Positions 1-64,000 of a stretch of 64,000 nt of DNA are shown here, piece after piece. Each line of letters opens with the position of its first letter. Position 1 is the stretch's first letter. Location of the stretch: assembly GCA_963699165.1 (NCBI GenBank), contig OY969413.1:141984-205983 (forward strand). The letters are read 5' to 3'. A program made the position numbers and the translations under genes. Source of the stretch: Candidatus Kaiserbacteria bacterium. GTDB taxonomy: Bacteria > Patescibacteriota > Minisyncoccia > Phycocordibacterales > Phycocordibacteraceae. Under the pieces are notes generated by a model that saw only the letters and a list, made by a program, of their open reading frames with translations, had not been told where the DNA came from and searched no databases.

Positions 1-936
1 ATAACAATGATGCGCACCTGGCCCTTCTTGAGTTTCTCGTCGCGCATGATGCCGAAGATGACCTTCGCATTCTTGTCGACGGATTCGCCGACCACTTTCG
101 CCGCTTCCTGCACTTCCAAAATGCCGAGGTCGTCCGAACCGGCGACGACGAAGAGCACGCCTTTCGCGCCGCTGATGGACACATCGAGGAGCGGAGAATT
201 TACCGCCTGCTGCGCGGCATCCTTTGCGCGGTTGTCGCCCTCGGCGATGCCGATGCCCATAAGCGCCGGACCCGCGCCTTCCATAATCGCCTTGATGTCG
301 TTGAAGTCGGTGTTGATGTCGCCCGGCGTCGTGATGATGTCGGACACGCCCTCGACCGCCTGCCGCAAAATTTCATCGCACAGAGCAAACGCATTTTTCG
401 CGGACGTGTCTTTGTCTACTATGGCGAGCAGCTTGTCGTTCGGAATGACGATGAATGCATCAACTTCCTTTTTAAGTTCCGCAAGTCCGCGCTCCGCGAT
501 TTCCTTTCGCTGCGCGCCTTCAAACGCAAACGGCTTCGTGACGACTGCGATGACAAGCGCGCCGACCTCCTTTGCGATTTTCGCGACAATGGCGGATGCG
601 CCGGTGCCCGTGCCGCCGCCCATGCCGCAAGTGATGAACACCATGTCGCTTCCCGAAAGCGCCTCCTGAATCTCCTGACGAGTTTCTTCCGCTGCGCGGC
701 GTCCGAGTTCCGGATTCATGCCGGTGCCAAGCCCGCGCGTCAGATTCTTGCCGATGTGAATTTTGCGCTTCGCGAGCGAGCGGTGCAGGTCTTGTGCATC
801 GGAATTTACGGCGATGAATTCGACGCCGCCGACTTTCGATTCAATCATATGATTAATCGCATTTTTGCCCGAGCCGCCGACTCCGACGACACGAATCCGT
901 GCAAAGGTCTCAATTTCTGGCGCAACGCGTTTTGAC
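1..936 (-). CDS. ftsZ: Cell division GTPase FtsZ (C-terminal end runs off the window start)
   Basis: Minus-strand translation gives MSKRVAPEIETFARIRVVGVGGSGKNAINHMIESKVGGVEFIAVNSDAQDL ... GGGTGTGASAIVAKIA ... NTDFNDIKAIM, i.e. tubulin/FtsZ GGGTG[ST]G signature; start ATG is reverse complement of 934-936. Plus-strand ORF 7..669 is a wrong-frame shadow. Confidence 0.9.
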
Positions 937-1024
937 ATATAAATATAAAATTGGTCTGTTTCCGCCATGATAGCAGAGCTGAGCAATATGCAAATATTGA
1001 CAATTCACCGAGGCAATCTGAGGT

Positions 1025-2182
1025 TTACGGCAAGAATTGTTGCAGGAACTTCCCGAAGGTTGCGCCCATGCTTTTCTTCGGTGCAGTCGTATCGCCGGTG
1101 AGTCCCCAAAACGCAAGTCCGTACGCGACGGCCCAGGTCGCGTCGCGAATTTTCGTATCGGCGGAAATGCGAAACTCCGCAAGTCGCGCCGGAAGTTTGA
1201 GCGACCCTTTCGCAATGTCGCTGATGGAGCCGACGCCCGCGCCGCCGCCCGAGATGATGATTCCGGCCGGAAGCGGGCCGCGCCGTCCGAGCGATTTCAA
1301 ATGCTTGTCGATGAGCGCAAACATCGTGTTCAAGCGATTCGCGATAAAATCATCGACTTTTTTGCGCGGATACATTTGTCCCGAAAGCCGTCCGATTTTT
1401 ACCCGTTCCGCTTCTTCGAGCGAAATGCGGAAACCAAGCGCAATGTCGTCGGTGATGTGCGCCGAGCCCATCGGAAACACTTTTACCGAGATGGGTATGT
1501 TTTCGTCATACACGACGATTGACACCGTCTCGGCGCCGATGTTCGCAAGCACGCATCCTTTCATTTTCTGGTCGCCTTCAAGCAGAACGTACGAGCCCGC
1601 GAGCGGGGAAGCCATCCGGTCAATGATTTCAATGTCGGCGTCTTCGACCGCGGCCGCGAGCGCCTCCTCGTGCTGGGCAAGACAGGTCACAAAAAGATAA
1701 TCGATGTCGAGCTTGACGCCTTTCATGCCGACGGGGTCGCCAAGCACCTTGTTGCCGTCAATGCGGTATTCGAGCGGAATGCTGTGCAGCACATGGCGGT
1801 TGAGAAAGCCCGGTGCGGCTGCTTCGCGCGCCGCCTTGCCCGCTTTTTCCAGGTCGAGCGCTGTGATTTCTTGGTCGGCGCGGGAAATTATCGCCGAGCC
1901 GCTTGCGCGCGCTTCATCGAGCGAGATGCCGCCGATCGCCAAAAAAGCGGCGCGTATCGGAACCCGCGCCACCGACTCCGCCTGCCGCTTCGCTTCGCGG
2001 ATACTGACCGTAACCTCTTCTTTATTGACGATGTAGCCGTGACGCAGCCCTTTTGATTCCGCGAGCCCGGTGCCGAGGATGCGGCGCTGACGCACACCGC
2101 TTTTATCGGTGAGTTCCTCGATGACGACCATTTTCACTTGGTACGTCCCGATGTCGATTCCGGTTGCTATGCGTCGTGACAT
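1025..2182 (-). CDS. ftsA: Cell division protein FtsA
   Basis: ORF 1025..2257; N-terminus MSRRIATGIDIGTYQVKMVVIEE (actin-like ATPase, FtsA/MreB fold), immediately upstream of ftsZ on same strand. Start chosen at MSRR (2182). Confidence 0.85.
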   Translation of the reverse strand: MSRRIATGIDIGTYQVKMVVIEELTDKSGVRQRRILGTGLAESKGLRHGYIVNKEEVTVSIREAKRQAESVARVPIRAAFLAIGGISLDEARASGSAIISRADQEITALDLEKAGKAAREAAAPGFLNRHVLHSIPLEYRIDGNKVLGDPVGMKGVKLDIDYLFVTCLAQHEEALAAAVEDADIEIIDRMASPLAGSYVLLEGDQKMKGCVLANIGAETVSIVVYDENIPISVKVFPMGSAHITDDIALGFRISLEEAERVKIGRLSGQMYPRKKVDDFIANRLNTMFALIDKHLKSLGRRGPLPAGIIISGGGAGVGSISDIAKGSLKLPARLAEFRISADTKIRDATWAVAYGLAFWGLTGDTTAPKKSMGATFGKFLQQFLP

Positions 2183-2585
2183 GTGTAAGGGCGCGCGCGT
2201 CGCTTGCGGCGAATTTAGCCACAAGCTTCCGTTCGCATTGCTCCATAGTAGCGCCATGAGCCCATCCCTTCAAATGGAGTAATCCGTGGATAAACAAATA
2301 CAGCACAAAATCGCGTCCGCTAAGACCGTACTGCGGCGCCTGCTTTTCGGCTTCGCTCGGGCAAATGATAATCTCGCCGCTTCGCTTGCCGACTTCATAG
2401 GACAATACGTTTGGAGTGTATGTCTTGTCGCGCAGCTTTTCGTTGAGCCGCCGTGCCTTTGCCGGTCCGACAAACGCGAGCGAGATGCTCCAGTTCGGCA
2501 ACACGCTTTTGGCAACATCATCGTATGCAAAACGCGGCACCGATTTGCGCCGCGTTAAGTTCTGTATCGAAACAGCACCCTCCAT
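2103..2585 (-). CDS. ybeY: rRNA maturation endoribonuclease YbeY
   Basis: KTYTPNVLSY ... ICPSEAEKQA ... HGLLHLKGWAHG matches YbeY H-x-x-x-H-x5-H metal site; C-terminal tail overlaps ftsA start in another frame. Confidence 0.75.
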   Translation of the reverse strand: MEGAVSIQNLTRRKSVPRFAYDDVAKSVLPNWSISLAFVGPAKARRLNEKLRDKTYTPNVLSYEVGKRSGEIIICPSEAEKQAPQYGLSGRDFVLYLFIHGLLHLKGWAHGATMEQCERKLVAKFAASDARALTHVTTHSNRNRHRDVPSENGRHRGTHR

Positions 2586-2587
2586 TT

Positions 2588-2848
2588 TTAGCGCTTGCCG
2601 CGTGTCTTACGGGCTGCCGGGTCAATCTTGCCGAGTTTGACGAGTTCGTTGTAGTTTTCGCGGCGTGCCTTCGAGACGAGCGCCCGCTTGTGAACCGTGT
2701 TCTTTGATTCGGTGCGCTTTTGATAGCGGCGGTCGCGCATCTCGCGCACAAGACCGAGGCCCTGCGCGCGGCGGGTAAAACGGCGAATAAGAGCGGCCGA
2801 ACTCTCGTTCTTGCCGCGGCGGACCTCAACTCGTGTTCCTGCGTTCAT
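2588..2848 (-). CDS. rpsU: 30S ribosomal protein S21
   Basis: 86 aa, basic; VEVRRGKNESSAALIRRFTRRAQGLGLVREMRDRRYQKRTESKNTVHKRALVSKARRE resembles S21 family. Confidence 0.8.
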   Translation of the reverse strand: MNAGTRVEVRRGKNESSAALIRRFTRRAQGLGLVREMRDRRYQKRTESKNTVHKRALVSKARRENYNELVKLGKIDPAARKTRGKR

Positions 2849-2933
2849 GTGGAGGGGATTCTAGCACACCCGTGTCTTGCTTGTCTATGCCGCGCCGCCG
2901 AAACGCGTTTTGCACAGGTCTCTTTTTGCGGCC

Positions 2934-2961
2934 TTGACTCAAAAATAGGAGGGTGTAGATT
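2934..2961 (+). promoter_or_regulatory. Near-consensus sigma70-type promoter (TTGACT N16 TAGATT) reading into an ORF-free region
   Basis: TTGACT at 2934-2939, TAGATT at 2956-2961 on plus strand; no credible ORF downstream for about 400 bp. Confidence 0.35.
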
Positions 2962-2964
2962 CCG

Positions 2965-3330
2965 ACATAAGCCGACCCTTTCCCAATCGTGATGTTCCCG
3001 CCAGTGACAGCACAAAAGGGGAGAAATCGAACGGGAAAGGCCGGCATGGCATCGTCCAGTCGCCGCGAAGCTGAAACGAAAGAAGTGTGAGACATGGGTC
3101 TCGAGGACTCATAAGTCAAACGCTCGAGCGGAGCGACCATTCGCAAACGACCATCATCGTCGAGGAAAAACTCGCGGGATGATGGTCACACGGAGAGCCG
3201 AATGACGGCTCTTCAGAAAGATGGGGATTCGCGCCGATGTTATCGGTTTGCGAGTTTGTCTGAACCAAGGACCGAACTCGATGGATTGCGTTGCTTTAAG
3301 CGCATCCGTCGAGACCGGTCCTTTTGCTTT
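2965..3330 (+). ncRNA. Candidate structured non-coding RNA of unknown class
   Basis: About 500 bp between rpsU and the IS at 3360 has only short, low-complexity ORFs. Nested inverted repeats are present: CCATCATC..GATGATGG at about 3149-3183 and GAGAGCCG..CGGCTCTC at about 3193-3213. A long-range helix pairs GGTCTCGAGG (about 3096) with CGTCGAGACC (about 3307), and CTCGAG/TCGAG motifs recur. Not identifiable as tmRNA or RNase P from motifs. Confidence 0.2.
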
Positions 3331-3359
3331 TATGACCATAAAATTTGCATACGGGAAGC

Positions 3360-4291
3360 TGTACTAAGTCAACGCGTTGTTGACACTTTCTAGGTACGCC
3401 TCGAGTCTTCCGAATGGAGTTGTTCCGAGCGATTGGTGAATGCGGGTCTGGTTGTACCAGTCCACAAACGCATACAAATAGCGTCGGCGATGGGCTCGAG
3501 AGATGTGATTGGAACGTGTCTTCCCGTGCCATTCGGTCATGAGGGTTTTGATGAATCGCTCCGCTTTTCCATTGGTCCAGGGATGCTTCACTTTCGTGAA
3601 CGCTTGGCTCATGCCCGTTTCCCTGCAGAGTGCCGCCACCGGATGATCCGGTCGTCCCCGGTACTCGCTCCCGTTGTCGGAATAGATGCCGGTCACGGGG
3701 AACGGCAATACTCGCTTGCTCTCGGCGAGGAACATGGCGGCCGAGTATGCGGTCTTGTCGGGGAAGATATCGGCAAAGGCGGTACGAGAGTAGTCGTCAA
3801 TGGCGACAAATAGGTATTCTCTCGGTTGCGCGGCGGCTTCTCCTCGCAGGAGCGGCAGGCGCTTGGTATCGAGATGCAGCATTTCACCCGGTATCGATTT
3901 CTCGTATCGGTTCAATCGATGGGCTTTGCGGGCGAGCTTCTCTCCCACGCGCTTTTCGGTGCGAGCAAGCTTTTGGAACCCGTACAGGATGGTGCGATAT
4001 CGGTGATTCATCGAGGAACGATTCTCGAAGACGTTCAGTCGGGCATCTTTAAGTGTCTCGTATACGGTTTCTCGGGAGACTTTGTATTCTCGGGCCAAAT
4101 GGGTCGCTTGAGCTCCCATACCCCATCTGCGGAACATCTCACGCCGTTGGTACGGCAACAATTTGGTATTCTTGTGCATGCAAGAGGCGCTAACGATTAA
4201 ATGGTCTGAACACCAAAATCGTACCGCGCCTTTTGCGCTTTCAATGAACTCGTCGACGCGAAAAGTGTCAACAACCCGATACTAACGTACA
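3360..4291 (-). mobile_element. Single-copy IS481-family insertion sequence (distinct from the multi-copy IS481 element below) with 8-bp target-site duplication CGGGAAGC
   Basis: Imperfect terminal inverted repeats TGTACTAAGTCAACGCGTTGTTGACAC (3360-) versus reverse complement of ..GTGTCAACAACCCGATACTAACGTACA (-4291); identical CGGGAAGC at 3352-3359 and 4292-4299. Confidence 0.7.
3364..4179 (-). CDS. IS481-family DDE transposase (HTH + rve integrase core)
   Basis: 271 aa; LHLDTKRLP ... FVAIDDYSRTAFADIFPDKTAYSAAMFL ... SDNGSEY ... KVKHPWTNGKAERF ... YNQTRIHQSLG = DDE integrase core motifs. Confidence 0.85.
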   Translation of the reverse strand: MHKNTKLLPYQRREMFRRWGMGAQATHLAREYKVSRETVYETLKDARLNVFENRSSMNHRYRTILYGFQKLARTEKRVGEKLARKAHRLNRYEKSIPGEMLHLDTKRLPLLRGEAAAQPREYLFVAIDDYSRTAFADIFPDKTAYSAAMFLAESKRVLPFPVTGIYSDNGSEYRGRPDHPVAALCRETGMSQAFTKVKHPWTNGKAERFIKTLMTEWHGKTRSNHISRAHRRRYLYAFVDWYNQTRIHQSLGTTPFGRLEAYLESVNNALT

Positions 4292-4299
4292 CGGGAAGC

Positions 4300-5190
4300 T
4301 TGACAGATAAAATACAGTACGTATTCTGCTTCGAGACAACAGCACTCCGAAGGGTATTCAGACTCTGTTGGCACAGCTCCCGTATCATGGAAGCTATGTA
4401 CACGCTCAAACAAATTCCGTCTGAAGTGCAGATTAGAAAGTTTTTGCGGCGAACGTTGTTCGGAAAGAATGTGTTTTGCCCGCTCTGCCGCTCGCGCAGG
4501 ATTGTGCGGTACGAAGACCGGTACCGGTGTGTTGCCTGCCGCCGAAGGTTCTCGCTCCTCTCGCATACCTGGCTCTCAAACCTCAAGCTTCCGCTCCAGA
4601 CGTGGTGGATGCTCCTCTGGTGCTGGACGATACGAGAACCCGTCTTGCAGGCCATGGAGCTCACGCATTTGCCTGAACGAACGATACGCCGCTGGTATGC
4701 CACCTTTCGTGAGCATTTGCCCCAAGAAGAGTATATTCTCGAGCGTATCGTGCAGATGGACGAGGCATATTTCAAGAACGCAGCTCTCGTGATGGCCAAG
4801 CAGAAAGGAACGAGAAAGCTTGCCTATACCGTCATGCACAATCGCTTCCCGAACAAGACGGACGTGATGGACTTTCTCTTTGCCAAAGTGAAGCCGGGGA
4901 GCGAGTTGTGGACCGATGGCGGTTCGATATACCGGGGTGTCGGCAAGCGATGGCCGGTCTCCCACAGCAGAGACATTCATTCAAAATTCGAGTTCGAACA
5001 TACCTCCGAAATCGAAGGCGTGTTCGGCGTATACCGCACCTTTGTGCGGAGGATGTATCATCATCACTGGAGCGAGAACCTCGAGCAATACGTGAGGGAA
5101 TTCTGCTTCAGATTTTCCTCACCGGAATTGTTCGGAAATCCGCGCACTTACTTATTAAAATCATTAACGCTTGTGCCAACTCGTTCTTAA
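4300..5190 (+). CDS. IS1595-family (ISXO2-like) transposase with N-terminal zinc ribbon
   Basis: CPLCRSRRIVRYEDRYRCVACRRRFS zinc ribbon followed by DDE_Tnp_IS1595-like core (IVQMDEAYF ... LWTDGGSIY). True start may be the internal Met near 4390; element boundaries not resolved. Confidence 0.7.
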   Translation: MTDKIQYVFCFETTALRRVFRLCWHSSRIMEAMYTLKQIPSEVQIRKFLRRTLFGKNVFCPLCRSRRIVRYEDRYRCVACRRRFSLLSHTWLSNLKLPLQTWWMLLWCWTIREPVLQAMELTHLPERTIRRWYATFREHLPQEEYILERIVQMDEAYFKNAALVMAKQKGTRKLAYTVMHNRFPNKTDVMDFLFAKVKPGSELWTDGGSIYRGVGKRWPVSHSRDIHSKFEFEHTSEIEGVFGVYRTFVRRMYHHHWSENLEQYVREFCFRFSSPELFGNPRTYLLKSLTLVPTRS

Positions 5191-5221
5191 TACCCACTCC
5201 GAACGTCAAGGAGAATAATTC

Positions 5222-5746
5222 ATGGCAAATCGCGTCGCGGCCGTCCTCGTGATCCTGTTCCTCGCCGCTTCGATGGTGTCCCCGTCGATTGTTGCGGCCC
5301 AGGAAGCCCCGGTAGCGGCCTCGAAGGCAGATGTAACGCCGTCGCCGTCCGCCGAAACCATAGCCGGTCCAACCCCTACCCCGACCCCCTCGAATGGCAA
5401 CTATTCGGCGCGAACCAGGGAGGAGATGGCTCGCGTTGATGAGTCGGTTATCGACAGCGCCGGCTCCCGAAATACTCACCATGTTCTTCAGTACGCGGGT
5501 GCCGCATTGTTTGCGTGGGACATGTACGCCACGCAAGCTCGTGGCAATCAGTGCACAACGCCCGGTTGGATAGACCGCCCGATGTTCCATAATCCCGAAG
5601 TGTCGGTCGGATTCGGCATCGCGGTTGGCGCGATCATTCATTTCGTACCAAACAAGCCGTGGGGAAATGCGCTCCTCGGTCTGTTTGACGGCGTTGACGC
5701 GGTCAACGACCTCGCGTGGCGAAACAGGTGCAAGCCCGCCTCCTAA
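5222..5746 (+). CDS. Secreted hypothetical protein (signal peptide, Pro/Thr linker)
   Basis: N-terminus MANRVAAVLVILFLAASMVSPSIVAAQEAP is a classic signal peptide; followed by terminator hairpin. Confidence 0.5.
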   Translation: MANRVAAVLVILFLAASMVSPSIVAAQEAPVAASKADVTPSPSAETIAGPTPTPTPSNGNYSARTREEMARVDESVIDSAGSRNTHHVLQYAGAALFAWDMYATQARGNQCTTPGWIDRPMFHNPEVSVGFGIAVGAIIHFVPNKPWGNALLGLFDGVDAVNDLAWRNRCKPAS

Positions 5747-5751
5747 AACTA

Positions 5752-5783
5752 GCCCCCGCTCGCCGCATGCGACGAGCGGGGGC
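5752..5783. terminator. Bidirectional GC-rich hairpin terminator between 5222..5746 (+) and hisS-like (-)
   Basis: GCCCCCGCTCGCCGCATGCGACGAGCGGGGGC perfect stem-loop. Confidence 0.5.
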
Positions 5784-5802
5784 GCGTATTTGAATGACAA
5801 TA

Positions 5803-6945
5803 TTATGCAAATGTCCTCAACCGCTCCGCGAGATTGGCAATGGGCAGCATCGTTTCTTCCTGCGTCTGACGATTGCGCAGAATCGCCGAGCCCTCAAGCG
5901 CTTCTTTGCGTCCCATGATGAGGAGATACGGATTGGCGCGCGTCTCGGCGAGATGCAATTGCTCGGTGAGCGATTCGATGCCGATATTTTGCACGATAGG
6001 CACATGCGCTTTTTTAAAGTCCTCCGCGAGACGGATGGAAAGCCGTTTTGCCTCGTCGCCGATGTGGACGAACGTGAAGCGCAGGCGCGGCTGCGGCGGA
6101 TTTTTTACGACCTTTCCTTCCGTCGGCAGTTGGAGAATCGCACAGGTCGCATTGAACGGCGCTTTGGGAAAAAAGTGGCGGGTGAAGTCGCTGTAACGCG
6201 AACCCCATGCAAGCGTGCGGCCGGCGGCGCTGACTTCGAAACAGGTATCGTTCCAAACGTTGCCGCGGCTGATGAGGTTGCGCGCAAGTTCGTACGGAGT
6301 TTCCGTCATTTCAAGATATTCGAGCAAATCCTCAAAACGTTTGCGGCTCGCGTCCGAGAGCTGTTCCGTTGGGGCCGGAAGATCGTCGGCGTATTCGTTT
6401 GCGATGGCAAGTTCGGCCGCTTCAAACGTATCGCGCTTCGCGCAATTGACGCACTCCTCGGGCAATATCGCGGCGCGTTTCTTGAAAAAGTTCCCGAGCT
6501 CGCGCGCGTAGCGCGCGCGTGTCTCTTTGTCGCCCATGGAATTGATGCGAAGCACCGGTTCTTCGTGAAAAATGTCGCGGACAAGCGCGAGAAGCGCGCG
6601 GATGACGACGACGTCCGCAATCGCGCGGTCGCTCCCGAGCGCGTGGAATTGCACAATTGCTTTTTTCTGCGCCGGACGGCCGGGCGCGATATTGGTATGC
6701 CAAATGAAAAGCGGTTGGCGCGGATTCGGCACGGCTTCGATGTTTTGAACGTGCTTCAAAAAACCGGCGACGATTTCAGCGGAGGAATCGATCGAGACGC
6801 CCGCAAGCGATTCGGGATATACCGCCGGTTTGCGCGCGCCGCGCGCTTTGAGCGTAATCGCTGACAACGGCGTGAAGCCGTAGTATTGACCAACCGCATG
6901 CGCTTTGTGCAGGATTTCTTCGGCCGAAATAGTATCTCGCGTCAT
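5803..6945 (-). CDS. hisS: Divergent histidyl-tRNA synthetase-like class II aaRS (HisS/HisZ family)
   Basis: KKAIVQFHALGSD (cf. RYRQFHQ), LRINSMGDKETRARYARE, RGNVWNDTCFEV (cf. RGLDYYnrTVFE), GSRYSDF (cf. GGRYD) and C-terminal anticodon-binding-like LLIMGRKEALEGSAILRNRQTQEE. Start MTRD at 6945 overlaps lepB stop as ATGA. Confidence 0.55.
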   Translation of the reverse strand: MTRDTISAEEILHKAHAVGQYYGFTPLSAITLKARGARKPAVYPESLAGVSIDSSAEIVAGFLKHVQNIEAVPNPRQPLFIWHTNIAPGRPAQKKAIVQFHALGSDRAIADVVVIRALLALVRDIFHEEPVLRINSMGDKETRARYARELGNFFKKRAAILPEECVNCAKRDTFEAAELAIANEYADDLPAPTEQLSDASRKRFEDLLEYLEMTETPYELARNLISRGNVWNDTCFEVSAAGRTLAWGSRYSDFTRHFFPKAPFNATCAILQLPTEGKVVKNPPQPRLRFTFVHIGDEAKRLSIRLAEDFKKAHVPIVQNIGIESLTEQLHLAETRANPYLLIMGRKEALEGSAILRNRQTQEETMLPIANLAERLRTFA

Positions 6946-7553
6946 GGCGTCAGGGGATTTGTCGCGGCAGTTGCCGCTGAGGAGCTTGCATATGAAGCGC
7001 GGCCGGGAAGCGCGCCGAATTCCCGTATGGGAAGCACGCGCAGGTCGACGCGGCCGATGATGTTCTTTCTCGGCAACGGTCCCCACACGCGGCTGTCTGA
7101 GCTGTTCGGCCGGTTGTCGCCCATGACGAAGTATTCGCCCGGATTGAGCGTAACGGTGTTCGTGTATGTCGCGTCTTCGTTCACGATATAGGGCTCGCTG
7201 AGCGTGAAGCTTTGACCGTTCGGTTCGGTGATTGAGACGACGCCGTTGTCAATGGCGACCGTTTCGCCCGGCAAACCGATGATTCGCTTGATGTAAAATA
7301 CGGACGGGTCGCCCGGGTAGCGGAAGACGATGACATCGCCGCGCGCCGGCGCTTTTAGGTCGTACACAAGCTCGTCGACGATGAGATAGTCGAGGTTTTC
7401 GAACGTGGGGTGCATCGACTCGCCGTCCACGACGAACGGGGACGCGACGAAGATGCGAATCGGTATTACAAAGACTACGATGAGAAATGCAAGCGTGAAA
7501 AGATCCTTCAGAAGACCCTTTCCTGTGTCATTCATAAAGGCATTGTACTTGCT
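6942..7553 (-). CDS. lepB: Signal peptidase I
   Basis: VVDGESMHPTF ... YIKRIIGLPGE ... GDNRPNSSDSRVWG: Ser/Lys dyad boxes of SPase I. The longer ORF 6942..8099 is an artefactual N-terminal extension overlapping pth. Confidence 0.8.
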   Translation of the reverse strand, partial: SKYNAFMNDTGKGLLKDLFTLAFLIVVFVIPIRIFVASPFVVDGESMHPTFENLDYLIVDELVYDLKAPARGDVIVFRYPGDPSVFYIKRIIGLPGETVAIDNGVVSITEPNGQSFTLSEPYIVNEDATYTNTVTLNPGEYFVMGDNRPNSSDSRVWGPLPRKNIIGRVDLRVLPIREFGALPGRASYASSSAATAATNPLTP

Positions 7554-7674
7554 CCGCACTAACTTGCAAGCAATCCTCAAAGAAGTCATGTTGCGATCGC
7601 ATGGAAAAGTCAGTGCCGGGGCGCATGCACACACGGTACGCAAGTTTTTGGAAGCACATGGTACTATCGTTTGC

Positions 7675-8271
7675 ATGGCACTCGTAATCGTGGGGCTTGG
7701 AAATCCGGGAAAGGAATACGAAAAGACGCGGCACAACGCGGGAAGAAGCGCCGTCGAGCTTTTGGCGAAGCAAGAGGGCTTCGATGAATTCGTTTTTAAT
7801 AAAACCAGCAATGCGCTCGTGAGCAAAGGCGCAATTGAAGGAGAGAATGCGGCCTTAGTACTTCCCGAAACGATGATGAATCTTTCGGGGAAGGCGGTTG
7901 CGGCGTTTGTGAAGTCGCCGAAAGCGGCAAAAACTCTTTTGGTCGTGCATGACGACCTCGATTTGCCGCTCGGCACCGTCAAAATGGTTTTCGGGCGCGG
8001 CAGCGGCGGCCATAAGGGTGTCGAAAGCATCATGCGCGCAATTAAAACGAAGGACTTTGCGCGCATCCGTATCGGCATCAGCGCGGAAGGCAAACGCAAT
8101 CAAGCGAAAAAGGTCTCGGGCGAAGAAAAAGTCATCAAACACGTCATCGGGAAGTTTAAGTCGACCGAAGAGGCGGCGCTCAAGAAAGTTTTAATGAAAT
8201 CCGCGGAAGCCATCCGTCTTTTTGCGTCCGAAGGAATCGAGTCGGCAACGCAATTTGCGAATACGAGATAG
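7675..8271 (+). CDS. pth: Peptidyl-tRNA hydrolase
   Basis: MALVIVGLGNPGKEYEKTRHNAGRSAVELLA ... MNLSGKAV ... HDDLDLPLGTVKM ... GSGGHKG (Pth active-site H, D, N motifs). Confidence 0.85.
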   Translation: MALVIVGLGNPGKEYEKTRHNAGRSAVELLAKQEGFDEFVFNKTSNALVSKGAIEGENAALVLPETMMNLSGKAVAAFVKSPKAAKTLLVVHDDLDLPLGTVKMVFGRGSGGHKGVESIMRAIKTKDFARIRIGISAEGKRNQAKKVSGEEKVIKHVIGKFKSTEEAALKKVLMKSAEAIRLFASEGIESATQFANTR

Positions 8272-8280
8272 GTTGCGCAT

Positions 8281-8310
8281 ATTGACATGGCATTGTCAAT
8301 ATGCTAGTGT
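8281..8310 (+). promoter_or_regulatory. Perfect palindrome ATTGACAtggcaTTGTCAAT overlapping a -35 TTGACA / -10 TAGTGT promoter upstream of the 3D-domain gene; candidate operator
   Basis: 7-bp inverted repeat with 5-bp spacer at 8281-8300, -10-like hexamer at 8305-8310. Confidence 0.4.
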
Positions 8311-8351
8311 GCTAAATAACGAGGCAGTTGCTTACTGTTTCGACAAAACCA

Positions 8352-8924
8352 ATGTCAAATCTACTAGGAGCCCTAATCGGCTTTTTGCTTTTGTCGGGGG
8401 CGATGGCGCAATCGGCGACCCCCCAGGCAATAGCTCCGGTTCAACCGAGTTACCCCGTAACTCTGACGGCCTATAACGCCGTACCGGCGCAGACCAAAAG
8501 CGACCCCTCGACAACCGCTTCCGGCGCATACTCGAATCCCGAGATTGTCGCCGCCCGCTCCCGTGACCTTGCGGATGAACTGCCGTTCGGCACGATTATT
8601 GAAATCGACGCTCCCGCAGATCCGGATTCGGACGGCAAATGCGGTTATGATACCGTCGCGCCAATCATCGGGTATCGAGTCATCGCCGATACGATGAATG
8701 ACCGGTACACCAACCACATCGATGTTTTATTTAATACCAAGGCGAACTACATCATGAACGACGGAAGCGTGAAGAATGCAAGCAATGTGCTTGGCGTGTG
8801 TAGTGGCGTAACGGCCCGCGTTGTCGGATATATCGATATGAAAAATAACCCGCTTCCAAAGACACAGTCGGAACTTGCCGCAATCGTCGAGGGGCGCGCA
8901 TCTGCACCGCTTGCGGATAAATAA
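8352..8924 (+). CDS. Secreted 3D-domain (MltA/RlpA-like) cell-wall protein
   Basis: Signal peptide MSNLLGALIGFLLLSGAMAQS; LTAYNAVPAQTKSDPSTTASGAYSNPEIVAARS..FGTIIEID matches the 3D domain (conserved D residues). Confidence 0.6.
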   Translation: MSNLLGALIGFLLLSGAMAQSATPQAIAPVQPSYPVTLTAYNAVPAQTKSDPSTTASGAYSNPEIVAARSRDLADELPFGTIIEIDAPADPDSDGKCGYDTVAPIIGYRVIADTMNDRYTNHIDVLFNTKANYIMNDGSVKNASNVLGVCSGVTARVVGYIDMKNNPLPKTQSELAAIVEGRASAPLADK

Positions 8925-8944
8925 TAAAAATCGGTGCGCAAAAA

Positions 8945-8979
8945 AGCGCGGTCCGCCTTAGGCGGGCCGCGCATTTTTG
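8945..8979 (+). terminator. Rho-independent terminator after 3D-domain gene
   Basis: GCGCGGTCCGCCttagGCGGGCCGCGC followed by TTTTT. Confidence 0.5.
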
Positions 8980-8994
8980 CGCTATGCTTTCAAG

Positions 8995-9648
8995 ATGCAG
9001 CGTTTAACGAGAGCGGAGTCCGGTTTGACCGCGGCGGAGTACGAAGTGCTGTCGCGGCTTTCAACGCCGCAAAAAATCCAGGACTTTCTCGATGCCATCC
9101 CGATGAATTGGGAAAAAAAGGGCGACACGCATATGTCGCCGCGTGCCGTTCTTCGAGCGAACAAGGCGCACTGCATCGAAGGTGCAATGCTCGCGGCGGT
9201 GGCGCTCTGGATTAACGGCGAGCCGCCTTTGCTTATGGATTTGTCGGCGCGGCTTGGAAAAGGAGATGTCGATCATGTTATTGCGCTCTACAAGCGCGGC
9301 TGATTTTACGGTGCTATCAGCAAAACCAATCACGCAAGCATTCGATTCCGCGACCCGGTGTACCGCACGCCGCGCGAACTGGCGCTTTCGTATTTTCACG
9401 AATGGTTTATGAACGAGACGGCCGAAAAAACGCTTGAATGCTATTCGAAACCGCTCGATATGCGGCGGCTCGGCTTCGGCTGGATTACCGCCGAAGAAGA
9501 TCTATGGAATGTGGATGATGCGTTGAATTCGCTCACTCATTACAATCTGGTGCCGAAAGGGAATTGGCGTCATGTTCGAAAAGCCGACCCGATGGAACTC
9601 AAAGCCGGCCGCCTCGTTGAGTGGCCGGAGTCCGACCCGCGCACCTAA
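8995..9648 (+). pseudogene. Conserved-looking hypothetical gene interrupted by a single in-frame TGA (9301-9303); two ORF halves in the same frame
   Basis: ORFs 8977..9303 and 9358..9648 are both in frame 1; read-through gives ..VDHVIALYKRG*FYGAISKTNHASIRFRDPVYRTPRELALSYFHEW.. The first ATG (8977) lies inside the upstream terminator, so start taken at MQRL (8995). Confidence 0.5.
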
Positions 9649-9723
9649 CGGTCTGCGAGGGTCTGACCTTCTCAAAGGTCGAATTTGATAAGAGCTCGCC
9701 GAGTATGCTATAAATACTTCATC

Positions 9724-10128
9724 ATGAGTTCGGGAAAATCCACATACCCCGCCCGATTGCGGGTTGGGAGGTCGAGCGCCGGACTCGGTCTGTATGCAAT
9801 GCGGCCGTTTAAAAAAGGCGAACGCATAATCGAATACTTCGGGCGGGAAATATCGAAGAAAGAAGAATACACGAGCCGCAGCAAATATCTCTTCGAGGTC
9901 AGCTCGCGAAAGACGATTGACGGCACGACGCGCAAGAACACGGCGCGATATATCAATCATTCCTGCCGGCCGAATTGCGAGCCGAATATCGTCCGCGGAC
10001 GCATTTTCATCGACGCGATTCGCGGCATCAAAGCCGGGGAAGAATTGACGTACGACTACGGGAAAGATTATTTTGACGAGCACATCAAGCCGCACGGCTG
10101 CCGATGCGCGAAGTGCAGGCCGAAATAG
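9724..10128 (+). CDS. SET-domain protein-lysine methyltransferase-like protein
   Basis: GLGLYAMRPFKKGERIIEYFGREISKKE ... ARYINHSCRPNCEP ... GEELTYDYG ... HGCRCAKCR (NHSC, ELTYDY and post-SET Cys cluster). Promoter-like TTGATA N17 TATAAA upstream. Confidence 0.75.
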   Translation: MSSGKSTYPARLRVGRSSAGLGLYAMRPFKKGERIIEYFGREISKKEEYTSRSKYLFEVSSRKTIDGTTRKNTARYINHSCRPNCEPNIVRGRIFIDAIRGIKAGEELTYDYGKDYFDEHIKPHGCRCAKCRPK

Positions 10129-10130
10129 AA

Positions 10131-10157
10131 AAAGCCCCGCTTTCGCGGGGCTTTTTC
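10131..10157. terminator. Bidirectional terminator between SET gene and cspA
   Basis: AAAAAGCCCCGCtttcGCGGGGCTTTTTCC. Confidence 0.6.
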
Positions 10158-10168
10158 CAACAAGATGA

Positions 10169-10378
10169 TTACACCTTGCTGACGTTGAGAGCGTTGGGGC
10201 CTTTCGGGCTGTCGCCGATTTCAAAGGAAACCTTGTCTCCTTCCTGGAGCTCGTCGAACGAGACGTTCTGGAGTTCGTTGGAATGGAAGAAAAGGTCCTT
10301 TGCACCCGGCTGCGAGCCGTCGACTTTGATGAAGCCGAAACCCTTGTCGTTCTTCTTGATGACGGTACCGTTTTGCAT
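10169..10378 (-). CDS. cspA: Cold-shock protein (CspA family)
   Basis: MQNGTVIKKNDKGFGFIKVDGSQPGAKDLFFHSNEL: RNP1/RNP2 motifs of CSD. Confidence 0.9.
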   Translation of the reverse strand: MQNGTVIKKNDKGFGFIKVDGSQPGAKDLFFHSNELQNVSFDELQEGDKVSFEIGDSPKGPNALNVSKV

Positions 10379-10507
10379 GCTGCAGATAGATATACGTGAC
10401 TAAAATATCAAATCAGTAGCCGAGATAGAAGCTCGATCCCACTTCTCTGGATCAGGCGCTGGTTGATAAATACAGAGTATCAGATATGATATTAATTGTC
10501 AATGAAG

Positions 10508-11587
10508 TGTACGCGTCCAGTACTTTTGGCAGTCCCCGACGGTTAATGTACACACAATATACCGCAAGGGGGACACCATGCCGAGCGACTGGTGCGGGCG
10601 TTTGGTGTTGTACCAGATCAGCCAGTCGACAAGCTTCAGATTGAAGGAATGAATATCGTCCCGCAGCAGGCCCCGATTCAGCATGATGAAGTCCTCGGAG
10701 ACGGTGCGATTGAATCGTTCGACGTGGGCATTCATCTTGGGAGTGCGGGGGCGGGTGTGAAAGTGCGTGAGCCCGAGTTCGGCACAGGCATCCTCGAAGT
10801 GTTTGGCGAACTCGCTCCCGTTGTCGGTCTGCAACTCGTCGATATCGAAGGGGCAAACCTCGATGACTCGGCGAAGGAAGTCGTCCGCGCTTCTCGACGA
10901 GTGGTTCGTATACGCGCCCGCAAAGGCGAACTTCCGCTCCACGTCCACTGCCGTGAGGACGTACCGCTTCACGCCGTCGATGAAGCGGACGACGGTATCG
11001 AGCTCCATGCCGCGCTTGCCGGTGCGGCGAAGCTTGGTACGGCGTTTCTGCGGTGTTTCCGTGTGATTGCCCGTACGTGCGTGGAACGAGAGCCGGCTCT
11101 GCTGCGGGAGCAGACCGCGGTTCTTCAAATCCAGAATGACCCGCCCAACGTATGACTCCGACACGGAGTACCCTTCTTCGCGCAGGAGAACGGCAAGCTT
11201 TGCTTTCCCAAGCCGGGGATGCGCCTGTCGTTCGCGGATGATGAAATCCTCGACCTCGGGCAGAACAGTCCTCCTTCGACGCGCCTTCGGCGCAGTGCTC
11301 TTCGGGTCAAGTGCATCAATGCGGCCCTCGTGGGCTTTGAGTTCCTCCTTCCAGCGATACAAGGTGCGCTCCGAGGTGCCAAAGGCGTCGTATGTGGCCT
11401 CCGTCCCGTGCATGTCCCAGAATCCCAATATCTTCACCCGTCTGTCGACTTCCTTTGGTTTCCGCATATGCCGCAATCGTATCGTCCTTTCCCACATGCT
11501 CAACCAGCCCTTCGTACCCCTGAAATTGCTTCTGATGCGCATATATCCTCGGTTATGAGGACTGCCAAATGTATCTGAACTTATGCA
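10508..11587 (-). mobile_element. IS481-family insertion sequence, multi-copy type, copy 1 (1080 bp; ends TGTACGCG...TTATGCA; TSD TGAAG)
   Basis: Identical to copies at 14328, 28564 and 54500. Imperfect terminal IRs share TTTGGCAGTCC. 5-bp direct repeat TGAAG at 10503-10507 and 11588-11592. Sits about 130 bp upstream of cspA. Confidence 0.9.
10509..11542 (-). CDS. IS481-family transposase (HTH + DDE integrase core)
   Basis: 344 aa; MRIRSNFRG ... LDTVVRFIDGVKRYVLTAVDVERKF ... QTDNGSEF ... HFHTRPRTPKMNAHVERFNRTV ... YNTKRPHQSLG. ORF tails after CQKYWTRT differ between copies because they run into flanking DNA. Confidence 0.9.
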
Positions 11588-11601
11588 TGAAGGCGGGGGT
11601 G

Positions 11602-12615
11602 CTACTTCCCGCGGCCGTAGTATTTTTTCAAAAGCGCGACGTGCTCGGCGTAGGTGTCTGAGCAGTGGAATTGATGGTTTGCATCATGAAAATAGAAAAG
11701 ACAGGACGTCTGTATCGGATTGAGAGCGGCAAGAACGGCCGCGACGGAGGGATTTGCAATCGGTCCCGGCGGGAGTCCCGGATTCAAATACGTGTTGTAC
11801 GGCGACTTTTGAGAAATATCTTTCGGTTTTACGGCCGGCCACCAGCTTGTCGTCGTCGGGTTGTTTGCTTTCGCGTACTGTACCGTCGCATCGATTTGCA
11901 GATTCATATTCGCAAAAAGCCGGTTCCAGATAATGCCGGAAATGATGCGCATATCATCCGGTCCGCCCGCTTCGCGCTCGATGAGCGCGGCGACGTTCAG
12001 AGCTTCGCTCATGGGAACGACCTGCTGCGTCGTTGTTCCGTAATGTGAAGCCACGTCTTCGTAAAAACGTTCGTCCAGCATCGTTTCTGCGGCTGCCGGC
12101 GACGCATTGCTGTCGACGAGGTATACGCCCGGCGAAAATGTTCCGTCGGTTACCGAAAGCAACGGATATCCGGCTGTCGCGAGAAAGTCCTCTTTCTGAC
12201 GGTTAGTCCACCCGAGCGAGTCGGCAAACGCTTCGGCAACCTGTTCTTTGCGCATGCCCGGCTGGACGGTTACGAAGCGGCCGTCAACCGCGCCGAGGTT
12301 TTGATACCACGATGCCGAGGCGATTGAGGTTGCAATCCAGTCGAAGACGTACTGAAACACGGTCTGCGCATTCCATGCTGCGGCTTGCAGCGGGGAATTC
12401 GCATCGTCGAGATATGCGTTTACGGTTGGATTTTCGACTATAATCTTTCTTTGCGGATCAACCGTCACGGGAAACTGCTGCGGCGCCGCAGAGACGGTTT
12501 GATTTTGCGTCTGCCGTACGTCAAGCGCGAGCAGCACCGGAACGGAGACGACTCCGCCGACGAGCGCGCCGGTGCCGATAAGAGCGATGCAGGTAAGCGC
12601 GGCAAAGCGCCGCAT
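11602..12615 (-). CDS. mltG: Endolytic murein transglycosylase MltG (YceG-like)
   Basis: N-terminal TM anchor; YNTYLNPGLPPGPIANPSVAAVLAALNP is the YceG signature. Confidence 0.75.
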   Translation of the reverse strand: MRRFAALTCIALIGTGALVGGVVSVPVLLALDVRQTQNQTVSAAPQQFPVTVDPQRKIIVENPTVNAYLDDANSPLQAAAWNAQTVFQYVFDWIATSIASASWYQNLGAVDGRFVTVQPGMRKEQVAEAFADSLGWTNRQKEDFLATAGYPLLSVTDGTFSPGVYLVDSNASPAAAETMLDERFYEDVASHYGTTTQQVVPMSEALNVAALIEREAGGPDDMRIISGIIWNRLFANMNLQIDATVQYAKANNPTTTSWWPAVKPKDISQKSPYNTYLNPGLPPGPIANPSVAAVLAALNPIQTSCLFYFHDANHQFHCSDTYAEHVALLKKYYGRGK

Positions 12616-12710
12616 GTTATTCGGCCGCGCCGTCTTTTTTCGTTCGTTGTGAGGGATGAGTTCCACGGCGGATATTGATTATCTTCATTGTACCCATAAA
12701 ACTCCGATTT

Positions 12711-13343
12711 TTAAACCCGGCGCCGAAAGCCGTGGGAAAGTCCGATGCCTATCAAAAGCCACAACGCGCCGAGTGCATAGCCCGCAACGACATCGCTTGG
12801 GAAATGAACACCGAGATACAGGCGGCTGAATCCGATAGCAAGCATGCCAATCGCCGCGAACGCGAGCACCAGTTTCTTTTTTGCCGGGAAGCGTTCGCAA
12901 AGAAAAAACGCGATAAAGCCGTACAGCGCGACTGCGATGGTCGCGTGTCCGCTCGGGTATGAATACGAGTGCTCAACGACGGTAGGAATGAGGCCGTTCG
13001 GCCGGGCGCGCTCGATAAAATCCTTCATGGCAAGCATTGAAACACCCGCTCCGAAAAGGTTCACCGCAAACCCTGCTTCGTAGGATTTGCGGTGCGGCGC
13101 AAGCAATAGGTAGACGCCGACAATGACCGCAATGCCGGCAACAACGAGCGGATTTCCAAGATAGGTTATCCAGTCGAACACGTTTAAAAGAAACGGCGTG
13201 CGGATGCCGACCATGAAATTCTCAAACGCCGCATCGGCGGTAAGCACAAAGCTGTTCGGCGAGCTCACTGCCGCCGTAAGCGCGGCAAGAAACAATACTA
13301 AACAAGCGCCCGTCCAGCGTGCGGGGAAATGCCGGTCGGTCAT
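12711..13343 (-). CDS. PAP2-family phosphatase (undecaprenyl-diphosphatase / phosphatidic acid phosphatase type)
   Basis: Multi-TM; KDFIERARP ... SYPSGH ... SRLYLGVHFPSDV = PAP2 motifs KxxxxxxRP, PSGH, SRxxxxxHxxxD. Confidence 0.7.
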   Translation of the reverse strand: MTDRHFPARWTGACLVLFLAALTAAVSSPNSFVLTADAAFENFMVGIRTPFLLNVFDWITYLGNPLVVAGIAVIVGVYLLLAPHRKSYEAGFAVNLFGAGVSMLAMKDFIERARPNGLIPTVVEHSYSYPSGHATIAVALYGFIAFFLCERFPAKKKLVLAFAAIGMLAIGFSRLYLGVHFPSDVVAGYALGALWLLIGIGLSHGFRRRV

Positions 13344-13687
13344 AGGTACGGAATGAAAATGAAGCACGCGAGTAGCGCGGCGCAAAGCGCGGTCACGAGA
13401 ACGGCCGCGGCGGAAAGGTCTTTTATTTTTGCGATGTGCGGGTCGTGCGTCGGCTGAAACTTGTCGCAAAGCTCTTCCAGTGCCGTGTTGAAAATCTCGG
13501 CTGCGAGCACGACGCCGATGGTAAGAAGCACTAGCGCAAACTCGAAGGATGACAGTCCGACGAACAGTCCGAGCGCAATGGCAAGCAGGGCACACGCAAT
13601 TTCAATGCGAAAATTATTTCCTTCCCGCCAAGCGATAGTGAGCCCCTTCCATGCATAGCGAAATGATGCGGCTAGCTGTTTCGACAT
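13340..13687 (-). CDS. dgkA: Diacylglycerol/undecaprenol kinase DgkA-like
   Basis: 115 aa, 3 TM; NFRIEIA ... EIFNTALEELCD resembles the prokaryotic DAGK family; 4-bp overlap with PAP2 gene. Confidence 0.6.
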   Translation of the reverse strand: MSKQLAASFRYAWKGLTIAWREGNNFRIEIACALLAIALGLFVGLSSFEFALVLLTIGVVLAAEIFNTALEELCDKFQPTHDPHIAKIKDLSAAAVLVTALCAALLACFIFIPYL

Positions 13688-14318
13688 ATTTTTTAGTATA
13701 CAACGGCCTGCAAACAAACGCTCCCGCGCCGCCCTGGCATATTTTTCACCATCGGTATAAGATGCGCCATTCGTTGGCCGACGCTCTCAAAGCCGGCTAC
13801 CAAGTATACGGTCTAACCGACGAGGGTTACCTCGTCCGCACGCGAACGGACCGCGGATGGGCACTGGCGCTCGCCGTCCTGCGACCCAAGGGTGTGTACG
13901 CCTAGGCCGCCCGCCCCTCATCACTCATTTCTGTAGACCTCCCTAACCGGAGGTCTCATCCTGTAAGGCATACGTTTTCGCCTTTATTTTTTATACTGAA
14001 ACTTTTAGCAAAAAAATAAACCGCCTGTTGAGGCGGTGGGGCATGAGTGGTTATCGTTCTAGGCAGGGGTATAATGATTGTTCGATTCTTTGCACGAATC
14101 TCCTTCGTCGCGCGACAGAGGGTCGAGAGTCCGATGTGCTGCCACCAGGTGGCCGAAGGGACTTTTTCTATTTGGATTGAGAGCGACCTGTCTGCCGCAT
14201 CCCGGGCACTGTGCGGTTTTTACCGCTTCGCTAACCTGCTCTGGTGTAGCATTCACTGTTTTTCCTCCGAAATGGTTTGAGAACTCTGATTCCAAATTAC
14301 ACAATGCCGTAGCGGCAG

Positions 14319-15362
14319 TCAAGTTTTTGTACGCGTCCAGTACTTTTGGCAGTCCCCGACGGTTAATGTACACACAATATACCGCAAGGGGGACACCATG
14401 CCGAGCGACTGGTGCGGGCGTTTGGTGTTGTACCAGATCAGCCAGTCGACAAGCTTCAGATTGAAGGAATGAATATCGTCCCGCAGCAGGCCCCGATTCA
14501 GCATGATGAAGTCCTCGGACACGGTGCGATTGAATCGTTCGACGTGGGCATTCATCTTGGGAGTGCGGGGGCGGGTGTGAAAGTGCGTGAGCCCGAGTTC
14601 GGCACAGGCATCCTCGAAGTGTTTGGCGAACTCGCTCCCGTTGTCGGTCTGCAACTCGTCGATATCGAAGGGGCAAACCTCGATGACTCGGCGAAGGAAG
14701 TCGTCCGCGCTTCTCGACGAGTGGTTCGTATACGCGCCCGCAAAGGCGAACTTCCGCTCCACGTCCACTGCCGTGAGGACGTACCGCTTCACGCCGTCGA
14801 TGAAGCGGACGACGGTATCGAGCTCCATGCCGCGCTTGCCGGTGCGGCGAAGCTTGGTACGGCGTTTCTGCGGTGTTTCCGTGTGATTGCCCGTACGTGC
14901 GTGGAACGAGAGCCGGCTCTGCTGCGGGAGCAGACCGCGGTTCTTCAAATCCAGAATGACCCGCCCAACGTATGACTCCGACACGGAGTACCCTTCTTCG
15001 CGCAGGAGAACGGCAAGCTTTGCTTTCCCAAGCCGGGGATGCGCCTGTCGTTCGCGGATGATGAAATCCTCGACCTCGGGCAGAACAGTCCTCCTTCGAC
15101 GCGCCTTCGGCGCAGTGCTCTTCGGGTCAAGTGCATCAATGCGGCCCTCGTGGGCTTTGAGTTCCTCCTTCCAGCGATACAAGGTGCGCTCCGAGGTGCC
15201 AAAGGCGTCGTATGTGGCCTCCGTCCCGTGCATGTCCCAGAATCCCAATATCTTCACCCGTCTGTCGACTTCCTTTGGTTTCCGCATATGCCGCAATCGT
15301 ATCGTCCTTTCCCACATGCTCAACCAGCCCTTCGTACCCCTGAAATTGCTTCTGATGCGCAT
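14319..15362 (-). CDS. IS481-family transposase (copy 2)
   Basis: Same protein as copy 1; the ORF-track N-terminal extension to 15419 lies outside the element and is not part of it. Confidence 0.85.
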   Translation of the reverse strand: MRIRSNFRGTKGWLSMWERTIRLRHMRKPKEVDRRVKILGFWDMHGTEATYDAFGTSERTLYRWKEELKAHEGRIDALDPKSTAPKARRRRTVLPEVEDFIIRERQAHPRLGKAKLAVLLREEGYSVSESYVGRVILDLKNRGLLPQQSRLSFHARTGNHTETPQKRRTKLRRTGKRGMELDTVVRFIDGVKRYVLTAVDVERKFAFAGAYTNHSSRSADDFLRRVIEVCPFDIDELQTDNGSEFAKHFEDACAELGLTHFHTRPRTPKMNAHVERFNRTVSEDFIMLNRGLLRDDIHSFNLKLVDWLIWYNTKRPHQSLGMVSPLRYIVCTLTVGDCQKYWTRTKT

Positions 15363-15407
15363 ATATCCTCGGTTATGAGGACTGCCAAATGTATCTGAAC
15401 TTATGCA
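14328..15407 (-). mobile_element. IS481-family insertion sequence copy 2 (TSD GTTTT)
   Basis: 1080 bp identical element; GTTTT at 14323-14327 and 15408-15412. Left flank shares 15 nt (CGGCAGTCAAGTTTT) with the flank of the IS fragment at 51752. Confidence 0.9.
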
Positions 15408-15427
15408 GTTTTCCGCCAAAATACGGC

Positions 15428-16495
15428 TTATTTCTGAGCGCTTACGTCATCGTAGGTGACTTTCGATACTTGCGCGATAAATTTTGATAGAGCATCGACG
15501 TCTTTGCCCTCGGTCATGACGCAAATCAGATACGGGTGCGTCGGGTGATACACGATGCCGCAGTCGCTCAGCTCGACGCCCGTAACCTGACTGTCGGAGG
15601 AGGTGACCGCGTGCTCGCCGAATTTGTGCGCGACGACCACGTCGCTCGGGACGCCCGCCACGAGTCCGCTCGTGAAAGTCGATTCGGAGAGCAGCTTTAG
15701 AATATTGTTGGAGTCACTCCACGAGAGGTCGTATGTTCCGTAATACAAAATGCGCAGGAATCGGGAATATTCCTGCGCCGAAATAGTGAGAGTATTGGTC
15801 GCGCTGGTGCTCGTCGGCTCCTGTATCGACAAGTCGGTGAACATTTGGGTGAGGATTTTCGGGTCCATCGAAAGTACTAACAAGTCCTTTGCGCCGTTGT
15901 CCGAATCGGAAAGCATTTCTTTCAGGAGATAGGGAACCGAATAGGATTGCCCGACCGTTAAATCGACCGGCGGCGCCAAATCAAATTGCGACTGGATGTT
16001 CGCTATGTCTTGCGTGTAAGTGAGTTGCCGTGAAAGAAATCCCGGCGTCGATTCTTCTTGCTTGTATGCGCCTACCGCGAACGCGACTTTGAGCATGCTG
16101 GCCGGGTCGTATTGGTCCGTTTCGTTGATGCCGGTCCACTTGCCGGTGGTGAGGTCTTTGAAGTAGTAGGCATAGCGTGTCACCGCTCCGGCCGGTTGAT
16201 TGGCGGCGATTTTGGCAACATTGTCGTGCAATGACGCCAATTCCGCTTCTTTGTATGTCCTCGAAATGCTGAACGTGAGAAGCGGTTTGATGAACTGATA
16301 CGGCGTGTTGTTGTCGAGTGTATAGCTGACAATGTCGCTGTTTTCCGTTTGGTATACGCCAAACGCATAGCTCGCGTATCCGACTAGAGCGACGAGGATG
16401 ATAACTATGAGAGCGGCAACTGCGAATCGGATTTTCGTTTCTTTTGATTTCGGCAGCAATTCAGCAACGCTCGTTTTCGGATTTTTCCCCGCCAT
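15428..16495 (-). CDS. Membrane-anchored class A beta-lactamase-like serine hydrolase / penicillin-binding-like protein
   Basis: N-terminal TM; DPASMLKV (S-x-x-K) and later SDN-like and KFG motifs (SDSDNGA, AHKFGEH). Confidence 0.5.
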   Translation of the reverse strand: MAGKNPKTSVAELLPKSKETKIRFAVAALIVIILVALVGYASYAFGVYQTENSDIVSYTLDNNTPYQFIKPLLTFSISRTYKEAELASLHDNVAKIAANQPAGAVTRYAYYFKDLTTGKWTGINETDQYDPASMLKVAFAVGAYKQEESTPGFLSRQLTYTQDIANIQSQFDLAPPVDLTVGQSYSVPYLLKEMLSDSDNGAKDLLVLSMDPKILTQMFTDLSIQEPTSTSATNTLTISAQEYSRFLRILYYGTYDLSWSDSNNILKLLSESTFTSGLVAGVPSDVVVAHKFGEHAVTSSDSQVTGVELSDCGIVYHPTHPYLICVMTEGKDVDALSKFIAQVSKVTYDDVSAQK

Positions 16496-16525
16496 GTGCA
16501 AATAGTAGCACGCAACCAACGGCTG

Positions 16526-17797
16526 TTATAATTTATTCAACACGGCGCGGGTAGCGGGGCCGACGGAACCGACGCGGGCAAGTCCGTGCGCGGCCTGAAG
16601 TTTTTTAACGGCCGCGAAGGTTAGCGTTCCGAAATACCCGGTCGGGGTCCCGCCGAGATAGCCAAGCGCTAGTAAACGCTGCTGCAATTGCAGGACGGCA
16701 ACGCCGCGCGACCCGATTCCGAGCGGCGTTGTGAAGATGTATTTTTGCACTGCGGTAGTGACGGCAGGAGTTGCAGCGGCCGCGGAAGTGCTTGCCGCAG
16801 TCGTGGCCGAAGATGTCGTTGCTGCGGGAACGCTTGCCGTCGCTGGTTGCACAATCGGAACGGCCGAAGAAGCCGTAATCATAACCGTCTCGGTTGTCGA
16901 AGCGGAGTTGCCGTATGCGTCGGTTGCAGTCACGACAATCGTGTGGAGGCCGATATCGGAGAGCGTGGGTTCCCACGAGAAGTATCCGGCCGAATTGATA
17001 TTGCTCGCCGCAATCGTGCTTGTGCCGTAAAACTGGTCGCTAACGCCGTACGTCGTCGTGCTCGTAAGTTGTCCCGCATTTGCATAAAACGAGACCGTCG
17101 AGCCGACACCCGCACCCGAGCCGGGCTGCAGGGAACGGATAGATACGGACGGTGCAATCACGGTAATGGTCTGCTGAGTTTGCGCGTTATGCCCCTGGAT
17201 GTCGGATGCGACGACGGTCAGCGCATGAACACCGACATCGTCATTTGCCGGCGTCCACGAGAATGCTCCCGAGGAATTAATATCGCCCGTATTGAGCGAG
17301 CTCATGGGAGACGAGTCATATACCGCGTAGCTCGGGGTTACAAATCCGGGCGCGACGGCGGTGAATGTAATCGTTCGCCCAACGGCAATAACCGGTCCCG
17401 GAGAAATGGCCGTGACGAAAACCGAATTGCTTGCGACAAGGACGCTTACGGTCGTCGATGCGGCATGATTGTACCCATCCGTAACCGTAACGGTAATAGT
17501 GTGTCTGCCGGCGTCATACATGCCGGGCGTCCAGGTGAAATATCCCGAAGCATCAATGCTTCCCGTCGTCGCTCCGGAGCCGGTGTATGAATCGCTGAGC
17601 GTGTATTTGGGGTCGGTAAAACCGGCGCTCGATACGGAAAATGTAACCACTGTGCCGGGCGAAATCGCTTCCGAGGGCGGCGCGCTTGCTATTTGCACCG
17701 ACTCGGCAGAAGCGAATAAGGGAAGGAAACCGAGCACGACAAATATTCCGGCAAAAAACAATCGAAGAAAAAATCGGACAAAATTATGTATAGCCAT
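16526..17797 (-). CDS. Secreted protein with four tandem Ig-like repeats and a C-terminal peptidoglycan-binding domain (PG_binding_1)
   Basis: Signal peptide; repeated ..YxxSDxYxGSxxxxxSIxxSGYFTWTPxxxDxGxHTItVtxTDxxG..; C-terminus AVLQLQQRLLALGYLGGTPTGYFGTLTFAAVKKLQAAHGL. Confidence 0.6.
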   Translation of the reverse strand: MAIHNFVRFFLRLFFAGIFVVLGFLPLFASAESVQIASAPPSEAISPGTVVTFSVSSAGFTDPKYTLSDSYTGSGATTGSIDASGYFTWTPGMYDAGRHTITVTVTDGYNHAASTTVSVLVASNSVFVTAISPGPVIAVGRTITFTAVAPGFVTPSYAVYDSSPMSSLNTGDINSSGAFSWTPANDDVGVHALTVVASDIQGHNAQTQQTITVIAPSVSIRSLQPGSGAGVGSTVSFYANAGQLTSTTTYGVSDQFYGTSTIAASNINSAGYFSWEPTLSDIGLHTIVVTATDAYGNSASTTETVMITASSAVPIVQPATASVPAATTSSATTAASTSAAAATPAVTTAVQKYIFTTPLGIGSRGVAVLQLQQRLLALGYLGGTPTGYFGTLTFAAVKKLQAAHGLARVGSVGPATRAVLNKL

Positions 17798-17852
17798 GCA
17801 ATCATGGTACTACACCCGTTCGGGGAGGCGGACGCACACCTGTTTACAGAAA

Positions 17853-18110
17853 TTACGATTCCGCGATTTTTGTACGGATGGTGAGCCAATCCATCACCTT
17901 TTTTCGATGGCGGTCGAGCGACCATTGTTCGCCTTCTTTGAAAAGCGATTTGTTTGTCTTTCGAAACTCGCGCAAAAGCTCCACTGACGCCTGCGGAAAT
18001 TGCTCGGGCAAGTCCTCGTTGTAAGAGGCGAGGAAATCGGAAAACGAAAGATGCTTCTCGCTCCGTTCTTTGTCCAAATCGGGAATTCTCATTACCTTTG
18101 ATAATACCAC
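17853..18110 (-). CDS. Hypothetical small protein
   Basis: 85-aa ORF followed by hairpin terminator at 18145-18170; no recognisable motif. Confidence 0.3.
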   Translation of the reverse strand: MVLSKVMRIPDLDKERSEKHLSFSDFLASYNEDLPEQFPQASVELLREFRKTNKSLFKEGEQWSLDRHRKKVMDWLTIRTKIAES

Positions 18111-18144
18111 GACTTTTTCAGAAAAGCAATTTTTAAAAAAGTAG

Positions 18145-18170
18145 AGCGCCTCCGGTATTACCGGAGGCGC
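18145..18170. terminator. Hairpin GCGCCTCCGGtattaCCGGAGGCGC
   Basis: Perfect 10-bp stem. Confidence 0.45.
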
Positions 18171-18175
18171 ATGAA

Positions 18176-18358
18176 TCAGGCGTGCTCTCGCGTCAGCCGA
18201 AGCAGTGCGGCACGATCTTTCAGGGTTGCGGCGGTTCCGTCATGTATGAACGGTGAACGTTCACCGCTGCGTGGACGAGGATGATCCGCCAGCCATTCCT
18301 CAAAGGCCTGTCGTGCCTTCGCGAGTTCCGGCGTTTCTCGTTCTGCAGAAATGGTCAT
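18176..18358 (-). CDS. Hypothetical small protein
   Basis: 60-aa ORF, no motif. Confidence 0.25.
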   Translation of the reverse strand: MTISAERETPELAKARQAFEEWLADHPRPRSGERSPFIHDGTAATLKDRAALLRLTREHA

Positions 18359-18499
18359 TTCCCTCTTTCCTCATAACAAAGGTGCGCAAACAAAAAAGTG
18401 CAGTCCTGCACTGGCGACACCATACAATATCGCTTGTAATATCGCAATTGTTTTCAAGAAATGAGGTGTGCATAAGATTTCTGAATAAAGTCATTTGTA

Positions 18500-18532
18500 T
18501 AAAAAAGAGTGAGCCGTCTGGGTAGACGGCTC
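18500..18532 (-). terminator. Rho-independent terminator for minus-strand gene ending at 18531
   Basis: GAGCCGTCTgggtAGACGGCTC preceded on the plus strand by an A-run (T-run on minus). Confidence 0.5.
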
Positions 18533-18758
18533 AATCATCGGGGTCCCCGTTTCTTAGTTGAGCGACCTGCTCGGCATCGGCATTCCACCACGGGCTTCCG
18601 ATGCTTTGTAAAGTTTCTTCCTCGGGGACGACCTCTGCTAATCTCCGGCTTGCGCTCTTTCGACTTCGACGACTCGCGAGTCGCTCACGCGCTCCGGGGT
18701 CAGTGTTTGCCTTCAATATGTCCCGACGCACGTGGTCCGGAATGTGTCTTTCCCCCAT
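18531..18758 (-). CDS. Hypothetical small protein
   Basis: 75-aa ORF ending at the terminator. Confidence 0.3.
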   Translation of the reverse strand: MGERHIPDHVRRDILKANTDPGARERLASRRSRKSASRRLAEVVPEEETLQSIGSPWWNADAEQVAQLRNGDPDD

Positions 18759-18840
18759 AGTACCCCATCTCCTTAGGAGGTGCTATCAGCTTTCCATCAT
18801 ACATAATATCGAAATATAGTCAAGTTTTTCGCCTGTGCAT

Positions 18841-18886
18841 AAAAAGCCCGTGGCGGGGTCGAAACCTCCGCCACGGGGGATGTTTT
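18841..18886. terminator. Bidirectional terminator
   Basis: AAAAAGCCCGTGGCGGggtcgaaacctCCGCCACGGGggatgTTTT. Confidence 0.5.
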
Positions 18887-19208
18887 AGTCGCGGTCCGGA
18901 TATCGATTCGAAAGGATATCCAGCACCATCTCGATTTTATCTACGACTCGGTGCGGCAATTCGAATTGTTGCGCAATTTCCCTCGGGTCGAAACGGCAGT
19001 CGATGACCTTCGGACTTAGGTGCCTAATGCCCGTTCCATCCGAAATGAGCATGTCGGCTCTGCGGTGCCTTCTGATGGTGCCGTTCAAACGGTCTGCATG
19101 GGAACACAAAACTAAATCGAACGGAAGATTTTGTTTCGCCGCGAGCCACTTAATGCTTGCAAAGCTGCCGGATCTCGCCGTTACGACAATGACTGTTGTT
19201 CTGCGCAC
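18885..19208 (-). CDS. Hypothetical protein
   Basis: 107-aa ORF (MRRTTVIVVTARSGSFASIKWL...); no confident family. Confidence 0.35.
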   Translation of the reverse strand: MRRTTVIVVTARSGSFASIKWLAAKQNLPFDLVLCSHADRLNGTIRRHRRADMLISDGTGIRHLSPKVIDCRFDPREIAQQFELPHRVVDKIEMVLDILSNRYPDRD

Positions 19209-19300
19209 GCAAACTCCTCACTCTGCGAATGTGCTTTTCGAAAAACGTCGCATTCGGATTTCTTCTCGTCGCATCGTAATATATATAGTATGATGCGGGT

Positions 19301-20041
19301 ATGAATCCGATTCTACAGCGCGGCGTTCTTTTTCTCGTTCCGTTCTCGCTCGTGTTTTGGTACATGCACGAACAATTCGAATCGGCGATTTTCCGCTCGA
19401 TTCAAAACGGACTCTCCGGATTTTATTCGGCCGATGGAATCATTTTCGGACTTATCGTCGCGTTCGTCATTCAACGGGAATGGGAAATTTGGACGAAACT
19501 TTCGGAGTCGGTTCAGACGGAAATCGACGCGGTTCGCGAATTGTGGAAATGGAGCTCGTTTGCCGAGCCGTCGCTGTGCAATGAGGCGCATCACCACCTC
19601 GAGCAATACCTAAAATGCATCGTTTCAGAGTGGCATAAGGGCGGGGAAGCCGAACGCAGCAAGAGCGTCGACGACGAGCTTGACGCGCTCCGAAGCATGG
19701 TTGCCGCAATGTCGGCGTCCGTGGGGAGTTTGAGTTTTCAATTGCAGGGCGCGTTTACCAATCTGGTGCAGGCGCGCAATCAGCGCTTGAGTTTCGGCAA
19801 CCAGCATATGCCGGGCATCCTGAAGCGCATCGTTATTTTTGCCGACATGCTGCTCATCCTTCTGTCTCTATTTATCGCGGTCAACAATCTGTACATCGAT
19901 TACATTTTTACCGCGTCAATCGGCTTGTTGGCGTTCGCGCTGATTTTGGTTGTCGATGACCTCGACAATCCGTTTCGGCCGGGCGCATGGCACTTGACGA
20001 CTGCGGGGTACGAGGCGATTCTCGCGGAATTGACTCACTGA
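19301..20041 (+). CDS. Integral membrane protein of unknown function (DUF4239/bestrophin-like topology)
   Basis: 246 aa with N- and C-terminal TM pairs and a central soluble coiled region; strong terminator follows. Confidence 0.5.
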   Translation: MNPILQRGVLFLVPFSLVFWYMHEQFESAIFRSIQNGLSGFYSADGIIFGLIVAFVIQREWEIWTKLSESVQTEIDAVRELWKWSSFAEPSLCNEAHHHLEQYLKCIVSEWHKGGEAERSKSVDDELDALRSMVAAMSASVGSLSFQLQGAFTNLVQARNQRLSFGNQHMPGILKRIVIFADMLLILLSLFIAVNNLYIDYIFTASIGLLAFALILVVDDLDNPFRPGAWHLTTAGYEAILAELTH

Positions 20042-20046
20042 ACGAG

Positions 20047-20097
20047 AAAAGCGCGCGGCGGCATGATTTTCATCATGCCGCCGCGCGCTTTTCTTTT
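20047..20097. terminator. Strong bidirectional terminator
   Basis: AAAAGCGCGCGGCGGCATGAttttcaTCATGCCGCCGCGCGCTTTTCTTTTT. Confidence 0.65.
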
Positions 20098-20106
20098 TGA
20101 CGGGTA

Positions 20107-20772
20107 TTAATTGCCGGTGGTGAGGTTGCTCGCGGGCGTCATGGTGACATTGTCCGAACGATCAATCGACCGGATTACGTAATTGTACGTAGTGCTCGGT
20201 TGAAGTCCGGTAATCGTAATCGATTCGTTTGTCTGAGGCGTAGTGTTTTGCGCGAGCGTGCCGCTGATATAGGGCTGCTGGAAGGGCGCGGTCGCCTCGT
20301 TTGATTGAATCGGTTGCGTGCTGTAATACACCTGTCCCTGCGCCGGTTCGTTCGTCGACCAGCTCAGGGTGGCGCCATTCGAGTTTGTCGTTGCCGAGAA
20401 ATTCGATATTACCGGGACGCTCGTATCGAGTCCGAGACCCGAGTTCATCACGGCATTGATTTTTGCCAAGGTCGCCGGTCCAACGCGGCCGACTTGCGCG
20501 ATGCCGTAGCTAACTTGAAACTGCGTAACAGCGGCCTCTGTGAGGGCGCCGAAGTATCCCGTAACGGCTCCCTGTGGATAGATAAGCGGATTCGTTGCGA
20601 GGAATTGTTGAAGCGCCGTCACGTCGCTGCCGGTCGAACCGAGGCCCAGTTGCGTTGTGAGCGCCGCATTCGCATGCCCGGAACCGGCGGTGAACAAAAC
20701 GGCAAGAAACAGCACCGAAAACACGGATGTCGGCAAGAGATTTTTGCTTACGGAGATTGTGTGCATATTCAT
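20107..20772 (-). CDS. Secreted peptidoglycan-binding (PG_binding_1) plus fibronectin-III-like domain protein
   Basis: Signal peptide; TGSDVTALQQFLATNPLIYPQGAVTGYFGALTEAAVTQFQVSYGIAQVGRVGPAT; C-terminal beta-sandwich-like region. Confidence 0.55.
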   Translation of the reverse strand: MNMHTISVSKNLLPTSVFSVLFLAVLFTAGSGHANAALTTQLGLGSTGSDVTALQQFLATNPLIYPQGAVTGYFGALTEAAVTQFQVSYGIAQVGRVGPATLAKINAVMNSGLGLDTSVPVISNFSATTNSNGATLSWSTNEPAQGQVYYSTQPIQSNEATAPFQQPYISGTLAQNTTPQTNESITITGLQPSTTYNYVIRSIDRSDNVTMTPASNLTTGN

Positions 20773-20889
20773 AAAGGGTATTGAGACAATGCCGATAAAT
20801 AATAAGATGCTGGTCGAATGCTCGGCCGCGTATCCGGCCTCTATGGGCGGTGCCGTTGCATGAAGAGTATGATGACAGCCGCGGCGCGG

Positions 20890-21573
20890 TCATTTCTGTC
20901 CTTTGATGCCCTTGATTTGCCGTTCCAGTTCCTTAATTTGGTTTTCCAATTTGTTTGTTCGTTCGGAAATATTTTCTTCCAACTTCTCCTCCATGTGATG
21001 CGTGTGATTGACGAGCGTTTCCGCGACGCTCATAATTTCAGTCACGTCTTCGATTGCCAGCAAAATGATATCGGGAAACAATTTCGAACCGGCGCTGCCG
21101 GCGAAATAAAATTGCCGCGCGTTCACCAGCAATACTTTTCGCCCGACAAACGGAAAATCGTGCACAAGTTCGAATCCTTTAAAAAAAGCATTTGCGGGTA
21201 AAATATCTTCCAGCAATCTTCTCAATTCGGGAATATTCCACTGTCCGTTTCCGAGTTCATACACCGGGACGAGCTCGGCATCCGTGCGATTAATCTGAAA
21301 TGTCCGGCAAAACTCGTCGTTTACCGCCGTAACGCGCAATTCCGTGTCCAAAATCAATACCGGTTCGCGCGCTATGTCGACGACCGCTTTGACGTACGTC
21401 CATCCTTCTTCCCATACTCGTGCAATGAAATCGTCCCACACGGATGCGGATGTTTTTTGAGGATTATTTTTTATCGCCATATCAGTGAGCCGCACTGCGC
21501 CTCCAATTATTGCGGCGGCGTGTAAACTGGCGCCGCGAATCGCATCTCGATTTGCGGCGCAAAAAATCCGCAA
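20890..21573 (-). CDS. Kinase-less PAS-domain protein with C-terminal coiled coil (paralog of the PAS region of the histidine kinase at 24133..25176)
   Basis: EPVLILDTELRVTAVNDEFCRTFQINRTDAELVPVYELGNGQWNIPELRRLLEDILP aligns with EPLIVLDEDLRVVAASRSFYEDFRLSKESSVDKKFYELDGGKWDIPELRTLLEEVIP of the kinase. It ends in EEKLEENISERTNKLENQIKELERQIKG, with no H-box or ATPase. True start may be the internal Met near 21480. Confidence 0.6.
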   Translation of the reverse strand: MRIFCAANRDAIRGASLHAAAIIGGAVRLTDMAIKNNPQKTSASVWDDFIARVWEEGWTYVKAVVDIAREPVLILDTELRVTAVNDEFCRTFQINRTDAELVPVYELGNGQWNIPELRRLLEDILPANAFFKGFELVHDFPFVGRKVLLVNARQFYFAGSAGSKLFPDIILLAIEDVTEIMSVAETLVNHTHHMEEKLEENISERTNKLENQIKELERQIKGIKGQK

Positions 21574-21631
21574 ATGAAATAGGCGCGAATTTTATCTCAA
21601 AAAGACATTCACCGTACTTTCACTGTAATAG

Positions 21632-22186
21632 GTGTGTAATACGCGGGTGATTTCCCAAATTCCAACACCCTCTATGACTTTCCAAGAACAAATCATGCGT
21701 CAGGCGGCATTGACCGAGGCCTATAACGACCACAGAAAAAAACTAAATTCCTATGCATTTCTTAAGGTGCATAATCAGGCCGTGAGCGAGGATTTGGTGC
21801 AGGAGACCTTTACGAAGACGTGGAAGTATCTCGTGCGGGGCGGGCGCATCGATATCATGAAGGCCTTTCTTTACCACATACTCAACAACCTCATCGTGGA
21901 CGAATACCGGAAGCACAAAAACGTCTCGCTCGATGTTCTTCTCGAAAAAGGATATGAACCGAGCGTTGACACATCGGACCAGATGTTAAACGCGCTCGAC
22001 GGGGATTCGGCGGTCGTACTGATTCAGCGTCTGCCGCCCATGTATCAAAACGTCATACGCATGCGATATGTGCAAGGCCTGACGCTCGCGGAAATGGCGC
22101 TTATTACGGGGAAGTCGAAAAACACGATGGCCGTGCAGGTGCATCGCGGACTCGCAAAGCTCAAACAACTGTACAACCGTACCTAG
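21632..22186 (+). CDS. ECF-type sigma-70 family RNA polymerase sigma factor
   Basis: Region 2 (LVQETFTKTWKYL) and region 4 HTH (LTLAEMALITGKSKNTMAVQVHRGLAKLK). No adjacent canonical anti-sigma factor. Confidence 0.75.
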   Translation: MCNTRVISQIPTPSMTFQEQIMRQAALTEAYNDHRKKLNSYAFLKVHNQAVSEDLVQETFTKTWKYLVRGGRIDIMKAFLYHILNNLIVDEYRKHKNVSLDVLLEKGYEPSVDTSDQMLNALDGDSAVVLIQRLPPMYQNVIRMRYVQGLTLAEMALITGKSKNTMAVQVHRGLAKLKQLYNRT

Positions 22187-22193
22187 GTTGTGC

Positions 22194-22238
22194 GGCTAAC
22201 TGAAAGGGCCGCGCAATGCGCGGCCCTTTCAGTTAGCC
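22194..22238 (+). terminator. Terminator after sigma factor gene
   Basis: GGCTAACTGAAAGGGCCGCGCaatgCGCGGCCCTTTCAGTTAGCC long perfect hairpin. Confidence 0.6.
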
Positions 22239-22473
22239 GCGTAATGCGGCAGCAGAGTAGTCATAGCTATCGACATGATGATCAATAACGAAAGAGCTGA
22301 GAATGCGATCGTGGCCGCGTTTCTTCGCGCATTGTACTCGCCCGAAGATGAAAGAATTATGAAAATAAGGCGTATTCCGGCGTCCGGGCGCCTTCATCTT
22401 GCGTTCATGAGGACAGGGCTACACTGCATTCACGGTGCGGGGATTATTTATTAGAAATGGTACTATTGTCAAT

Positions 22474-23148
22474 ATGAGAATACTTGTTGTCGAAGACGAG
22501 GTAAAGCTCGCCGAGAGCTTGGCCGAAGGGCTCGCAAAAAAGGGGTATGCGGTTGACGCGATACACGACGGCGCAAAGGCGTTCACGCGCATATCAATGT
22601 ACCGCAACGACTACGATTTGGTCATCCTCGATCTCATGCTGCCCTCGATGAGCGGATATGATATCTGCAGGCAGATGCGCGCCGAAGGGATGACCGTGCC
22701 GATTTTGGTGCTGACCGCGCGAAGCGAAATCGACGACAAAGTCCAGCTGCTCCTTGCCGGCGCCGATGACTATCTCGAAAAGCCGTTTTCGTTCGCGGAA
22801 CTCACGGCGCGCATTCAGGCGATATTGCGCCGGCCGACTGCGTCGATTCCGTCGGTGCTGCAGGCGCTCGACATCGAGCTCAATCCTTCAGAGCACACGG
22901 CCGCACGCGACGGAGTTCCGCTCACGCTCACGCTCAAGGAATTCGGCCTGCTTGAATATTTTCTCCGCCATCCGAATCAGGTCGTAAATCGCGAAGATCT
23001 CATCACGCACTTATGGGACTCAAATTACGAGTCATTTAGCAACGTAGTCGATGTCCATGTCAAAAACCTCCGCCAAAAACTTGATCGCGGCTCGTACCCA
23101 AGCATACTGGAGACGGTTCGAGGCATCGGTTACCGGCTTCGCGCATAG
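22474..23148 (+). CDS. OmpR-family two-component response regulator
   Basis: MRILVVEDEVKLAE ... DLVILDLMLP ... LVLTARSEIDDKVQLLLAGADDYLEKPFSFAEL ... winged-helix C-terminus IGYRL. Confidence 0.85.
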   Translation: MRILVVEDEVKLAESLAEGLAKKGYAVDAIHDGAKAFTRISMYRNDYDLVILDLMLPSMSGYDICRQMRAEGMTVPILVLTARSEIDDKVQLLLAGADDYLEKPFSFAELTARIQAILRRPTASIPSVLQALDIELNPSEHTAARDGVPLTLTLKEFGLLEYFLRHPNQVVNREDLITHLWDSNYESFSNVVDVHVKNLRQKLDRGSYPSILETVRGIGYRLRA

Positions 23149-24148
23149 GCATAAACTCAAGCTTTTTTTCCGCGTCGAGACGAAAATCATTCTCGCGCAA
23201 GCGGTGTTCGGCCTGCTCATCATCGGGGTCGTTGCCTTCCTTATCTCGTTTGCGCGCACACGCGGGTTCAATTTGATGAGTACCGATGTTCTCACCGACG
23301 TCGTCATCGTCGCGGTTACCGCGGCGTTTGGATATCTTGTCATGCGGCTTGCGCTTGCGCCGACGCACGAAGCGCTCGTCGCGCAGAAACGATTTATCAA
23401 CAGCATTGCGCACGAACTTCGCACGCCGCTGTCGATTATGCGCATGAATGCCGAAGTGACCTTGCTTGAGGAAAATCTCGACGGGCATATTCGCACGCTG
23501 CTCGATTCGAATATCGAGGAAATCGACCGCACGAGCCATATCATCAACAATGTTTTGCTGATGAGCACGTTTCTCGGACCGGATAAAATGGAGTTTGTCG
23601 ATGTCGATCTCGGCAGGATCGTTGACCGCATGTTGCAGAAGCTCGCACCGCTCGCGGAATACCGCGGCATTCGCATTGTCGTGAAAAAAATCGACGGCGG
23701 GGTAGTCGTCGGCAATGCGCAGGCGCTGGAACATGCCGTCGAAAACATCGTTACCAATGCCATAACCTTCACACCGTTCGGCGGCAAAATAAAAATTACC
23801 ATCGGTCCGGAACGGCGGGGCGCAGTCGATTTAACGGTTGAGGACACGGGCATCGGCATTGAACGAAAAGACATCAAGTCCATACTCGAGCCGTTTTATC
23901 GTTCCGAGACGTCGCGAAATCGCGCATTTGGCGGTTCCGGCCTCGGCCTCGCCATCGTAAATGAAATAGTGAAAATGCACCACGGCAAGATTTACATATG
24001 CAGCGCGCCAGGGAAGGGCACAACCGTGTTCGTCTCGCTTGCCCGAAGCCGCGCGCCGCACGGAGAAAAGAAACCGAATGTCGGTTTCGCCGGCGCCGCG
24101 GCCGATGCCGCAAAAATTCGTCAAAATCTGTCTTACTCGCGCGGATGA
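23051..24148 (+). CDS. Sensor histidine kinase (HisKA + HATPase_c), cognate to the OmpR regulator
   Basis: TM segment, H-box FINSIAHELRTPLS, N/G1/G2 boxes (VEDTGIGI .. GGSGLGLAIV). Start uncertain: first ATG overlaps regulator by about 100 bp. Confidence 0.75.
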   Translation: MSMSKTSAKNLIAARTQAYWRRFEASVTGFAHRHKLKLFFRVETKIILAQAVFGLLIIGVVAFLISFARTRGFNLMSTDVLTDVVIVAVTAAFGYLVMRLALAPTHEALVAQKRFINSIAHELRTPLSIMRMNAEVTLLEENLDGHIRTLLDSNIEEIDRTSHIINNVLLMSTFLGPDKMEFVDVDLGRIVDRMLQKLAPLAEYRGIRIVVKKIDGGVVVGNAQALEHAVENIVTNAITFTPFGGKIKITIGPERRGAVDLTVEDTGIGIERKDIKSILEPFYRSETSRNRAFGGSGLGLAIVNEIVKMHHGKIYICSAPGKGTTVFVSLARSRAPHGEKKPNVGFAGAAADAAKIRQNLSYSRG

Positions 24149-25176
24149 GCAATCGAGACGCTTGTTCCTTTCGGCGAACTTTCGGTGCGAACGACGGCGC
24201 CCAGCTGGCTTGCAAGCGCGCCGACGATGCTGGTGCCGAGTCCGCCGCGGTCACCCTCTCTATTTTTTTCCGTATGGCCGACGCCGTTGTCCCGTACTCC
24301 GAGCGTCCATGCCGAACCGTCCGATTCGTAGGTGACGGTAATTTCCCCTTTTTTTCCGTTCGGAAACGCGTGTTTTATCGAATTGATAACCAACTCGGTG
24401 GTGATAAGCCCCATGCTTATGGCCATATCCGACGACGCGGAGCCCTTGCCCGCGACGACTTCTATTTTAATCGGTTTGCGGTCGGCAATCATCGAACGCT
24501 CCAAGCTGTCGCAGAGCCCTTGCAAATACTTCGAGATTCCCACATCCTCTCCGATGCCGACGGGATCGAGCTGCTGTTCGACCGTTGCGATTGACAAAAT
24601 GCGCTGGTGCGCGTCTTCGAGATGCCGGCGGCTTTCCTTCGATTCGACCGTCTCGGCCTTCAGTATCAAAATGCTCGCAATGAGCTGCAAGCTGTTCGCG
24701 ATGCGATGCCGCATTTCGCGCAGCAGCACGTCTTTTTGCGCCATGAGTTTTTCGCGGTCGAGTTCGAGCGTCCGCCGTGCGGTGACGTCCGAAATCGACA
24801 GCAGCATTTTCCGTTGTTTGTCGGGAAAACGTATTTCACGCGCATTAATAAGAACCGTCCGCGGTTCGGACGCGGGCGAAAGGTGGGATACCTCGTAGCC
24901 GGTTACGACTTTGTGCTTCGGTATCACCTCCTCCAAAAGCGTGCGCAGTTCGGGAATGTCCCATTTCCCGCCGTCGAGTTCGTAAAACTTCTTATCGACG
25001 GACGATTCTTTCGATAGGCGGAAGTCCTCGTAAAAAGAACGGCTTGCGGCGACCACGCGCAAATCCTCATCAAGGACAATCAGCGGCTCGCGAATGGTAT
25101 CTATGATTGCGCGCGAAAGGACGTGCCCATCTTTTGAGTCATCGAGCGGATCAAAGACCCTCTGCGGATTCTCCAT
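24133..25176 (-). CDS. Cytoplasmic PAS-domain HisKA_2/HWE-type sensor histidine kinase
   Basis: N-terminal PAS, H-box REMRHRIANSLQLIASIL (HisKA_2 type), HATPase_c (DNGVG ... GGLGTSIV). Convergent with the other kinase gene. Confidence 0.7.
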   Translation of the reverse strand: MENPQRVFDPLDDSKDGHVLSRAIIDTIREPLIVLDEDLRVVAASRSFYEDFRLSKESSVDKKFYELDGGKWDIPELRTLLEEVIPKHKVVTGYEVSHLSPASEPRTVLINAREIRFPDKQRKMLLSISDVTARRTLELDREKLMAQKDVLLREMRHRIANSLQLIASILILKAETVESKESRRHLEDAHQRILSIATVEQQLDPVGIGEDVGISKYLQGLCDSLERSMIADRKPIKIEVVAGKGSASSDMAISMGLITTELVINSIKHAFPNGKKGEITVTYESDGSAWTLGVRDNGVGHTEKNREGDRGGLGTSIVGALASQLGAVVRTESSPKGTSVSIAHPRE

Positions 25177-25286
25177 GTACTCACACTATACTGCATGTTA
25201 ATGAAAGTAAAATGAATTTCTGGGGATGGCGATAGCAGGTCGTAAATTCACGCATTCTCCATGATGAAAAGGGTACTTTTAGTTGC

Positions 25287-25685
25287 ATGTACGGCACCAT
25301 CGCTTTGTATCGGATATATTTCAACATCGCGCGCCGGTCGGCGTGGACGATTGCATTCCTCCTACTTTCTTTCGGCAATTTCGGTTTTATCCAAAATTAT
25401 GCGCACGCCGCCGGTGCCGCGTATGCCGGTGGAGCATCGCTCACCGATGGAGCGGGAACGTTTCTCGGCGGGGAGTTCGCTATGAACACGTTTAATGACG
25501 CGGTGAATCCGCATTCGGGAGTAGTAAGCACCGCCGCGCCGGTGTTGCCGTGGCAATATGTCGCAGTTGCGTTCGCACTGCTCGCTGCAGCCGCCGTATA
25601 TGTTTTTGCGCGCTCGGCGTCGAGTGCGCGCAAAATAAAAATAGCTAGGAATATTTCCATCAAAACGGCGCGCTCCGCCGCATAG
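25287..25685 (+). CDS. Hypothetical small protein with N-terminal signal/TM and C-terminal TM anchor
   Basis: ORF only; hydrophobic termini, Ala/Gly-rich. Confidence 0.3.
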   Translation: MYGTIALYRIYFNIARRSAWTIAFLLLSFGNFGFIQNYAHAAGAAYAGGASLTDGAGTFLGGEFAMNTFNDAVNPHSGVVSTAAPVLPWQYVAVAFALLAAAAVYVFARSASSARKIKIARNISIKTARSAA

Positions 25686-25759
25686 AGTTATCGGGCGGAA
25701 TCGTGTTGGTACAAACACAAGTCCGCCGGTCTGCGCGATGCGCAGACCGGCGGTTCCGC

Positions 25760-26164
25760 TTAGGGCCATTCGATTGGGACCTCGGCGCGAGGAGCGCGCT
25801 CGAAGCATTCCTCCGGGAAAAGGTATTGCTCGAAATCTCGCAGCACCAGTGCCGAATGTTCCGCCTCCTTCACTGCGGTCAGCATGGTGAAAAGCGTTGG
25901 GCGGTATTCATCCGGTCGTGTGACGAATATCACACTAATCGCCGTGACCGGTGTAATCTTCCGTACGACAATGAACACGGTTTTCCCCGGACCCCGTTGG
26001 TCTTCGATGTATCCGGGTTCGTAGAACACGTTGCCGTCAACATCTGTGAGTACTAGTCGATTGAGGGAAACGCAGTCAAGTCCTCGAAGTACGACGTGGC
26101 ACCCCGTTTCGATTTTTTCCTTTAATCTCTCGGTCGCGCGGGTTTGCCTTTCGATTGACGCCAT
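25760..26164 (-). CDS. Hypothetical protein (134 aa)
   Basis: Start taken at MASIERQ (26164); no recognisable motif. Confidence 0.35.
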   Translation of the reverse strand: MASIERQTRATERLKEKIETGCHVVLRGLDCVSLNRLVLTDVDGNVFYEPGYIEDQRGPGKTVFIVVRKITPVTAISVIFVTRPDEYRPTLFTMLTAVKEAEHSALVLRDFEQYLFPEECFERAPRAEVPIEWP

Positions 26165-26260
26165 GCTGAACTCCTTCCGCTGGTTGTATATCAGAAATAG
26201 GGGACATAGGCAACATTTTGTACTATGCTGCATGCAGGTTGCTATCGAATGGAGAGTACG

Positions 26261-26500
26261 ATGTTCGGTTGGTTTTTTGTCATGTATCTCACGGCACTCA
26301 CGGCGGCCTTCTCGGTGTCCGCTCCTAAGACGAACCCAACTCCGAATCGAGGATGTTCGAATCCGCAGTGCAAGAAACCGGGCGCGGGTGTCTATGACGT
26401 CATTGTGATTGATGGCGTACGATTCGAGGCGTGTTCGGCCGCGTGCTTGCATCAGCTCGCCGCGCTCTATCTCAAGGTCTTGCCGACATGTAGGTGGTAA
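26261..26500 (+). CDS. Small secreted YHS/TRASH-like metal-binding domain protein
   Basis: Signal peptide MFGWFFVMYLTALTAAFSVSA; CSNPQCKKPGAGVYDVIVIDGVRFEACSAAC fits the C-x4-C ... FxxCSxxC YHS pattern; hairpin CCCGTgtggaaACGGG downstream. Confidence 0.45.
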   Translation: MFGWFFVMYLTALTAAFSVSAPKTNPTPNRGCSNPQCKKPGAGVYDVIVIDGVRFEACSAACLHQLAALYLKVLPTCRW

Positions 26501-26538
26501 CTTGTTCTCGCGCGCGTTCCCCGTGTGGAAACGGGCGC

Positions 26539-27599
26539 GGCGACTAGTCTTTTGAATTCGAACGTTTGATACATTGAGCGAATGAAAAAACCTCCGGCGG
26601 TGCGCACTTCACAAGGTCCGAACGAGACGAAATACAGATACTGTTAGCGAAGGGATACTCTTTGCAAGATGTCGGAGATGCACTCGACCGACCGAAGAGT
26701 GTCATATGGTACGAGACGCAAAAGAAGAGGAAGGGACGGCCGTATGATGCTGCATATGCGCATCACATTTCATACGTACGAAGGAAATACAGCCGAGCGG
26801 TCGGCAAGATGATTGCTCTCGACCCGAAGCTCCGGAAGTTCATCGAGGCGCATCTCTTCGACGATCAGTCGCCCGAAAACATCTCACTTCGATTGAAGCG
26901 GATCGAGAAGGATATCGGATATGCTTCATCCTCGGCTATACGCCGATATATCAAGAGCCCGTATGGCAGACGGATCGAGTCGCATCGAGCAAAGTTATTC
27001 AAGAAGAGGCGACGCTCTCGGCCATCGAAACCACACATTGCCGACAAGCGCCTGATCGACAAACGACCGAGCAAAATCAACAAGCGATGGGGATTGGGTC
27101 ACATGGAGGGCGACTTCATCGTGTCGGGCAAGAGCGGTCAAGGCATCATTCTTGGTCTGCGGGATCGCAGGGTGCGCAAAAACCTGCTGGAGCGGATCCT
27201 GCCAGTGTCAGTGCGAAACGTGGAGCGAGCGCTTCGCAGAATGAAAAAGCGGTATCCCGAGATGCAGACCATCACATTCGACAACGATATTCTCTTTCTC
27301 GAACACAAACGGCTAGAGAAGGTGCTTGGGGTGAAGATATATTTCTGTCATGTGCATGCGCCATGGGAGAAGCCATCAATCGAGAATCTGAACAAGGACT
27401 TGCGGCGGTACATCCCGAAAAGCTCGGATATTTCAAAGTATTCAAAAAGATTTGTGCAGAAACTCGAAGCAAAGATGAATCGCCGCTTCATGGATGTGCT
27501 CGGTTCACTCACGCCAGATGAGGCGTATGCTGCGGAAAAGAAACAACGCGCTCAGAGGAGCGCAAAAAACCGTCGTTCGAATTGAGGGGTTTGGGTGCC
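26539..27599 (+). mobile_element. IS30-family insertion sequence copy A (1061 bp, TSD CGC)
   Basis: Identical to copies at 35958..37018 and 46880..47940 (both minus). Ends GGCGACTAGTCTTTTGAATTCGAACG / CGTTCGAATTGAGGGGTTTGGGTGCC form imperfect IRs. CGC at 26536-38 and 27600-02. Confidence 0.85.
26662..27585 (+). CDS. IS30-family transposase
   Basis: 307 aa; N-terminal HTH, DDE core HMEGDFIVSGKS ... ITFDNDILF ... CHVHAPWEKPSIENLNKDLRRY. Confidence 0.9.
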   Translation: MQDVGDALDRPKSVIWYETQKKRKGRPYDAAYAHHISYVRRKYSRAVGKMIALDPKLRKFIEAHLFDDQSPENISLRLKRIEKDIGYASSSAIRRYIKSPYGRRIESHRAKLFKKRRRSRPSKPHIADKRLIDKRPSKINKRWGLGHMEGDFIVSGKSGQGIILGLRDRRVRKNLLERILPVSVRNVERALRRMKKRYPEMQTITFDNDILFLEHKRLEKVLGVKIYFCHVHAPWEKPSIENLNKDLRRYIPKSSDISKYSKRFVQKLEAKMNRRFMDVLGSLTPDEAYAAEKKQRAQRSAKNRRSN

Positions 27600-27720
27600 C
27601 GCTTGAAATTTTATGAAATATGGCTCGCTGGAGAGCGATTGTCAACCTTTTTTAGCCATGCATGTGCGTGCACGGAAATCGAGCCCCACATTTGTCAGGG
27701 GGCTCGAGATTGCCTTGTTA

Positions 27721-28041
27721 TCATGCGGACTTTTCCGCGCATTTGTTTAAAACCTCCTGCAAACAACTCCGCGCCGCAGTTTGGATTTCCGCGTAAAGTT
27801 GCGACTTAACGGGAAGTTGGTCCGCCTTTCCTGCCGGTTGGGAGATTTGCCTGAGATTGCCCACCATAGTCCTGTTAGGATTTTTCCTCGCCATGGGCAA
27901 CTCTCCGAAGCAATAACCCCAGACAATCTTTCCGTCTTTTCGATACCCAATGAAAACAATCGGGTATCCTTCACTGTCTTCTGAAAGTCGTGCAACGATT
28001 TTGCCGCGGCTGAAGAAATGCTCTTCGTTTTGTGGTGCCAT
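27721..28041 (-). CDS. Hypothetical protein
   Basis: 106 aa from MAPQNEEHFF; upstream Arg-rich extension of the ORF judged non-coding. Confidence 0.3.
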   Translation of the reverse strand: MAPQNEEHFFSRGKIVARLSEDSEGYPIVFIGYRKDGKIVWGYCFGELPMARKNPNRTMVGNLRQISQPAGKADQLPVKSQLYAEIQTAARSCLQEVLNKCAEKSA

Positions 28042-28162
28042 TCGAACCCTCCTGCCCTCACCATACCATCTGCGATTTTTTGAGTCCAGCGCGTGCCTCG
28101 GGGCAAAGAGAAGGGCCGCTCGTGAGAGCGGCCTTCGTGAATCCGCGCGTTTTATGCGAGTT

Positions 28163-28489
28163 TTAAAGGAACGATTCTGCTCTCGTACTTTCCCGCACGC
28201 GGTCAATTATGGCATCGATATGCGGTGCTGCCGCCAGTAGAACCTTTCTTATGATATCGACGGAGACACCCGGGATTATGATTTGGAACATCTGAATTGG
28301 TCCATCTTGTCTCGGATTCCGACTTCCGAGAAATGGAACTGCTTCTCCGTCCTCGAAAACCCAATCTCGTTTCCGGTGATTGACCTTGACCCCGTTCGGA
28401 GTACCAATCGTAACCGAGAAACTTCCGCCTCTGCGGCATAACCAGATTTCGACCGCCGTGTCTGTGTGCGTATGACTCATCTGCATCAA
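28163..28489 (-). CDS. Hypothetical protein
   Basis: 108-aa ORF, no motif. Confidence 0.3.
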   Translation of the reverse strand: MMQMSHTHTDTAVEIWLCRRGGSFSVTIGTPNGVKVNHRKRDWVFEDGEAVPFLGSRNPRQDGPIQMFQIIIPGVSVDIIRKVLLAAAPHIDAIIDRVRESTRAESFL

Positions 28490-28554
28490 TTTCTACCCCG
28501 ATGTATCGACGACCAATCGCGTCTGAGCCGACTATACTACAACCGTCGCATTTG

Positions 28555-29598
28555 TCAGCGACATGTACGCGTCCAGTACTTTTGGCAGTCCCCGACGGTT
28601 AATGTACACACAATATACCGCAAGGGGGACACCATGCCGAGCGACTGGTGCGGGCGTTTGGTGTTGTACCAGATCAGCCAGTCGACAAGCTTCAGATTGA
28701 AGGAATGAATATCGTCCCGCAGCAGGCCCCGATTCAGCATGATGAAGTCCTCGGAGACGGTGCGATTGAATCGTTCGACGTGGGCATTCATCTTGGGAGT
28801 GCGGGGGCGGGTGTGAAAGTGCGTGAGCCCGAGTTCGGCACAGGCATCCTCGAAGTGTTTGGCGAACTCGCTCCCGTTGTCGGTCTGCAACTCGTCGATA
28901 TCGAAGGGGCAAACCTCGATGACTCGGCGAAGGAAGTCGTCCGCGCTTCTCGACGAGTGGTTCGTATACGCGCCCGCAAAGGCGAACTTCCGCTCCACGT
29001 CCACTGCCGTGAGGACGTACCGCTTCACGCCGTCGATGAAGCGGACGACGGTATCGAGCTCCATGCCGCGCTTGCCGGTGCGGCGAAGCTTGGTACGGCG
29101 TTTCTGCGGTGTTTCCGTGTGATTGCCCGTACGTGCGTGGAACGAGAGCCGGCTCTGCTGCGGGAGCAGACCGCGGTTCTTCAAATCCAGAATGACCCGC
29201 CCAACGTATGACTCCGACACGGAGTACCCTTCTTCGCGCAGGAGAACGGCAAGCTTTGCTTTCCCAAGCCGGGGATGCGCCTGTCGTTCGCGGATGATGA
29301 AATCCTCGACCTCGGGCAGAACAGTCCTCCTTCGACGCGCCTTCGGCGCAGTGCTCTTCGGGTCAAGTGCATCAATGCGGCCCTCGTGGGCTTTGAGTTC
29401 CTCCTTCCAGCGATACAAGGTGCGCTCCGAGGTGCCAAAGGCGTCGTATGCGGCCTCCGTCCCGTGCATGTCCCAGAATCCCAATATCTTCACCCGTCTG
29501 TCGACTTCCTTTGGTTTCCGCATATGCCGCAATCGTATCGTCCTTTCCCACATGCTCAACCAGCCCTTCGTACCCCTGAAATTGCTTCTGATGTGCAT
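28555..29598 (-). CDS. IS481-family transposase (copy 3)
   Basis: Same protein; one M-to-H substitution near N-terminus (MHIRSNFRG). Confidence 0.85.
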   Translation of the reverse strand: MHIRSNFRGTKGWLSMWERTIRLRHMRKPKEVDRRVKILGFWDMHGTEAAYDAFGTSERTLYRWKEELKAHEGRIDALDPKSTAPKARRRRTVLPEVEDFIIRERQAHPRLGKAKLAVLLREEGYSVSESYVGRVILDLKNRGLLPQQSRLSFHARTGNHTETPQKRRTKLRRTGKRGMELDTVVRFIDGVKRYVLTAVDVERKFAFAGAYTNHSSRSADDFLRRVIEVCPFDIDELQTDNGSEFAKHFEDACAELGLTHFHTRPRTPKMNAHVERFNRTVSEDFIMLNRGLLRDDIHSFNLKLVDWLIWYNTKRPHQSLGMVSPLRYIVCTLTVGDCQKYWTRTCR

Positions 29599-29643
29599 AT
29601 ATCCTCGGTTATGAGGACTGCCAAATGTATCTGAACTTATGCA
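28564..29643 (-). mobile_element. IS481-family insertion sequence copy 3 (TSD CGACA)
   Basis: CGACA at 28559-28563 and 29644-29648; inserted about 50 bp upstream of tsaC start. Confidence 0.9.
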
Positions 29644-29696
29644 CGACAACGTGTTGGACGCGGGACAATTTCCTCACATCTGATATGTTTTCTGGA

Positions 29697-30242
29697 ATGA
29701 AAGAAGCGGAAATGCTGCTGGAAGGGAAGATGGGCGTGATTCCGACGGATACGATTTACGGGCTTGTTGCGTCGGCGCGCGACGGCGAAGCCGTCGCGCG
29801 CGTCTACACCCTCAAAGGCCGCACGCCCGCAAAGCCCTGTATCATTCTCATTTCTTCGCTTGGCGACCTCGCGGAATTCGGCATCTCGTTGACTCCCGAG
29901 CGCGAAAAAATCCTGTCGGAGTATTGGCCGGGGCCGGTCAGCATCGCGATGAAATGCGGCACTGACGTGCCGGAATATTTACACCGCGGCACGCACACGC
30001 TGGTGTTTCGGTTGCCGAGCGATGATCGGCTTGTTGATTTACTGAAAAAAGCGGGCCCGCTCATTGCGCCGAGCGCAAATCCCGAAGGGCAACCACCCGC
30101 AGCAACAATCGACGAGGCAAAAAAATATTTCGGCGGCAACGTTGACTTTTATGTGGACGGCGGAATTCTTGATGGCGCGCCGTCGACTCTGGTTTCATCG
30201 GACGAGCAAAACACGATTGCTGTTTTGCGCAAAGGCAGATAA
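29697..30242 (+). CDS. tsaC: L-threonylcarbamoyladenylate synthase (TsaC/YrdC/Sua5 family)
   Basis: VIPTDTIYGLVASA ... KGRTPAKPCIILI ... WPGPVSIAMK ... PSANPEGQPP = YrdC motifs. Confidence 0.8.
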   Translation: MKEAEMLLEGKMGVIPTDTIYGLVASARDGEAVARVYTLKGRTPAKPCIILISSLGDLAEFGISLTPEREKILSEYWPGPVSIAMKCGTDVPEYLHRGTHTLVFRLPSDDRLVDLLKKAGPLIAPSANPEGQPPAATIDEAKKYFGGNVDFYVDGGILDGAPSTLVSSDEQNTIAVLRKGR

Positions 30243-30263
30243 TCGTTTTCTGGACAAAAAGTC

Positions 30264-30297
30264 AGCCCCGTCGCAGTACGAGGGGCCTAACTTTTTG
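30264..30297 (+). terminator. Terminator after tsaC
   Basis: GCCCCGtcgcagtacgaGGGGC then CTTTTTGC. Confidence 0.5.
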
Positions 30298-30308
30298 CTT
30301 CCACATTT

Positions 30309-30785
30309 TTAATTGAATCGGCAGCTTTTGAATACGCTGCCCATGCCATGTCGGATTTCACCCCGTTCCCAGTCAAGGAAAATGAAGAATTCCAAGAACT
30401 TCAATAGAACCGGTGACTCCAGATGCAATTGGTAAAGAAAGATCTCTTGTGTGAGGTTTGCCAGTTCATGCCAGGGCTGATAGCGGCAAGTTTCGATTGC
30501 TCCCTCGCACGAATGTTTTTGAGTTTCGAGCAATTCCGCCAGAAATAAATACAGTTTTCCGGATACCCGACACCCATGGCCGGTCGCGTTTATTGGAATC
30601 GAACCGTAGGGGATGCTTTTCAATCTCCATAAGAAGTTCAAAAAATTCTTCCTATCCTCTGCCGAATAATTTTGCACAAACGCTCCTGTTTCGAAAGATT
30701 TGGAGATGTACTCTCCATGAGAATACCCTATCACCCGAGGGCCGGCAGGTCTATCGTTCGTGTGCATACCGAAAAGCTGCCGCAC
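30309..30785 (-). CDS. Hypothetical protein (last gene of the HD-hydrolase operon)
   Basis: 158-aa ORF; Cys/His residues but no assignable family. Confidence 0.35.
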   Translation of the reverse strand: MRQLFGMHTNDRPAGPRVIGYSHGEYISKSFETGAFVQNYSAEDRKNFLNFLWRLKSIPYGSIPINATGHGCRVSGKLYLFLAELLETQKHSCEGAIETCRYQPWHELANLTQEIFLYQLHLESPVLLKFLEFFIFLDWERGEIRHGMGSVFKSCRFN

Positions 30786-30812
30786 CGGGAAGGACGGCAG
30801 CTTCGAACATCT

Positions 30813-31070
30813 TTATCGCCGCGGCGATTCTTCTGCCAGCGGTTCGGGCAAGGGCCGCACCATGTAGAGTTCCGAACATTCCATAACCCGCTGGCCGATC
30901 ATAATCCGAAGCGGCGGACCCCATTCTCCCGAAGGGTTTGGACAACGGTCGTTTTCATCGATGATGTCTCCCGGAACAAGCATGATTCCGTACAGAACTG
31001 CGCCGCTGCGGTGATGGAAATGTTTCGTCGGTTTGAGCACGCACGCCTCCTCGATGCGATGGAATCCCAA
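30813..31070 (-). CDS. Small cupin-like protein
   Basis: KHFHHRSGAVLYGIMLVPGD and later GPPLRIMIGQRVMECSELYMVRP resemble cupin motifs 1 and 2; assignment weak. Confidence 0.3.
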   Translation of the reverse strand: MGFHRIEEACVLKPTKHFHHRSGAVLYGIMLVPGDIIDENDRCPNPSGEWGPPLRIMIGQRVMECSELYMVRPLPEPLAEESPRR

Positions 31071-31193
31071 AATGGGTAAAAAACTTCCGAATACGATTAT
31101 GCCGCAAGCCCAATGAATTTATTTTGAAATTGTCGGTATAAAAACAGAAAGCCCGCTGCGAAGCAGGGGACCTTCTGCTCGCGGCGGGCTGTC

Positions 31194-31757
31194 TTAAAAT
31201 CCTTCGTCTTCGATGCTTTCTGGATATTCAATCTCGGCTGCTATAGAGGGAGCTTTCCCTATTTGTTGCTCCTGTGTATCCACAAGAACCGCAATATGAA
31301 GATGGTCTCTTGCCTCTGCCGACGTTGCGTACGGGACGGTCAGTATCTGGCGATGGCATTTCTTGCCGGCCATGACGTTCTTAAAAACCACGAACGCAGT
31401 GATGTGTGCATCGATTTGACCGATGTTATAGACAGGGAACGGTTTGCACGCCTCGTTATCCCTGAATTTTGGCGTCCCGAGTGGCGGGACCACGACGATC
31501 TCCGTTAGGAGAAACAGCGCCGCAAGAAATGCGGAATTCATACACGCCTCCTCGGAACCATGTTCCACCACAAAACTATCACCTTGTCCCGCTTTATACA
31601 ATGGTCCAGAGTGCACAACTTTTTCGGATGCTACACTCTGCGCATGTTCATACAAGCCGTCAGAATTTTTCTTTTCATACTTATCATCGTCGGCATCGGA
31701 CTTTTGTGTACGCAAAATCTTTGGGTGCCGGGATTGGTGAATTGGATTTTGGCGCAT
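31194..31757 (-). CDS. Hypothetical protein (187 aa)
   Basis: ORF 31194..31946 trimmed to MRQNP start to avoid overlap with upstream HD gene. Confidence 0.35.
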   Translation of the reverse strand: MRQNPIHQSRHPKILRTQKSDADDDKYEKKNSDGLYEHAQSVASEKVVHSGPLYKAGQGDSFVVEHGSEEACMNSAFLAALFLLTEIVVVPPLGTPKFRDNEACKPFPVYNIGQIDAHITAFVVFKNVMAGKKCHRQILTVPYATSAEARDHLHIAVLVDTQEQQIGKAPSIAAEIEYPESIEDEGF

Positions 31758-31797
31758 TAAGTATTCCCAAAAAAAGACGCCCGCAGGTTGCGGGCGT

Positions 31798-32427
31798 TTA
31801 GGAAACCGGCTTGCCGTCCGGTCGCCACTCAGCCATTGCTTCGTGGATTTTCTCTTCGATAATATTTGCGTACGAACGCCACGGCTCGCCGTGTTCCCGC
31901 AGTGCGGGAATGAGGATTGGCAGATGGAACGCCATCGTTTCCTCAAGCTGATCTGACCTTTTTTGTTCAGTGCAGCCGTAAAGCGTGCGAAGGTTGTGCA
32001 AACGGTCGCACAACTTCGCGAGAATCGCTATCGGTCCCGCGGCCACGATTCTGCCAAGATATTTCTCGGTAGTTTCTTTCCCTCGGGGCAATTTCGTAAG
32101 CGCGACCACATACAAAGCGATTTCTTTGCCGAAATTAAGCGCAATTCTGTATGGCGACATCAAATCGGCATTTTCCTCGATGTCATGCAACAAGATCGTG
32201 ATTGCCACATCGGGATCACGACCATTCAGCTCGTAAGTATAGATCCACGTGGCCGACTTCGGATGGTCGAAATACCTGCTTCCGTCATCTCGCGTTTGTT
32301 GCGCATGGCCATGTTTCGAAACGATGTAAGCATATCTGATGCGCTCGAAGTCGGCCGGGTCGAGCAGTGCAAACGGCGCAAGGAAGAGTTCACGTCCGGG
32401 AGGACGTGGTCGAGGATTATCTCTCAC
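31798..32427 (-). CDS. HD-domain (p)ppGpp-hydrolase-like protein (small alarmone hydrolase, RelA/SpoT HD family)
   Basis: SKHGHAQQTRDDGSRYFDHP ... LLHDIEEN ... KLCDRLHNLRTL mirror the SpoT hydrolase H..H(x)nHD..ED and downstream motifs; no synthetase domain. Confidence 0.65.
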   Translation of the reverse strand: MRDNPRPRPPGRELFLAPFALLDPADFERIRYAYIVSKHGHAQQTRDDGSRYFDHPKSATWIYTYELNGRDPDVAITILLHDIEENADLMSPYRIALNFGKEIALYVVALTKLPRGKETTEKYLGRIVAAGPIAILAKLCDRLHNLRTLYGCTEQKRSDQLEETMAFHLPILIPALREHGEPWRSYANIIEEKIHEAMAEWRPDGKPVS

Positions 32428-32566
32428 GATTCGTCTCCTTTCGTGAAAAGGTCAAATGCTGCTTCAAATAACGCTCCGGCGGTAATAAATCATTAAATCG
32501 AAGAACAGTCAATCGTCGTCTCCGTCTCCGCACCAAAGAATCGGCAAATTCGTATATACTCCCAAC

Positions 32567-33502
32567 ATGCCATCGCTATCCGTCGTCGTGCCGGTCTACA
32601 ACGAGGAGAAAAATGTGAGAGATTTGCACGCGGAAATCGTCGCCACGCTTCGGCATTTGAAATACAAGAGCGAAATTATTTTCGTGAACGACGGCAGCAC
32701 CGACGGAACTCTCGCTGCGCTGAAGTCGCTCAAAGGCGTCACCATTCTCAATCTCAATCGCAATTACGGGCAGGCAACGGCGCTCGACGCGGGCTTTAAG
32801 GCGGCGGAAGGCGACGTCATCGTGTCGCTCGACGGTGACGGGCAAAATGACCCGCGCGACATCCCGCTGCTCGTACATGCCCTCGAAGAAAAGCACGTCG
32901 ATGTCATCGCCGGATGGCGCAAAAATCGGAAGGATGAAGCGGACATCCGCATGCTTACGCGCATCGGCCGGCAGTTGCGGAAATCGTTTATCAGCGACCC
33001 GATTCACGATTCGGGCTGCACGCTCCGCGCATACACGAACGAGGCGGTGAAAAGTTTGGACATCGGCGGCGAGATGCACCGCTACATTCTCGCGCTATTG
33101 CGCTGGAAGGGTTTTAGCATTGCGGAAGTCGAGGTGAATCACCGCGAACGTGTGAACGGCGTAAGCAAATACAATTCGCAAAAAGCGGCACGCGGATTTA
33201 TCGACTTACTGTATATATGGTTCATTCATAAATATTCCCAGCGGCCGCTGCATTTGTTCGGCTATTTGAGCTTCTTTTCATTTTTCTGCGGCATTCTTGC
33301 GGCGGCGTGGACGCTCTACAATTCCATCTATTTGGGCATTCACTTCGCCCGCGACGTCTGGGTTGTCGTCGCATTCTTTTTCTTTCTTTCGGCCATGCTG
33401 TTTTTTTGCTTCGGCATCGTCATCGATTTGCTCATCCGCATCCATCTCAACATTTCTCCGTACGAGAAGCGGTATTACATCCGTGATACGATAAAAACAT
33501 AA
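32567..33502 (+). CDS. GT2-family polyprenyl-phosphate sugar transferase (ArnC/DPM1-like)
   Basis: SVVVPVYNEEKN ... FVNDGSTDGT ... SLDGDGQNDP plus two C-terminal TM helices. Confidence 0.8.
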   Translation: MPSLSVVVPVYNEEKNVRDLHAEIVATLRHLKYKSEIIFVNDGSTDGTLAALKSLKGVTILNLNRNYGQATALDAGFKAAEGDVIVSLDGDGQNDPRDIPLLVHALEEKHVDVIAGWRKNRKDEADIRMLTRIGRQLRKSFISDPIHDSGCTLRAYTNEAVKSLDIGGEMHRYILALLRWKGFSIAEVEVNHRERVNGVSKYNSQKAARGFIDLLYIWFIHKYSQRPLHLFGYLSFFSFFCGILAAAWTLYNSIYLGIHFARDVWVVVAFFFFLSAMLFFCFGIVIDLLIRIHLNISPYEKRYYIRDTIKT

Positions 33503-33503
33503 T

Positions 33504-33752
33504 ATGCAACTCGATTACGTCTGGCTGTTCATCGGATTCTTGGGACAGGGCATTTTCTTTTTGCGGTTCATCGTGCAGTGGTGGATGTCCGAAAAGGAGA
33601 AAAAAGTCGTCATCCCGAAAAGTTTTTGGTATTTGAGCATCGCGGGCACGATTGTCATCCTCGTTTATTCGATTCACATACATGACATCGTTTTCATCAC
33701 CGCGCAAGTACTTTCGCTGTTTATCTATGTCCGTAACATGTCGTTTGCGTAG
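33504..33752 (+). CDS. Small membrane protein, lipid-A-biosynthesis N-terminal (LAB_N) domain type
   Basis: 82 aa, 3 TM, start 2 bp after GT2 stop; this family is typically coupled to ArnC-like GT2 genes. Confidence 0.5.
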   Translation: MQLDYVWLFIGFLGQGIFFLRFIVQWWMSEKEKKVVIPKSFWYLSIAGTIVILVYSIHIHDIVFITAQVLSLFIYVRNMSFA

Positions 33753-35186
33753 TCAGAGCGTCTGAAAAAGCGTGACCTGAGTTCCCGCATAGAGCGTCTT
33801 GAAAGCGGCGTCCGGAAAATCTTTAGAAAGCGTGCTCGTGGCATCGGAGCCGACGACGAGGAAACTTCCGCTTTCCGGTTTGTAGCCCGGCTCCAAATCA
33901 AGCGCGTGTAAATTTTGGCCGTAAAACTTTATGTCGCCGAGATTGTCTTCCTTGTAAATGTAGAGCGGCGCCGTTCCTTCGCGGTCGGCGAGCGTTTGTC
34001 CGACGATTTTCTCTTCGTTCGCGAGCTGCAGCTCGGTCGAATAATACGGATTGATGTGATACGCGTTGTATACGCAAAACGGCACGGCGTACGCAACGAG
34101 AATGACGGCGGCGAGCGCCGGGATGAAGCGGGTTTGCTGAAGTGAAAAAAGTTTTGAGGCAACAACGCCGACGGCGAGCGCTGCAAAAGGATACAATGGA
34201 ACGAGATACGTCGGCGCTTTGGTGACGGCGCCGAAATAGACGGCGACCATAGAAACGATTGTGCCAAGAAATGCAACGACAGCCGCGCGTTCATTTTTTT
34301 GGCTCTTGTTCCACCAAAAAGGTATCGAAGCAAGCGCGGCAAAAAAAACCCATAGCCACGGCGCGGCAAATTGGCCGAGATACGAAATGTAATCGCCATT
34401 CGTAATGGTGACGGTCCAGAAAAGATTCTGCTGCGCGCGGGCGATGACCTCCGTGCCGATGTAGCTTTGCCAGAACGCGTTTCCAAAGCGCAGCGTTTCG
34501 TATATATGCCAGGGCAGAACGACAAGGAGAAAGACACCGATACCTACCCAAAAATATTTGTTTTTAAGCCAATCGAATCGTCGGAGAAAAAGGGCGATAC
34601 AGAGGGCGAATACGCCTGCGAACACGGCGATGACGCTTTTCGAAAGGACGGCAAGTCCCGCCGCAAATCCGAAAAGCAAGAACCAGCGAGGATTGGCGAG
34701 CGCGCGGAAGAAAAAATATGCCGTAAGCACGATGAACAGCGAAACGAGCACGTCGAATCGCGACTCGCGCGCCGTTTCGAGAAAGGGCGCCGTGGTCGCA
34801 AGCGCCGCGCCCGCAAGCGCCGCGCCGTACCAATTTCCCGAAACCTCATACGCAAAGAGCATGGCAACCGCGATGAGTGCAATGCCCGCAAGTGCCGACG
34901 GGAGCCGCGCCGCCGCTTCGACGCTCGGCGTCAATTCTTCCGACACGCCGATAAGCCAGAAAAGAAGAGGCGGTTTTTTGAAATACGGCTGATGGTTGTA
35001 GGTGAAGGAAAGGAAATCGTGATTTACAAACGCTTCGTGAACCACTTCCGCATAGGTCGCCTCGTCGTAATCCTGAAGGGGCTCTCGTCCGAGATGGTAC
35101 AAAAAAAGTACGGACGCGCCGAGCAAAACGAACGCAGCGAGCGTTATGCCGAGTGTTTCGCGAACATCCATTCCGGTATGAGCCAT
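33753..35186 (-). CDS. ArnT/PMT-like polyprenyl-phosphate-dependent glycosyltransferase (GT39/GT83 fold)
   Basis: Multi-TM; DEATYAEVVHEAFVNHDFLSFTYNHQPYFKKPPLLFWL (DE motif and periplasmic loop 1 of PMT_2/ArnT). Start taken at MAHTG; ORF track extends to 35369. Confidence 0.7.
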   Translation of the reverse strand: MAHTGMDVRETLGITLAAFVLLGASVLFLYHLGREPLQDYDEATYAEVVHEAFVNHDFLSFTYNHQPYFKKPPLLFWLIGVSEELTPSVEAAARLPSALAGIALIAVAMLFAYEVSGNWYGAALAGAALATTAPFLETARESRFDVLVSLFIVLTAYFFFRALANPRWFLLFGFAAGLAVLSKSVIAVFAGVFALCIALFLRRFDWLKNKYFWVGIGVFLLVVLPWHIYETLRFGNAFWQSYIGTEVIARAQQNLFWTVTITNGDYISYLGQFAAPWLWVFFAALASIPFWWNKSQKNERAAVVAFLGTIVSMVAVYFGAVTKAPTYLVPLYPFAALAVGVVASKLFSLQQTRFIPALAAVILVAYAVPFCVYNAYHINPYYSTELQLANEEKIVGQTLADREGTAPLYIYKEDNLGDIKFYGQNLHALDLEPGYKPESGSFLVVGSDATSTLSKDFPDAAFKTLYAGTQVTLFQTL

Positions 35187-35957
35187 TGCGTTTGAGTATA
35201 CCGCGACGGCGATTGGGGCAGCAGTATCGCCTAAAAAAATTGAAGAGCGGTGGAATCGGATTCCACCGCTCTGTTGCTGTCTGCAGCCGTCTCCTGCTCT
35301 TATGCCTCCGTGCAACGGAGAATTTGCCGGAAGCCGAGGCCCATGTCCCTCACGGGTTTGCAACCTCAAATGAGGCGTTTCGTTTATCGCACGTTCATGC
35401 TAACACAACGCGGGAAGTTTGCATGAAGTTTTCAACGATGAAAAATGTCCGGGTGCCGTGCAAAAGAAAGAATCGCCCGACGTGTCGAGCCATTCTTTAG
35501 GGTGTGTTTGTGCGAATTAGTAATCCGCCCATCGCCCCCCGTTTAACTCAAAGAACTTCTCCTGCCGCTCAGCTTCCTTTGTAGCCAGAGCGAAGAGATG
35601 CGATCGGAAATCTTCATCGGGCGGGTTTAGAGAATCGCGAGGGAAGTTTCCGATGTCTCTTCGGACGGTTAACAATCTCAGGCGATCGTCGCACGATGGC
35701 CGCTCGGGCGGACTTGCTATTATGGCGAGCAGATTTTGTGCCAGTGATGCAAGCAGGGGGTCCGTACCCCTTCAATTCTCCTTTCCGGCCCTGCCTGTTC
35801 AAAGAAGTATCATCAAATGCCGTGCCAGTCCAATTTTTAGTCGCGCACCTTAGGGCTGAAGGGATGATTACGGTATATCTTTCGTAGCATAACAAATATT
35901 ACGTCAAATGCTTGACTTTTCGGGCGGGAGGTTTATGGTGATGAGCGGACCCACAAA

Positions 35958-37018
35958 GGCACCCAAACCCCTCAATTCGAACGACGGTTTTTTGCGCTCC
36001 TCTGAGCGCGTTGTTTCTTTTCCGCAGCATACGCCTCATCTGGCGTGAGTGAACCGAGCACATCCATGAAGCGGCGATTCATCTTTGCTTCGAGTTTCTG
36101 CACAAATCTTTTTGAATACTTTGAAATATCCGAGCTTTTCGGGATGTACCGCCGCAAGTCCTTGTTCAGATTCTCGATTGATGGCTTCTCCCATGGCGCA
36201 TGCACATGACAGAAATATATCTTCACCCCAAGCACCTTCTCTAGCCGTTTGTGTTCGAGAAAGAGAATATCGTTGTCGAATGTGATGGTCTGCATCTCGG
36301 GATACCGCTTTTTCATTCTGCGAAGCGCTCGCTCCACGTTTCGCACTGACACTGGCAGGATCCGCTCCAGCAGGTTTTTGCGCACCCTGCGATCCCGCAG
36401 ACCAAGAATGATGCCTTGACCGCTCTTGCCCGACACGATGAAGTCGCCCTCCATGTGACCCAATCCCCATCGCTTGTTGATTTTGCTCGGTCGTTTGTCG
36501 ATCAGGCGCTTGTCGGCAATGTGTGGTTTCGATGGCCGAGAGCGTCGCCTCTTCTTGAATACCTTTGCTCGATGCGACTCGATCCGTCTGCCATACGGGC
36601 TCTTGATATATCGGCGTATAGCCGAGGATGAAGCATATCCGATATCCTTCTCGATCCGCTTCAATCGAAGTGAGATGTTTTCGGGCGACTGATCGTCGAA
36701 GAGATGCGCCTCGATGAACTTCCGGAGCTTCGGGTCGAGAGCAATCATCTTGCCGACCGCTCGGCTGTATTTCCTTCGTACGTATGAAATGTGATGCGCA
36801 TATGCAGCATCATACGGCCGTCCCTTCCTCTTCTTTTGCGTCTCGTACCATATGACACTCTTCGGTCGGTCGAGTGCATCTCCGACATCTTGCAAAGAGT
36901 ATCCCTTCGCTAACAGTATCTGTATTTCGTCTCGTTCGGACCTTGTGAAGTGCGCACCGCCGGAGGTTTTTTCATTCGCTCAATGTATCAAACGTTCGAA
37001 TTCAAAAGACCAGTCGCC
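35958..37018 (-). mobile_element. IS30-family insertion sequence copy B (TSD AAA on plus strand)
   Basis: AAA at 35955-57 and 37019-21; inverted relative to copy A. Confidence 0.85.
35972..36895 (-). CDS. IS30-family transposase (copy B)
   Basis: Same 307-aa protein with one K/V substitution (RAKVFKK). Confidence 0.9.
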   Translation of the reverse strand: MQDVGDALDRPKSVIWYETQKKRKGRPYDAAYAHHISYVRRKYSRAVGKMIALDPKLRKFIEAHLFDDQSPENISLRLKRIEKDIGYASSSAIRRYIKSPYGRRIESHRAKVFKKRRRSRPSKPHIADKRLIDKRPSKINKRWGLGHMEGDFIVSGKSGQGIILGLRDRRVRKNLLERILPVSVRNVERALRRMKKRYPEMQTITFDNDILFLEHKRLEKVLGVKIYFCHVHAPWEKPSIENLNKDLRRYIPKSSDISKYSKRFVQKLEAKMNRRFMDVLGSLTPDEAYAAEKKQRAQRSAKNRRSN

Positions 37019-37064
37019 AAATGCCGGATCCTTTCCGGCTATCTTTTGACAGGAAGGAATCAGA

Positions 37065-37904
37065 ATGAACTTCGGGAAAGTAGGGAAAGCCCTGGCGTTG
37101 GCCGCGCTGGCTGCAATGCTCGCCCAGCCGGCGCTCGCATGCAAAACCCAACCGCCTTCGCACGGCGGCACCGTGAACAACGGCGGCCAAGGTGGCGAGG
37201 GCGGACAGGGCGGGCAAGGTGGCACGGGCATCGGGTACGGTGGCGCTGGCGGAGCCGGTGGTGCCGGAGGGAACGGGTACGGAGGCGAGGGTGGAAACGG
37301 GTATGGTGGGAGCTCCTCATCATCCTCTTCTTCCTTAGCGACGGGAGGAAGCGCGAACGCGGCAGGTGGTTCGGCAACCCTGTACGGCGGTTCGTATATC
37401 CAGATCCCCAACTTCCCTCAAGCACCCGGCGGTTGCGCAGGTTCAGACACCGTGTCGGTACAGGGCGGAGTCATGGGGAGTACGGGCATCGGGACCCAAC
37501 CCGTGCCGTACGGAGGTGTTGCCTGGTCCAAAACGTTCAACGGCCCAAAAATGACTCCGGAGCTGTGCGCAAACCGCACCATTGTGTATGTGACGAACAA
37601 CTATACGATGCCTCCGGCAGCCCCGGCGCCGGAAGCCAAGGTCGTGTTCGTTCCGATCACGCGGGAGAAGGTCGTGTATGTGCATGACACGAACTGCCCA
37701 GCACTGGTTGCATATCCAGAGTTGGCCGCCGACAAGGCACAGATCTACGGTCTCGCCAAATCGCATCGATACTGGAATCATGCCGATTTGGTAGCAGTGA
37801 CACGGCTGTGGAAGCACGGCTACATATGCGGGGTCAGCCTGCTCAAGATCATCGATGATTCCAAAGCTCTCGCATCCTATCTGGATCAGCACCCGATCCA
37901 GTAG
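37065..37904 (+). CDS. Secreted glycine-rich protein (GGQGGEGG / GYGG repeats, poly-Ser) with Cys-containing C-terminal domain
   Basis: Signal peptide MNFGKVGKALALAALAAMLAQPALA; low-complexity Gly block; antisense ORF 36980..37411 is a Pro-rich shadow. Confidence 0.55.
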   Translation: MNFGKVGKALALAALAAMLAQPALACKTQPPSHGGTVNNGGQGGEGGQGGQGGTGIGYGGAGGAGGAGGNGYGGEGGNGYGGSSSSSSSSLATGGSANAAGGSATLYGGSYIQIPNFPQAPGGCAGSDTVSVQGGVMGSTGIGTQPVPYGGVAWSKTFNGPKMTPELCANRTIVYVTNNYTMPPAAPAPEAKVVFVPITREKVVYVHDTNCPALVAYPELAADKAQIYGLAKSHRYWNHADLVAVTRLWKHGYICGVSLLKIIDDSKALASYLDQHPIQ

Positions 37905-37919
37905 CAGGCCCCACGTCCG

Positions 37920-37975
37920 CGGGCGGGTTCCATTCCGATGGAACCCGCCCGCCCGGCGGGGTTTTTTGTTTTATC
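37920..37975 (+). terminator. Strong terminator
   Basis: GCGGGCGGGTTCCATtccgATGGAACCCGCCCGCC then GGGGTTTTTTGTTTT. Confidence 0.65.
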
Positions 37976-38149
37976 GAGCAACACTATTTTGTAACAAGCC
38001 GCCCGATGCCGCGTCTATTGTGTCGGGCGCAAGGCGCGCACAGCTTCGCCGTTGCATTGCAGAAACTATAACGGCATACTTATGCTGCGAAGCCGTGTCG
38101 CCCTTGCGCTTCGCATTTATCAGCGTCAATACCGTAATCATTACAGCGC

Positions 38150-39565
38150 ATGAGAAAGTTCATTTCATGGTTGTCCGTTTCGGCGCTTCTTGGAAGCATT
38201 GCCGCCGGATTTTTAATCCCGGCCGCGAATGCCGCGCCTGTCGCGAATTGGAACATCAGCGGGGCATGGGCGTTGAGTTTTGTGTACAACGGCGTGCCGA
38301 ATCCGAGCGCGTACGATGTAACGCTCGCGCAAAACGGGAATTCGCTCGCCGGGTCGGGCGGGTATCCGTCCGGCGGGCCGTATCAGTATCAATGGGTCAT
38401 CGACTCGGGAACGGTGAGCGGGAACAATTTCAACTTCACCGCGCATTACACCGCGGGCGCGGACGCGCTCACGCCGCTTACGACAATGCAGGTGAGCGGC
38501 ACGGTCGCGCCCGACGGTTCGATAAGCGGCGTCTGGAGCGATAATTATCAGGGCGGCAGCCGTTCCGGCACCTGGACCGGCACATCGACCTGCACCGCGA
38601 TTGCGGGACAGACGCTTGACACACTTCCCGTAACCGCCGCGGTCGTTGCGGCGAACGGACAGAAGATTAACGGCAAGCTCGCTGTGAGCAAATGCGGTGT
38701 CGGGGTGTATGTTGGTCCGAGCGTTACCGGCGTATCCGTCGGTGCGACCATAAACAATGACACGCTCGCAGGCGTGGACGTAAACGGCGGCGGCGCGGAT
38801 GTCACCGGCGCGACCATTTCCAACATCGGCGACACGCCGCTTGATGGAAATCAGTACGGCTGGGGCGTCTTGTATGCGAACGGCGCAACGGGGAAGGTCG
38901 CCAACAGCAAAATCAGCTCGTATCAAAAGGCGGGTGTGAAAATCACCGACGCCGGCACGAACGTAACCGTTTCCGGCAATACCGTCACCGGCCAGGGACA
39001 AATCACGTACATTGCGCAAAACGGCGTGGAATACGTTGATGGTGCGACGGGAGGTGTCACAAACAATCAAATTAGCGGAAACAGCTACGTTGGTCCGACC
39101 GCATGCGCGGATGAAAATTACTTCGCCCCGAGCTGCTATCAATCGGGCGGCGTATTGCTCTATGATGCTGCCTCCGGCATCACAATTGCCAATAACAAAG
39201 TGTCGAATAATGACATCGGCATTTGGCCGTATGAAGACACGGTTGCGAACAAGACGTATACCGTCAGCAACAACTGGCTTCAGAACAATTATGGGTACGG
39301 AGTCGTATTCGATGGAGCGAACGGAACGAGCACTCTCAACTCATTCCAAAACAACCAGGTCGGACTCTTGGTCACGGATGAATCGCAAAACTCGGTTGTA
39401 ACGAGTTTGAACGACCAGTTCGCGGGGAACGACGTGAACAACGAAGCGATTCAGGCAACGCCCGGGTCAGCGCTCTATGAAAACCTCGTAGTCGAGACAA
39501 CCGGTCGGTTTGTTCACTTGCCCGTGTTCGGAGGACCGCATTCGCCGCGATTCCCGAGATGGTAA
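38150..39565 (+). CDS. Secreted right-handed parallel beta-helix repeat protein (pectate-lyase/NosD-like fold)
   Basis: Signal peptide; many repeats of NxxVxGNTVTG / ITIANNKVSNNDIGIW type typical of PbH1 repeats. Confidence 0.55.
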   Translation: MRKFISWLSVSALLGSIAAGFLIPAANAAPVANWNISGAWALSFVYNGVPNPSAYDVTLAQNGNSLAGSGGYPSGGPYQYQWVIDSGTVSGNNFNFTAHYTAGADALTPLTTMQVSGTVAPDGSISGVWSDNYQGGSRSGTWTGTSTCTAIAGQTLDTLPVTAAVVAANGQKINGKLAVSKCGVGVYVGPSVTGVSVGATINNDTLAGVDVNGGGADVTGATISNIGDTPLDGNQYGWGVLYANGATGKVANSKISSYQKAGVKITDAGTNVTVSGNTVTGQGQITYIAQNGVEYVDGATGGVTNNQISGNSYVGPTACADENYFAPSCYQSGGVLLYDAASGITIANNKVSNNDIGIWPYEDTVANKTYTVSNNWLQNNYGYGVVFDGANGTSTLNSFQNNQVGLLVTDESQNSVVTSLNDQFAGNDVNNEAIQATPGSALYENLVVETTGRFVHLPVFGGPHSPRFPRW

Positions 39566-39669
39566 TGGGTAGTGTTGAATAGACAACGCTCGGCGTCTTA
39601 ATCGGGCGCAAAAGCAAAATCGTCCTCAAACGAGGACGATTTTGCTTTTGCGCCCGGTCGGAATCTTGG

Positions 39670-40137
39670 TCAGGACTTCTCCGGTCGATATATTTCGCCG
39701 TTATTAAAATTGCGAAGCGTCCGCTCCGTCGATTCGAACAGATTTTTCGGCAACGAATCGAGCGGAAACCATTTCCATTCTTTGCACTTTTGCGGCTCCA
39801 TCACTTTCGGCTCGCCGCTCGCGATAATTCCGAGAACACCCATATTTAAATAATGTTTATTGTCTGTTTTGATGTACCGCATCTCATCGCACACGGAAAT
39901 TAACTTGCATTCGCCAACGTTCAAATCCGTTTCTTCCTTTACTTCGCGCACGGCGGTCTGAAAGACGGTTTCGCCGAATTCCACATGACCGCCGGGGAAG
40001 GCCCACTCGCCGGCGCCATGTGCGCCGGCGCGCAGGCCGAGCAATACTTCGCCTTTTTCGTTTTGAATCATGACGCCTACGCCGACGCGCGGCCGCGGCT
40101 CTTCGCCGTTCGCATTTTTTTCCATGCCGCACAGCAT
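39670..40137 (-). CDS. NUDIX hydrolase
   Basis: Nudix box GGHVEFGETVFQTAVREVKEETDL. Confidence 0.8.
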   Translation of the reverse strand: MLCGMEKNANGEEPRPRVGVGVMIQNEKGEVLLGLRAGAHGAGEWAFPGGHVEFGETVFQTAVREVKEETDLNVGECKLISVCDEMRYIKTDNKHYLNMGVLGIIASGEPKVMEPQKCKEWKWFPLDSLPKNLFESTERTLRNFNNGEIYRPEKS

Positions 40138-40138
40138 A

Positions 40139-40732
40139 TCATTTCTTGTCCCGATTTTTGTATCGCCGCGAGATTAAAATGGCAGCCGCGATGACGATAA
40201 CGAACAATATCCAGTCGGCTGTTGTGAGAATTGCCGAAAAATTCTGCCAGTCGATTCCGAGCACATATCCCGCGCACAGAACGAGTCCGTTTGAAGCAAC
40301 GTTGCCGAGGATGTCGTACGCGATAAACGTCGTGAACGGAACGCCGATGAAGCCGGCAAACAGATTCGTAAGCGGGTCGGCGGTGCCGATGAATCGCGTA
40401 ATGAAAATGGTGGAACGCGGATGCCGTTCTACGTACCGCTCGAGCCGTTCGAGATATGCCGGCGTGCGCCGATGGAGCATGCCGAGAAGGCGGCGGCCGT
40501 ATGTGCGCGCAAGCGCGTACATGAGCGTATCGCCAAGCGTGTTTGCTCCCGCGGCGATGGCAAGCGAAACGGGGAAGTTGAAATATCCCTGGCCGGAAAA
40601 TGCGCCCACGGCAAGCAGCACCGTGCTCGTCGGAAGCGGAAAAATGAGTCCTGCGACGAGCATGACCGCAAACAGCGCCCAGTATTTATACAAAAGCAAA
40701 AACGACAGCAGGAACGAAATAAACCCGGTCAT
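40139..40732 (-). CDS. DedA/VTT-domain family membrane protein
   Basis: Multi-TM; GDTLMYALARTYGRRLL is the DedA signature region; 1-bp spacing to nudix gene. Confidence 0.7.
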   Translation of the reverse strand: MTGFISFLLSFLLLYKYWALFAVMLVAGLIFPLPTSTVLLAVGAFSGQGYFNFPVSLAIAAGANTLGDTLMYALARTYGRRLLGMLHRRTPAYLERLERYVERHPRSTIFITRFIGTADPLTNLFAGFIGVPFTTFIAYDILGNVASNGLVLCAGYVLGIDWQNFSAILTTADWILFVIVIAAAILISRRYKNRDKK

Positions 40733-41130
40733 TGCGCTTTTGCCGCGTAAGCGCGGACGGCGTCTTGCACTTGCTTCAAAAATGCCGCCTGCGCACGACC
40801 TTCGCTTTTGGCGCAGGCGGCTATAGTCAGACGCGGGTATTCATGATCGGTTATGGCAAGAGCCGTTTGCAGATATATCGGAGGCAGATTGAAGAGATGA
40901 TTGATGTAATCGAACGTCATCCATGACGCAATGCGATTTGCATCGTTTGCGGTTGCGGGTCCGTGCGCATGGATTCTAGCCAGCAGAGATGCGCGCGCAT
41001 TCGCGTAATTAAGTTGACTTAACCGGTCGGATTCTCGGACGAGAAGCGCGCACAGGATGATAAGAATAGCCGCCGCGGCCGCGATGCAGATTTTCATGAG
41101 GAGACGTAGTCGTTTTCGTGTCGATTGCAT
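40729..41130 (-). CDS. Membrane-anchored hypothetical protein, translationally coupled (ATGA) to dedA
   Basis: Start chosen at MQSTRKRL (TM segment ICIAAAAAILIILCALLV); longer ORF to 41274 would overlap lctP. Confidence 0.4.
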   Translation of the reverse strand: MQSTRKRLRLLMKICIAAAAAILIILCALLVRESDRLSQLNYANARASLLARIHAHGPATANDANRIASWMTFDYINHLFNLPPIYLQTALAITDHEYPRLTIAACAKSEGRAQAAFLKQVQDAVRAYAAKAQ

Positions 41131-41173
41131 AAGACGTTTTATTTGCGCACATACATAGTACAATAATACGGAC

Positions 41174-42931
41174 ATGTGGCAGCAGGCGACGGACCCATTC
41201 CATAGCGTAATCGTTTCCGCGGCGGTCGCGGCCGTCCCGATTCTATTTCTTTTCATCCTCCTTTTGAGCCGCAAGGTTGCCGGACATGTCGCGGCATTGC
41301 TGACGCTCTTGCTCGGGTTGGCTCTCGCCGTGACTGCGTTCGCGATGCCGGTCGGACTTGCGGGAATGGCCGCGCTCTACGGCGTTCTGAACGGATTGTT
41401 CCCGATCGGGTGGATTGTGCTGAATGCGGTGTTTCTTTACAACATCAGCGTCCGAAGCGGCGGTTTTGAAATCGTACGAGACAGTATTGAGTCGGTTACG
41501 GCCGACCGGCGGTTGCAAGCACTTCTCATTGCTTTTTGCTTCGGCGCATTTCTCGAAGGCGCTGCCGGATTCGGGGCGCCGGTTGCCATTACCGCGGGCA
41601 TGCTGGTCGGACTCGGTTTCGAAGCGCTGTATGCGGCGGGCGTTTGTCTTATTGCAAATACCGCTCCGGTGGCTTTCGGCGGCATCGGCATTGCGGTTAT
41701 CACGGCAGGACATTTGACCGGCATCGACCCGAATGTGTTAAGCAAAATGATTGCGCACCAGCTTCCGTTCATCGCGCTCATCATCCCGCTCTGGCTCGTA
41801 GTCATCGTCGCGGGTTGGAAAGGTGCGCGTGAAGTATGGCCGGCCGTTTTGGTAACCGGCGCTTCTTACGCGCTCACGATGTTTCTGACCGCAAGCTATC
41901 TCGGTCCCATGCTGCCGGACGTGCTATCGGCCATCGTCTCGATTCTTTGTTTGATAGGACTGCTCAAAATATGGCATCCGATAGAGGTTTGGCGTTTCCC
42001 GAAAGAACGGCTGAACGCTCTTGCGCCGTCGAATCGCGCGCATAGTTGGGATGAACTGATCCGCGCATGGTCGCCGTTTCTGTTACTCGTGATTTTCGTC
42101 GGCAACTGGGGAACACCGGGCGTGCAGCAGCTCCTCAATAAAGTAACCATTCAAATACCTTTCGGCATTCTCGCGCACTCGATTATCGGCAATGGCGTCC
42201 CGCTTTCAATCAGCTATTCTTTCGCATGGCTTGAAGCCGCAGGCACCGCAATATTTTTTGCAGCCGCTCTTTCCGCCGTCATGCTCGGCCTTTCGTGGAT
42301 CGCATTTTGGCAGACGGCGCTGCAGACGCTCAAGGAATTGTTCAAGCCGCTTGCCACCATCGGTTCGATTGTCGGCTTCGCGTATGTTGCGAATTATTCG
42401 GGCATGTCCGTTGCCATAGGGAACGCGCTCGCCGACACGGGAGTGTTCTTTCCGTTTCTTTCGCCGCTTATCGGCTGGTTCGGCGTTTTCATAACGGGAA
42501 GCGATACGTCGTCAAATGCTCTTTTCAGCACCATTCAGTCGCAGACCGCGCAATCGCTCGGTGTGAGCCCGGTCTTGAGTGTCGCGTCAAACAGCAGCGG
42601 CGGAGTTGCGGCAAAGATGATTTCTCCGCAAAGCATCGCCGTGGCGACCGCTTCCGCAAAGCTTCCGGAGCAGGAGGGAAGATTGTTCAGGTTCACCATC
42701 CTGCATAGCGTTGGACTCGTGCTCGTCATTTGCACGATTGCCTATTTGCAGGCGCGATACGCGACGTGGATGATTCCAAAAGCGGCGGCTGCATCGGCAT
42801 CGGCGGCAGGCGGGTTCGATTATGTCGCGGCAAGCATTGCAACCGCATCAATCGTCGCAGTGCTTTTTCTTGCGGTCGTATCCCGCTCGGTCGGGCGTAC
42901 TGTGTTCGACAGAACGGCACTTGCCCGATAA
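41174..42931 (+). CDS. lctP: L-lactate permease (LctP family)
   Basis: 585 aa, about 14 TM, N-terminus MWQQATDPFHSVIVSAAVAAVPILFLF and conserved GAAGFGAPVAITAGML. Confidence 0.8.
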   Translation: MWQQATDPFHSVIVSAAVAAVPILFLFILLLSRKVAGHVAALLTLLLGLALAVTAFAMPVGLAGMAALYGVLNGLFPIGWIVLNAVFLYNISVRSGGFEIVRDSIESVTADRRLQALLIAFCFGAFLEGAAGFGAPVAITAGMLVGLGFEALYAAGVCLIANTAPVAFGGIGIAVITAGHLTGIDPNVLSKMIAHQLPFIALIIPLWLVVIVAGWKGAREVWPAVLVTGASYALTMFLTASYLGPMLPDVLSAIVSILCLIGLLKIWHPIEVWRFPKERLNALAPSNRAHSWDELIRAWSPFLLLVIFVGNWGTPGVQQLLNKVTIQIPFGILAHSIIGNGVPLSISYSFAWLEAAGTAIFFAAALSAVMLGLSWIAFWQTALQTLKELFKPLATIGSIVGFAYVANYSGMSVAIGNALADTGVFFPFLSPLIGWFGVFITGSDTSSNALFSTIQSQTAQSLGVSPVLSVASNSSGGVAAKMISPQSIAVATASAKLPEQEGRLFRFTILHSVGLVLVICTIAYLQARYATWMIPKAAAASASAAGGFDYVAASIATASIVAVLFLAVVSRSVGRTVFDRTALAR

Positions 42932-42945
42932 AATACGCGCATCGC

Positions 42946-43332
42946 ATGGAACCGAATTCCGCAGAACAAATTATCGGGGTAAACGCGCCGCTCATTTGCC
43001 CGTATTGCCATCAGCCGGTCGAGCCGACCTTTTATTATTGTCCGAATTGCGGCACAAAGCTCAACGTCGCACCGCTTTCGACAACGCCGCTCACGCAGGC
43101 GTGGATTTACGCGTTCAGCATCATCCTGCCGTTTATCTGCTTCTTGGCAGTGGGGAAATGGCCGGGATTGAAATATTATCGGTCCGAAGATCCGAAGACG
43201 AAATCAATCGGAATGACCGCGTGGATTCTGATGCTTCTCTCGACGATTGTCATGTGCTGGCTCGCCTACGTTTGGACGATGGACGCGATTCAGTCGACGG
43301 TAAATAGCATCAATACGGATTTGAGCGCATGA
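42946..43332 (+). CDS. Zinc-ribbon domain membrane protein
   Basis: CPYCHQPVEPTFYYCPNCGTKL followed by two TM helices. Confidence 0.5.
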   Translation: MEPNSAEQIIGVNAPLICPYCHQPVEPTFYYCPNCGTKLNVAPLSTTPLTQAWIYAFSIILPFICFLAVGKWPGLKYYRSEDPKTKSIGMTAWILMLLSTIVMCWLAYVWTMDAIQSTVNSINTDLSA

Positions 43333-43420
43333 TTTTCGGAGCGCGCGACGTTGCTCGACTGTACTGAGTGTAAAGCAATCCGCCGTGAGGCGGATTTCTT
43401 TTTTTTGGTTTCTTTCGACT

Positions 43421-44050
43421 TTAGCCGTTTGATCGTTTGAGATTGAACGTGCCGGAAATTTCTCCGTATTGGCTTGACCTCGTGAAGGTTCCCGAAACGG
43501 TGTCCCCGGATTGCGTTCCCGTAAAGGTAATGTTCGCACCGGTCTCGGCCTGGCCCGAGAAGCTGAGCGAATTGCCGTTAACTTGCAACTGAACCGGTCT
43601 GCCGGCGACACTGGTGCATTGCGGTTTTTCGGTTACGGGCGATGCTCCGGTGAGGGTGATGACCTCGGTTGTGCACAAATTGCTGTACGAGAGTGTGCCG
43701 ACGGCGGTGCCGTTCTCGACTTTCTGAATGACGATGGTTACGTCGCCGCTCGTGGTGACTGCGGTGCTCGAGTGTGCAAGAACGATTTTCCCCGACCCTT
43801 GCATTCCTTTGCCCGGCGTTGCCGAAACCCATGTCCCGACCAAACTTGAAGCGGCAGGCGCATTTGCCGCCGCCGTGTTGGTGACACCCGCGGCCGCCGT
43901 GCCGGTTGTGCTTGCCGCCGGTACGTTCGCCGTTTGCGAAGTTTGCTCCGAGGATTTGGTTTTGTTAAGTACGGAGACCGCTATGACGACAATGAATACC
44001 AGAACGAACGCCCCGATCGCGTAGTACAGCAAGGAAGATTTTTTGTTCAT
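43421..44050 (-). CDS. Membrane-anchored hypothetical protein with Thr/Ala-rich linker
   Basis: N-terminal TM, low-complexity linker, about 130-aa C-terminal domain with two Cys. Confidence 0.4.
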   Translation of the reverse strand: MNKKSSLLYYAIGAFVLVFIVVIAVSVLNKTKSSEQTSQTANVPAASTTGTAAAGVTNTAAANAPAASSLVGTWVSATPGKGMQGSGKIVLAHSSTAVTTSGDVTIVIQKVENGTAVGTLSYSNLCTTEVITLTGASPVTEKPQCTSVAGRPVQLQVNGNSLSFSGQAETGANITFTGTQSGDTVSGTFTRSSQYGEISGTFNLKRSNG

Positions 44051-44178
44051 ATAAGTAAATATCTATAAAAAGAGTACGAGATCCGCGGTATTTTGCCGCA
44101 AGTATATGATAGCAGATTTGCAGTGCGTGCGGAGCATTCTTCATGCGATATTTCGAATTCGGTTTGTAAAATTTGCGC

Positions 44179-44397
44179 ATGAAAACAATGACTTGCGCGC
44201 AAATGGGCGGCGAATGCGATGCGGAAATATCGGCCGAAACGCCGGATGAAATGATTGAGAAGGGCATGGCGCATCTCGAAATCGCGCATCCGAAAATGGC
44301 CGCCGATGTCAAAGCAACGCCCGAAGACGATCCGATTATGGTCGCATGGGGCGAAAAGTTTGCAAAAGAATGGGAAGCGGCTCCCGAGGCGAAGTAG
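44179..44397 (+). CDS. DUF1059-family small protein
   Basis: MKTMTCAQMGGECDAEISAETPDEMIEKGMAHLEIAHP fits the DUF1059 N-terminal C..G..CD pattern. Confidence 0.5.
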   Translation: MKTMTCAQMGGECDAEISAETPDEMIEKGMAHLEIAHPKMAADVKATPEDDPIMVAWGEKFAKEWEAAPEAK

Positions 44398-44499
44398 CAT
44401 CGGTAATGTTCTTCATGATGATACGGCGTAATGAATACGGAAATAACATGAAGGGACGGCGGTAATTTCCTTACTTTAGCCATAACGACGTATCGGCTT

Positions 44500-46824
44500 A
44501 TGATTTACTCGGCACATCGGCGTCTTGCGGGACCGGTTTTGTTTTTGCTTGGCGGTTTTTTCGCGGCGCCGCTTTTTGCGAATGCAGGCACCAACCTCAT
44601 TCAGAATCCGACGTTTGCGATTCAAGGCGCCACGACTTCGCCGATGAACTGGATACCGGTTTTCTGGGGCGCTGCGGCAAGTTCGACGTTTGCATATCCG
44701 GTTTCCGGCGAGGACGATAATTTTGCCGCGCAAGTCACGGTACCGACATACGGTGCCGTCGGTGAAGGGAATGGTTCCGCCGAATGGCTGCCGGGACGCG
44801 TCCTCATTAATCCGGGCGCGTTGTATACCTTTTCCGATTGGTACAAATCCGATGCCGAAAGTTATGTCGCCGTACAATGGCTGCTGAACGACGGAACGTT
44901 TTTGACGGAATCCGTGGCGACGCTCGCGCCGACGGGAGGGCAGTGGGCAAACGACATGCAGATTTTCAGCGCGCCCGAGAATGCAATCGCCGTGACGCCG
45001 ATTCATTTCATTCAAAGCGCAGGGACGTTCGCCATCGACAATGTTTCTCTGGCCGAGGGCGCAAATGCGTTCCCCGGAGCATTAAATAAAGCGATTGTAT
45101 CGCTGACGTTTGACAACGGATACGAATCGCAATATCTGAACGCGTTTCCGATATTGCAGTCCGCGCATCTGCCGGCTACGTTCTATATCATCACAAATAC
45201 AATCAAGAATTCCATCTACGACTTCTTTACCGACCCTAACGAAGCGATAAAGACCGCGACAACGTCGACGAGCGCCGCATGGTCGCAGATTTACACGGAT
45301 TCGAAAGTGCAGGCGCTCATTTTCTCGGATACGTATACTTCCGACGGGACAAGCACGATTGAAGCCGACTACACCATTAACAGTGCCGCGAGTTCGACAA
45401 TTCTCGGAACGCTTGCCGCCGGAACAAACGCACGGGCGTTATTCACATTCACTCTTCCGATTGTCGCGAGCAGTACGGTTACCCCGATAAGCATCATGCA
45501 TCGGAGTTCGTCCGCGCTCACCGCTTCCAATCCGTCGCTGATTGAAAACATTCCGCAGCAAATGAGCGTTCCGCAATTGCAGGCGCTCTGGGCGGCTGGC
45601 AATGAAATTGCTTCGCACACCGTTACGCATAGCGACCTGACCGCGCTCTCGACCGCGCAAGTATCGCAAGAACTCGCGAATTCCCGTGCGGCGCTCGCCT
45701 CATGGGGCATAGTCCCGGACGATGGATTGGCGTATCCTTTCGGGAACTATAGCGCCGGCATTGAAACGCAGACGGCGGGAGCGGGCTACATAGACGCACG
45801 CACCGTGGACATCGGGTATAACACGGCGCTCACCGACAAATTTGCACTAAAGAGTCAGAGTTTGGTGTCCTCGACGACCTTTAGCGTTGCGCAGTCGTGG
45901 ATAGACACGGCAATTGCCAACAAGCTTTGGCTCATCATTACGTTCCATGACGTCGACAATCAGGCCACGATTAATGCCAACGGGGAAACGTACGGCACGA
46001 CGCCTCAAATCCTGCAGCAGATTGCGGATTATCTGAAATCGCAATCGTCGAATGTGTCGGTGCTGAGCGTACACGACGCGCTCGGACATCTGAGTACGAC
46101 GACAGACGCAACGTCAACGCCTCCGGCCGATACGACTCCGCCGGTTATAACGCTTAACGGTTCGCCAACGATTACGCTCACCGTCGGTGATGCGTATACG
46201 GAACCTGGCGCGACCGCTACCGATACCGTAGATAGCACGGATGCCGTCGTCATAAGCGGCGATGCGGTCAATACCGCAGTTCCCGGCATATATGTCGTGA
46301 AATATGATGCGACCGATGCGGCGGGGAATCATGCCGTGGAGGTGACGCGCACCGTAACCGTGGTCGCGGCTACTTCGTCGGTCACGACGGGCGGAGGCGG
46401 CGGAAGCAGTAGTGGCGGCGGCAGTATCGGCGGAGGCGGAGGATCGATTCTCGCCGGCAGTAGCGGTTCGCCGAATCCGTACCCGTGGGAAATTCACGAT
46501 GCGGCAAGCACGACGCCTGAAGCCGTTCCCGTCATTTCGAAACATATCAAGCCGCACACCGGTTACGTGCTCGGCGCCGCAACGTTCAAGTTTTCCAAAC
46601 ATCTAGCGCTTCGCTCACACGGCACGGACGTAACCGAGCTTCAGAAGTTTCTCATTGAAGAAGGTTTCCGAATTCCTTCCGGCGCTTCCGGTTACTTCGG
46701 TGCGCAGACCAAGGCGGCGGTAATAGCGTATCAAAAGGCAAACGGCCTTCCGCATACGGGCTATGTCGGTCCGCTTACGCTCGCGCTCTTAAACAAGGGC
46801 AGCGGTCTCGCGTTGGGGAAATAA
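44500..46824 (+). CDS. Secreted multidomain polysaccharide deacetylase (NodB) with an Ig-like domain (DUF5011 type), a poly-Gly linker and a C-terminal PG_binding_1 domain
   Basis: Signal peptide; IVSLTFDNGYESQY ... ITFHDV (NodB motifs); PPVITLNGSPTITLTVGDAYTEPGATATD (Ig-like); C-terminal TDVTELQKFLIEEGFRIPSGASGYFGAQTKAAVIAYQKANGL. Confidence 0.7.
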   Translation: MIYSAHRRLAGPVLFLLGGFFAAPLFANAGTNLIQNPTFAIQGATTSPMNWIPVFWGAAASSTFAYPVSGEDDNFAAQVTVPTYGAVGEGNGSAEWLPGRVLINPGALYTFSDWYKSDAESYVAVQWLLNDGTFLTESVATLAPTGGQWANDMQIFSAPENAIAVTPIHFIQSAGTFAIDNVSLAEGANAFPGALNKAIVSLTFDNGYESQYLNAFPILQSAHLPATFYIITNTIKNSIYDFFTDPNEAIKTATTSTSAAWSQIYTDSKVQALIFSDTYTSDGTSTIEADYTINSAASSTILGTLAAGTNARALFTFTLPIVASSTVTPISIMHRSSSALTASNPSLIENIPQQMSVPQLQALWAAGNEIASHTVTHSDLTALSTAQVSQELANSRAALASWGIVPDDGLAYPFGNYSAGIETQTAGAGYIDARTVDIGYNTALTDKFALKSQSLVSSTTFSVAQSWIDTAIANKLWLIITFHDVDNQATINANGETYGTTPQILQQIADYLKSQSSNVSVLSVHDALGHLSTTTDATSTPPADTTPPVITLNGSPTITLTVGDAYTEPGATATDTVDSTDAVVISGDAVNTAVPGIYVVKYDATDAAGNHAVEVTRTVTVVAATSSVTTGGGGGSSSGGGSIGGGGGSILAGSSGSPNPYPWEIHDAASTTPEAVPVISKHIKPHTGYVLGAATFKFSKHLALRSHGTDVTELQKFLIEEGFRIPSGASGYFGAQTKAAVIAYQKANGLPHTGYVGPLTLALLNKGSGLALGK

Positions 46825-46879
46825 CGAGACGGTTGACAGGATTCAAGGTAATGGGTTATATACAGCCAGTATAGTTCAC

Positions 46880-47940
46880 GGCACCCAAACCCCTCAATTC
46901 GAACGACGGTTTTTTGCGCTCCTCTGAGCGCGTTGTTTCTTTTCCGCAGCATACGCCTCATCTGGCGTGAGTGAACCGAGCACATCCATGAAGCGGCGAT
47001 TCATCTTTGCTTCGAGTTTCTGCACAAATCTTTTTGAATACTTTGAAATATCCGAGCTTTTCGGGATGTACCGCCGCAAGTCCTTGTTCAGATTCTCGAT
47101 TGATGGCTTCTCCCATGGCGCATGCACATGACAGAAATATATCTTCACCCCAAGCACCTTCTCTAGCCGTTTGTGTTCGAGAAAGAGAATATCGTTGTCG
47201 AATGTGATGGTCTGCATCTCGGGATACCGCTTTTTCATTCTGCGAAGCGCTCGCTCCACGTTTCGCACTGACACTGGCAGGATCCGCTCCAGCAGGTTTT
47301 TGCGCACCCTGCGATCCCGCAGACCAAGAATGATGCCTTGACCGCTCTTGCCCGACACGATGAAGTCGCCCTCCATGTGACCCAATCCCCATCGCTTGTT
47401 GATTTTGCTCGGTCGTTTGTCGATCAGGCGCTTGTCGGCAATGTGTGGTTTCGATGGCCGAGAGCGTCGCCTCTTCTTGAATAACTTTGCTCGATGCGAC
47501 TCGATCCGTCTGCCATACGGGCTCTTGATATATCGGCGTATAGCCGAGGATGAAGCATATCCGATATCCTTCTCGATCCGCTTCAATCGAAGTGAGATGT
47601 TTTCGGGCGACTGATCGTCGAAGAGATGCGCCTCGATGAACTTCCGGAGCTTCGGGTCGAGAGCAATCATCTTGCCGACCGCTCGGCTGTATTTCCTTCG
47701 TACGTATGAAATGTGATGCGCATATGCAGCATCATACGGCCGTCCCTTCCTCTTCTTTTGCGTCTCGTACCATATGACACTCTTCGGTCGGTCGAGTGCA
47801 TCTCCGACATCTTGCAAAGAGTATCCCTTCGCTAACAGTATCTGTATTTCGTCTCGTTCGGACCTTGTGAAGTGCGCACCGCCGGAGGTTTTTTCATTCG
47901 CTCAATGTATCAAACGTTCGAATTCAAAAGACCAGTCGCC
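46880..47940 (-). mobile_element. IS30-family insertion sequence copy C (imperfect TSD)
   Basis: Identical 1061 bp; flanks give TTG/GTG (2 of 3) in element orientation; about 28 bp upstream of the KGG gene start. Confidence 0.85.
46894..47817 (-). CDS. IS30-family transposase (copy C)
   Basis: Identical to copy A protein. Confidence 0.9.
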   Translation of the reverse strand: MQDVGDALDRPKSVIWYETQKKRKGRPYDAAYAHHISYVRRKYSRAVGKMIALDPKLRKFIEAHLFDDQSPENISLRLKRIEKDIGYASSSAIRRYIKSPYGRRIESHRAKLFKKRRRSRPSKPHIADKRLIDKRPSKINKRWGLGHMEGDFIVSGKSGQGIILGLRDRRVRKNLLERILPVSVRNVERALRRMKKRYPEMQTITFDNDILFLEHKRLEKVLGVKIYFCHVHAPWEKPSIENLNKDLRRYIPKSSDISKYSKRFVQKLEAKMNRRFMDVLGSLTPDEAYAAEKKQRAQRSAKNRRSN

Positions 47941-47967
47941 CAAAGTCAGAAGGGGAGGGTTCGAGTT

Positions 47968-48252
47968 TTGAGCGGAAAAAACAGCCAGCCGGAAAACACG
48001 CCGAACGTGGGAGACATGTCCGTCCGCAAGGCCGGTCAGAAGGGTGGAAACGTCGTTAAAGACCGATACGGCCCGGATTTTTACAAAGAAATCGGCCGCA
48101 AGGGCGGCCTGGCCACCCGTCAACGGCACGGTGACGAGTTCTACAGAGAAATCGGGGTGAAGGGAGGTCAGGAAGCCCAACGCCTCATTAGAAAGGCGGC
48201 CGAAGCAAACGCCCAGGCCGAAGGGGCGGCGAAAAAGCCGGTCTCGAAGTGA
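47968..48252 (+). CDS. KGG-repeat stress-induced protein (general stress protein B-like)
   Basis: AGQKGGNVVKDRYGPDFYKEIGRKGGLATRQRHGDEFYREIGVKGGQEA: three KGG repeats; SD-like GGGGAGGG 8 nt before TTG at 47968; ORF-track upstream part lies inside the IS. Confidence 0.6.
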   Translation: MSGKNSQPENTPNVGDMSVRKAGQKGGNVVKDRYGPDFYKEIGRKGGLATRQRHGDEFYREIGVKGGQEAQRLIRKAAEANAQAEGAAKKPVSK

Positions 48253-48256
48253 GGCG

Positions 48257-48290
48257 CGGGGACGCACTGCTGTGCGTCCCCTTTTTTTTA
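48257..48290 (+). terminator. Terminator after KGG gene
   Basis: GGGGACGCACtgctGTGCGTCCCC then TTTTTTTT; a second hairpin TCCGCCttgcGGCGGA follows and can serve the minus-strand gene. Confidence 0.65.
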
Positions 48291-48350
48291 AACCAAAAAC
48301 AAAGAAATCCGCCTTGCGGCGGACTTCATTTTTTGTTTTGTCATGATAGG

Positions 48351-48788
48351 TTATGGGTCCTCAATCGATTCGAACTCACTCGAGCCAGGGGCACCTATCG
48401 CCACCAAGTATGGTTGATTCCATATAAGGAACCCGATGCTCACAACAGAGAACTCGCCGAGGCAACGTTCCGCAGCAGAATGCTGGTATTTGAAGACGCC
48501 GTCGTTTTCCGTTCGAGGATAGCCGAGCGCGTGAAGGCAGACGCCCTGCGACACGGCGTATCGTCGGATCGCATATGCAGGTTCTTCGGCATAAGTCCAA
48601 AAACCGGAAACCGTATCGATTAAGTTCGGTACGGTTTTCCCTTTCCTATCAATTTGACAGGACATTGACCCAGTGTATTCTCGCAGCAGAGGGAGGTTGT
48701 CAATGAAAAAACATGGGATCCCAAGAGCATCGGACAGCGATTGCAAGATAGGCCGCGCGATTTCCGAAAGGGGGATATATAGTCGCAA
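48351..48788 (-). CDS. Hypothetical protein (145 aa)
   Basis: ORF bounded by terminators on both sides; no motif. Confidence 0.4.
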   Translation of the reverse strand: MRLYIPLSEIARPILQSLSDALGIPCFFIDNLPLLREYTGSMSCQIDRKGKTVPNLIDTVSGFWTYAEEPAYAIRRYAVSQGVCLHALGYPRTENDGVFKYQHSAAERCLGEFSVVSIGFLIWNQPYLVAIGAPGSSEFESIEDP

Positions 48789-49107
48789 TCTTAGGAGCTT
48801 CTGGACAATACATCGTCATTTTCTTTGACAAGCAGCTCGATGAGCTTCGCGTTGCGGACTGTGTCGGCAACTACACGGAATGGGCAGGTAAATTCTATCT
48901 GGTCGGAAGAGCACGGTATGAGGACGTACCGGCGCCCAGCAAAGACGAGATGGAAGAGTTTGCCAACTATCTTCAATACATGGGCGACAATCTAACTCCG
49001 CGAAGACGCGGATCAGTGCTCGACGACTAAAGAGCGCATAACCCAACGGCCCCGCTCGAACGAGAGCGGGGTCGCATCCTTTTATAATTTCTCGGACGAC
49101 GGTATTC

Positions 49108-49653
49108 TTATGCCAATACTTTCTCGGTTATATCCTGCAGCAGTATTGACGACGCAATCAGGATAGGTCCGGCGATGAGCGCATACACGCCAAGCACCCA
49201 CGTAAACGCCAATCCTCCGGCCGCCGGATATGCGAGGACTGCGACGCCGGCTATCAAACTCAAAATGCCGGCAATGGCGAGGTATGTCCGCACCGCGCCG
49301 CCATATACGGTATCGAATGCAACGGCGATTTCAAAGATGCCGCGGGCGCAAAACAGAAATCCGATAAGCGTCACGAATGCGCCGACGGAAATGAGCGGAT
49401 GCGCGAGCGCATACACGCCGACGGCAATCTCCAATAGTCCCAACAGCAGCGCAAGAAACCAATACCGGTAGGTTTTTACGCCGACAAGACCCTGAACGAT
49501 GTTAATCACGCCCGAAACGAATATGTAGGCGGCAAAGATTATCGCGAGCGTAACCAGCGTAATCCCCGGCCAGACGACGGTTAGGACTCCGAAAAGAATT
49601 AAAAATATGCCCCGTAACAGTAGCAACCACCACACCTGTTGTATCATGGTCAT
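49108..49653 (-). CDS. hdeD: HdeD/DUF308-family acid-resistance-type membrane protein
   Basis: Six TM, WWLLLLRGIFLILFGVLTVVWPGITL repeated twice internally (DUF308 tandem). Confidence 0.6.
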   Translation of the reverse strand: MTMIQQVWWLLLLRGIFLILFGVLTVVWPGITLVTLAIIFAAYIFVSGVINIVQGLVGVKTYRYWFLALLLGLLEIAVGVYALAHPLISVGAFVTLIGFLFCARGIFEIAVAFDTVYGGAVRTYLAIAGILSLIAGVAVLAYPAAGGLAFTWVLGVYALIAGPILIASSILLQDITEKVLA

Positions 49654-49765
49654 ACGATTTATTTTAGAGAAACGGGTTTGTAATTCTGCCTGAAAGCATA
49701 CAGCGCGCTATATCGGGTCAAGGCAAACTATGGTATAATATATGTGAAAATAACATTAATTAAAT

Positions 49766-50443
49766 ATGACCACTTCAAACGATGGATTGGTTGGATTTAT
49801 TCGAGGCACGTACGCGTGGATGTGCATCGGTCTGCTGGTAACGGCGGCAGCGGCTTTGATAGTTGCGATAACCCCCGGCTTGACCGATTTCTTCGACGGC
49901 AATATCTTGGTCTTTTACATTCTCATTTTTCTTCAAATTGTCGCCATGTTCTACCTCTCGATTGCCGCGCAAAAGGTGTCCGCCGCTTCCGCCGGCATGG
50001 TTTTTCTCCTGTATGCGGTATTAAACGGAATAACGCTTTCGCTCATTTTCCTCGTCTACACCGACAGTTCGATTGTGCTCGCGTTCCTCGTTGCCGCCGC
50101 AATGTTCGGCATTATGAGCATCTACGGATATTTCACAAAAATGGACTTAACCGCGGTGGGAAACATTGCCGGCATGGCTCTTGTCGGCATCATACTCGCA
50201 TCCGTCGTCAATTTGTTTTTCGCAAACGACACGATTTACTGGATTACGACCTATGCCGGAGTGCTTATCTTTGTCGGATTGACCGCGTACGATACCCAGA
50301 AGCTCAAGCAGTTGTATTTGGTCGGCGAGAGCACCGCCGATGGCGAGCGCAAAGAGGCGATAGTCGGAGCGCTGACCCTCTATCTCGATGTCATAAATCT
50401 TTTTCTCGACTTCCTTAGAATATTTGGAAAACGGCGGAATTGA
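49766..50443 (+). CDS. Bax-inhibitor-1/YccA-family membrane protein
   Basis: 225 aa, 7 TM, GTYAWMCIGLLVTAAAA and C-terminal basic tail typical of the BI-1 family. Confidence 0.7.
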   Translation: MTTSNDGLVGFIRGTYAWMCIGLLVTAAAALIVAITPGLTDFFDGNILVFYILIFLQIVAMFYLSIAAQKVSAASAGMVFLLYAVLNGITLSLIFLVYTDSSIVLAFLVAAAMFGIMSIYGYFTKMDLTAVGNIAGMALVGIILASVVNLFFANDTIYWITTYAGVLIFVGLTAYDTQKLKQLYLVGESTADGERKEAIVGALTLYLDVINLFLDFLRIFGKRRN

Positions 50444-50596
50444 TAGACGTAGGAATCCTTCACGACCGGCACATCTTTTGCAAGGATTTGTGCAATACGA
50501 ACCGCATCGTCGAACTATATTTTTTCTTAAATCAAAACTCATTTTGGTTGAGATAAAATTCACCGCTTACTGCGATATCAATAACACAAAAACGCC

Positions 50597-50998
50597 ATGA
50601 GCAACCGACCCATACATTTTGAAGTTCAGGCCGATGATGCGGCGCGGGCAAAGACCTTTTACGAAAATGCCCTCGGCTGGAAAATCGAGAAATCGAAACT
50701 GCCCGAGGTTGGCATGGATTACTGGATGGTGATGACGGGCGAAGGGCCGGGAATAGACGGCGGATTGTATGAGCGGAAGGATAACCCGTTGCGAAAAATT
50801 ACAAGCTTCGACTGCACGATACTTGTCGATGATATTGATGCGGTGATTGCCGCGGTAAAGAACAACGGCGGCAGCGTCGAGCCGTGGGAGGGAAAAGAGA
50901 AATGGGAAATGAAAGGCATCGGCTGGTTCTCGCGCGCGACAGACACCGAAGGCAATGTGTTCGGTTTGCTTCAAGCCACCGATTGGAAGCCGGAGTGA
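50597..50998 (+). CDS. VOC-family (glyoxalase/bleomycin-resistance fold) protein
   Basis: PIHFEVQADDAARAKTFYENALGWKIE .. GGSVEPWEG. Confidence 0.65.
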   Translation: MSNRPIHFEVQADDAARAKTFYENALGWKIEKSKLPEVGMDYWMVMTGEGPGIDGGLYERKDNPLRKITSFDCTILVDDIDAVIAAVKNNGGSVEPWEGKEKWEMKGIGWFSRATDTEGNVFGLLQATDWKPE

Positions 50999-51160
50999 GC
51001 GTGAGCGGAAGCGAGCGTATTTGCTAAAATTGCCCGATGACCAAAAATAATTGCCGGCGGCATTGTTTGCATAAAAGAAAACCGCCCCTTCATCGCCCCT
51101 TCATCGTACTGAAGGGGCAGGTGTTAGGGCGGACGACGTAGCCCGATGCGGTTCGAGGTC

Positions 51161-51442
51161 TCATGGGGCACGTTTTTCGGCCATCAAATTTTCCTCCATG
51201 TCCTCAAGCGTCCGAAGTAAATCCTTGATGGAGAACTCGCAGTTCCTAAAGTCGGCCCCTCGTGACGCGACCCTCAGGGATTTAAGAGAAAAGGTTTGCG
51301 TTTCCCAATGCTCTTCACCTTTCCGGTCCCGATAGAGGAATTCAAGGTCCACTACGGGAACTCGAGCGAGGGTTGTGATTCGGGTGCCGAGATGAATCGC
51401 GGAAACAGCGGTCGCGTTCGTAGGTTTGTGTCCCCGACGCAT
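51161..51442 (-). CDS. Hypothetical protein (93 aa)
   Basis: ORF followed downstream (lower coordinates) by a hairpin and T-run, and by a tandem 11-bp repeat CCCCTTCATCG x2. Confidence 0.3.
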   Translation of the reverse strand: MRRGHKPTNATAVSAIHLGTRITTLARVPVVDLEFLYRDRKGEEHWETQTFSLKSLRVASRGADFRNCEFSIKDLLRTLEDMEENLMAEKRAP

Positions 51443-51751
51443 TGAAACCTCCTTTGCGAAAGAGCAACTTACAGGCGGAGCATTTCATAATTCATGGCAT
51501 CGGTCAATCTTGCCGTAATGGTTCAATCTCGGAGTCGTATTGGGGAAAAATTAAGTCGATTGAATATAAAAGACCGAGGCGCTATGTCCTCGGACTTGAG
51601 CCAGTTGCTGCACAGCAGTTTTACTTCCGTCCGGTGGAAAAGATAAAAACACCGGCGTCATCAGTTCACCGCCCAAGCAGCAACCCCTGTCATCTTTGTA
51701 CTTCGGTGCTCGCAAAGATACTACAGAAACTCAAAACGGCAGTCAAGTTTT

Positions 51752-51895
51752 TGTACGCGTCCAGTACTTTTGGCAGTCCCCGACGGTTAATGTACACACA
51801 ATATACCGCAAGGGGGACACCATGCCGAGCGACTGGTGCGGGCGTTTGGTGTTGTACCAGATCAGCCAGTCGACAAGCTTCAGATTGAAGGAATG
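51752..51895 (-). mobile_element. 144-bp fragment (transposase-stop end) of the multi-copy IS481 element, truncated by the IS3 element
   Basis: Identical to the first 144 bp of the full copies; diverges exactly where the IS3 inverted repeat begins. Confidence 0.85.
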
Positions 51896-51923
51896 TACCG
51901 ACCCCTATTCTTCAGACCACTTC

Positions 51924-52736
51924 CTAGACGAGTGAAGATAGTGTACGGGTGATGTGCGATTTCGCAAACTCTCTCGGTGCCATCTTGAGTGTTGAGTGTA
52001 TACGCACGGTGTTGTACCGGTGAATTGTCTGATAGATTTCAGCAACAAGTTCACCAAGCGTATCGAAGCGATTGGGATCGCCCAGATCAGTTTTGAATTT
52101 TCCATAGAACGATTCTTGGTACCCGTTCTCCCACGGACAGCCCTTTTTTGAGCGAGAGATGCTGATGCCGAAATTGATGAGCATCTCTCGGAAGGATGCG
52201 GCATTGTATTCCACTCCGTTGTCGCTGTGAAAGATGGTGGGACGAGGATGGTTGAGAAGTGCCGCGCACAATGCCTGCGTCACAAGTACGGTTCCACCTC
52301 GCGTACCAATGGCGAGCCCAACGACACTTCGAGTGTATACGTCCATGGTGGTTGCCACACGAATGTCTTTCCCTTTGAAATACACATGAGTGAAATCAGC
52401 GACCCATGCTTGATGCGGATAGGCGGGTACAATCCGCATCAGGAGATTTGGATACTCCACGGCTTGTTTCCTTGATTTCCTCCACCGTCTTCCTCTTCTT
52501 CGATATGCTTTGATACCAAAGAGTCGCATGACTCTTTGAACCTTCTTTTTGTTCTCCTTGAGATACAGGGCAACTCTCCGGTATCCATACGAAGGAAACT
52601 CTCGAAGGACTTCTTCAATACGGCATTTGAGTGCCCAGTCTTTGTCAGGCTTCTTCTTTTGATACCAGAAGGTGGAACGAGCTATACCAAGAGTACGCGC
52701 TGTTGTGCGCGTACCAATCGGAGATTCTTTGCTCAC
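51924..52736 (-). CDS. IS3-family transposase OrfB (DDE integrase core)
   Basis: WVADFTHVY ... HSDNGVEY ... GCPWENGYQESFYGKFKTD. Confidence 0.85.
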   Translation of the reverse strand: MSKESPIGTRTTARTLGIARSTFWYQKKKPDKDWALKCRIEEVLREFPSYGYRRVALYLKENKKKVQRVMRLFGIKAYRRRGRRWRKSRKQAVEYPNLLMRIVPAYPHQAWVADFTHVYFKGKDIRVATTMDVYTRSVVGLAIGTRGGTVLVTQALCAALLNHPRPTIFHSDNGVEYNAASFREMLINFGISISRSKKGCPWENGYQESFYGKFKTDLGDPNRFDTLGELVAEIYQTIHRYNTVRIHSTLKMAPREFAKSHITRTLSSLV

Positions 52737-52990
52737 TTCTTTTTTTGGGTTTCAGACAGCTTGAGCGTCATGAGTCCAACAAGACGAAGGAGTTCGTCAT
52801 TCTCTTTTCGAAGTCTCGCAATCTCAAGAACAGATGCGGTACCGTCTTGCACTTTCGCACCAAGCCAGCCATAGATGGTGGTCTCGTGGATACCATGCTC
52901 TTTGGCCGCTTGGGCGACAGTGACACCATCGTTCTTGATTCGATTAATGATTTGTTCCTTCACCTCAGGAGCGATGCGGTATTGCTTCAT
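52733..52990 (-). CDS. IS3-family transposase OrfA (HTH)
   Basis: 85 aa; KEQIINRIKNDGVTVAQAAKEHGIHETTIYGW HTH, leucine-zipper tail; overlaps orfB by 4 bp in the -1 frame. Confidence 0.8.
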   Translation of the reverse strand: MKQYRIAPEVKEQIINRIKNDGVTVAQAAKEHGIHETTIYGWLGAKVQDGTASVLEIARLRKENDELLRLVGLMTLKLSETQKKK

Positions 52991-53037
52991 ATGACGTCAT
53001 TCTAGCGGTTAATCCCGTCTAGAACATGGTCTGAAAT

Positions 53038-54387
53038 TTGGGGGTCAGGTCAGATGCAGGAGAGATAACCTATATGATACGCACGGGTGTCATTGAAGAC
53101 CTCAAGCTCGCCGCCTATCATTTTGAAAACACGCCCGAGGGTATTTGGATGCTTCAAATGGCACTCTCACAATCTCAATACGAAAGCGCAAAGAAGGGGC
53201 GCGATGTGAAGCGTGGACTTATGCAGAAAGCAAAAATGGGTGTTTATCCTGCGCCCGCGTCCATCGGCTATATGAATGACAAGCACGCCGAAAAGGGATA
53301 CAAGACCATCCACGCGGACCCCGAACGCTTTGACATCGTGCGGAAGATGTTTGACCTGATGCTCGCAGGTGCGCATACGCCACCGCGTATTTTGGAGATT
53401 GCGACGAAAGAGTGGGAGCTACGGATGCCGAAAGGAAAACCTTTGAGCCGAAGCAATGTCTATCTGCTTTTTACACGCGAGTTCTACTACGGCGAGTTTG
53501 AGTACCCTGTAGGAAGCGGCAACTGGCACAAAGGCGTCCATAAGCCGATGATTACGCGCGAGGAGTTTGACCGCATACAAGTATTGCTCGGCAGGAGAAG
53601 CAACCCACGCCAGAAACGGCACGAGATTATGTATCGCGGTCCGATAAAGTGTGGCGAGTGCGGCTGTATGATTACTGCCGAGGAAAAAACGAAGTATCAG
53701 AAAAACGGCAATAAGCACGATTACACCTACTATCATTGCACCAAGCGTAGGGACCCGAACTGCAAGCAACCCCCGATTGAAGAAGCCGAGCTTGAAAAGC
53801 AGATTGCCAAAGAGGTTGGCTCTATAGAGATACCCGAGGACTTCACAAAATGGGCTCTGGCACGCCTTCGGGAGATGAATACGCAGGAGGTATCTGACCG
53901 AGACCGCATCTACGGCTCGCAGAGGCGCGAATACGAGGGATGTGTGCGTAAGATAGATAACCTCATTGATATGCGTGCCAATAACGAACTCACAGAGGAT
54001 GAGTTCAAGGGCAGAAAGCAAACACTCCTTGCTGAAAAGGAGCGACTTGCCTCACTGCTCAAGGATACTGACAAGCGCGTAGAGAACTGGCTTGAGATTG
54101 CCGAGCGCGGTTTCAACTTTGCAGAGAAAGCGGCGGCTATTTTTGCCGAAGCGAAGGAGAATGACGACATTGAGACGCGCAAAGAGATTTTTGCCTCATT
54201 AGGTTCGGACCTCATCTTGAAAGACAAAATACTAAGCATTGACTGGGATAATCTGCTGTTCCCGATACAAACAATGGCAAAAGAAGTCCGCGCCGTTCAC
54301 GCAGAGTTAGAACCTGTAGAAAACTCAGTAAATACAAAGGATTATGGCGAACTCTACTCTCAAAATCCTATCTTGCTCCGGCGGTAG
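53038..54387 (+). pseudogene. N-terminally truncated large serine recombinase (Recombinase domain + zinc-ribbon + coiled coil; resolvase catalytic domain missing)
   Basis: GVYPAPASIGYMNDKHAEKGYKTIHADPERFDIVRKMFDLMLAGAHTPPRILEIATKEWELRMPKGKPLSRSNVYLLFTREFYYGEFEY is the Recombinase domain (PF07508 type). CGECGCMITAEEKTKYQKNGNKHDYTYYHCTKRR is the zinc ribbon. The ORF begins inside the IS3 right end, so the Ser catalytic domain is absent. The 3' end overlaps the tRNA-Asn 3' end. Confidence 0.65.
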
Positions 54388-54447
54388 GATTCGAACCTAC
54401 AACCAACGCCTTAACAGGGCGCTGCTCTACCATTGAGCTACACCGGA
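54376..54447 (-). tRNA. tRNA-Asn (anticodon GUU)
   Basis: Reverse complement reads TCCGGTG ta GCTC AATGGTA GAGC a GCGCC CTGTTAA GGCGT tggtt GTAGG TTCGAAT CCTAC CGCCGGA g: 7-bp acceptor, D-arm, anticodon loop CUGUUAA, T-arm with TTCGAAT. Confidence 0.8.
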
Positions 54448-54481
54448 ATATATAGCGAACTTATGCATTCTAACCGAAAAA

Positions 54482-55534
54482 TCATAGTCCGCAATGGTAT
54501 GTACGCGTCCAGTACTTTTGGCAGTCCCCGACGGTTAATGTACACACAATATACCGCAAGGGGGACACCATGCCGAGCGACTGGTGCGGGCGTTTGGTGT
54601 TGTACCAGATCAGCCAGTCGACAAGCTTCAGATTGAAGGAATGAATATCGTCCCGCAGCAGGCCCCGATTCAGCATGATGAAGTCCTCGGAGACGGTGCG
54701 ATTGAATCGTTCGACGTGGGCATTCATCTTGGGAGTGCGGGGGCGGGTGTGAAAGTGCGTGAGCCCGAGTTCGGCACAGGCATCCTCGAAGTGTTTGGCG
54801 AACTCGCTCCCGTTGTCGGTCTGCAACTCGTCGATATCGAAGGGGCAAACCTCGATGACTCGGCGAAGGAAGTCGTCCGCGCTTCTCGACGAGTGGTTCG
54901 TATACGCGCCCGCAAAGGCGAACTTCCGCTCCACGTCCACTGCCGTGAGGACGTACCGCTTCACGCCGTCGATGAAGCGTACGACGGTATCGAGCTCCAT
55001 GCCGCGCTTGCCGGTGCGGCGAAGCTTGGTACGGCGTTTCTGCGGTGTTTCCGTGTGATTGCCCGTACGTGCGTGGAACGAGAGCCGGCTCTGCTGCGGG
55101 AGCAGACCGCGGTTCTTCAAATCCAGAATGACCCGCCCAACGTATGACTCCGACACGGAGTACCCTTCTTCGCGCAGGAGAACGGCAAGCTTTGCTTTCC
55201 CAAGCCGGGGATGCGCCTGTCGTTCGCGGATGATGAAATCCTCGACCTCGGGCAGAACAGTCCTCCTTCGACGCGCCTTCGGCGCAGTGCTCTTCGGGTC
55301 AAGTGCATCAATGCGGCCCTCGTGGGCTTTGAGTTCCTCCTTCCAGCGATACAAGGTGCGCTCCGAGGTGCCAAAGGCGTCGTATGTGGCCTCCGTCCCG
55401 TGCATGTCCCAGAATCCCAATATCTTCACCCGTCTGTCGACTTCCTTTGGTTTCCGCATATGCCGCAATCGTATCGTCCTTTCCCACATGCTCAACCAGC
55501 CCTTCGTACCCCTGAAATTGCTTCTGATGCGCAT
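54482..55534 (-). CDS. IS481-family transposase (copy 4)
   Basis: Same protein, one D-to-Y substitution (VDEAYDGIEL on opposite-frame shadow corresponds to a single nt change). Confidence 0.85.
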   Translation of the reverse strand: MRIRSNFRGTKGWLSMWERTIRLRHMRKPKEVDRRVKILGFWDMHGTEATYDAFGTSERTLYRWKEELKAHEGRIDALDPKSTAPKARRRRTVLPEVEDFIIRERQAHPRLGKAKLAVLLREEGYSVSESYVGRVILDLKNRGLLPQQSRLSFHARTGNHTETPQKRRTKLRRTGKRGMELDTVVRFIDGVKRYVLTAVDVERKFAFAGAYTNHSSRSADDFLRRVIEVCPFDIDELQTDNGSEFAKHFEDACAELGLTHFHTRPRTPKMNAHVERFNRTVSEDFIMLNRGLLRDDIHSFNLKLVDWLIWYNTKRPHQSLGMVSPLRYIVCTLTVGDCQKYWTRTYHCGL

Positions 55535-55579
55535 ATATCCTCGGTTATGAGGACTGCCAAATGTATCTGAACTTATGCA
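54500..55579 (-). mobile_element. IS481-family insertion sequence copy 4 (TSD TGGTA)
   Basis: TGGTA at 54495-54499 and 55580-55584; inserted 52 bp from the tRNA. Confidence 0.9.
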
Positions 55580-55603
55580 TGGTAGAATATGCGCGGCAGA
55601 CAT

Positions 55604-55822
55604 ATGTATATAAAAGTATTCGTTACTCCCGGGGCGAAACGAGAAAAGGTTGAAGAGAAAGGCGAGACGCTCGCCGTTTCGGTCCGCGAACCGGCGGCGG
55701 GGAACCGGGCAAATGACCGCGTCCGCGCGGTCATTGCCGAGCGGCTCAGCGTGCCGTTTGGCAAAGTGCGCATCCTGACAGGACACCGTTCAAGAGCTAA
55801 AATGATAAGCGTTACCAACTGA
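55604..55822 (+). CDS. DUF167/YggU-family small protein
   Basis: MYIKVFVTPGAKREKVEEKGETLAVSVREPAAGNRANDRV matches the YggU N-terminus pattern. Confidence 0.55.
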   Translation: MYIKVFVTPGAKREKVEEKGETLAVSVREPAAGNRANDRVRAVIAERLSVPFGKVRILTGHRSRAKMISVTN

Positions 55823-55833
55823 CCTTTCCTCGT

Positions 55834-56196
55834 ATGAATATCACCATCAAGGCGACTGACAAACCGTTAAGCACGGAAGCGCAGCTTTTTATTGAAAAGA
55901 AATTTTCCGCGCTGGAAAAACTTGTTGGGAGTTCAACCGATTCGGCATTGCTCGCGTGCGAAATCGACGAACCGGTCGAGCTTGCGCGTGACGGGCTCAA
56001 GTTTCGAGTCGAAGGAAATCTTACCGTTGACGGGAAATTGTATCGCGCCGAATCGAGAAGCGTCACGCTCGAAGGCGCGGTTGACGGCGTGCGCGACGAC
56101 CTCATGCGCGACCTGCGCACTTCGCGCGGCAAGCAGCGCGGGCTCGTGCGCCGCGGCGGAGCGGCGCTGAAGCAGATGCTTCGTTTCGGCCGCTAG
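55834..56196 (+). CDS. hpf: Ribosome hibernation promoting factor / RaiA (short form)
   Basis: MNITIKATDKPLSTEAQLFIEKKFSALEKL, typical HPF N-terminus and length. Confidence 0.7.
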   Translation: MNITIKATDKPLSTEAQLFIEKKFSALEKLVGSSTDSALLACEIDEPVELARDGLKFRVEGNLTVDGKLYRAESRSVTLEGAVDGVRDDLMRDLRTSRGKQRGLVRRGGAALKQMLRFGR

Positions 56197-57116
56197 TCGT
56201 CGCGCAATCCCGACGGCGCATTGTTTTTCGCGAAGTCGCCGTAATTCATTTCGCGTTTGCCCTCCGGCACAACGCGCTCGATGACGAACTTTCCGTTCGT
56301 GAAATGCGCGACGACGATTTTTATGCGTTTGCCCTGCGCGAAAAAATACGTGCCGATGCTGTCGGCGTATGCGCGGTATTTGTTCCAGTTTGCTTCCGCG
56401 GGCGCGTCGAGCGAAAGCAGGCCGTCTTCTTTCGAGAGTTTGCGCGAGCGCGTGGCTTTTGAAGCGTCCTGCGCAATCGGCGTGATGTCGCCGCGCTCAA
56501 ATGCCGGCAAGGTGTCGGCGAGAAGATTCGCGCCGAGCGCGATGAGCCGCGGACGAAGTTCTCGCGCCGTGTCGGAGAGCGCAATCGGCGTCGCTGCTTG
56601 CGCGATGATATCGCCTGCATCGAGTTCTTTCACCATCTTCTGCACCGTAACGCCCGTTTCTTTTTCGCCTGCAAGAAGCGCGCCTTCAAGCGGCGTTGCG
56701 CCGCGGTATTTCGGCAGAAGTGAATAATGCACGTTCAATACGCCGAGCGGAAAGGCGTCAATCAATTCCTGAGGAAAAATTTTTCCATAGGCGACGACGA
56801 CGGCATATTCGCAGCCGTGCTCGCGAATGGCCGCAACGGTTTCCGCGTCGAGCGAAAGCGGCGTACTAACCGTGAGTCCGCGGTCGAGCGCGAGCATCTT
56901 CGTTTCCGACGGCGTGAGTTCGAGCCCGCGGCCGCGCGGCGCGTCCGGTGAAGTAATAATGAGAGCCGGTGAAAAGCCGCGCTCAATGAGAATCGCGAGC
57001 GTGTCGCTCGCAACTTTCGGCGTGCCAAAGTACGCGAAGCGAAGCGGAGTCCCTTCGCTCGTCCGCGAGCGTTGTTGGACAAATTTTTTATGTGACGGCG
57101 GCATGTTCAACATCAA
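56193..57116 (-). CDS. fmt: Methionyl-tRNA formyltransferase
   Basis: LRFAYFGTPKVAS ... VVVAYGKIFP ... LNVHYSLLPKYRGATPLEGALLAGEKETGVTVQ (formyl-transferase SLLP and HxSLLPxxRG motifs). Confidence 0.8.
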   Translation of the reverse strand: MMLNMPPSHKKFVQQRSRTSEGTPLRFAYFGTPKVASDTLAILIERGFSPALIITSPDAPRGRGLELTPSETKMLALDRGLTVSTPLSLDAETVAAIREHGCEYAVVVAYGKIFPQELIDAFPLGVLNVHYSLLPKYRGATPLEGALLAGEKETGVTVQKMVKELDAGDIIAQAATPIALSDTARELRPRLIALGANLLADTLPAFERGDITPIAQDASKATRSRKLSKEDGLLSLDAPAEANWNKYRAYADSIGTYFFAQGKRIKIVVAHFTNGKFVIERVVPEGKREMNYGDFAKNNAPSGLRDD

Positions 57117-57618
57117 CTAAATTTTCCGCATGGTCGATAAACAAAATGCCGTTTAGATGGTCGATTTCGTGTTCGAAGATTTGCGCCATCAGCCCGCCCG
57201 CGCCGCGTTCCACTTTCGAACCGTCCGGACGCCGCGCGCGAATCGTGACGCGCTCGTGCCGATCGGTAATCCCATATATGCCGCGGACGGAGAGGCATCC
57301 TTCGTCGGAACGCTTACGTTTGCGCGAGGTTTTTACGATTTCAGGATTTATGTATGCTTCGACTTCGGGAGCCGGGGAGCCGGTTTCCCGTGAGTCCTCG
57401 TGCGGAGGAGGAAGCGTACGGTCCTTTCGCACGATGAAAATCCGATAAGGAATGCCGATTTGCGGCGCGGCGAGCGCAACGCCTTCAAGGTACGGGTCAA
57501 GCGCCTCTTCCATGTCATTGAGGATGCCCGCAAGTTCCGCCGAGCCGAAAAGATCTTCCGGAAGCGGTTTTGCTATGCCGCGCAGTATTGGCGCGCCGTC
57601 CTGCACGATGTTCTTCAT
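57088..57618 (-). CDS. def: Peptide deformylase
   Basis: GVALAAPQIG (motif 1), EGCLS (motif 2), HEIDHLNG (motif 3); overlaps fmt start by 29 bp as in def-fmt operons. Confidence 0.85.
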   Translation of the reverse strand: MKNIVQDGAPILRGIAKPLPEDLFGSAELAGILNDMEEALDPYLEGVALAAPQIGIPYRIFIVRKDRTLPPPHEDSRETGSPAPEVEAYINPEIVKTSRKRKRSDEGCLSVRGIYGITDRHERVTIRARRPDGSKVERGAGGLMAQIFEHEIDHLNGILFIDHAENLVDVEHAAVT

Positions 57619-57702
57619 GATTGCAAATATAGCAAAAATTTTGGCGGTGCGGGCGAACATTTTGCAAAGCAAAATGTTCGCCCAATGCGTGCAGGGCGCG
57701 CA

Positions 57703-57990
57703 TCAGGGGTGTTTCGTCGGGTCCAATTCCCACCAGAATTTTTTTCCGAAATTTTTCGCCTGGCTGCAAACGCTTTTTAAATAGTACAGGTCTTGCGTCG
57801 GGATTTTTTCGAGCACGGTGCCGAGGTGCGCCATCGTCATCGGCGGCAATCCGTCATGCGATCGGGAATAATTCAAATGCCGCAGGAAAAATCGCATGAG
57901 CTCGCCGCGCTCGGTTTGGCGCTTCCGTCCTTTCGGCGCTTCGGCCGCTTTCTTTTCAAAGTCCGGCAGAAAATCACCGATGGGTTTCAT
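57703..57990 (-). CDS. Hypothetical protein (95 aa) between murA and def
   Basis: ORF only. Confidence 0.35.
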   Translation of the reverse strand: MKPIGDFLPDFEKKAAEAPKGRKRQTERGELMRFFLRHLNYSRSHDGLPPMTMAHLGTVLEKIPTQDLYYLKSVCSQAKNFGKKFWWELDPTKHP

Positions 57991-57992
57991 TT

Positions 57993-59303
57993 TCAGTCGG
58001 TGCGCGCTTCGATGACCGCGCCCAATTTTTGCAGGCGAAGCACGATGTCTTCGTAGCCGCGATTGATGCTGTACACGTTGCGCAGCATCGAACGGCCCTT
58101 CGCCGCGAGCATGCCGACGAGAATGATGGTCGCGGGTCGGAGCGCAGGCGGGCAGATTACTTGCGCGGCTTTCAACCGGGTCGGACCTTCAATCGAAATG
58201 CGGTGCGGGTCATGGAGCGTGGTCGTCGCGCCGAGTCGGTCGAGTTCGGTGTAATAAATCGCACGCTTTTCATACGACCAGTCGTGAATCAAGGTCGAGC
58301 CCTTTGCCTGCGTTGCGATGACGGCGAAAAAGGGAAGATTGTCGATATTGAGCGCAGGGTAGGGGCGCGCGTGGATTTTTTCCGGAAATGCCGTCAGCTC
58401 GGACTCATATATATGTATGTCCGCAAGTTTGGTAATGCCGTTTTCGGAGACGCCCGCGTCCGTAACGGTAAATCGCATACCCATTTTTTCCAACACCAAA
58501 AGCTCGACCTCTAGAAATTCAATCGGCGCTTTCGCAATCGTAATCTCGCTGCCGGTCGTGGCCGCCGCCGCAATAAAAAACATTGCGTCGGTCGGGTCCT
58601 CCGCAATGCTGTATTCAATGTCTTTATGAATGTCTTCGATGCCGGTGACGACAAGCGTGCTTGTGCCGATGCCCTTGATGCCGACGCCGAGCGCTTGCAG
58701 ATAGCCGCAAAGTTCCTGCACCTGATAATTTGCGGAACAGTATTTTATGGTGCTCGTGCCCGGAATGCGCGCCGCTGCGAGAAGCGCGTTTTCGGTCGCG
58801 GTGTCGCTCGCTTCATAGAGAATGACGGTCGCCGGCTTGAGTTCGCCGTGCGAAATTTGATAGCGGTCGGTGCGCGTCTCGATATGAACGCCGAATTTTT
58901 CGAGCGCCATGAGATGCGGGCGCACGGAGCGCAGCCCGAGCGTGCAGCCGCCCGATTGCGGCAGTTCGAATTCGTTGAAAAGGTGAATGAGCGAACCGAT
59001 GAACATCAAGATGCTCCGTGTTTTTGTCGCGGCCACGCGGTCGATGCTCGCGAGCGACAAATGTTTCGGCCGTTGAATGACGACCGTCGAGCCGTTCCAT
59101 TCAACGCTCACGCCGATGGAAACGAGCACCTCGACGAGGCGTTTGACCTCTTCGATTTTCGGCATATGCGTGAGCGTTGTGCGGCCGCTGTTCAAAAGCG
59201 ATGCGGCCAAGAGCGCGACCGCGCCGTTTTTCGAGCGGCTCGTCTCGACGGTGCCCGAAAGTTTTGTGCCGCCCTCGATTACGAAATTGAGTTCTCCTTG
59301 CAT
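57993..59303 (-). CDS. murA: UDP-N-acetylglucosamine 1-carboxyvinyltransferase
   Basis: LNFVIEGGTKLSGTVETSRSKNGAVALLAASLL ... PQSGGCTLGLRSV (catalytic Cys loop) ... LRNVYSINRGYEDIVLRLQKLGAVIE. Start MQGELNF chosen; ORF track begins 23 codons earlier. Confidence 0.85.
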   Translation of the reverse strand: MQGELNFVIEGGTKLSGTVETSRSKNGAVALLAASLLNSGRTTLTHMPKIEEVKRLVEVLVSIGVSVEWNGSTVVIQRPKHLSLASIDRVAATKTRSILMFIGSLIHLFNEFELPQSGGCTLGLRSVRPHLMALEKFGVHIETRTDRYQISHGELKPATVILYEASDTATENALLAAARIPGTSTIKYCSANYQVQELCGYLQALGVGIKGIGTSTLVVTGIEDIHKDIEYSIAEDPTDAMFFIAAAATTGSEITIAKAPIEFLEVELLVLEKMGMRFTVTDAGVSENGITKLADIHIYESELTAFPEKIHARPYPALNIDNLPFFAVIATQAKGSTLIHDWSYEKRAIYYTELDRLGATTTLHDPHRISIEGPTRLKAAQVICPPALRPATIILVGMLAAKGRSMLRNVYSINRGYEDIVLRLQKLGAVIEARTD

Positions 59304-59430
59304 GACCGTATCGTACCATTTCATGCCGCACTTTTGCACAAGTGCATAATTTGACCTTGCGCGAGTCGCCAAAGCGGGTGTTGATAACTCCGATTGGCCG
59401 CCGGTATGCAGGTATACTTCGAACTAGGGT

Positions 59431-60729
59431 ATGTTACGGATGGAAAATCTCGATAAGAAATTATTCGCATTGTGCCTCTGCACAGTAGCGTTTGCAGTCG
59501 TCCCCTTGTTGGTGTTTGCACAAAGCGGCGCTGCCACGCCGACTTCGAGAATGCAGGTCATCGGGTCGGTTGGCGTATTTGATGCTTCGGTTACGCAAAA
59601 TACGGGAAGTTTGGAAGTGAAATTTACAATCTCCAACGGCCAGGGATCGCAGGGAGACATCCGCTATGCAGTAGCACTTTACTCTTTGAATGCGTCCGGT
59701 CAGCACGCAAAAGTCGATGAGTATGTCGCACCCGATGCGGTATCCCTTTCTCCGGGCCAGAGCACTCAAAAGACGGTGACCTATCAGCCGTCGCCGTCTC
59801 TATTAGGTACCTACCAGGTTTGGGTCGAAGTCCAGAACTCTAGCGGGATGCCTTTCAGTGCCGTTAATGCGGGTACGATTACTCTTTCCGCTTCTCCTTC
59901 CGGACAGGATAACTCCGTCGAATTTCCTCCCCAAGCGTGTGTTCTTCTGGTCGATTCCGACCCGGCAAAGGGGACGTTCAGCATGGAACAGGGTGTAGAT
60001 ATTCTTCCGAGCGAAAGTTTGGAAGCAGAATGCACACTTCGGACGCATTATTCCGCTTCCGTGGATCTTACTCCTTCGTTCACAACCTATGCCCGCACGC
60101 AGTTCGGGTCCGAGGTTGGAACGCAAACCGGCAAAACCGTCACGGTTAATCCGACCGGCGATGCGACATTTCTCTTTTCCATACCGATTCAATCGAAACC
60201 GCAGGCATACGATGTCGATATATCGCTTGTGGATGCGTCCGGCAAAACGGTTTCCAACACCGTGACCGCACATTACGTGCTTCGAGGTATATCGGGGACG
60301 ATACAAAACGCCGTTTTAGACGCAAATCGATATTCGCCCGGCGATACTGCCAAGGCAACGGTGAGCTGGTACGGTTCTGCGGATAGTTTCCCCGGGTCCA
60401 GATACGGTTCGGCATCATCAACTCAGAACTTCACGGTGCAACTTGCGCTAGATAACGGCAGCGGCGGAGATTCCTGCGGTTCCGTCGTATCGCAGCATGT
60501 ACCGCAGAATGGGCGAACTGCCCTTATCGGAATACCCGTGCATTCAAGTTGCGACAATCCTTCTTTAAAAGTCACACTTGAGGATGAAAAGGGGAATATT
60601 CTTGATCAAAAGACCTTTGGCACTGTCACTCCTTTGTTTGTTTTCATCGCCGTATCAGGCCCCTTTGATGGCGGCTGCCGCCATCCTCATTTTCGTCGCA
60701 GTATTGATAGCCCTATCGGTGTTTATTAA
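59431..60729 (+). CDS. Secreted surface protein with C-terminal TM anchor
   Basis: Signal peptide LFALCLCTVAFAVVPLLVFAQSGAATP; Ser/Thr-rich beta-rich body; C-terminal AAAILIFVAVLIALSVFIKRRNAKF. Confidence 0.5.
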   Translation: MLRMENLDKKLFALCLCTVAFAVVPLLVFAQSGAATPTSRMQVIGSVGVFDASVTQNTGSLEVKFTISNGQGSQGDIRYAVALYSLNASGQHAKVDEYVAPDAVSLSPGQSTQKTVTYQPSPSLLGTYQVWVEVQNSSGMPFSAVNAGTITLSASPSGQDNSVEFPPQACVLLVDSDPAKGTFSMEQGVDILPSESLEAECTLRTHYSASVDLTPSFTTYARTQFGSEVGTQTGKTVTVNPTGDATFLFSIPIQSKPQAYDVDISLVDASGKTVSNTVTAHYVLRGISGTIQNAVLDANRYSPGDTAKATVSWYGSADSFPGSRYGSASSTQNFTVQLALDNGSGGDSCGSVVSQHVPQNGRTALIGIPVHSSCDNPSLKVTLEDEKGNILDQKTFGTVTPLFVFIAVSGPFDGGCRHPHFRRSIDSPIGVY

Positions 60730-60759
60730 AAGAAGGAATGCTAAATTCATGGAGCCGGT

Positions 60760-63549
60760 ATGATGAAAAAATGCGCTGCAATTATGTCCACGTTAAAAAA
60801 AATGCCGGCATCGCAAAAAGGGATTCTCATACTCGCGCTTATTGCCGTTTCGGCGTATGTGGTTACGACGCATTCTTCATTTGCTCAATCAACAGGCAAT
60901 CAGGGAACTTGTAACAACTATTAGTGCACCTTCCAGGCGACATTTCCTCAAAACACAACCAGTTGGGGAGCGCAAACCGTTGTGACCGACACCACACTTA
61001 CCGCGACATTCGACCGTCAAGACAGAAGTTATTATCCCGGTCAAACGGTCACCATAACGGGATTTGCTCCGCAGCTTTCGGTTTGCTCGAATGGGTGGCC
61101 GATGTCCATTGACACCCTATTTACTCAAAACGGTATTCCGACAAACGTCTCTTCAGGCAACTCGGCCTGTTTTAATTCGGCGACCAATATATATCAAGGC
61201 GAGATTATAAATACGTCGAATTCGAATAACCCGCTCATTGATACCATGAATGCGGAATGGTGCGGGCAAATGAATGTCCCGACTAATGCTCAAACGAAGG
61301 TAATTACCGACGGCAGCACTTTAACAGACGGAAACTGGCTGGAGTGGATGGGTCCCGTCAAAGCGCCCGGCTGGGGATGTTCGACGAACGGTCCCGCGAC
61401 GACTATATTTATTGCCGCCAATCAATCCGCACTGCAAAATCTCGCGGTGTCCAAAGGCAGCGGTATATGCAACCAGGGCGAAGAGGACGTCTATTCATAC
61501 TCGTTCACGGTGCCATACTCTGCAACCGTCGGCCAAGATCAAACGGTCGGCATACGAATGAGCACCGACAATGCCGATACTTATGACGCTACGGGCGCCA
61601 TGATTTACCATGTGGTTGCGCCGCCCGCTTCTACATGTGCTCTACCGTGGGGTGGATATATCGGCAACGGACAGTCGGTTACTGCGTATCAATCCGCGCA
61701 AGTCACGTCGCCGGCAACTCCCGTTTCGGAGGTGCGCACATGCAATAACGGAACTTTGAGCGGCATCGGCTATACCAATCAAAATTGCACGGTCGTCGGA
61801 AGTTCCGGGTCGCCAACCGCATCGCTGCTTGGCAGCGCGTCTTCGAGTGGTCCGTTTTCAAGTATCGTAAATATCTTAAACGGGCAACACGCATTTCTGC
61901 AATGGAGCTCAAGCGGTGCTGCCTCATGTTCGGCAATAGGCACTGCATTTTCATTGCCGGGCGGTTCGACCGCGGGCACTCTTGATTTGGGTCCGCTATC
62001 CTCGTCGGGAGCATATTCTGTCTCTTGTTCAGGTTCCGGCACCGGAACAAGCAACGGCACCGGCGGCTCGCAGACCGTATATCCCACAAATACCACCACA
62101 TACACAGGCACCTTTACCGGACCAAAAGGCACTAACGTTTGTTCGGCAACAGTGAACGTTTCAAGCGGAACGGCAAACCTTACGACTCCTTCAATTGCGC
62201 AGATGTCTCCTATTGCCACATATACATCCGCCTCTTCTGTCTCCGCTACACTTCCAAGTATTCCCGCCGCAGGCGACACGCTCGTGGCTATGGTCGAAAC
62301 GTCTAACAACACCGTCACCGCGCCGACCGGTTGGACGGTGCAAGATAACGAGACCGGCTTCAGCGGTTTTGCCGCTCTGACGGGCGTTGTGGGGAAAAAT
62401 GGTCTTACCGCAGCAAAGACATACACGTTCGACACCGGAGCGTGCGGCACGGCACAGATTTTCGATGTTTCGGGCGCCGGAAAAACAATTATTACATCGA
62501 CGGATTCGTCTAACTCCGGGCCATCCTATCCGCGCATGCTTCAAGTCCCGATTAGCAACGGTTTGCTGCTTACCGGTTGGGGCGGATGGGAGGTGAATTC
62601 GGCAAACGCGTGGGTTTCCATCGCCGACTCGCTTCCGGGCGGACAAACTTCGAGCGTTTTAGGTTATTTGCTGAACAGCCCGATTAGCGCATCTTGCGGC
62701 GGCGGAAGATTCGCATACCGCTCCTCGGACATAACGAGTGAACCGTTCAATGCGGCGCAACCGTTTACCAATACCGCACAAGTTACGATAAACCCGGTCC
62801 TTGACACGGGCTACAACACGAGCGGCCAATTAATATGGCTGTCGCCGGTAATTTCAACACCTCCAACTTGCGCTATTACTGCGTCGCCAAACTCAATAAA
62901 TTCCGGACAACCTTCACTTCTAACGTGGACTTCAATGAACGCGGCGAGCGGGACGATTACCGCTGTCATCGGCAACGGAACGTCCGGGTCGCAAATCGTC
63001 TTCCCGAACGGCAACACGACGTACACGGGAACATTCGTCGGTGACAGCGGAACTGCGAACTGCTCAGTGACCGTTCTCGTTGGCGGTTCATCCGGTACTG
63101 TTGCTCCGGCTTGCACGTTGACCGCCTCGCCGGGATCGATTACCCCCGGACAGGCGGCGACGCTCACCTGGAGTTCGACCAATGCGACCTCCGGGACAAT
63201 CCCCAATCTTCAAACCTCGGCACCGGCCATTTCGGCGCCGGTAACGATAACGGTCGCCCCGTCGAGCGATTCTCTCACTGCAACGCCGAATCGCGTAGCG
63301 CTCGGGAGCGCGACGATTCTCTCGGCTTACGCCACGAGCACGAGCGTGTGCTATCTGTACGCCAACGGCACGCCGATAAAAACCTGGAATGCGACCGGCG
63401 GCATCGTGAATGTGCCCTCCTATACGTCGCCCCCCGTACAAACGCAGACAACTTTCCAGCTCCTGTGCAACGGCCAAAGCAATCCGAATTGGTATTCGAC
63501 GTCCACGCAGTTGGTGAATGTCACCTCAAGCAATTTCCAGGACTTCTAG
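60760..63549 (+). pseudogene. Large Thr/Ser/Gly/Asn-rich Ig-repeat adhesin-like protein whose signal peptide is separated from the 855-aa body by one in-frame TAG (60922-60924)
   Basis: ATG 60760 encodes MMKKCAAIMSTLKKMPASQKGILILALIAVSAYVVTTHSSFAQS..NNY then TAG, then the same frame continues CTFQATFPQNTTSWGAQTV and the ORF-track protein (GTG 60982). Internal repeats SQTVYPTNTTTYTGTFTGPKGTNVCSATVNVSSG / SQIVFPNGNTTYTGTFVGDSGTANCSVTVLVGG. Confidence 0.55.
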
Positions 63550-63648
63550 AAGTTCGTGTACGCGGACAGGTTGACTCATCTGCTCGATTCGGTAGCATGA
63601 GTACCGGGCCGATGCCGCATGTGCGGTACGGCAATGTATTGAAAGGGT

Positions 63649-63978
63649 TTGTCAATGTTGTTTTTTCTATCGCCCGCGTGGCGCATTCCTCTCACCATCG
63701 TGGCTGCGGTGGTCGGTTGCTCGACGGCAGCAGGCGCGCACGGTTCCAATCTCTGGCTGAACGAGGACGTGGTGTTCGGAATCGTCGCCGGCTTCCTTGC
63801 GTGCTCAGTTTTCGCCGAATTGGAGAGGCGGCGGTACGGCAAGAAGTGGACGATGTTCTATTCGGCCACCCTTTTCTTACTGGCCTTCCTCTCGGGATTG
63901 GGCGGGCTGGCGGTCGCGATAGCTTTGACGGCTTTCGTGACCATCATTTCCTTGGGCGGGGAAAGAGCCCCGTCTTAA
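63649..63978 (+). CDS. Small multi-TM membrane protein, hypothetical
   Basis: 109-aa ORF, four hydrophobic segments. Confidence 0.35.
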   Translation: MSMLFFLSPAWRIPLTIVAAVVGCSTAAGAHGSNLWLNEDVVFGIVAGFLACSVFAELERRRYGKKWTMFYSATLFLLAFLSGLGGLAVAIALTAFVTIISLGGERAPS

Positions 63979-64000
63979 AGCGCCCGAGAACCGAAGCCCC

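Follow-up and report, generated by a model that had tools for sequence, protein, structure and literature searches.

In the 64-kb stretch of DNA analyzed here (hereafter, the window), comparison with related genomes supports the view that a nonsense codon, TAG 60922, cut a genuine signal peptide off the protein body to which it belonged (gene 2), leaving a pseudogene or a crippled gene. The gene immediately upstream (gene 1) carries a frameshift that displaces its membrane anchor. It is very likely that the two genes constitute a two-part surface module, that both were recently inactivated by point lesions and that these lesions reflect drift in a clonal population laden with insertion sequences (IS). 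The case is one of fresh but ordinary gene decay, without a new mechanism. The host belongs to the Minisyncoccia (CPR) and has a genome of about 1 Mb, its longest contig measuring 993 kb; its lineage is presumably already reduced and partner-dependent. The features concerned are listed in Table 1.

Table 1. Positions of the disrupted genes, their parts and representative mobile elements in the window.
Feature	Position	Strand	Remarks
Conserved ~217-aa Patescibacteria protein, broken by TGA 9301-9303	8995..9648	+	Homologue alignment
IS481-like element	10508..11587	-	Copies at 14328-15407, 28564-29643 and 54500-55579; fragment at 51752-51895
IS30-family element, 1061 bp	26539..27599	+	Copies at 35958-37018 (-) and 46880-47940 (-)
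Gene 1 as now read, 432 aa	59431..60729	+	Own signal peptide, three beta-sandwich domains, aberrant 23-aa tail past the frameshift
CCCCTTT tract with one extra base (C or T)	60660..60666	+	Shifts the reading frame of gene 1
Displaced C-terminal membrane anchor of gene 1, +1 frame	60665..60763	+	ORF 60578-60763; alignment with homologues
Orphaned N-terminus of gene 2	60760..60921	+	Basic n-region, core ILILALIAVSAYVV, likely cleavage at SFA|QS, 12 mature residues
In-frame TAG, codon 55	60922..60924	+	Between the two Cys of a C-x4-C linker motif
19 open codons, formerly mature linker	60925..60981	+	In-frame start codon absent
855-aa body, Ig-like modules, Thr/Ser/Gly-rich	60982..63549	+	NCBI: hypothetical protein WAN50_02715
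First-domain motif TLTATFDRQDRSYYPGQTVTITGFAPQLSVCSNGWPMS	60994..61107	+	Common to the gene 2 of relatives

Gene 2 begins with a 54-codon ORF, MMKKCAAIMSTLKKMPASQKGILILALIAVSAYVVTTHSSFAQSTGNQGTCNNY, that starts at ATG 60760 and ends at TAG 60922-60924 on the + strand. Directly past the TAG, the frame is open again from 60925 to TAG 63547-63549 (874 codons), and the longest start-codon-bearing ORF in this part starts at GTG 60982 and encodes 855 aa. In three other assemblies, the signal-peptide ORF is called as a separate gene of 54 or 46 aa. The putative signal peptide was judged on its Kyte-Doolittle profile and residue pattern, i.e., a basic n-region, a hydrophobic h-region of 10-15 residues and small residues at -3 and -1. 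The 54-aa ORF displays the pattern of a Sec (SPase I) signal peptide, with a KK/KK basic n-region, the h-region ILILALIAVSAYVV and small residues at -3/-1 of S-F-A|Q-S. Its hydrophobicity maximum of 2.82 over 13 residues (ILILALIAVSAYV) falls inside the range of 2.4-3.3 found for the signal peptides of the relatives' orthologues, and the likely cleavage site SFA|QS resembles those of neighboring secreted proteins (VFA|QS in 59431-60729 and AMA|QS in 8328-8924). In the 855-aa body, no 19-residue Kyte-Doolittle window exceeds 1.25, and the body is therefore without a signal peptide and without a membrane helix. The earlier note was thus correct in assigning a signal peptide to ATG 60760 and in describing a body that starts at GTG 60982 and has no export signal. 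It misplaced the TAG, which it put 18 codons on: the stop is codon 55, at a distance of 11 codons from ...FAQS and 20 from the hydrophobic core. Its description of the body as Thr/Ser/Asn-rich holds for Thr (14.5%) and Ser (13.7%), while the third residue is Gly (10.8%) and not Asn (7.3%). Its term Ig-repeat is acceptable as a description and not as a Pfam assignment: the only Pfam Ig-like match in the body is to Big_11 (PF18200), with 19.3 bits against a cutoff of 25. "Ig-like" is accordingly used here for the body as a description, not as a family assignment. A sequence search of the body against PDB gave no match, and an AlphaFold prediction of the N-terminal domain of gene 2, made without an alignment, reached a pLDDT of only 33. 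The chance that two such ORFs share a frame without a further stop over 19 codons is ~0.20. The in-frame layout is by itself not beyond chance, and it is the comparative evidence that carries weight.

An exhaustive HMMER search with the 225 residues past the TAG returned only the sequence itself, P0061 and P0062, and thus no close orthologue. P0061 shares only a short KVITDGSTL motif and P0062 is a spurious repeat protein; both were rejected as orthologues. All matches of a word-indexed protein search were Ig-repeat matches beyond residue ~225. Among 5.8 billion clustered proteins there was no intact allele of gene 2, the cluster consisting of a single member in the 855-aa form, and scanning JGI metagenomes for the junction DNA with NNN at the stop gave 0 matches, the strain being absent from that collection. 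Because there is no close orthologue, the ancestral codon at the TAG cannot be named. The alignment of orthologues across the junction that the earlier note had proposed was therefore not attainable directly, and conserved gene order around the gene 1 homologues was used in its place, which brought in ~20 Patescibacteria relatives with a continuous gene. In these relatives, the signal peptide runs unbroken into the first-domain motif Y-x-P-G-x-x-I...C-x-N, in a gene that follows the gene 1 homologue or is fused to it. Nine relatives have a separate gene 2 (L006/L013, L007/L026, L010, L011, L018, L024, L027, L033, and L035), the start of which lies between -20 nt and +27 nt relative to the gene 1 stop; the motif is present in all nine and degenerate in L010, L011, L018, and L035. 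In ~12 others (L012/P0069, L014-L017, L019-L022, L025, L032, and L031), genes 1 and 2 form one fused ORF in the order helix, Lys/Arg loop, second hydrophobic segment with an AxA-like site, and then the first domain. The sequence of L031 is cut before the motif, and L030, with the same fused arrangement, shows no clear motif. Homology between gene 2 of the window and that of the relatives rests on the ~37-residue motif and gene order: the motif matched L006 gene 2 by BLASTP with an E of 8e-5, and hhalign against profiles of 5 and 10 relatives gave probabilities of 83 and 80% (E of 8.7e-6 and 1.4e-5). In L024, Cys51-x4-Cys56 is found with no stop and with the same spacing as in the window, and the motif Tyr is residue 88, compared to 91 in the window. 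Given that the signal peptide of the relatives is continuous with the first domain, the signal peptide and the body of gene 2 were formerly a single gene.

Three other accounts of the TAG were weighed against its being a genuine disruption. Positions 59992-64000 are base-for-base identical in the MAG GCA_049279115.1 and in the Logan assemblies of SRR27973122 and ERR10755936; the identity is 100% over 4.0-8.5 kb and includes the lesions of both gene 1 and gene 2, although the three matching assemblies may stem from only two read sets and one clonal population. Because these assemblies agree completely there, the TAG is not an assembly slip. That it is a sequencing or assembly artefact, with a sense codon as the true one, is hardly credible, even though the evidence is at the level of assemblies: the matching assemblies come from different run accessions, and a substitution that creates a TAG is atypical of homopolymer error. 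The TAG might instead be translated, through a suppressor tRNA, as pyrrolysine or by context-dependent readthrough, such that a full-length protein is still exported. The frame that stays open for 874 codons would agree with this, and the window, with Asn-GTT as its sole tRNA gene, leaves room for a suppressor elsewhere in the genome. An in-frame TAG inside a long ORF is also what is seen in UAG recoding (pyrrolysine), as an in-frame TGA exactly at a Gly-conserved column is in code 25 (UGA = Gly; Gracilibacteria, Absconditabacteria). In contrast to both, all three stop codons terminate conserved genes here: the 20 called genes of L001 end with TAA (9), TAG (6) or TGA (5), and those ending with TAG include fmt, an aminoacyl-tRNA synthetase, PBP2 and the 855-aa ORF itself. 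Since TAG terminates 6 of these 20 neighboring genes, it is an ordinary terminator in the host genome and not a recoded codon. Within the window, the hallmarks of TAG reassignment or pyrrolysine use (TAG avoided as a terminator, a tRNA-CUA together with pyl genes) are lacking, and the Pfam and NCBIfam scans applied to it revealed no pyl-like genes. The companion lesions, a frameshift and a TGA, would moreover be beyond rescue by TAG readthrough, which we regard as very unlikely.

The remaining account takes the locus as two genes by design, a 54-aa secreted or membrane peptide followed by a cytoplasmic 855-aa protein from GTG 60982. Gene callers annotate it in this way, and GGGGAG is located 11 nt 5' of the GTG. 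This design is nevertheless highly improbable. The hydrophobic signal is joined to the homologous domain in all ~20 relatives, the body consists of Cys-containing Ig-like modules of extracellular type, and the GGGGAG is of little weight where Shine-Dalgarno motifs are almost unused and 27 of 30 neighboring genes start with ATG. Given that the genome is almost without such motifs, a Shine-Dalgarno comparison between ATG 60760 and GTG 60982 was uninformative and was discarded. Promoter and terminator sites predicted in 59200-64000 were less numerous than those in shuffled sequence. The severing of the signal peptide from the body by the TAG, as first put forward in the earlier note, is thus borne out by a stop codon that terminates normally, is identical in other assemblies and interrupts what is continuous in relatives. 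In itself, gene 2 is simply a further nonsense pseudogene; in NCBI it is annotated as an intact hypothetical protein of 855 aa.

The lesion in gene 1 emerged from the same comparison. Gene 1 was found at 23 genomic loci, and its homologues (n = 7, 300-742 aa, 31-41% identity) include six at 432-452 aa; the N-terminal part is missing from the homologue of 300 aa, and in that of 742 aa the next gene is fused on. Every complete homologue has a membrane helix and a Lys/Arg tail at its C-terminus; in the window, these are encoded in the +1 frame only. Deletion of one base from CCCCTTT yields ...AVSGPLMAAAAILIFVAVLIALSVFIKRRNAKFMEPV, which aligns with the membrane helix and Lys/Arg tail of all seven homologues, and the hydrophobicity of the gene 1 tail is 1.25 as read and 3.03 when repaired. 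The TGA of the anchor (60761-60763) overlaps ATG 60760 as ATGA, and the same 4-nt overlap between genes 1 and 2 is found in L006. A programmed +1 frameshift, which is recognized by a shift site conserved in homologues together with a zero-frame codon that is slow or a stop, was considered and rejected: the anchor is in frame in 7/7 homologues, and the codon that follows CCC in the zero frame is a normal TTT. Both gene 2 and the frameshifted gene 1 should be flagged as disrupted. A hairpin at 60667-60685 is accounted for by the GCN codons of the Ala-rich coding sequence.

A third lesion, TGA 9301, interrupts a conserved protein with 5382 homologues, of which the best 120 (71-81% identity, mostly 217 aa, range 211-240) cover both halves. 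At the column of the TGA, 106 of these best 120 homologues have Gly, and the same truncated 102-aa product is found in GCA_049279115.1. Recoding of TGA as Gly was rejected, as TGA terminates 5 of the 20 genes; a single GGA-to-TGA change accounts for the coincidence with the Gly column. The earlier note had counted gene 2 as the second or third pseudogene of the window, which agrees with the TGA at this column, and the frameshift that removes the gene 1 anchor is to be added to the count. A blind scan for further in-frame stops was discarded because of its high noise at the GC content of this DNA. Its figure of about 11 IS copies was also about right, the inventory of the window being four IS481-like copies plus one fragment and one divergent copy, three IS30, one IS3 and a serine-recombinase remnant.

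Near-identical IS481-like, IS30 and IS3 copies make up ~15% of the window. The IS481-like copies are 99.4-100% identical, have intact 5-bp target-site duplications and carry rve and HTH_32 domains. IS481 is the best family for their transposase, with 181.6 bits against an NCBIfam cutoff of 224, and because of this score the element at 10508-11587 is best called IS481-like. An IS30 element is recognized by a transposase above the cutoff, a length of ~1 kb and target-site duplications of 2-3 bp. The IS30 copies are 99.8-99.9% identical, and their transposase scored 168 bits with the NCBIfam IS30 model (cutoff 80); two copies are flanked by matching 3-bp sequences (CGC and AAA), and the flanks of the third, AC vs. 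CA, do not match at the boundaries used. All seven full-length IS481-like and IS30 copies checked are intergenic, which indicates that purifying selection still operates. Scanning GTDB genomes with a 46-mer of the IS481-like element gave 0 matches, the strain being absent from that collection. Literature searches found nothing specific on IS or pseudogenes in Patescibacteria and no publication on the accessions.

Taken together, gene 1 (59431-60763) and gene 2 (60760-63549) are proposed to represent, in this genome, a surface module of two parts that occurs widely in Patescibacteria. The gene 1 product would be secreted and consist of three stacked beta-sandwich domains, with the C-terminal helix and Lys/Arg tail keeping it in the membrane. 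Gene 2, overlapping gene 1 or close behind it, would encode a signal peptide followed by a short linker with Cys, a first Ig-like domain that is conserved and a body specific to the lineage. One nucleotide inserted at 60660-60666 put the gene 1 anchor out of frame, and the TAG in the gene 2 linker would have arisen by a single-base change. As TAG terminates normally here, translation from ATG 60760 would end with the release of a 54-aa signal-peptide stub. Any product initiated at GTG 60982 would be without an export signal and hence cytoplasmic, and initiation there is probably weak, because Shine-Dalgarno sites are hardly used and ATG is the start in 27/30 neighbors. With the anchor out of frame and the body without an export signal, the module is predicted to be off the cell surface and has presumably lost its function, although low-level readthrough or a remnant that still functions is conceivable. 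The lesions appear to be recent, as the 874-codon frame is still open, and the third nonsense lesion and the IS burst in the same 64 kb suggest drift in a clonal, IS-laden population as the cause.

The lesions of genes 1 and 2 are 262 nt apart and each removes a membrane-targeting element; such paired lesions could point to selection over drift. Loss of display would then have been advantageous, either as escape from a phage or host factor that uses the module as a receptor or because attachment was unneeded in enrichment culture, and the lesions would be a footprint of selection. They strike exactly the gene 1 anchor and the gene 2 signal while the 4 kb of coding sequence is otherwise intact, the same clone occurs in at least two sequencing projects, and the avoidance of genes by the IS copies implies that selection is not generally relaxed. 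Against this, there are only two events, and by our estimate a pair of random hits in 4.1 kb would be no farther apart in ~13% of cases, which makes the clustering not significant. The nonsense lesion in an unrelated conserved gene of cytoplasmic type fits drift, and once one partner gene was dead, the other would have been free to decay. A selected shutdown is therefore unlikely, and drift remains our preferred explanation. It is similarly doubtful, albeit conceivable, that this Minisyncoccia lineage is in an active IS bloom with fresh pseudogenes, as a second wave of erosion in a minimal ~1 Mb genome, with the paired lesions recording the selected shutdown of a surface module that may function in attachment to a host or be used by phages as a receptor.

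Fresh pseudogenes combined with IS expansion are a pattern of bottlenecked or recently host-restricted bacteria (PMC3091646, PMC6020299). The window shares with such genomes the point lesions in otherwise intact ORFs, the bursts of near-identical IS with intact target-site duplications and the presence of surface/adhesin genes among the casualties. Examples of this decay are Sodalis glossinidius, Bordetella pertussis with IS481, Shigella and Mycobacterium leprae. Their genomes were large, of a free-living type and starting reduction, whereas that of the present host is ~1 Mb and already minimal; here, furthermore, the seven full-length IS copies checked are intergenic, and the pseudogene and IS load is known for a 64-kb window. 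The "early reductive decay" suggested in the earlier note fits the window but would have to be recast for a CPR genome that is minimal already. A recent shift to host association, which it offered as an example of a cause, is one candidate among several: a bottleneck or bloom of a clone accompanied by an IS burst, or loss of the surface module under selection, would account for the data equally well. CPR genomes are generally regarded as streamlined. For such genomes, ~15% near-identical IS and three point-disrupted genes in 64 kb are unusual, and if this is true genome-wide, the strain would offer a natural example of an ultra-small genome that is still eroding.

The comparison also revealed a conserved Patescibacteria module, in which a membrane-anchored stack of three beta-sandwich domains is coupled or fused to a signal-peptide-bearing Ig-like protein. 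This two-gene module is a candidate component of the machinery for cell-cell attachment in Patescibacteria episymbionts, and the architecture of the gene 2 body suggests an adhesin function. Unlike known adhesins of the Big/FN3 type, the body has no Pfam or NCBIfam family at threshold and no solved structure identifiable by sequence; a sequence search of the gene 1 profile against PDB likewise gave no match. Similar to secreted surface proteins and adhesins of this type, gene 2 combines a Sec-type signal peptide with tandem beta-sandwich modules that are Thr/Ser/Gly-rich and contain Cys. The AlphaFold model of gene 1 (pLDDT 77, pTM 0.70) consists of three beta-sandwich domains with residues 400-432 disordered, and Foldseek matched it to generic tandem FN3/Ig folds only, such as those of RbmA and contactin FN3.

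The earlier note proposed that a signal peptide starting at ATG 60760 is cut off by a TAG from a long body in the same frame that begins at a GTG, and reading of 60500-61300 with translation of 60760-63600 confirmed this arrangement. The ORF from ATG 60760 (MMKKCAAIMSTLKKMPASQKGILILALIAVSAYVVTTHSSFAQSTGNQGTCNNY, 54 codons) is closed by TAG 60922-60924, past which the frame is free of stops for 874 codons, until TAG 63547-63549; the earliest in-frame start beyond the TAG, GTG 60982, opens the 855-aa ORF. The description of the TAG as lying eighteen codons past the signal peptide was imprecise, as it is codon 55, eleven codons past ...FAQS. The 54-aa ORF has signal-peptide features (i.e., a basic n-region, plus a hydrophobic core that peaks at 2.82 on the Kyte-Doolittle scale over 13 residues), and its SFA/QS site resembles VFA/QS and AMA/QS of nearby secreted proteins, while the hydrophobic windows of the 855-aa body are all ≤1.25. 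The in-frame arrangement alone has a computed probability of ~20% by chance and thus is no evidence by itself.

Contigs carrying the 855-aa protein also occur in the NCBI MAG GCA_049279115.1 ("Minisyncoccia bacterium") and in the Logan assemblies of SRR27973122 and ERR10755936; they match the window at 100% identity for 8.5, 6.3, and 4.0 kb, respectively, TAG included. The 20 genes called on L001, one of the contigs identical to the window, stop at TAA (9), TAG (6), or TGA (5), and those terminated by TAG include fmt, an aminoacyl-tRNA synthetase, PBP2, and the 855-aa ORF. Given that TAG is among the ordinary terminators, genetic code 11 applies, and TAG is not reassigned. No intact allele without the TAG was found in a collection of 5.8 billion proteins, in which the cluster of the 855-aa protein has a single member, and a DNA scan of JGI metagenomes gave no match to the signal/body junction.

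An ortholog alignment across the junction, suggested in the earlier note, was precluded by the lack of a detectable homologue of the N-terminal ~225 residues of the body. Matches in a word-indexed search with the 855-aa body were confined to the Ig-like repeats past residue ~225, and an exhaustive HMMER search of the N-terminal part over 1.84 billion representatives returned only itself and two irrelevant matches. The comparison was therefore routed via the upstream gene (59431-60729; gene 1), for which, unlike the N-terminus of the split gene (60760-63549; gene 2), true homologues are available: seven proteins with 31-41% identity (432-452 aa in six of them) and, among the Patescibacteria of GTDB, 23 genomic loci. 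Gene order in these relatives did show continuity. The region 3' of gene 1 is conserved in two layouts. In nine relatives (L006/L013, L007/L026, L010, L011, L018, L024, L027, L033, and L035) the genes are separate, with gene 2 starting anywhere from 20 nt ahead of the gene 1 stop to 27 nt beyond it (as an ATGA overlap in L006), and the gene 2 signal peptide is continuous with a first domain bearing the motif N-[LT]-x-K-x-x-Y-x-P-G-E-x-I...C-x-N, which is degenerate in L010, L011, L018, and L035. In ~12 relatives (L012/P0069, L014-L017, L019-L022, L025, L032, and L031, the last counted although its sequence stops before the motif) a fused ORF encodes, in order, the gene 1 body, a membrane helix, a Lys/Arg loop, a second hydrophobic segment with an AxA-like end, and the same domain; L030 is also fused but lacks a clear motif.

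Gene 2 of the window carries this motif at residues 79-116 (TLTATFDRQDRSYYPGQTVTITGFAPQLSVCSNGWPMS), which matched gene 2 of L006 with a BLASTP E of 8e-5 and profiles of 5 and 10 relatives with hhalign probabilities of 83% (E 8.7e-6) and 80% (E 1.4e-5), respectively. The gene 2 linker is variable among relatives; a Cys51-x4-Cys56 spacing is common to L024 and the window, where the motif Tyr is residue 88 and 91, respectively, and the TAG falls within this C-x4-C linker. Given that the signal is continuous with the same domain in relatives and that the window has the motif, we conclude that gene 2 ancestrally included the hydrophobic signal, which is conserved, and that the TAG is a disruption, so that the core of the earlier reading, a nonsense codon splitting signal from body, was right.

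In all seven gene 1 homologues, a C-terminal membrane helix and then a Lys/Arg tail follow in frame. The window counterpart of this anchor tail (AAAAILIFVAVLIALSVFIKRRNAKFMEPV) is found solely in the +1 frame (ORF 60578-60763), helix and tail being displaced by a 1-nt insertion in CCCCTTT (60660-60666). Removal of one base gives ...AVSGPLMAAAA..., aligning with ...ASPRMFEIV... of the homologue P0064, and a tail hydrophobicity of 3.03 vs. 1.25 at present. The repaired stop, TGA 60761-60763, would overlap ATG 60760 (ATGA), which supports the latter as the authentic, translationally coupled gene 2 start. A programmed frameshift is unlikely, as the homologues read through in frame, the shift would have to be +1, and a slow codon is absent. 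An 8-bp GC-rich hairpin (GATGGCGGC-TGC-CGCCATC) at 60667-60685, just 3' of the tract and inside the Ala-rich anchor coding sequence, is probably incidental. As modelled by AlphaFold (pLDDT 77, pTM 0.70), the gene 1 product comprises three beta-sandwich domains, with its frameshifted tail disordered, and Foldseek matched this model only to generic tandem FN3/Ig folds. This second lesion, in the partner gene, strengthens the disruption reading of gene 2.

The gene 1 product would thus be exported with its anchor lost, gene 2 translated from ATG 60760 would give a 54-aa stub, and a product begun at GTG 60982 would have no export signal. Initiation at this GTG is probably poor, given that Shine-Dalgarno motifs are nearly absent from the gene starts on L001 and L004 (window 37-64 kb), that 27 of 30 starts are ATG, and that a TATAAT-like box lies 6-9 nt 5' of the ATG in many of these genes, a pattern that suggests widespread leaderless or non-SD initiation. 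The still open 874-codon frame argues for a recent lesion.

The groups that share this conserved two-part surface module include Adlerbacteria, Moranbacteria, Taylorbacteria, and Paceibacteria. Its first part is an anchored protein of three beta-sandwich domains and its second an Ig-like protein bearing a signal peptide, the two being encoded by overlapping genes or fused via a helix, a Lys/Arg loop, and a signal-peptide hairpin. The module had no match in Pfam, NCBIfam, or PDB sequences and is apparently uncharacterised.

The pseudogene noted earlier at TGA 9301 also held up. TGA 9301-9303 is an in-frame stop within a highly conserved ~217-aa Patescibacteria protein (8995-9648; 5382 homologues), to which no function is assigned and no Pfam family matched. 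The best 120 homologues (71-81% identity, mostly 217 aa, range 211-240) cover both halves, and 106 of these 120 have Gly at the TGA column, so that one GGA-to-TGA change accounts for the lesion, which is shared by GCA_049279115.1. A TGA at a Gly column recalls code 25 of other Patescibacteria (UGA = Gly); here, however, TGA is an ordinary stop.

Mobile elements and adjoining features in the window
Feature	Number	Positions	Remarks
IS481-like copies	4	10508-11587, 14328-15407, 28564-29643, 54500-55579	99.4-100% identity, intact 5-bp target-site duplications
IS30-family copies	3	26539-27599, 35958-37018, 46880-47940	
IS481-like end fragment	1	in 51752-55600	debris nest
Divergent IS481-like ORF	1	within window	
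IS3 element		orfA 52733-52990, orfB 51924-52736	
Large serine recombinase remnant		53038-54387	~100-aa catalytic N-terminus missing; adjoins tRNA-Asn
tRNA-Asn		54375-54447	

Mobile elements make up ~14.9% of the window, and for a CPR genome of ~1 Mb such an IS share (~15%) is unusual. The transposase types of the window were absent from 178 kb of DNA from 26 relative loci, a baseline biased by the loss of IS copies from short-read MAGs. Short-read contigs of the same strain end at IS copies, as expected if the repeats are genuine. The near-identity of the IS481-like and IS30 copies (99.4-100%) indicates that both types spread in a recent burst. All seven full-length copies are intergenic; thus, insertions that disrupt genes are still being selected against.

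The earlier note attributed the pseudogenes and IS copies to early reductive decay, for example after a recent shift to host association. This is plausible for the 64-kb window but agrees poorly with an already minimal CPR lineage. The data are accounted for equally well by a clonal bottleneck accompanied by a burst of IS copies, or by loss of the surface module under selection. The gene 2 split adds a further case to a known type of event, and the main value of these observations lies in the conserved two-part surface module and in an IS load unusual for a Patescibacteria genome.

Mobile-element debris, comprising an IS481-like fragment, the single IS3 element, the serine recombinase, and a full IS481-like copy, is gathered by tRNA-Asn at 51752-55600. 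The 1.5 kb at 17800-19300 holds short ORFs only (71-107 aa), without a match in an Rfam scan, and may represent small genes or ones that have decayed. The IS481-like copy at 28564-29643 lies directly 5' of the Sua5/TsaC gene (29625-30242), its end overlapping the annotated ORF start, and may have replaced the promoter of this gene.
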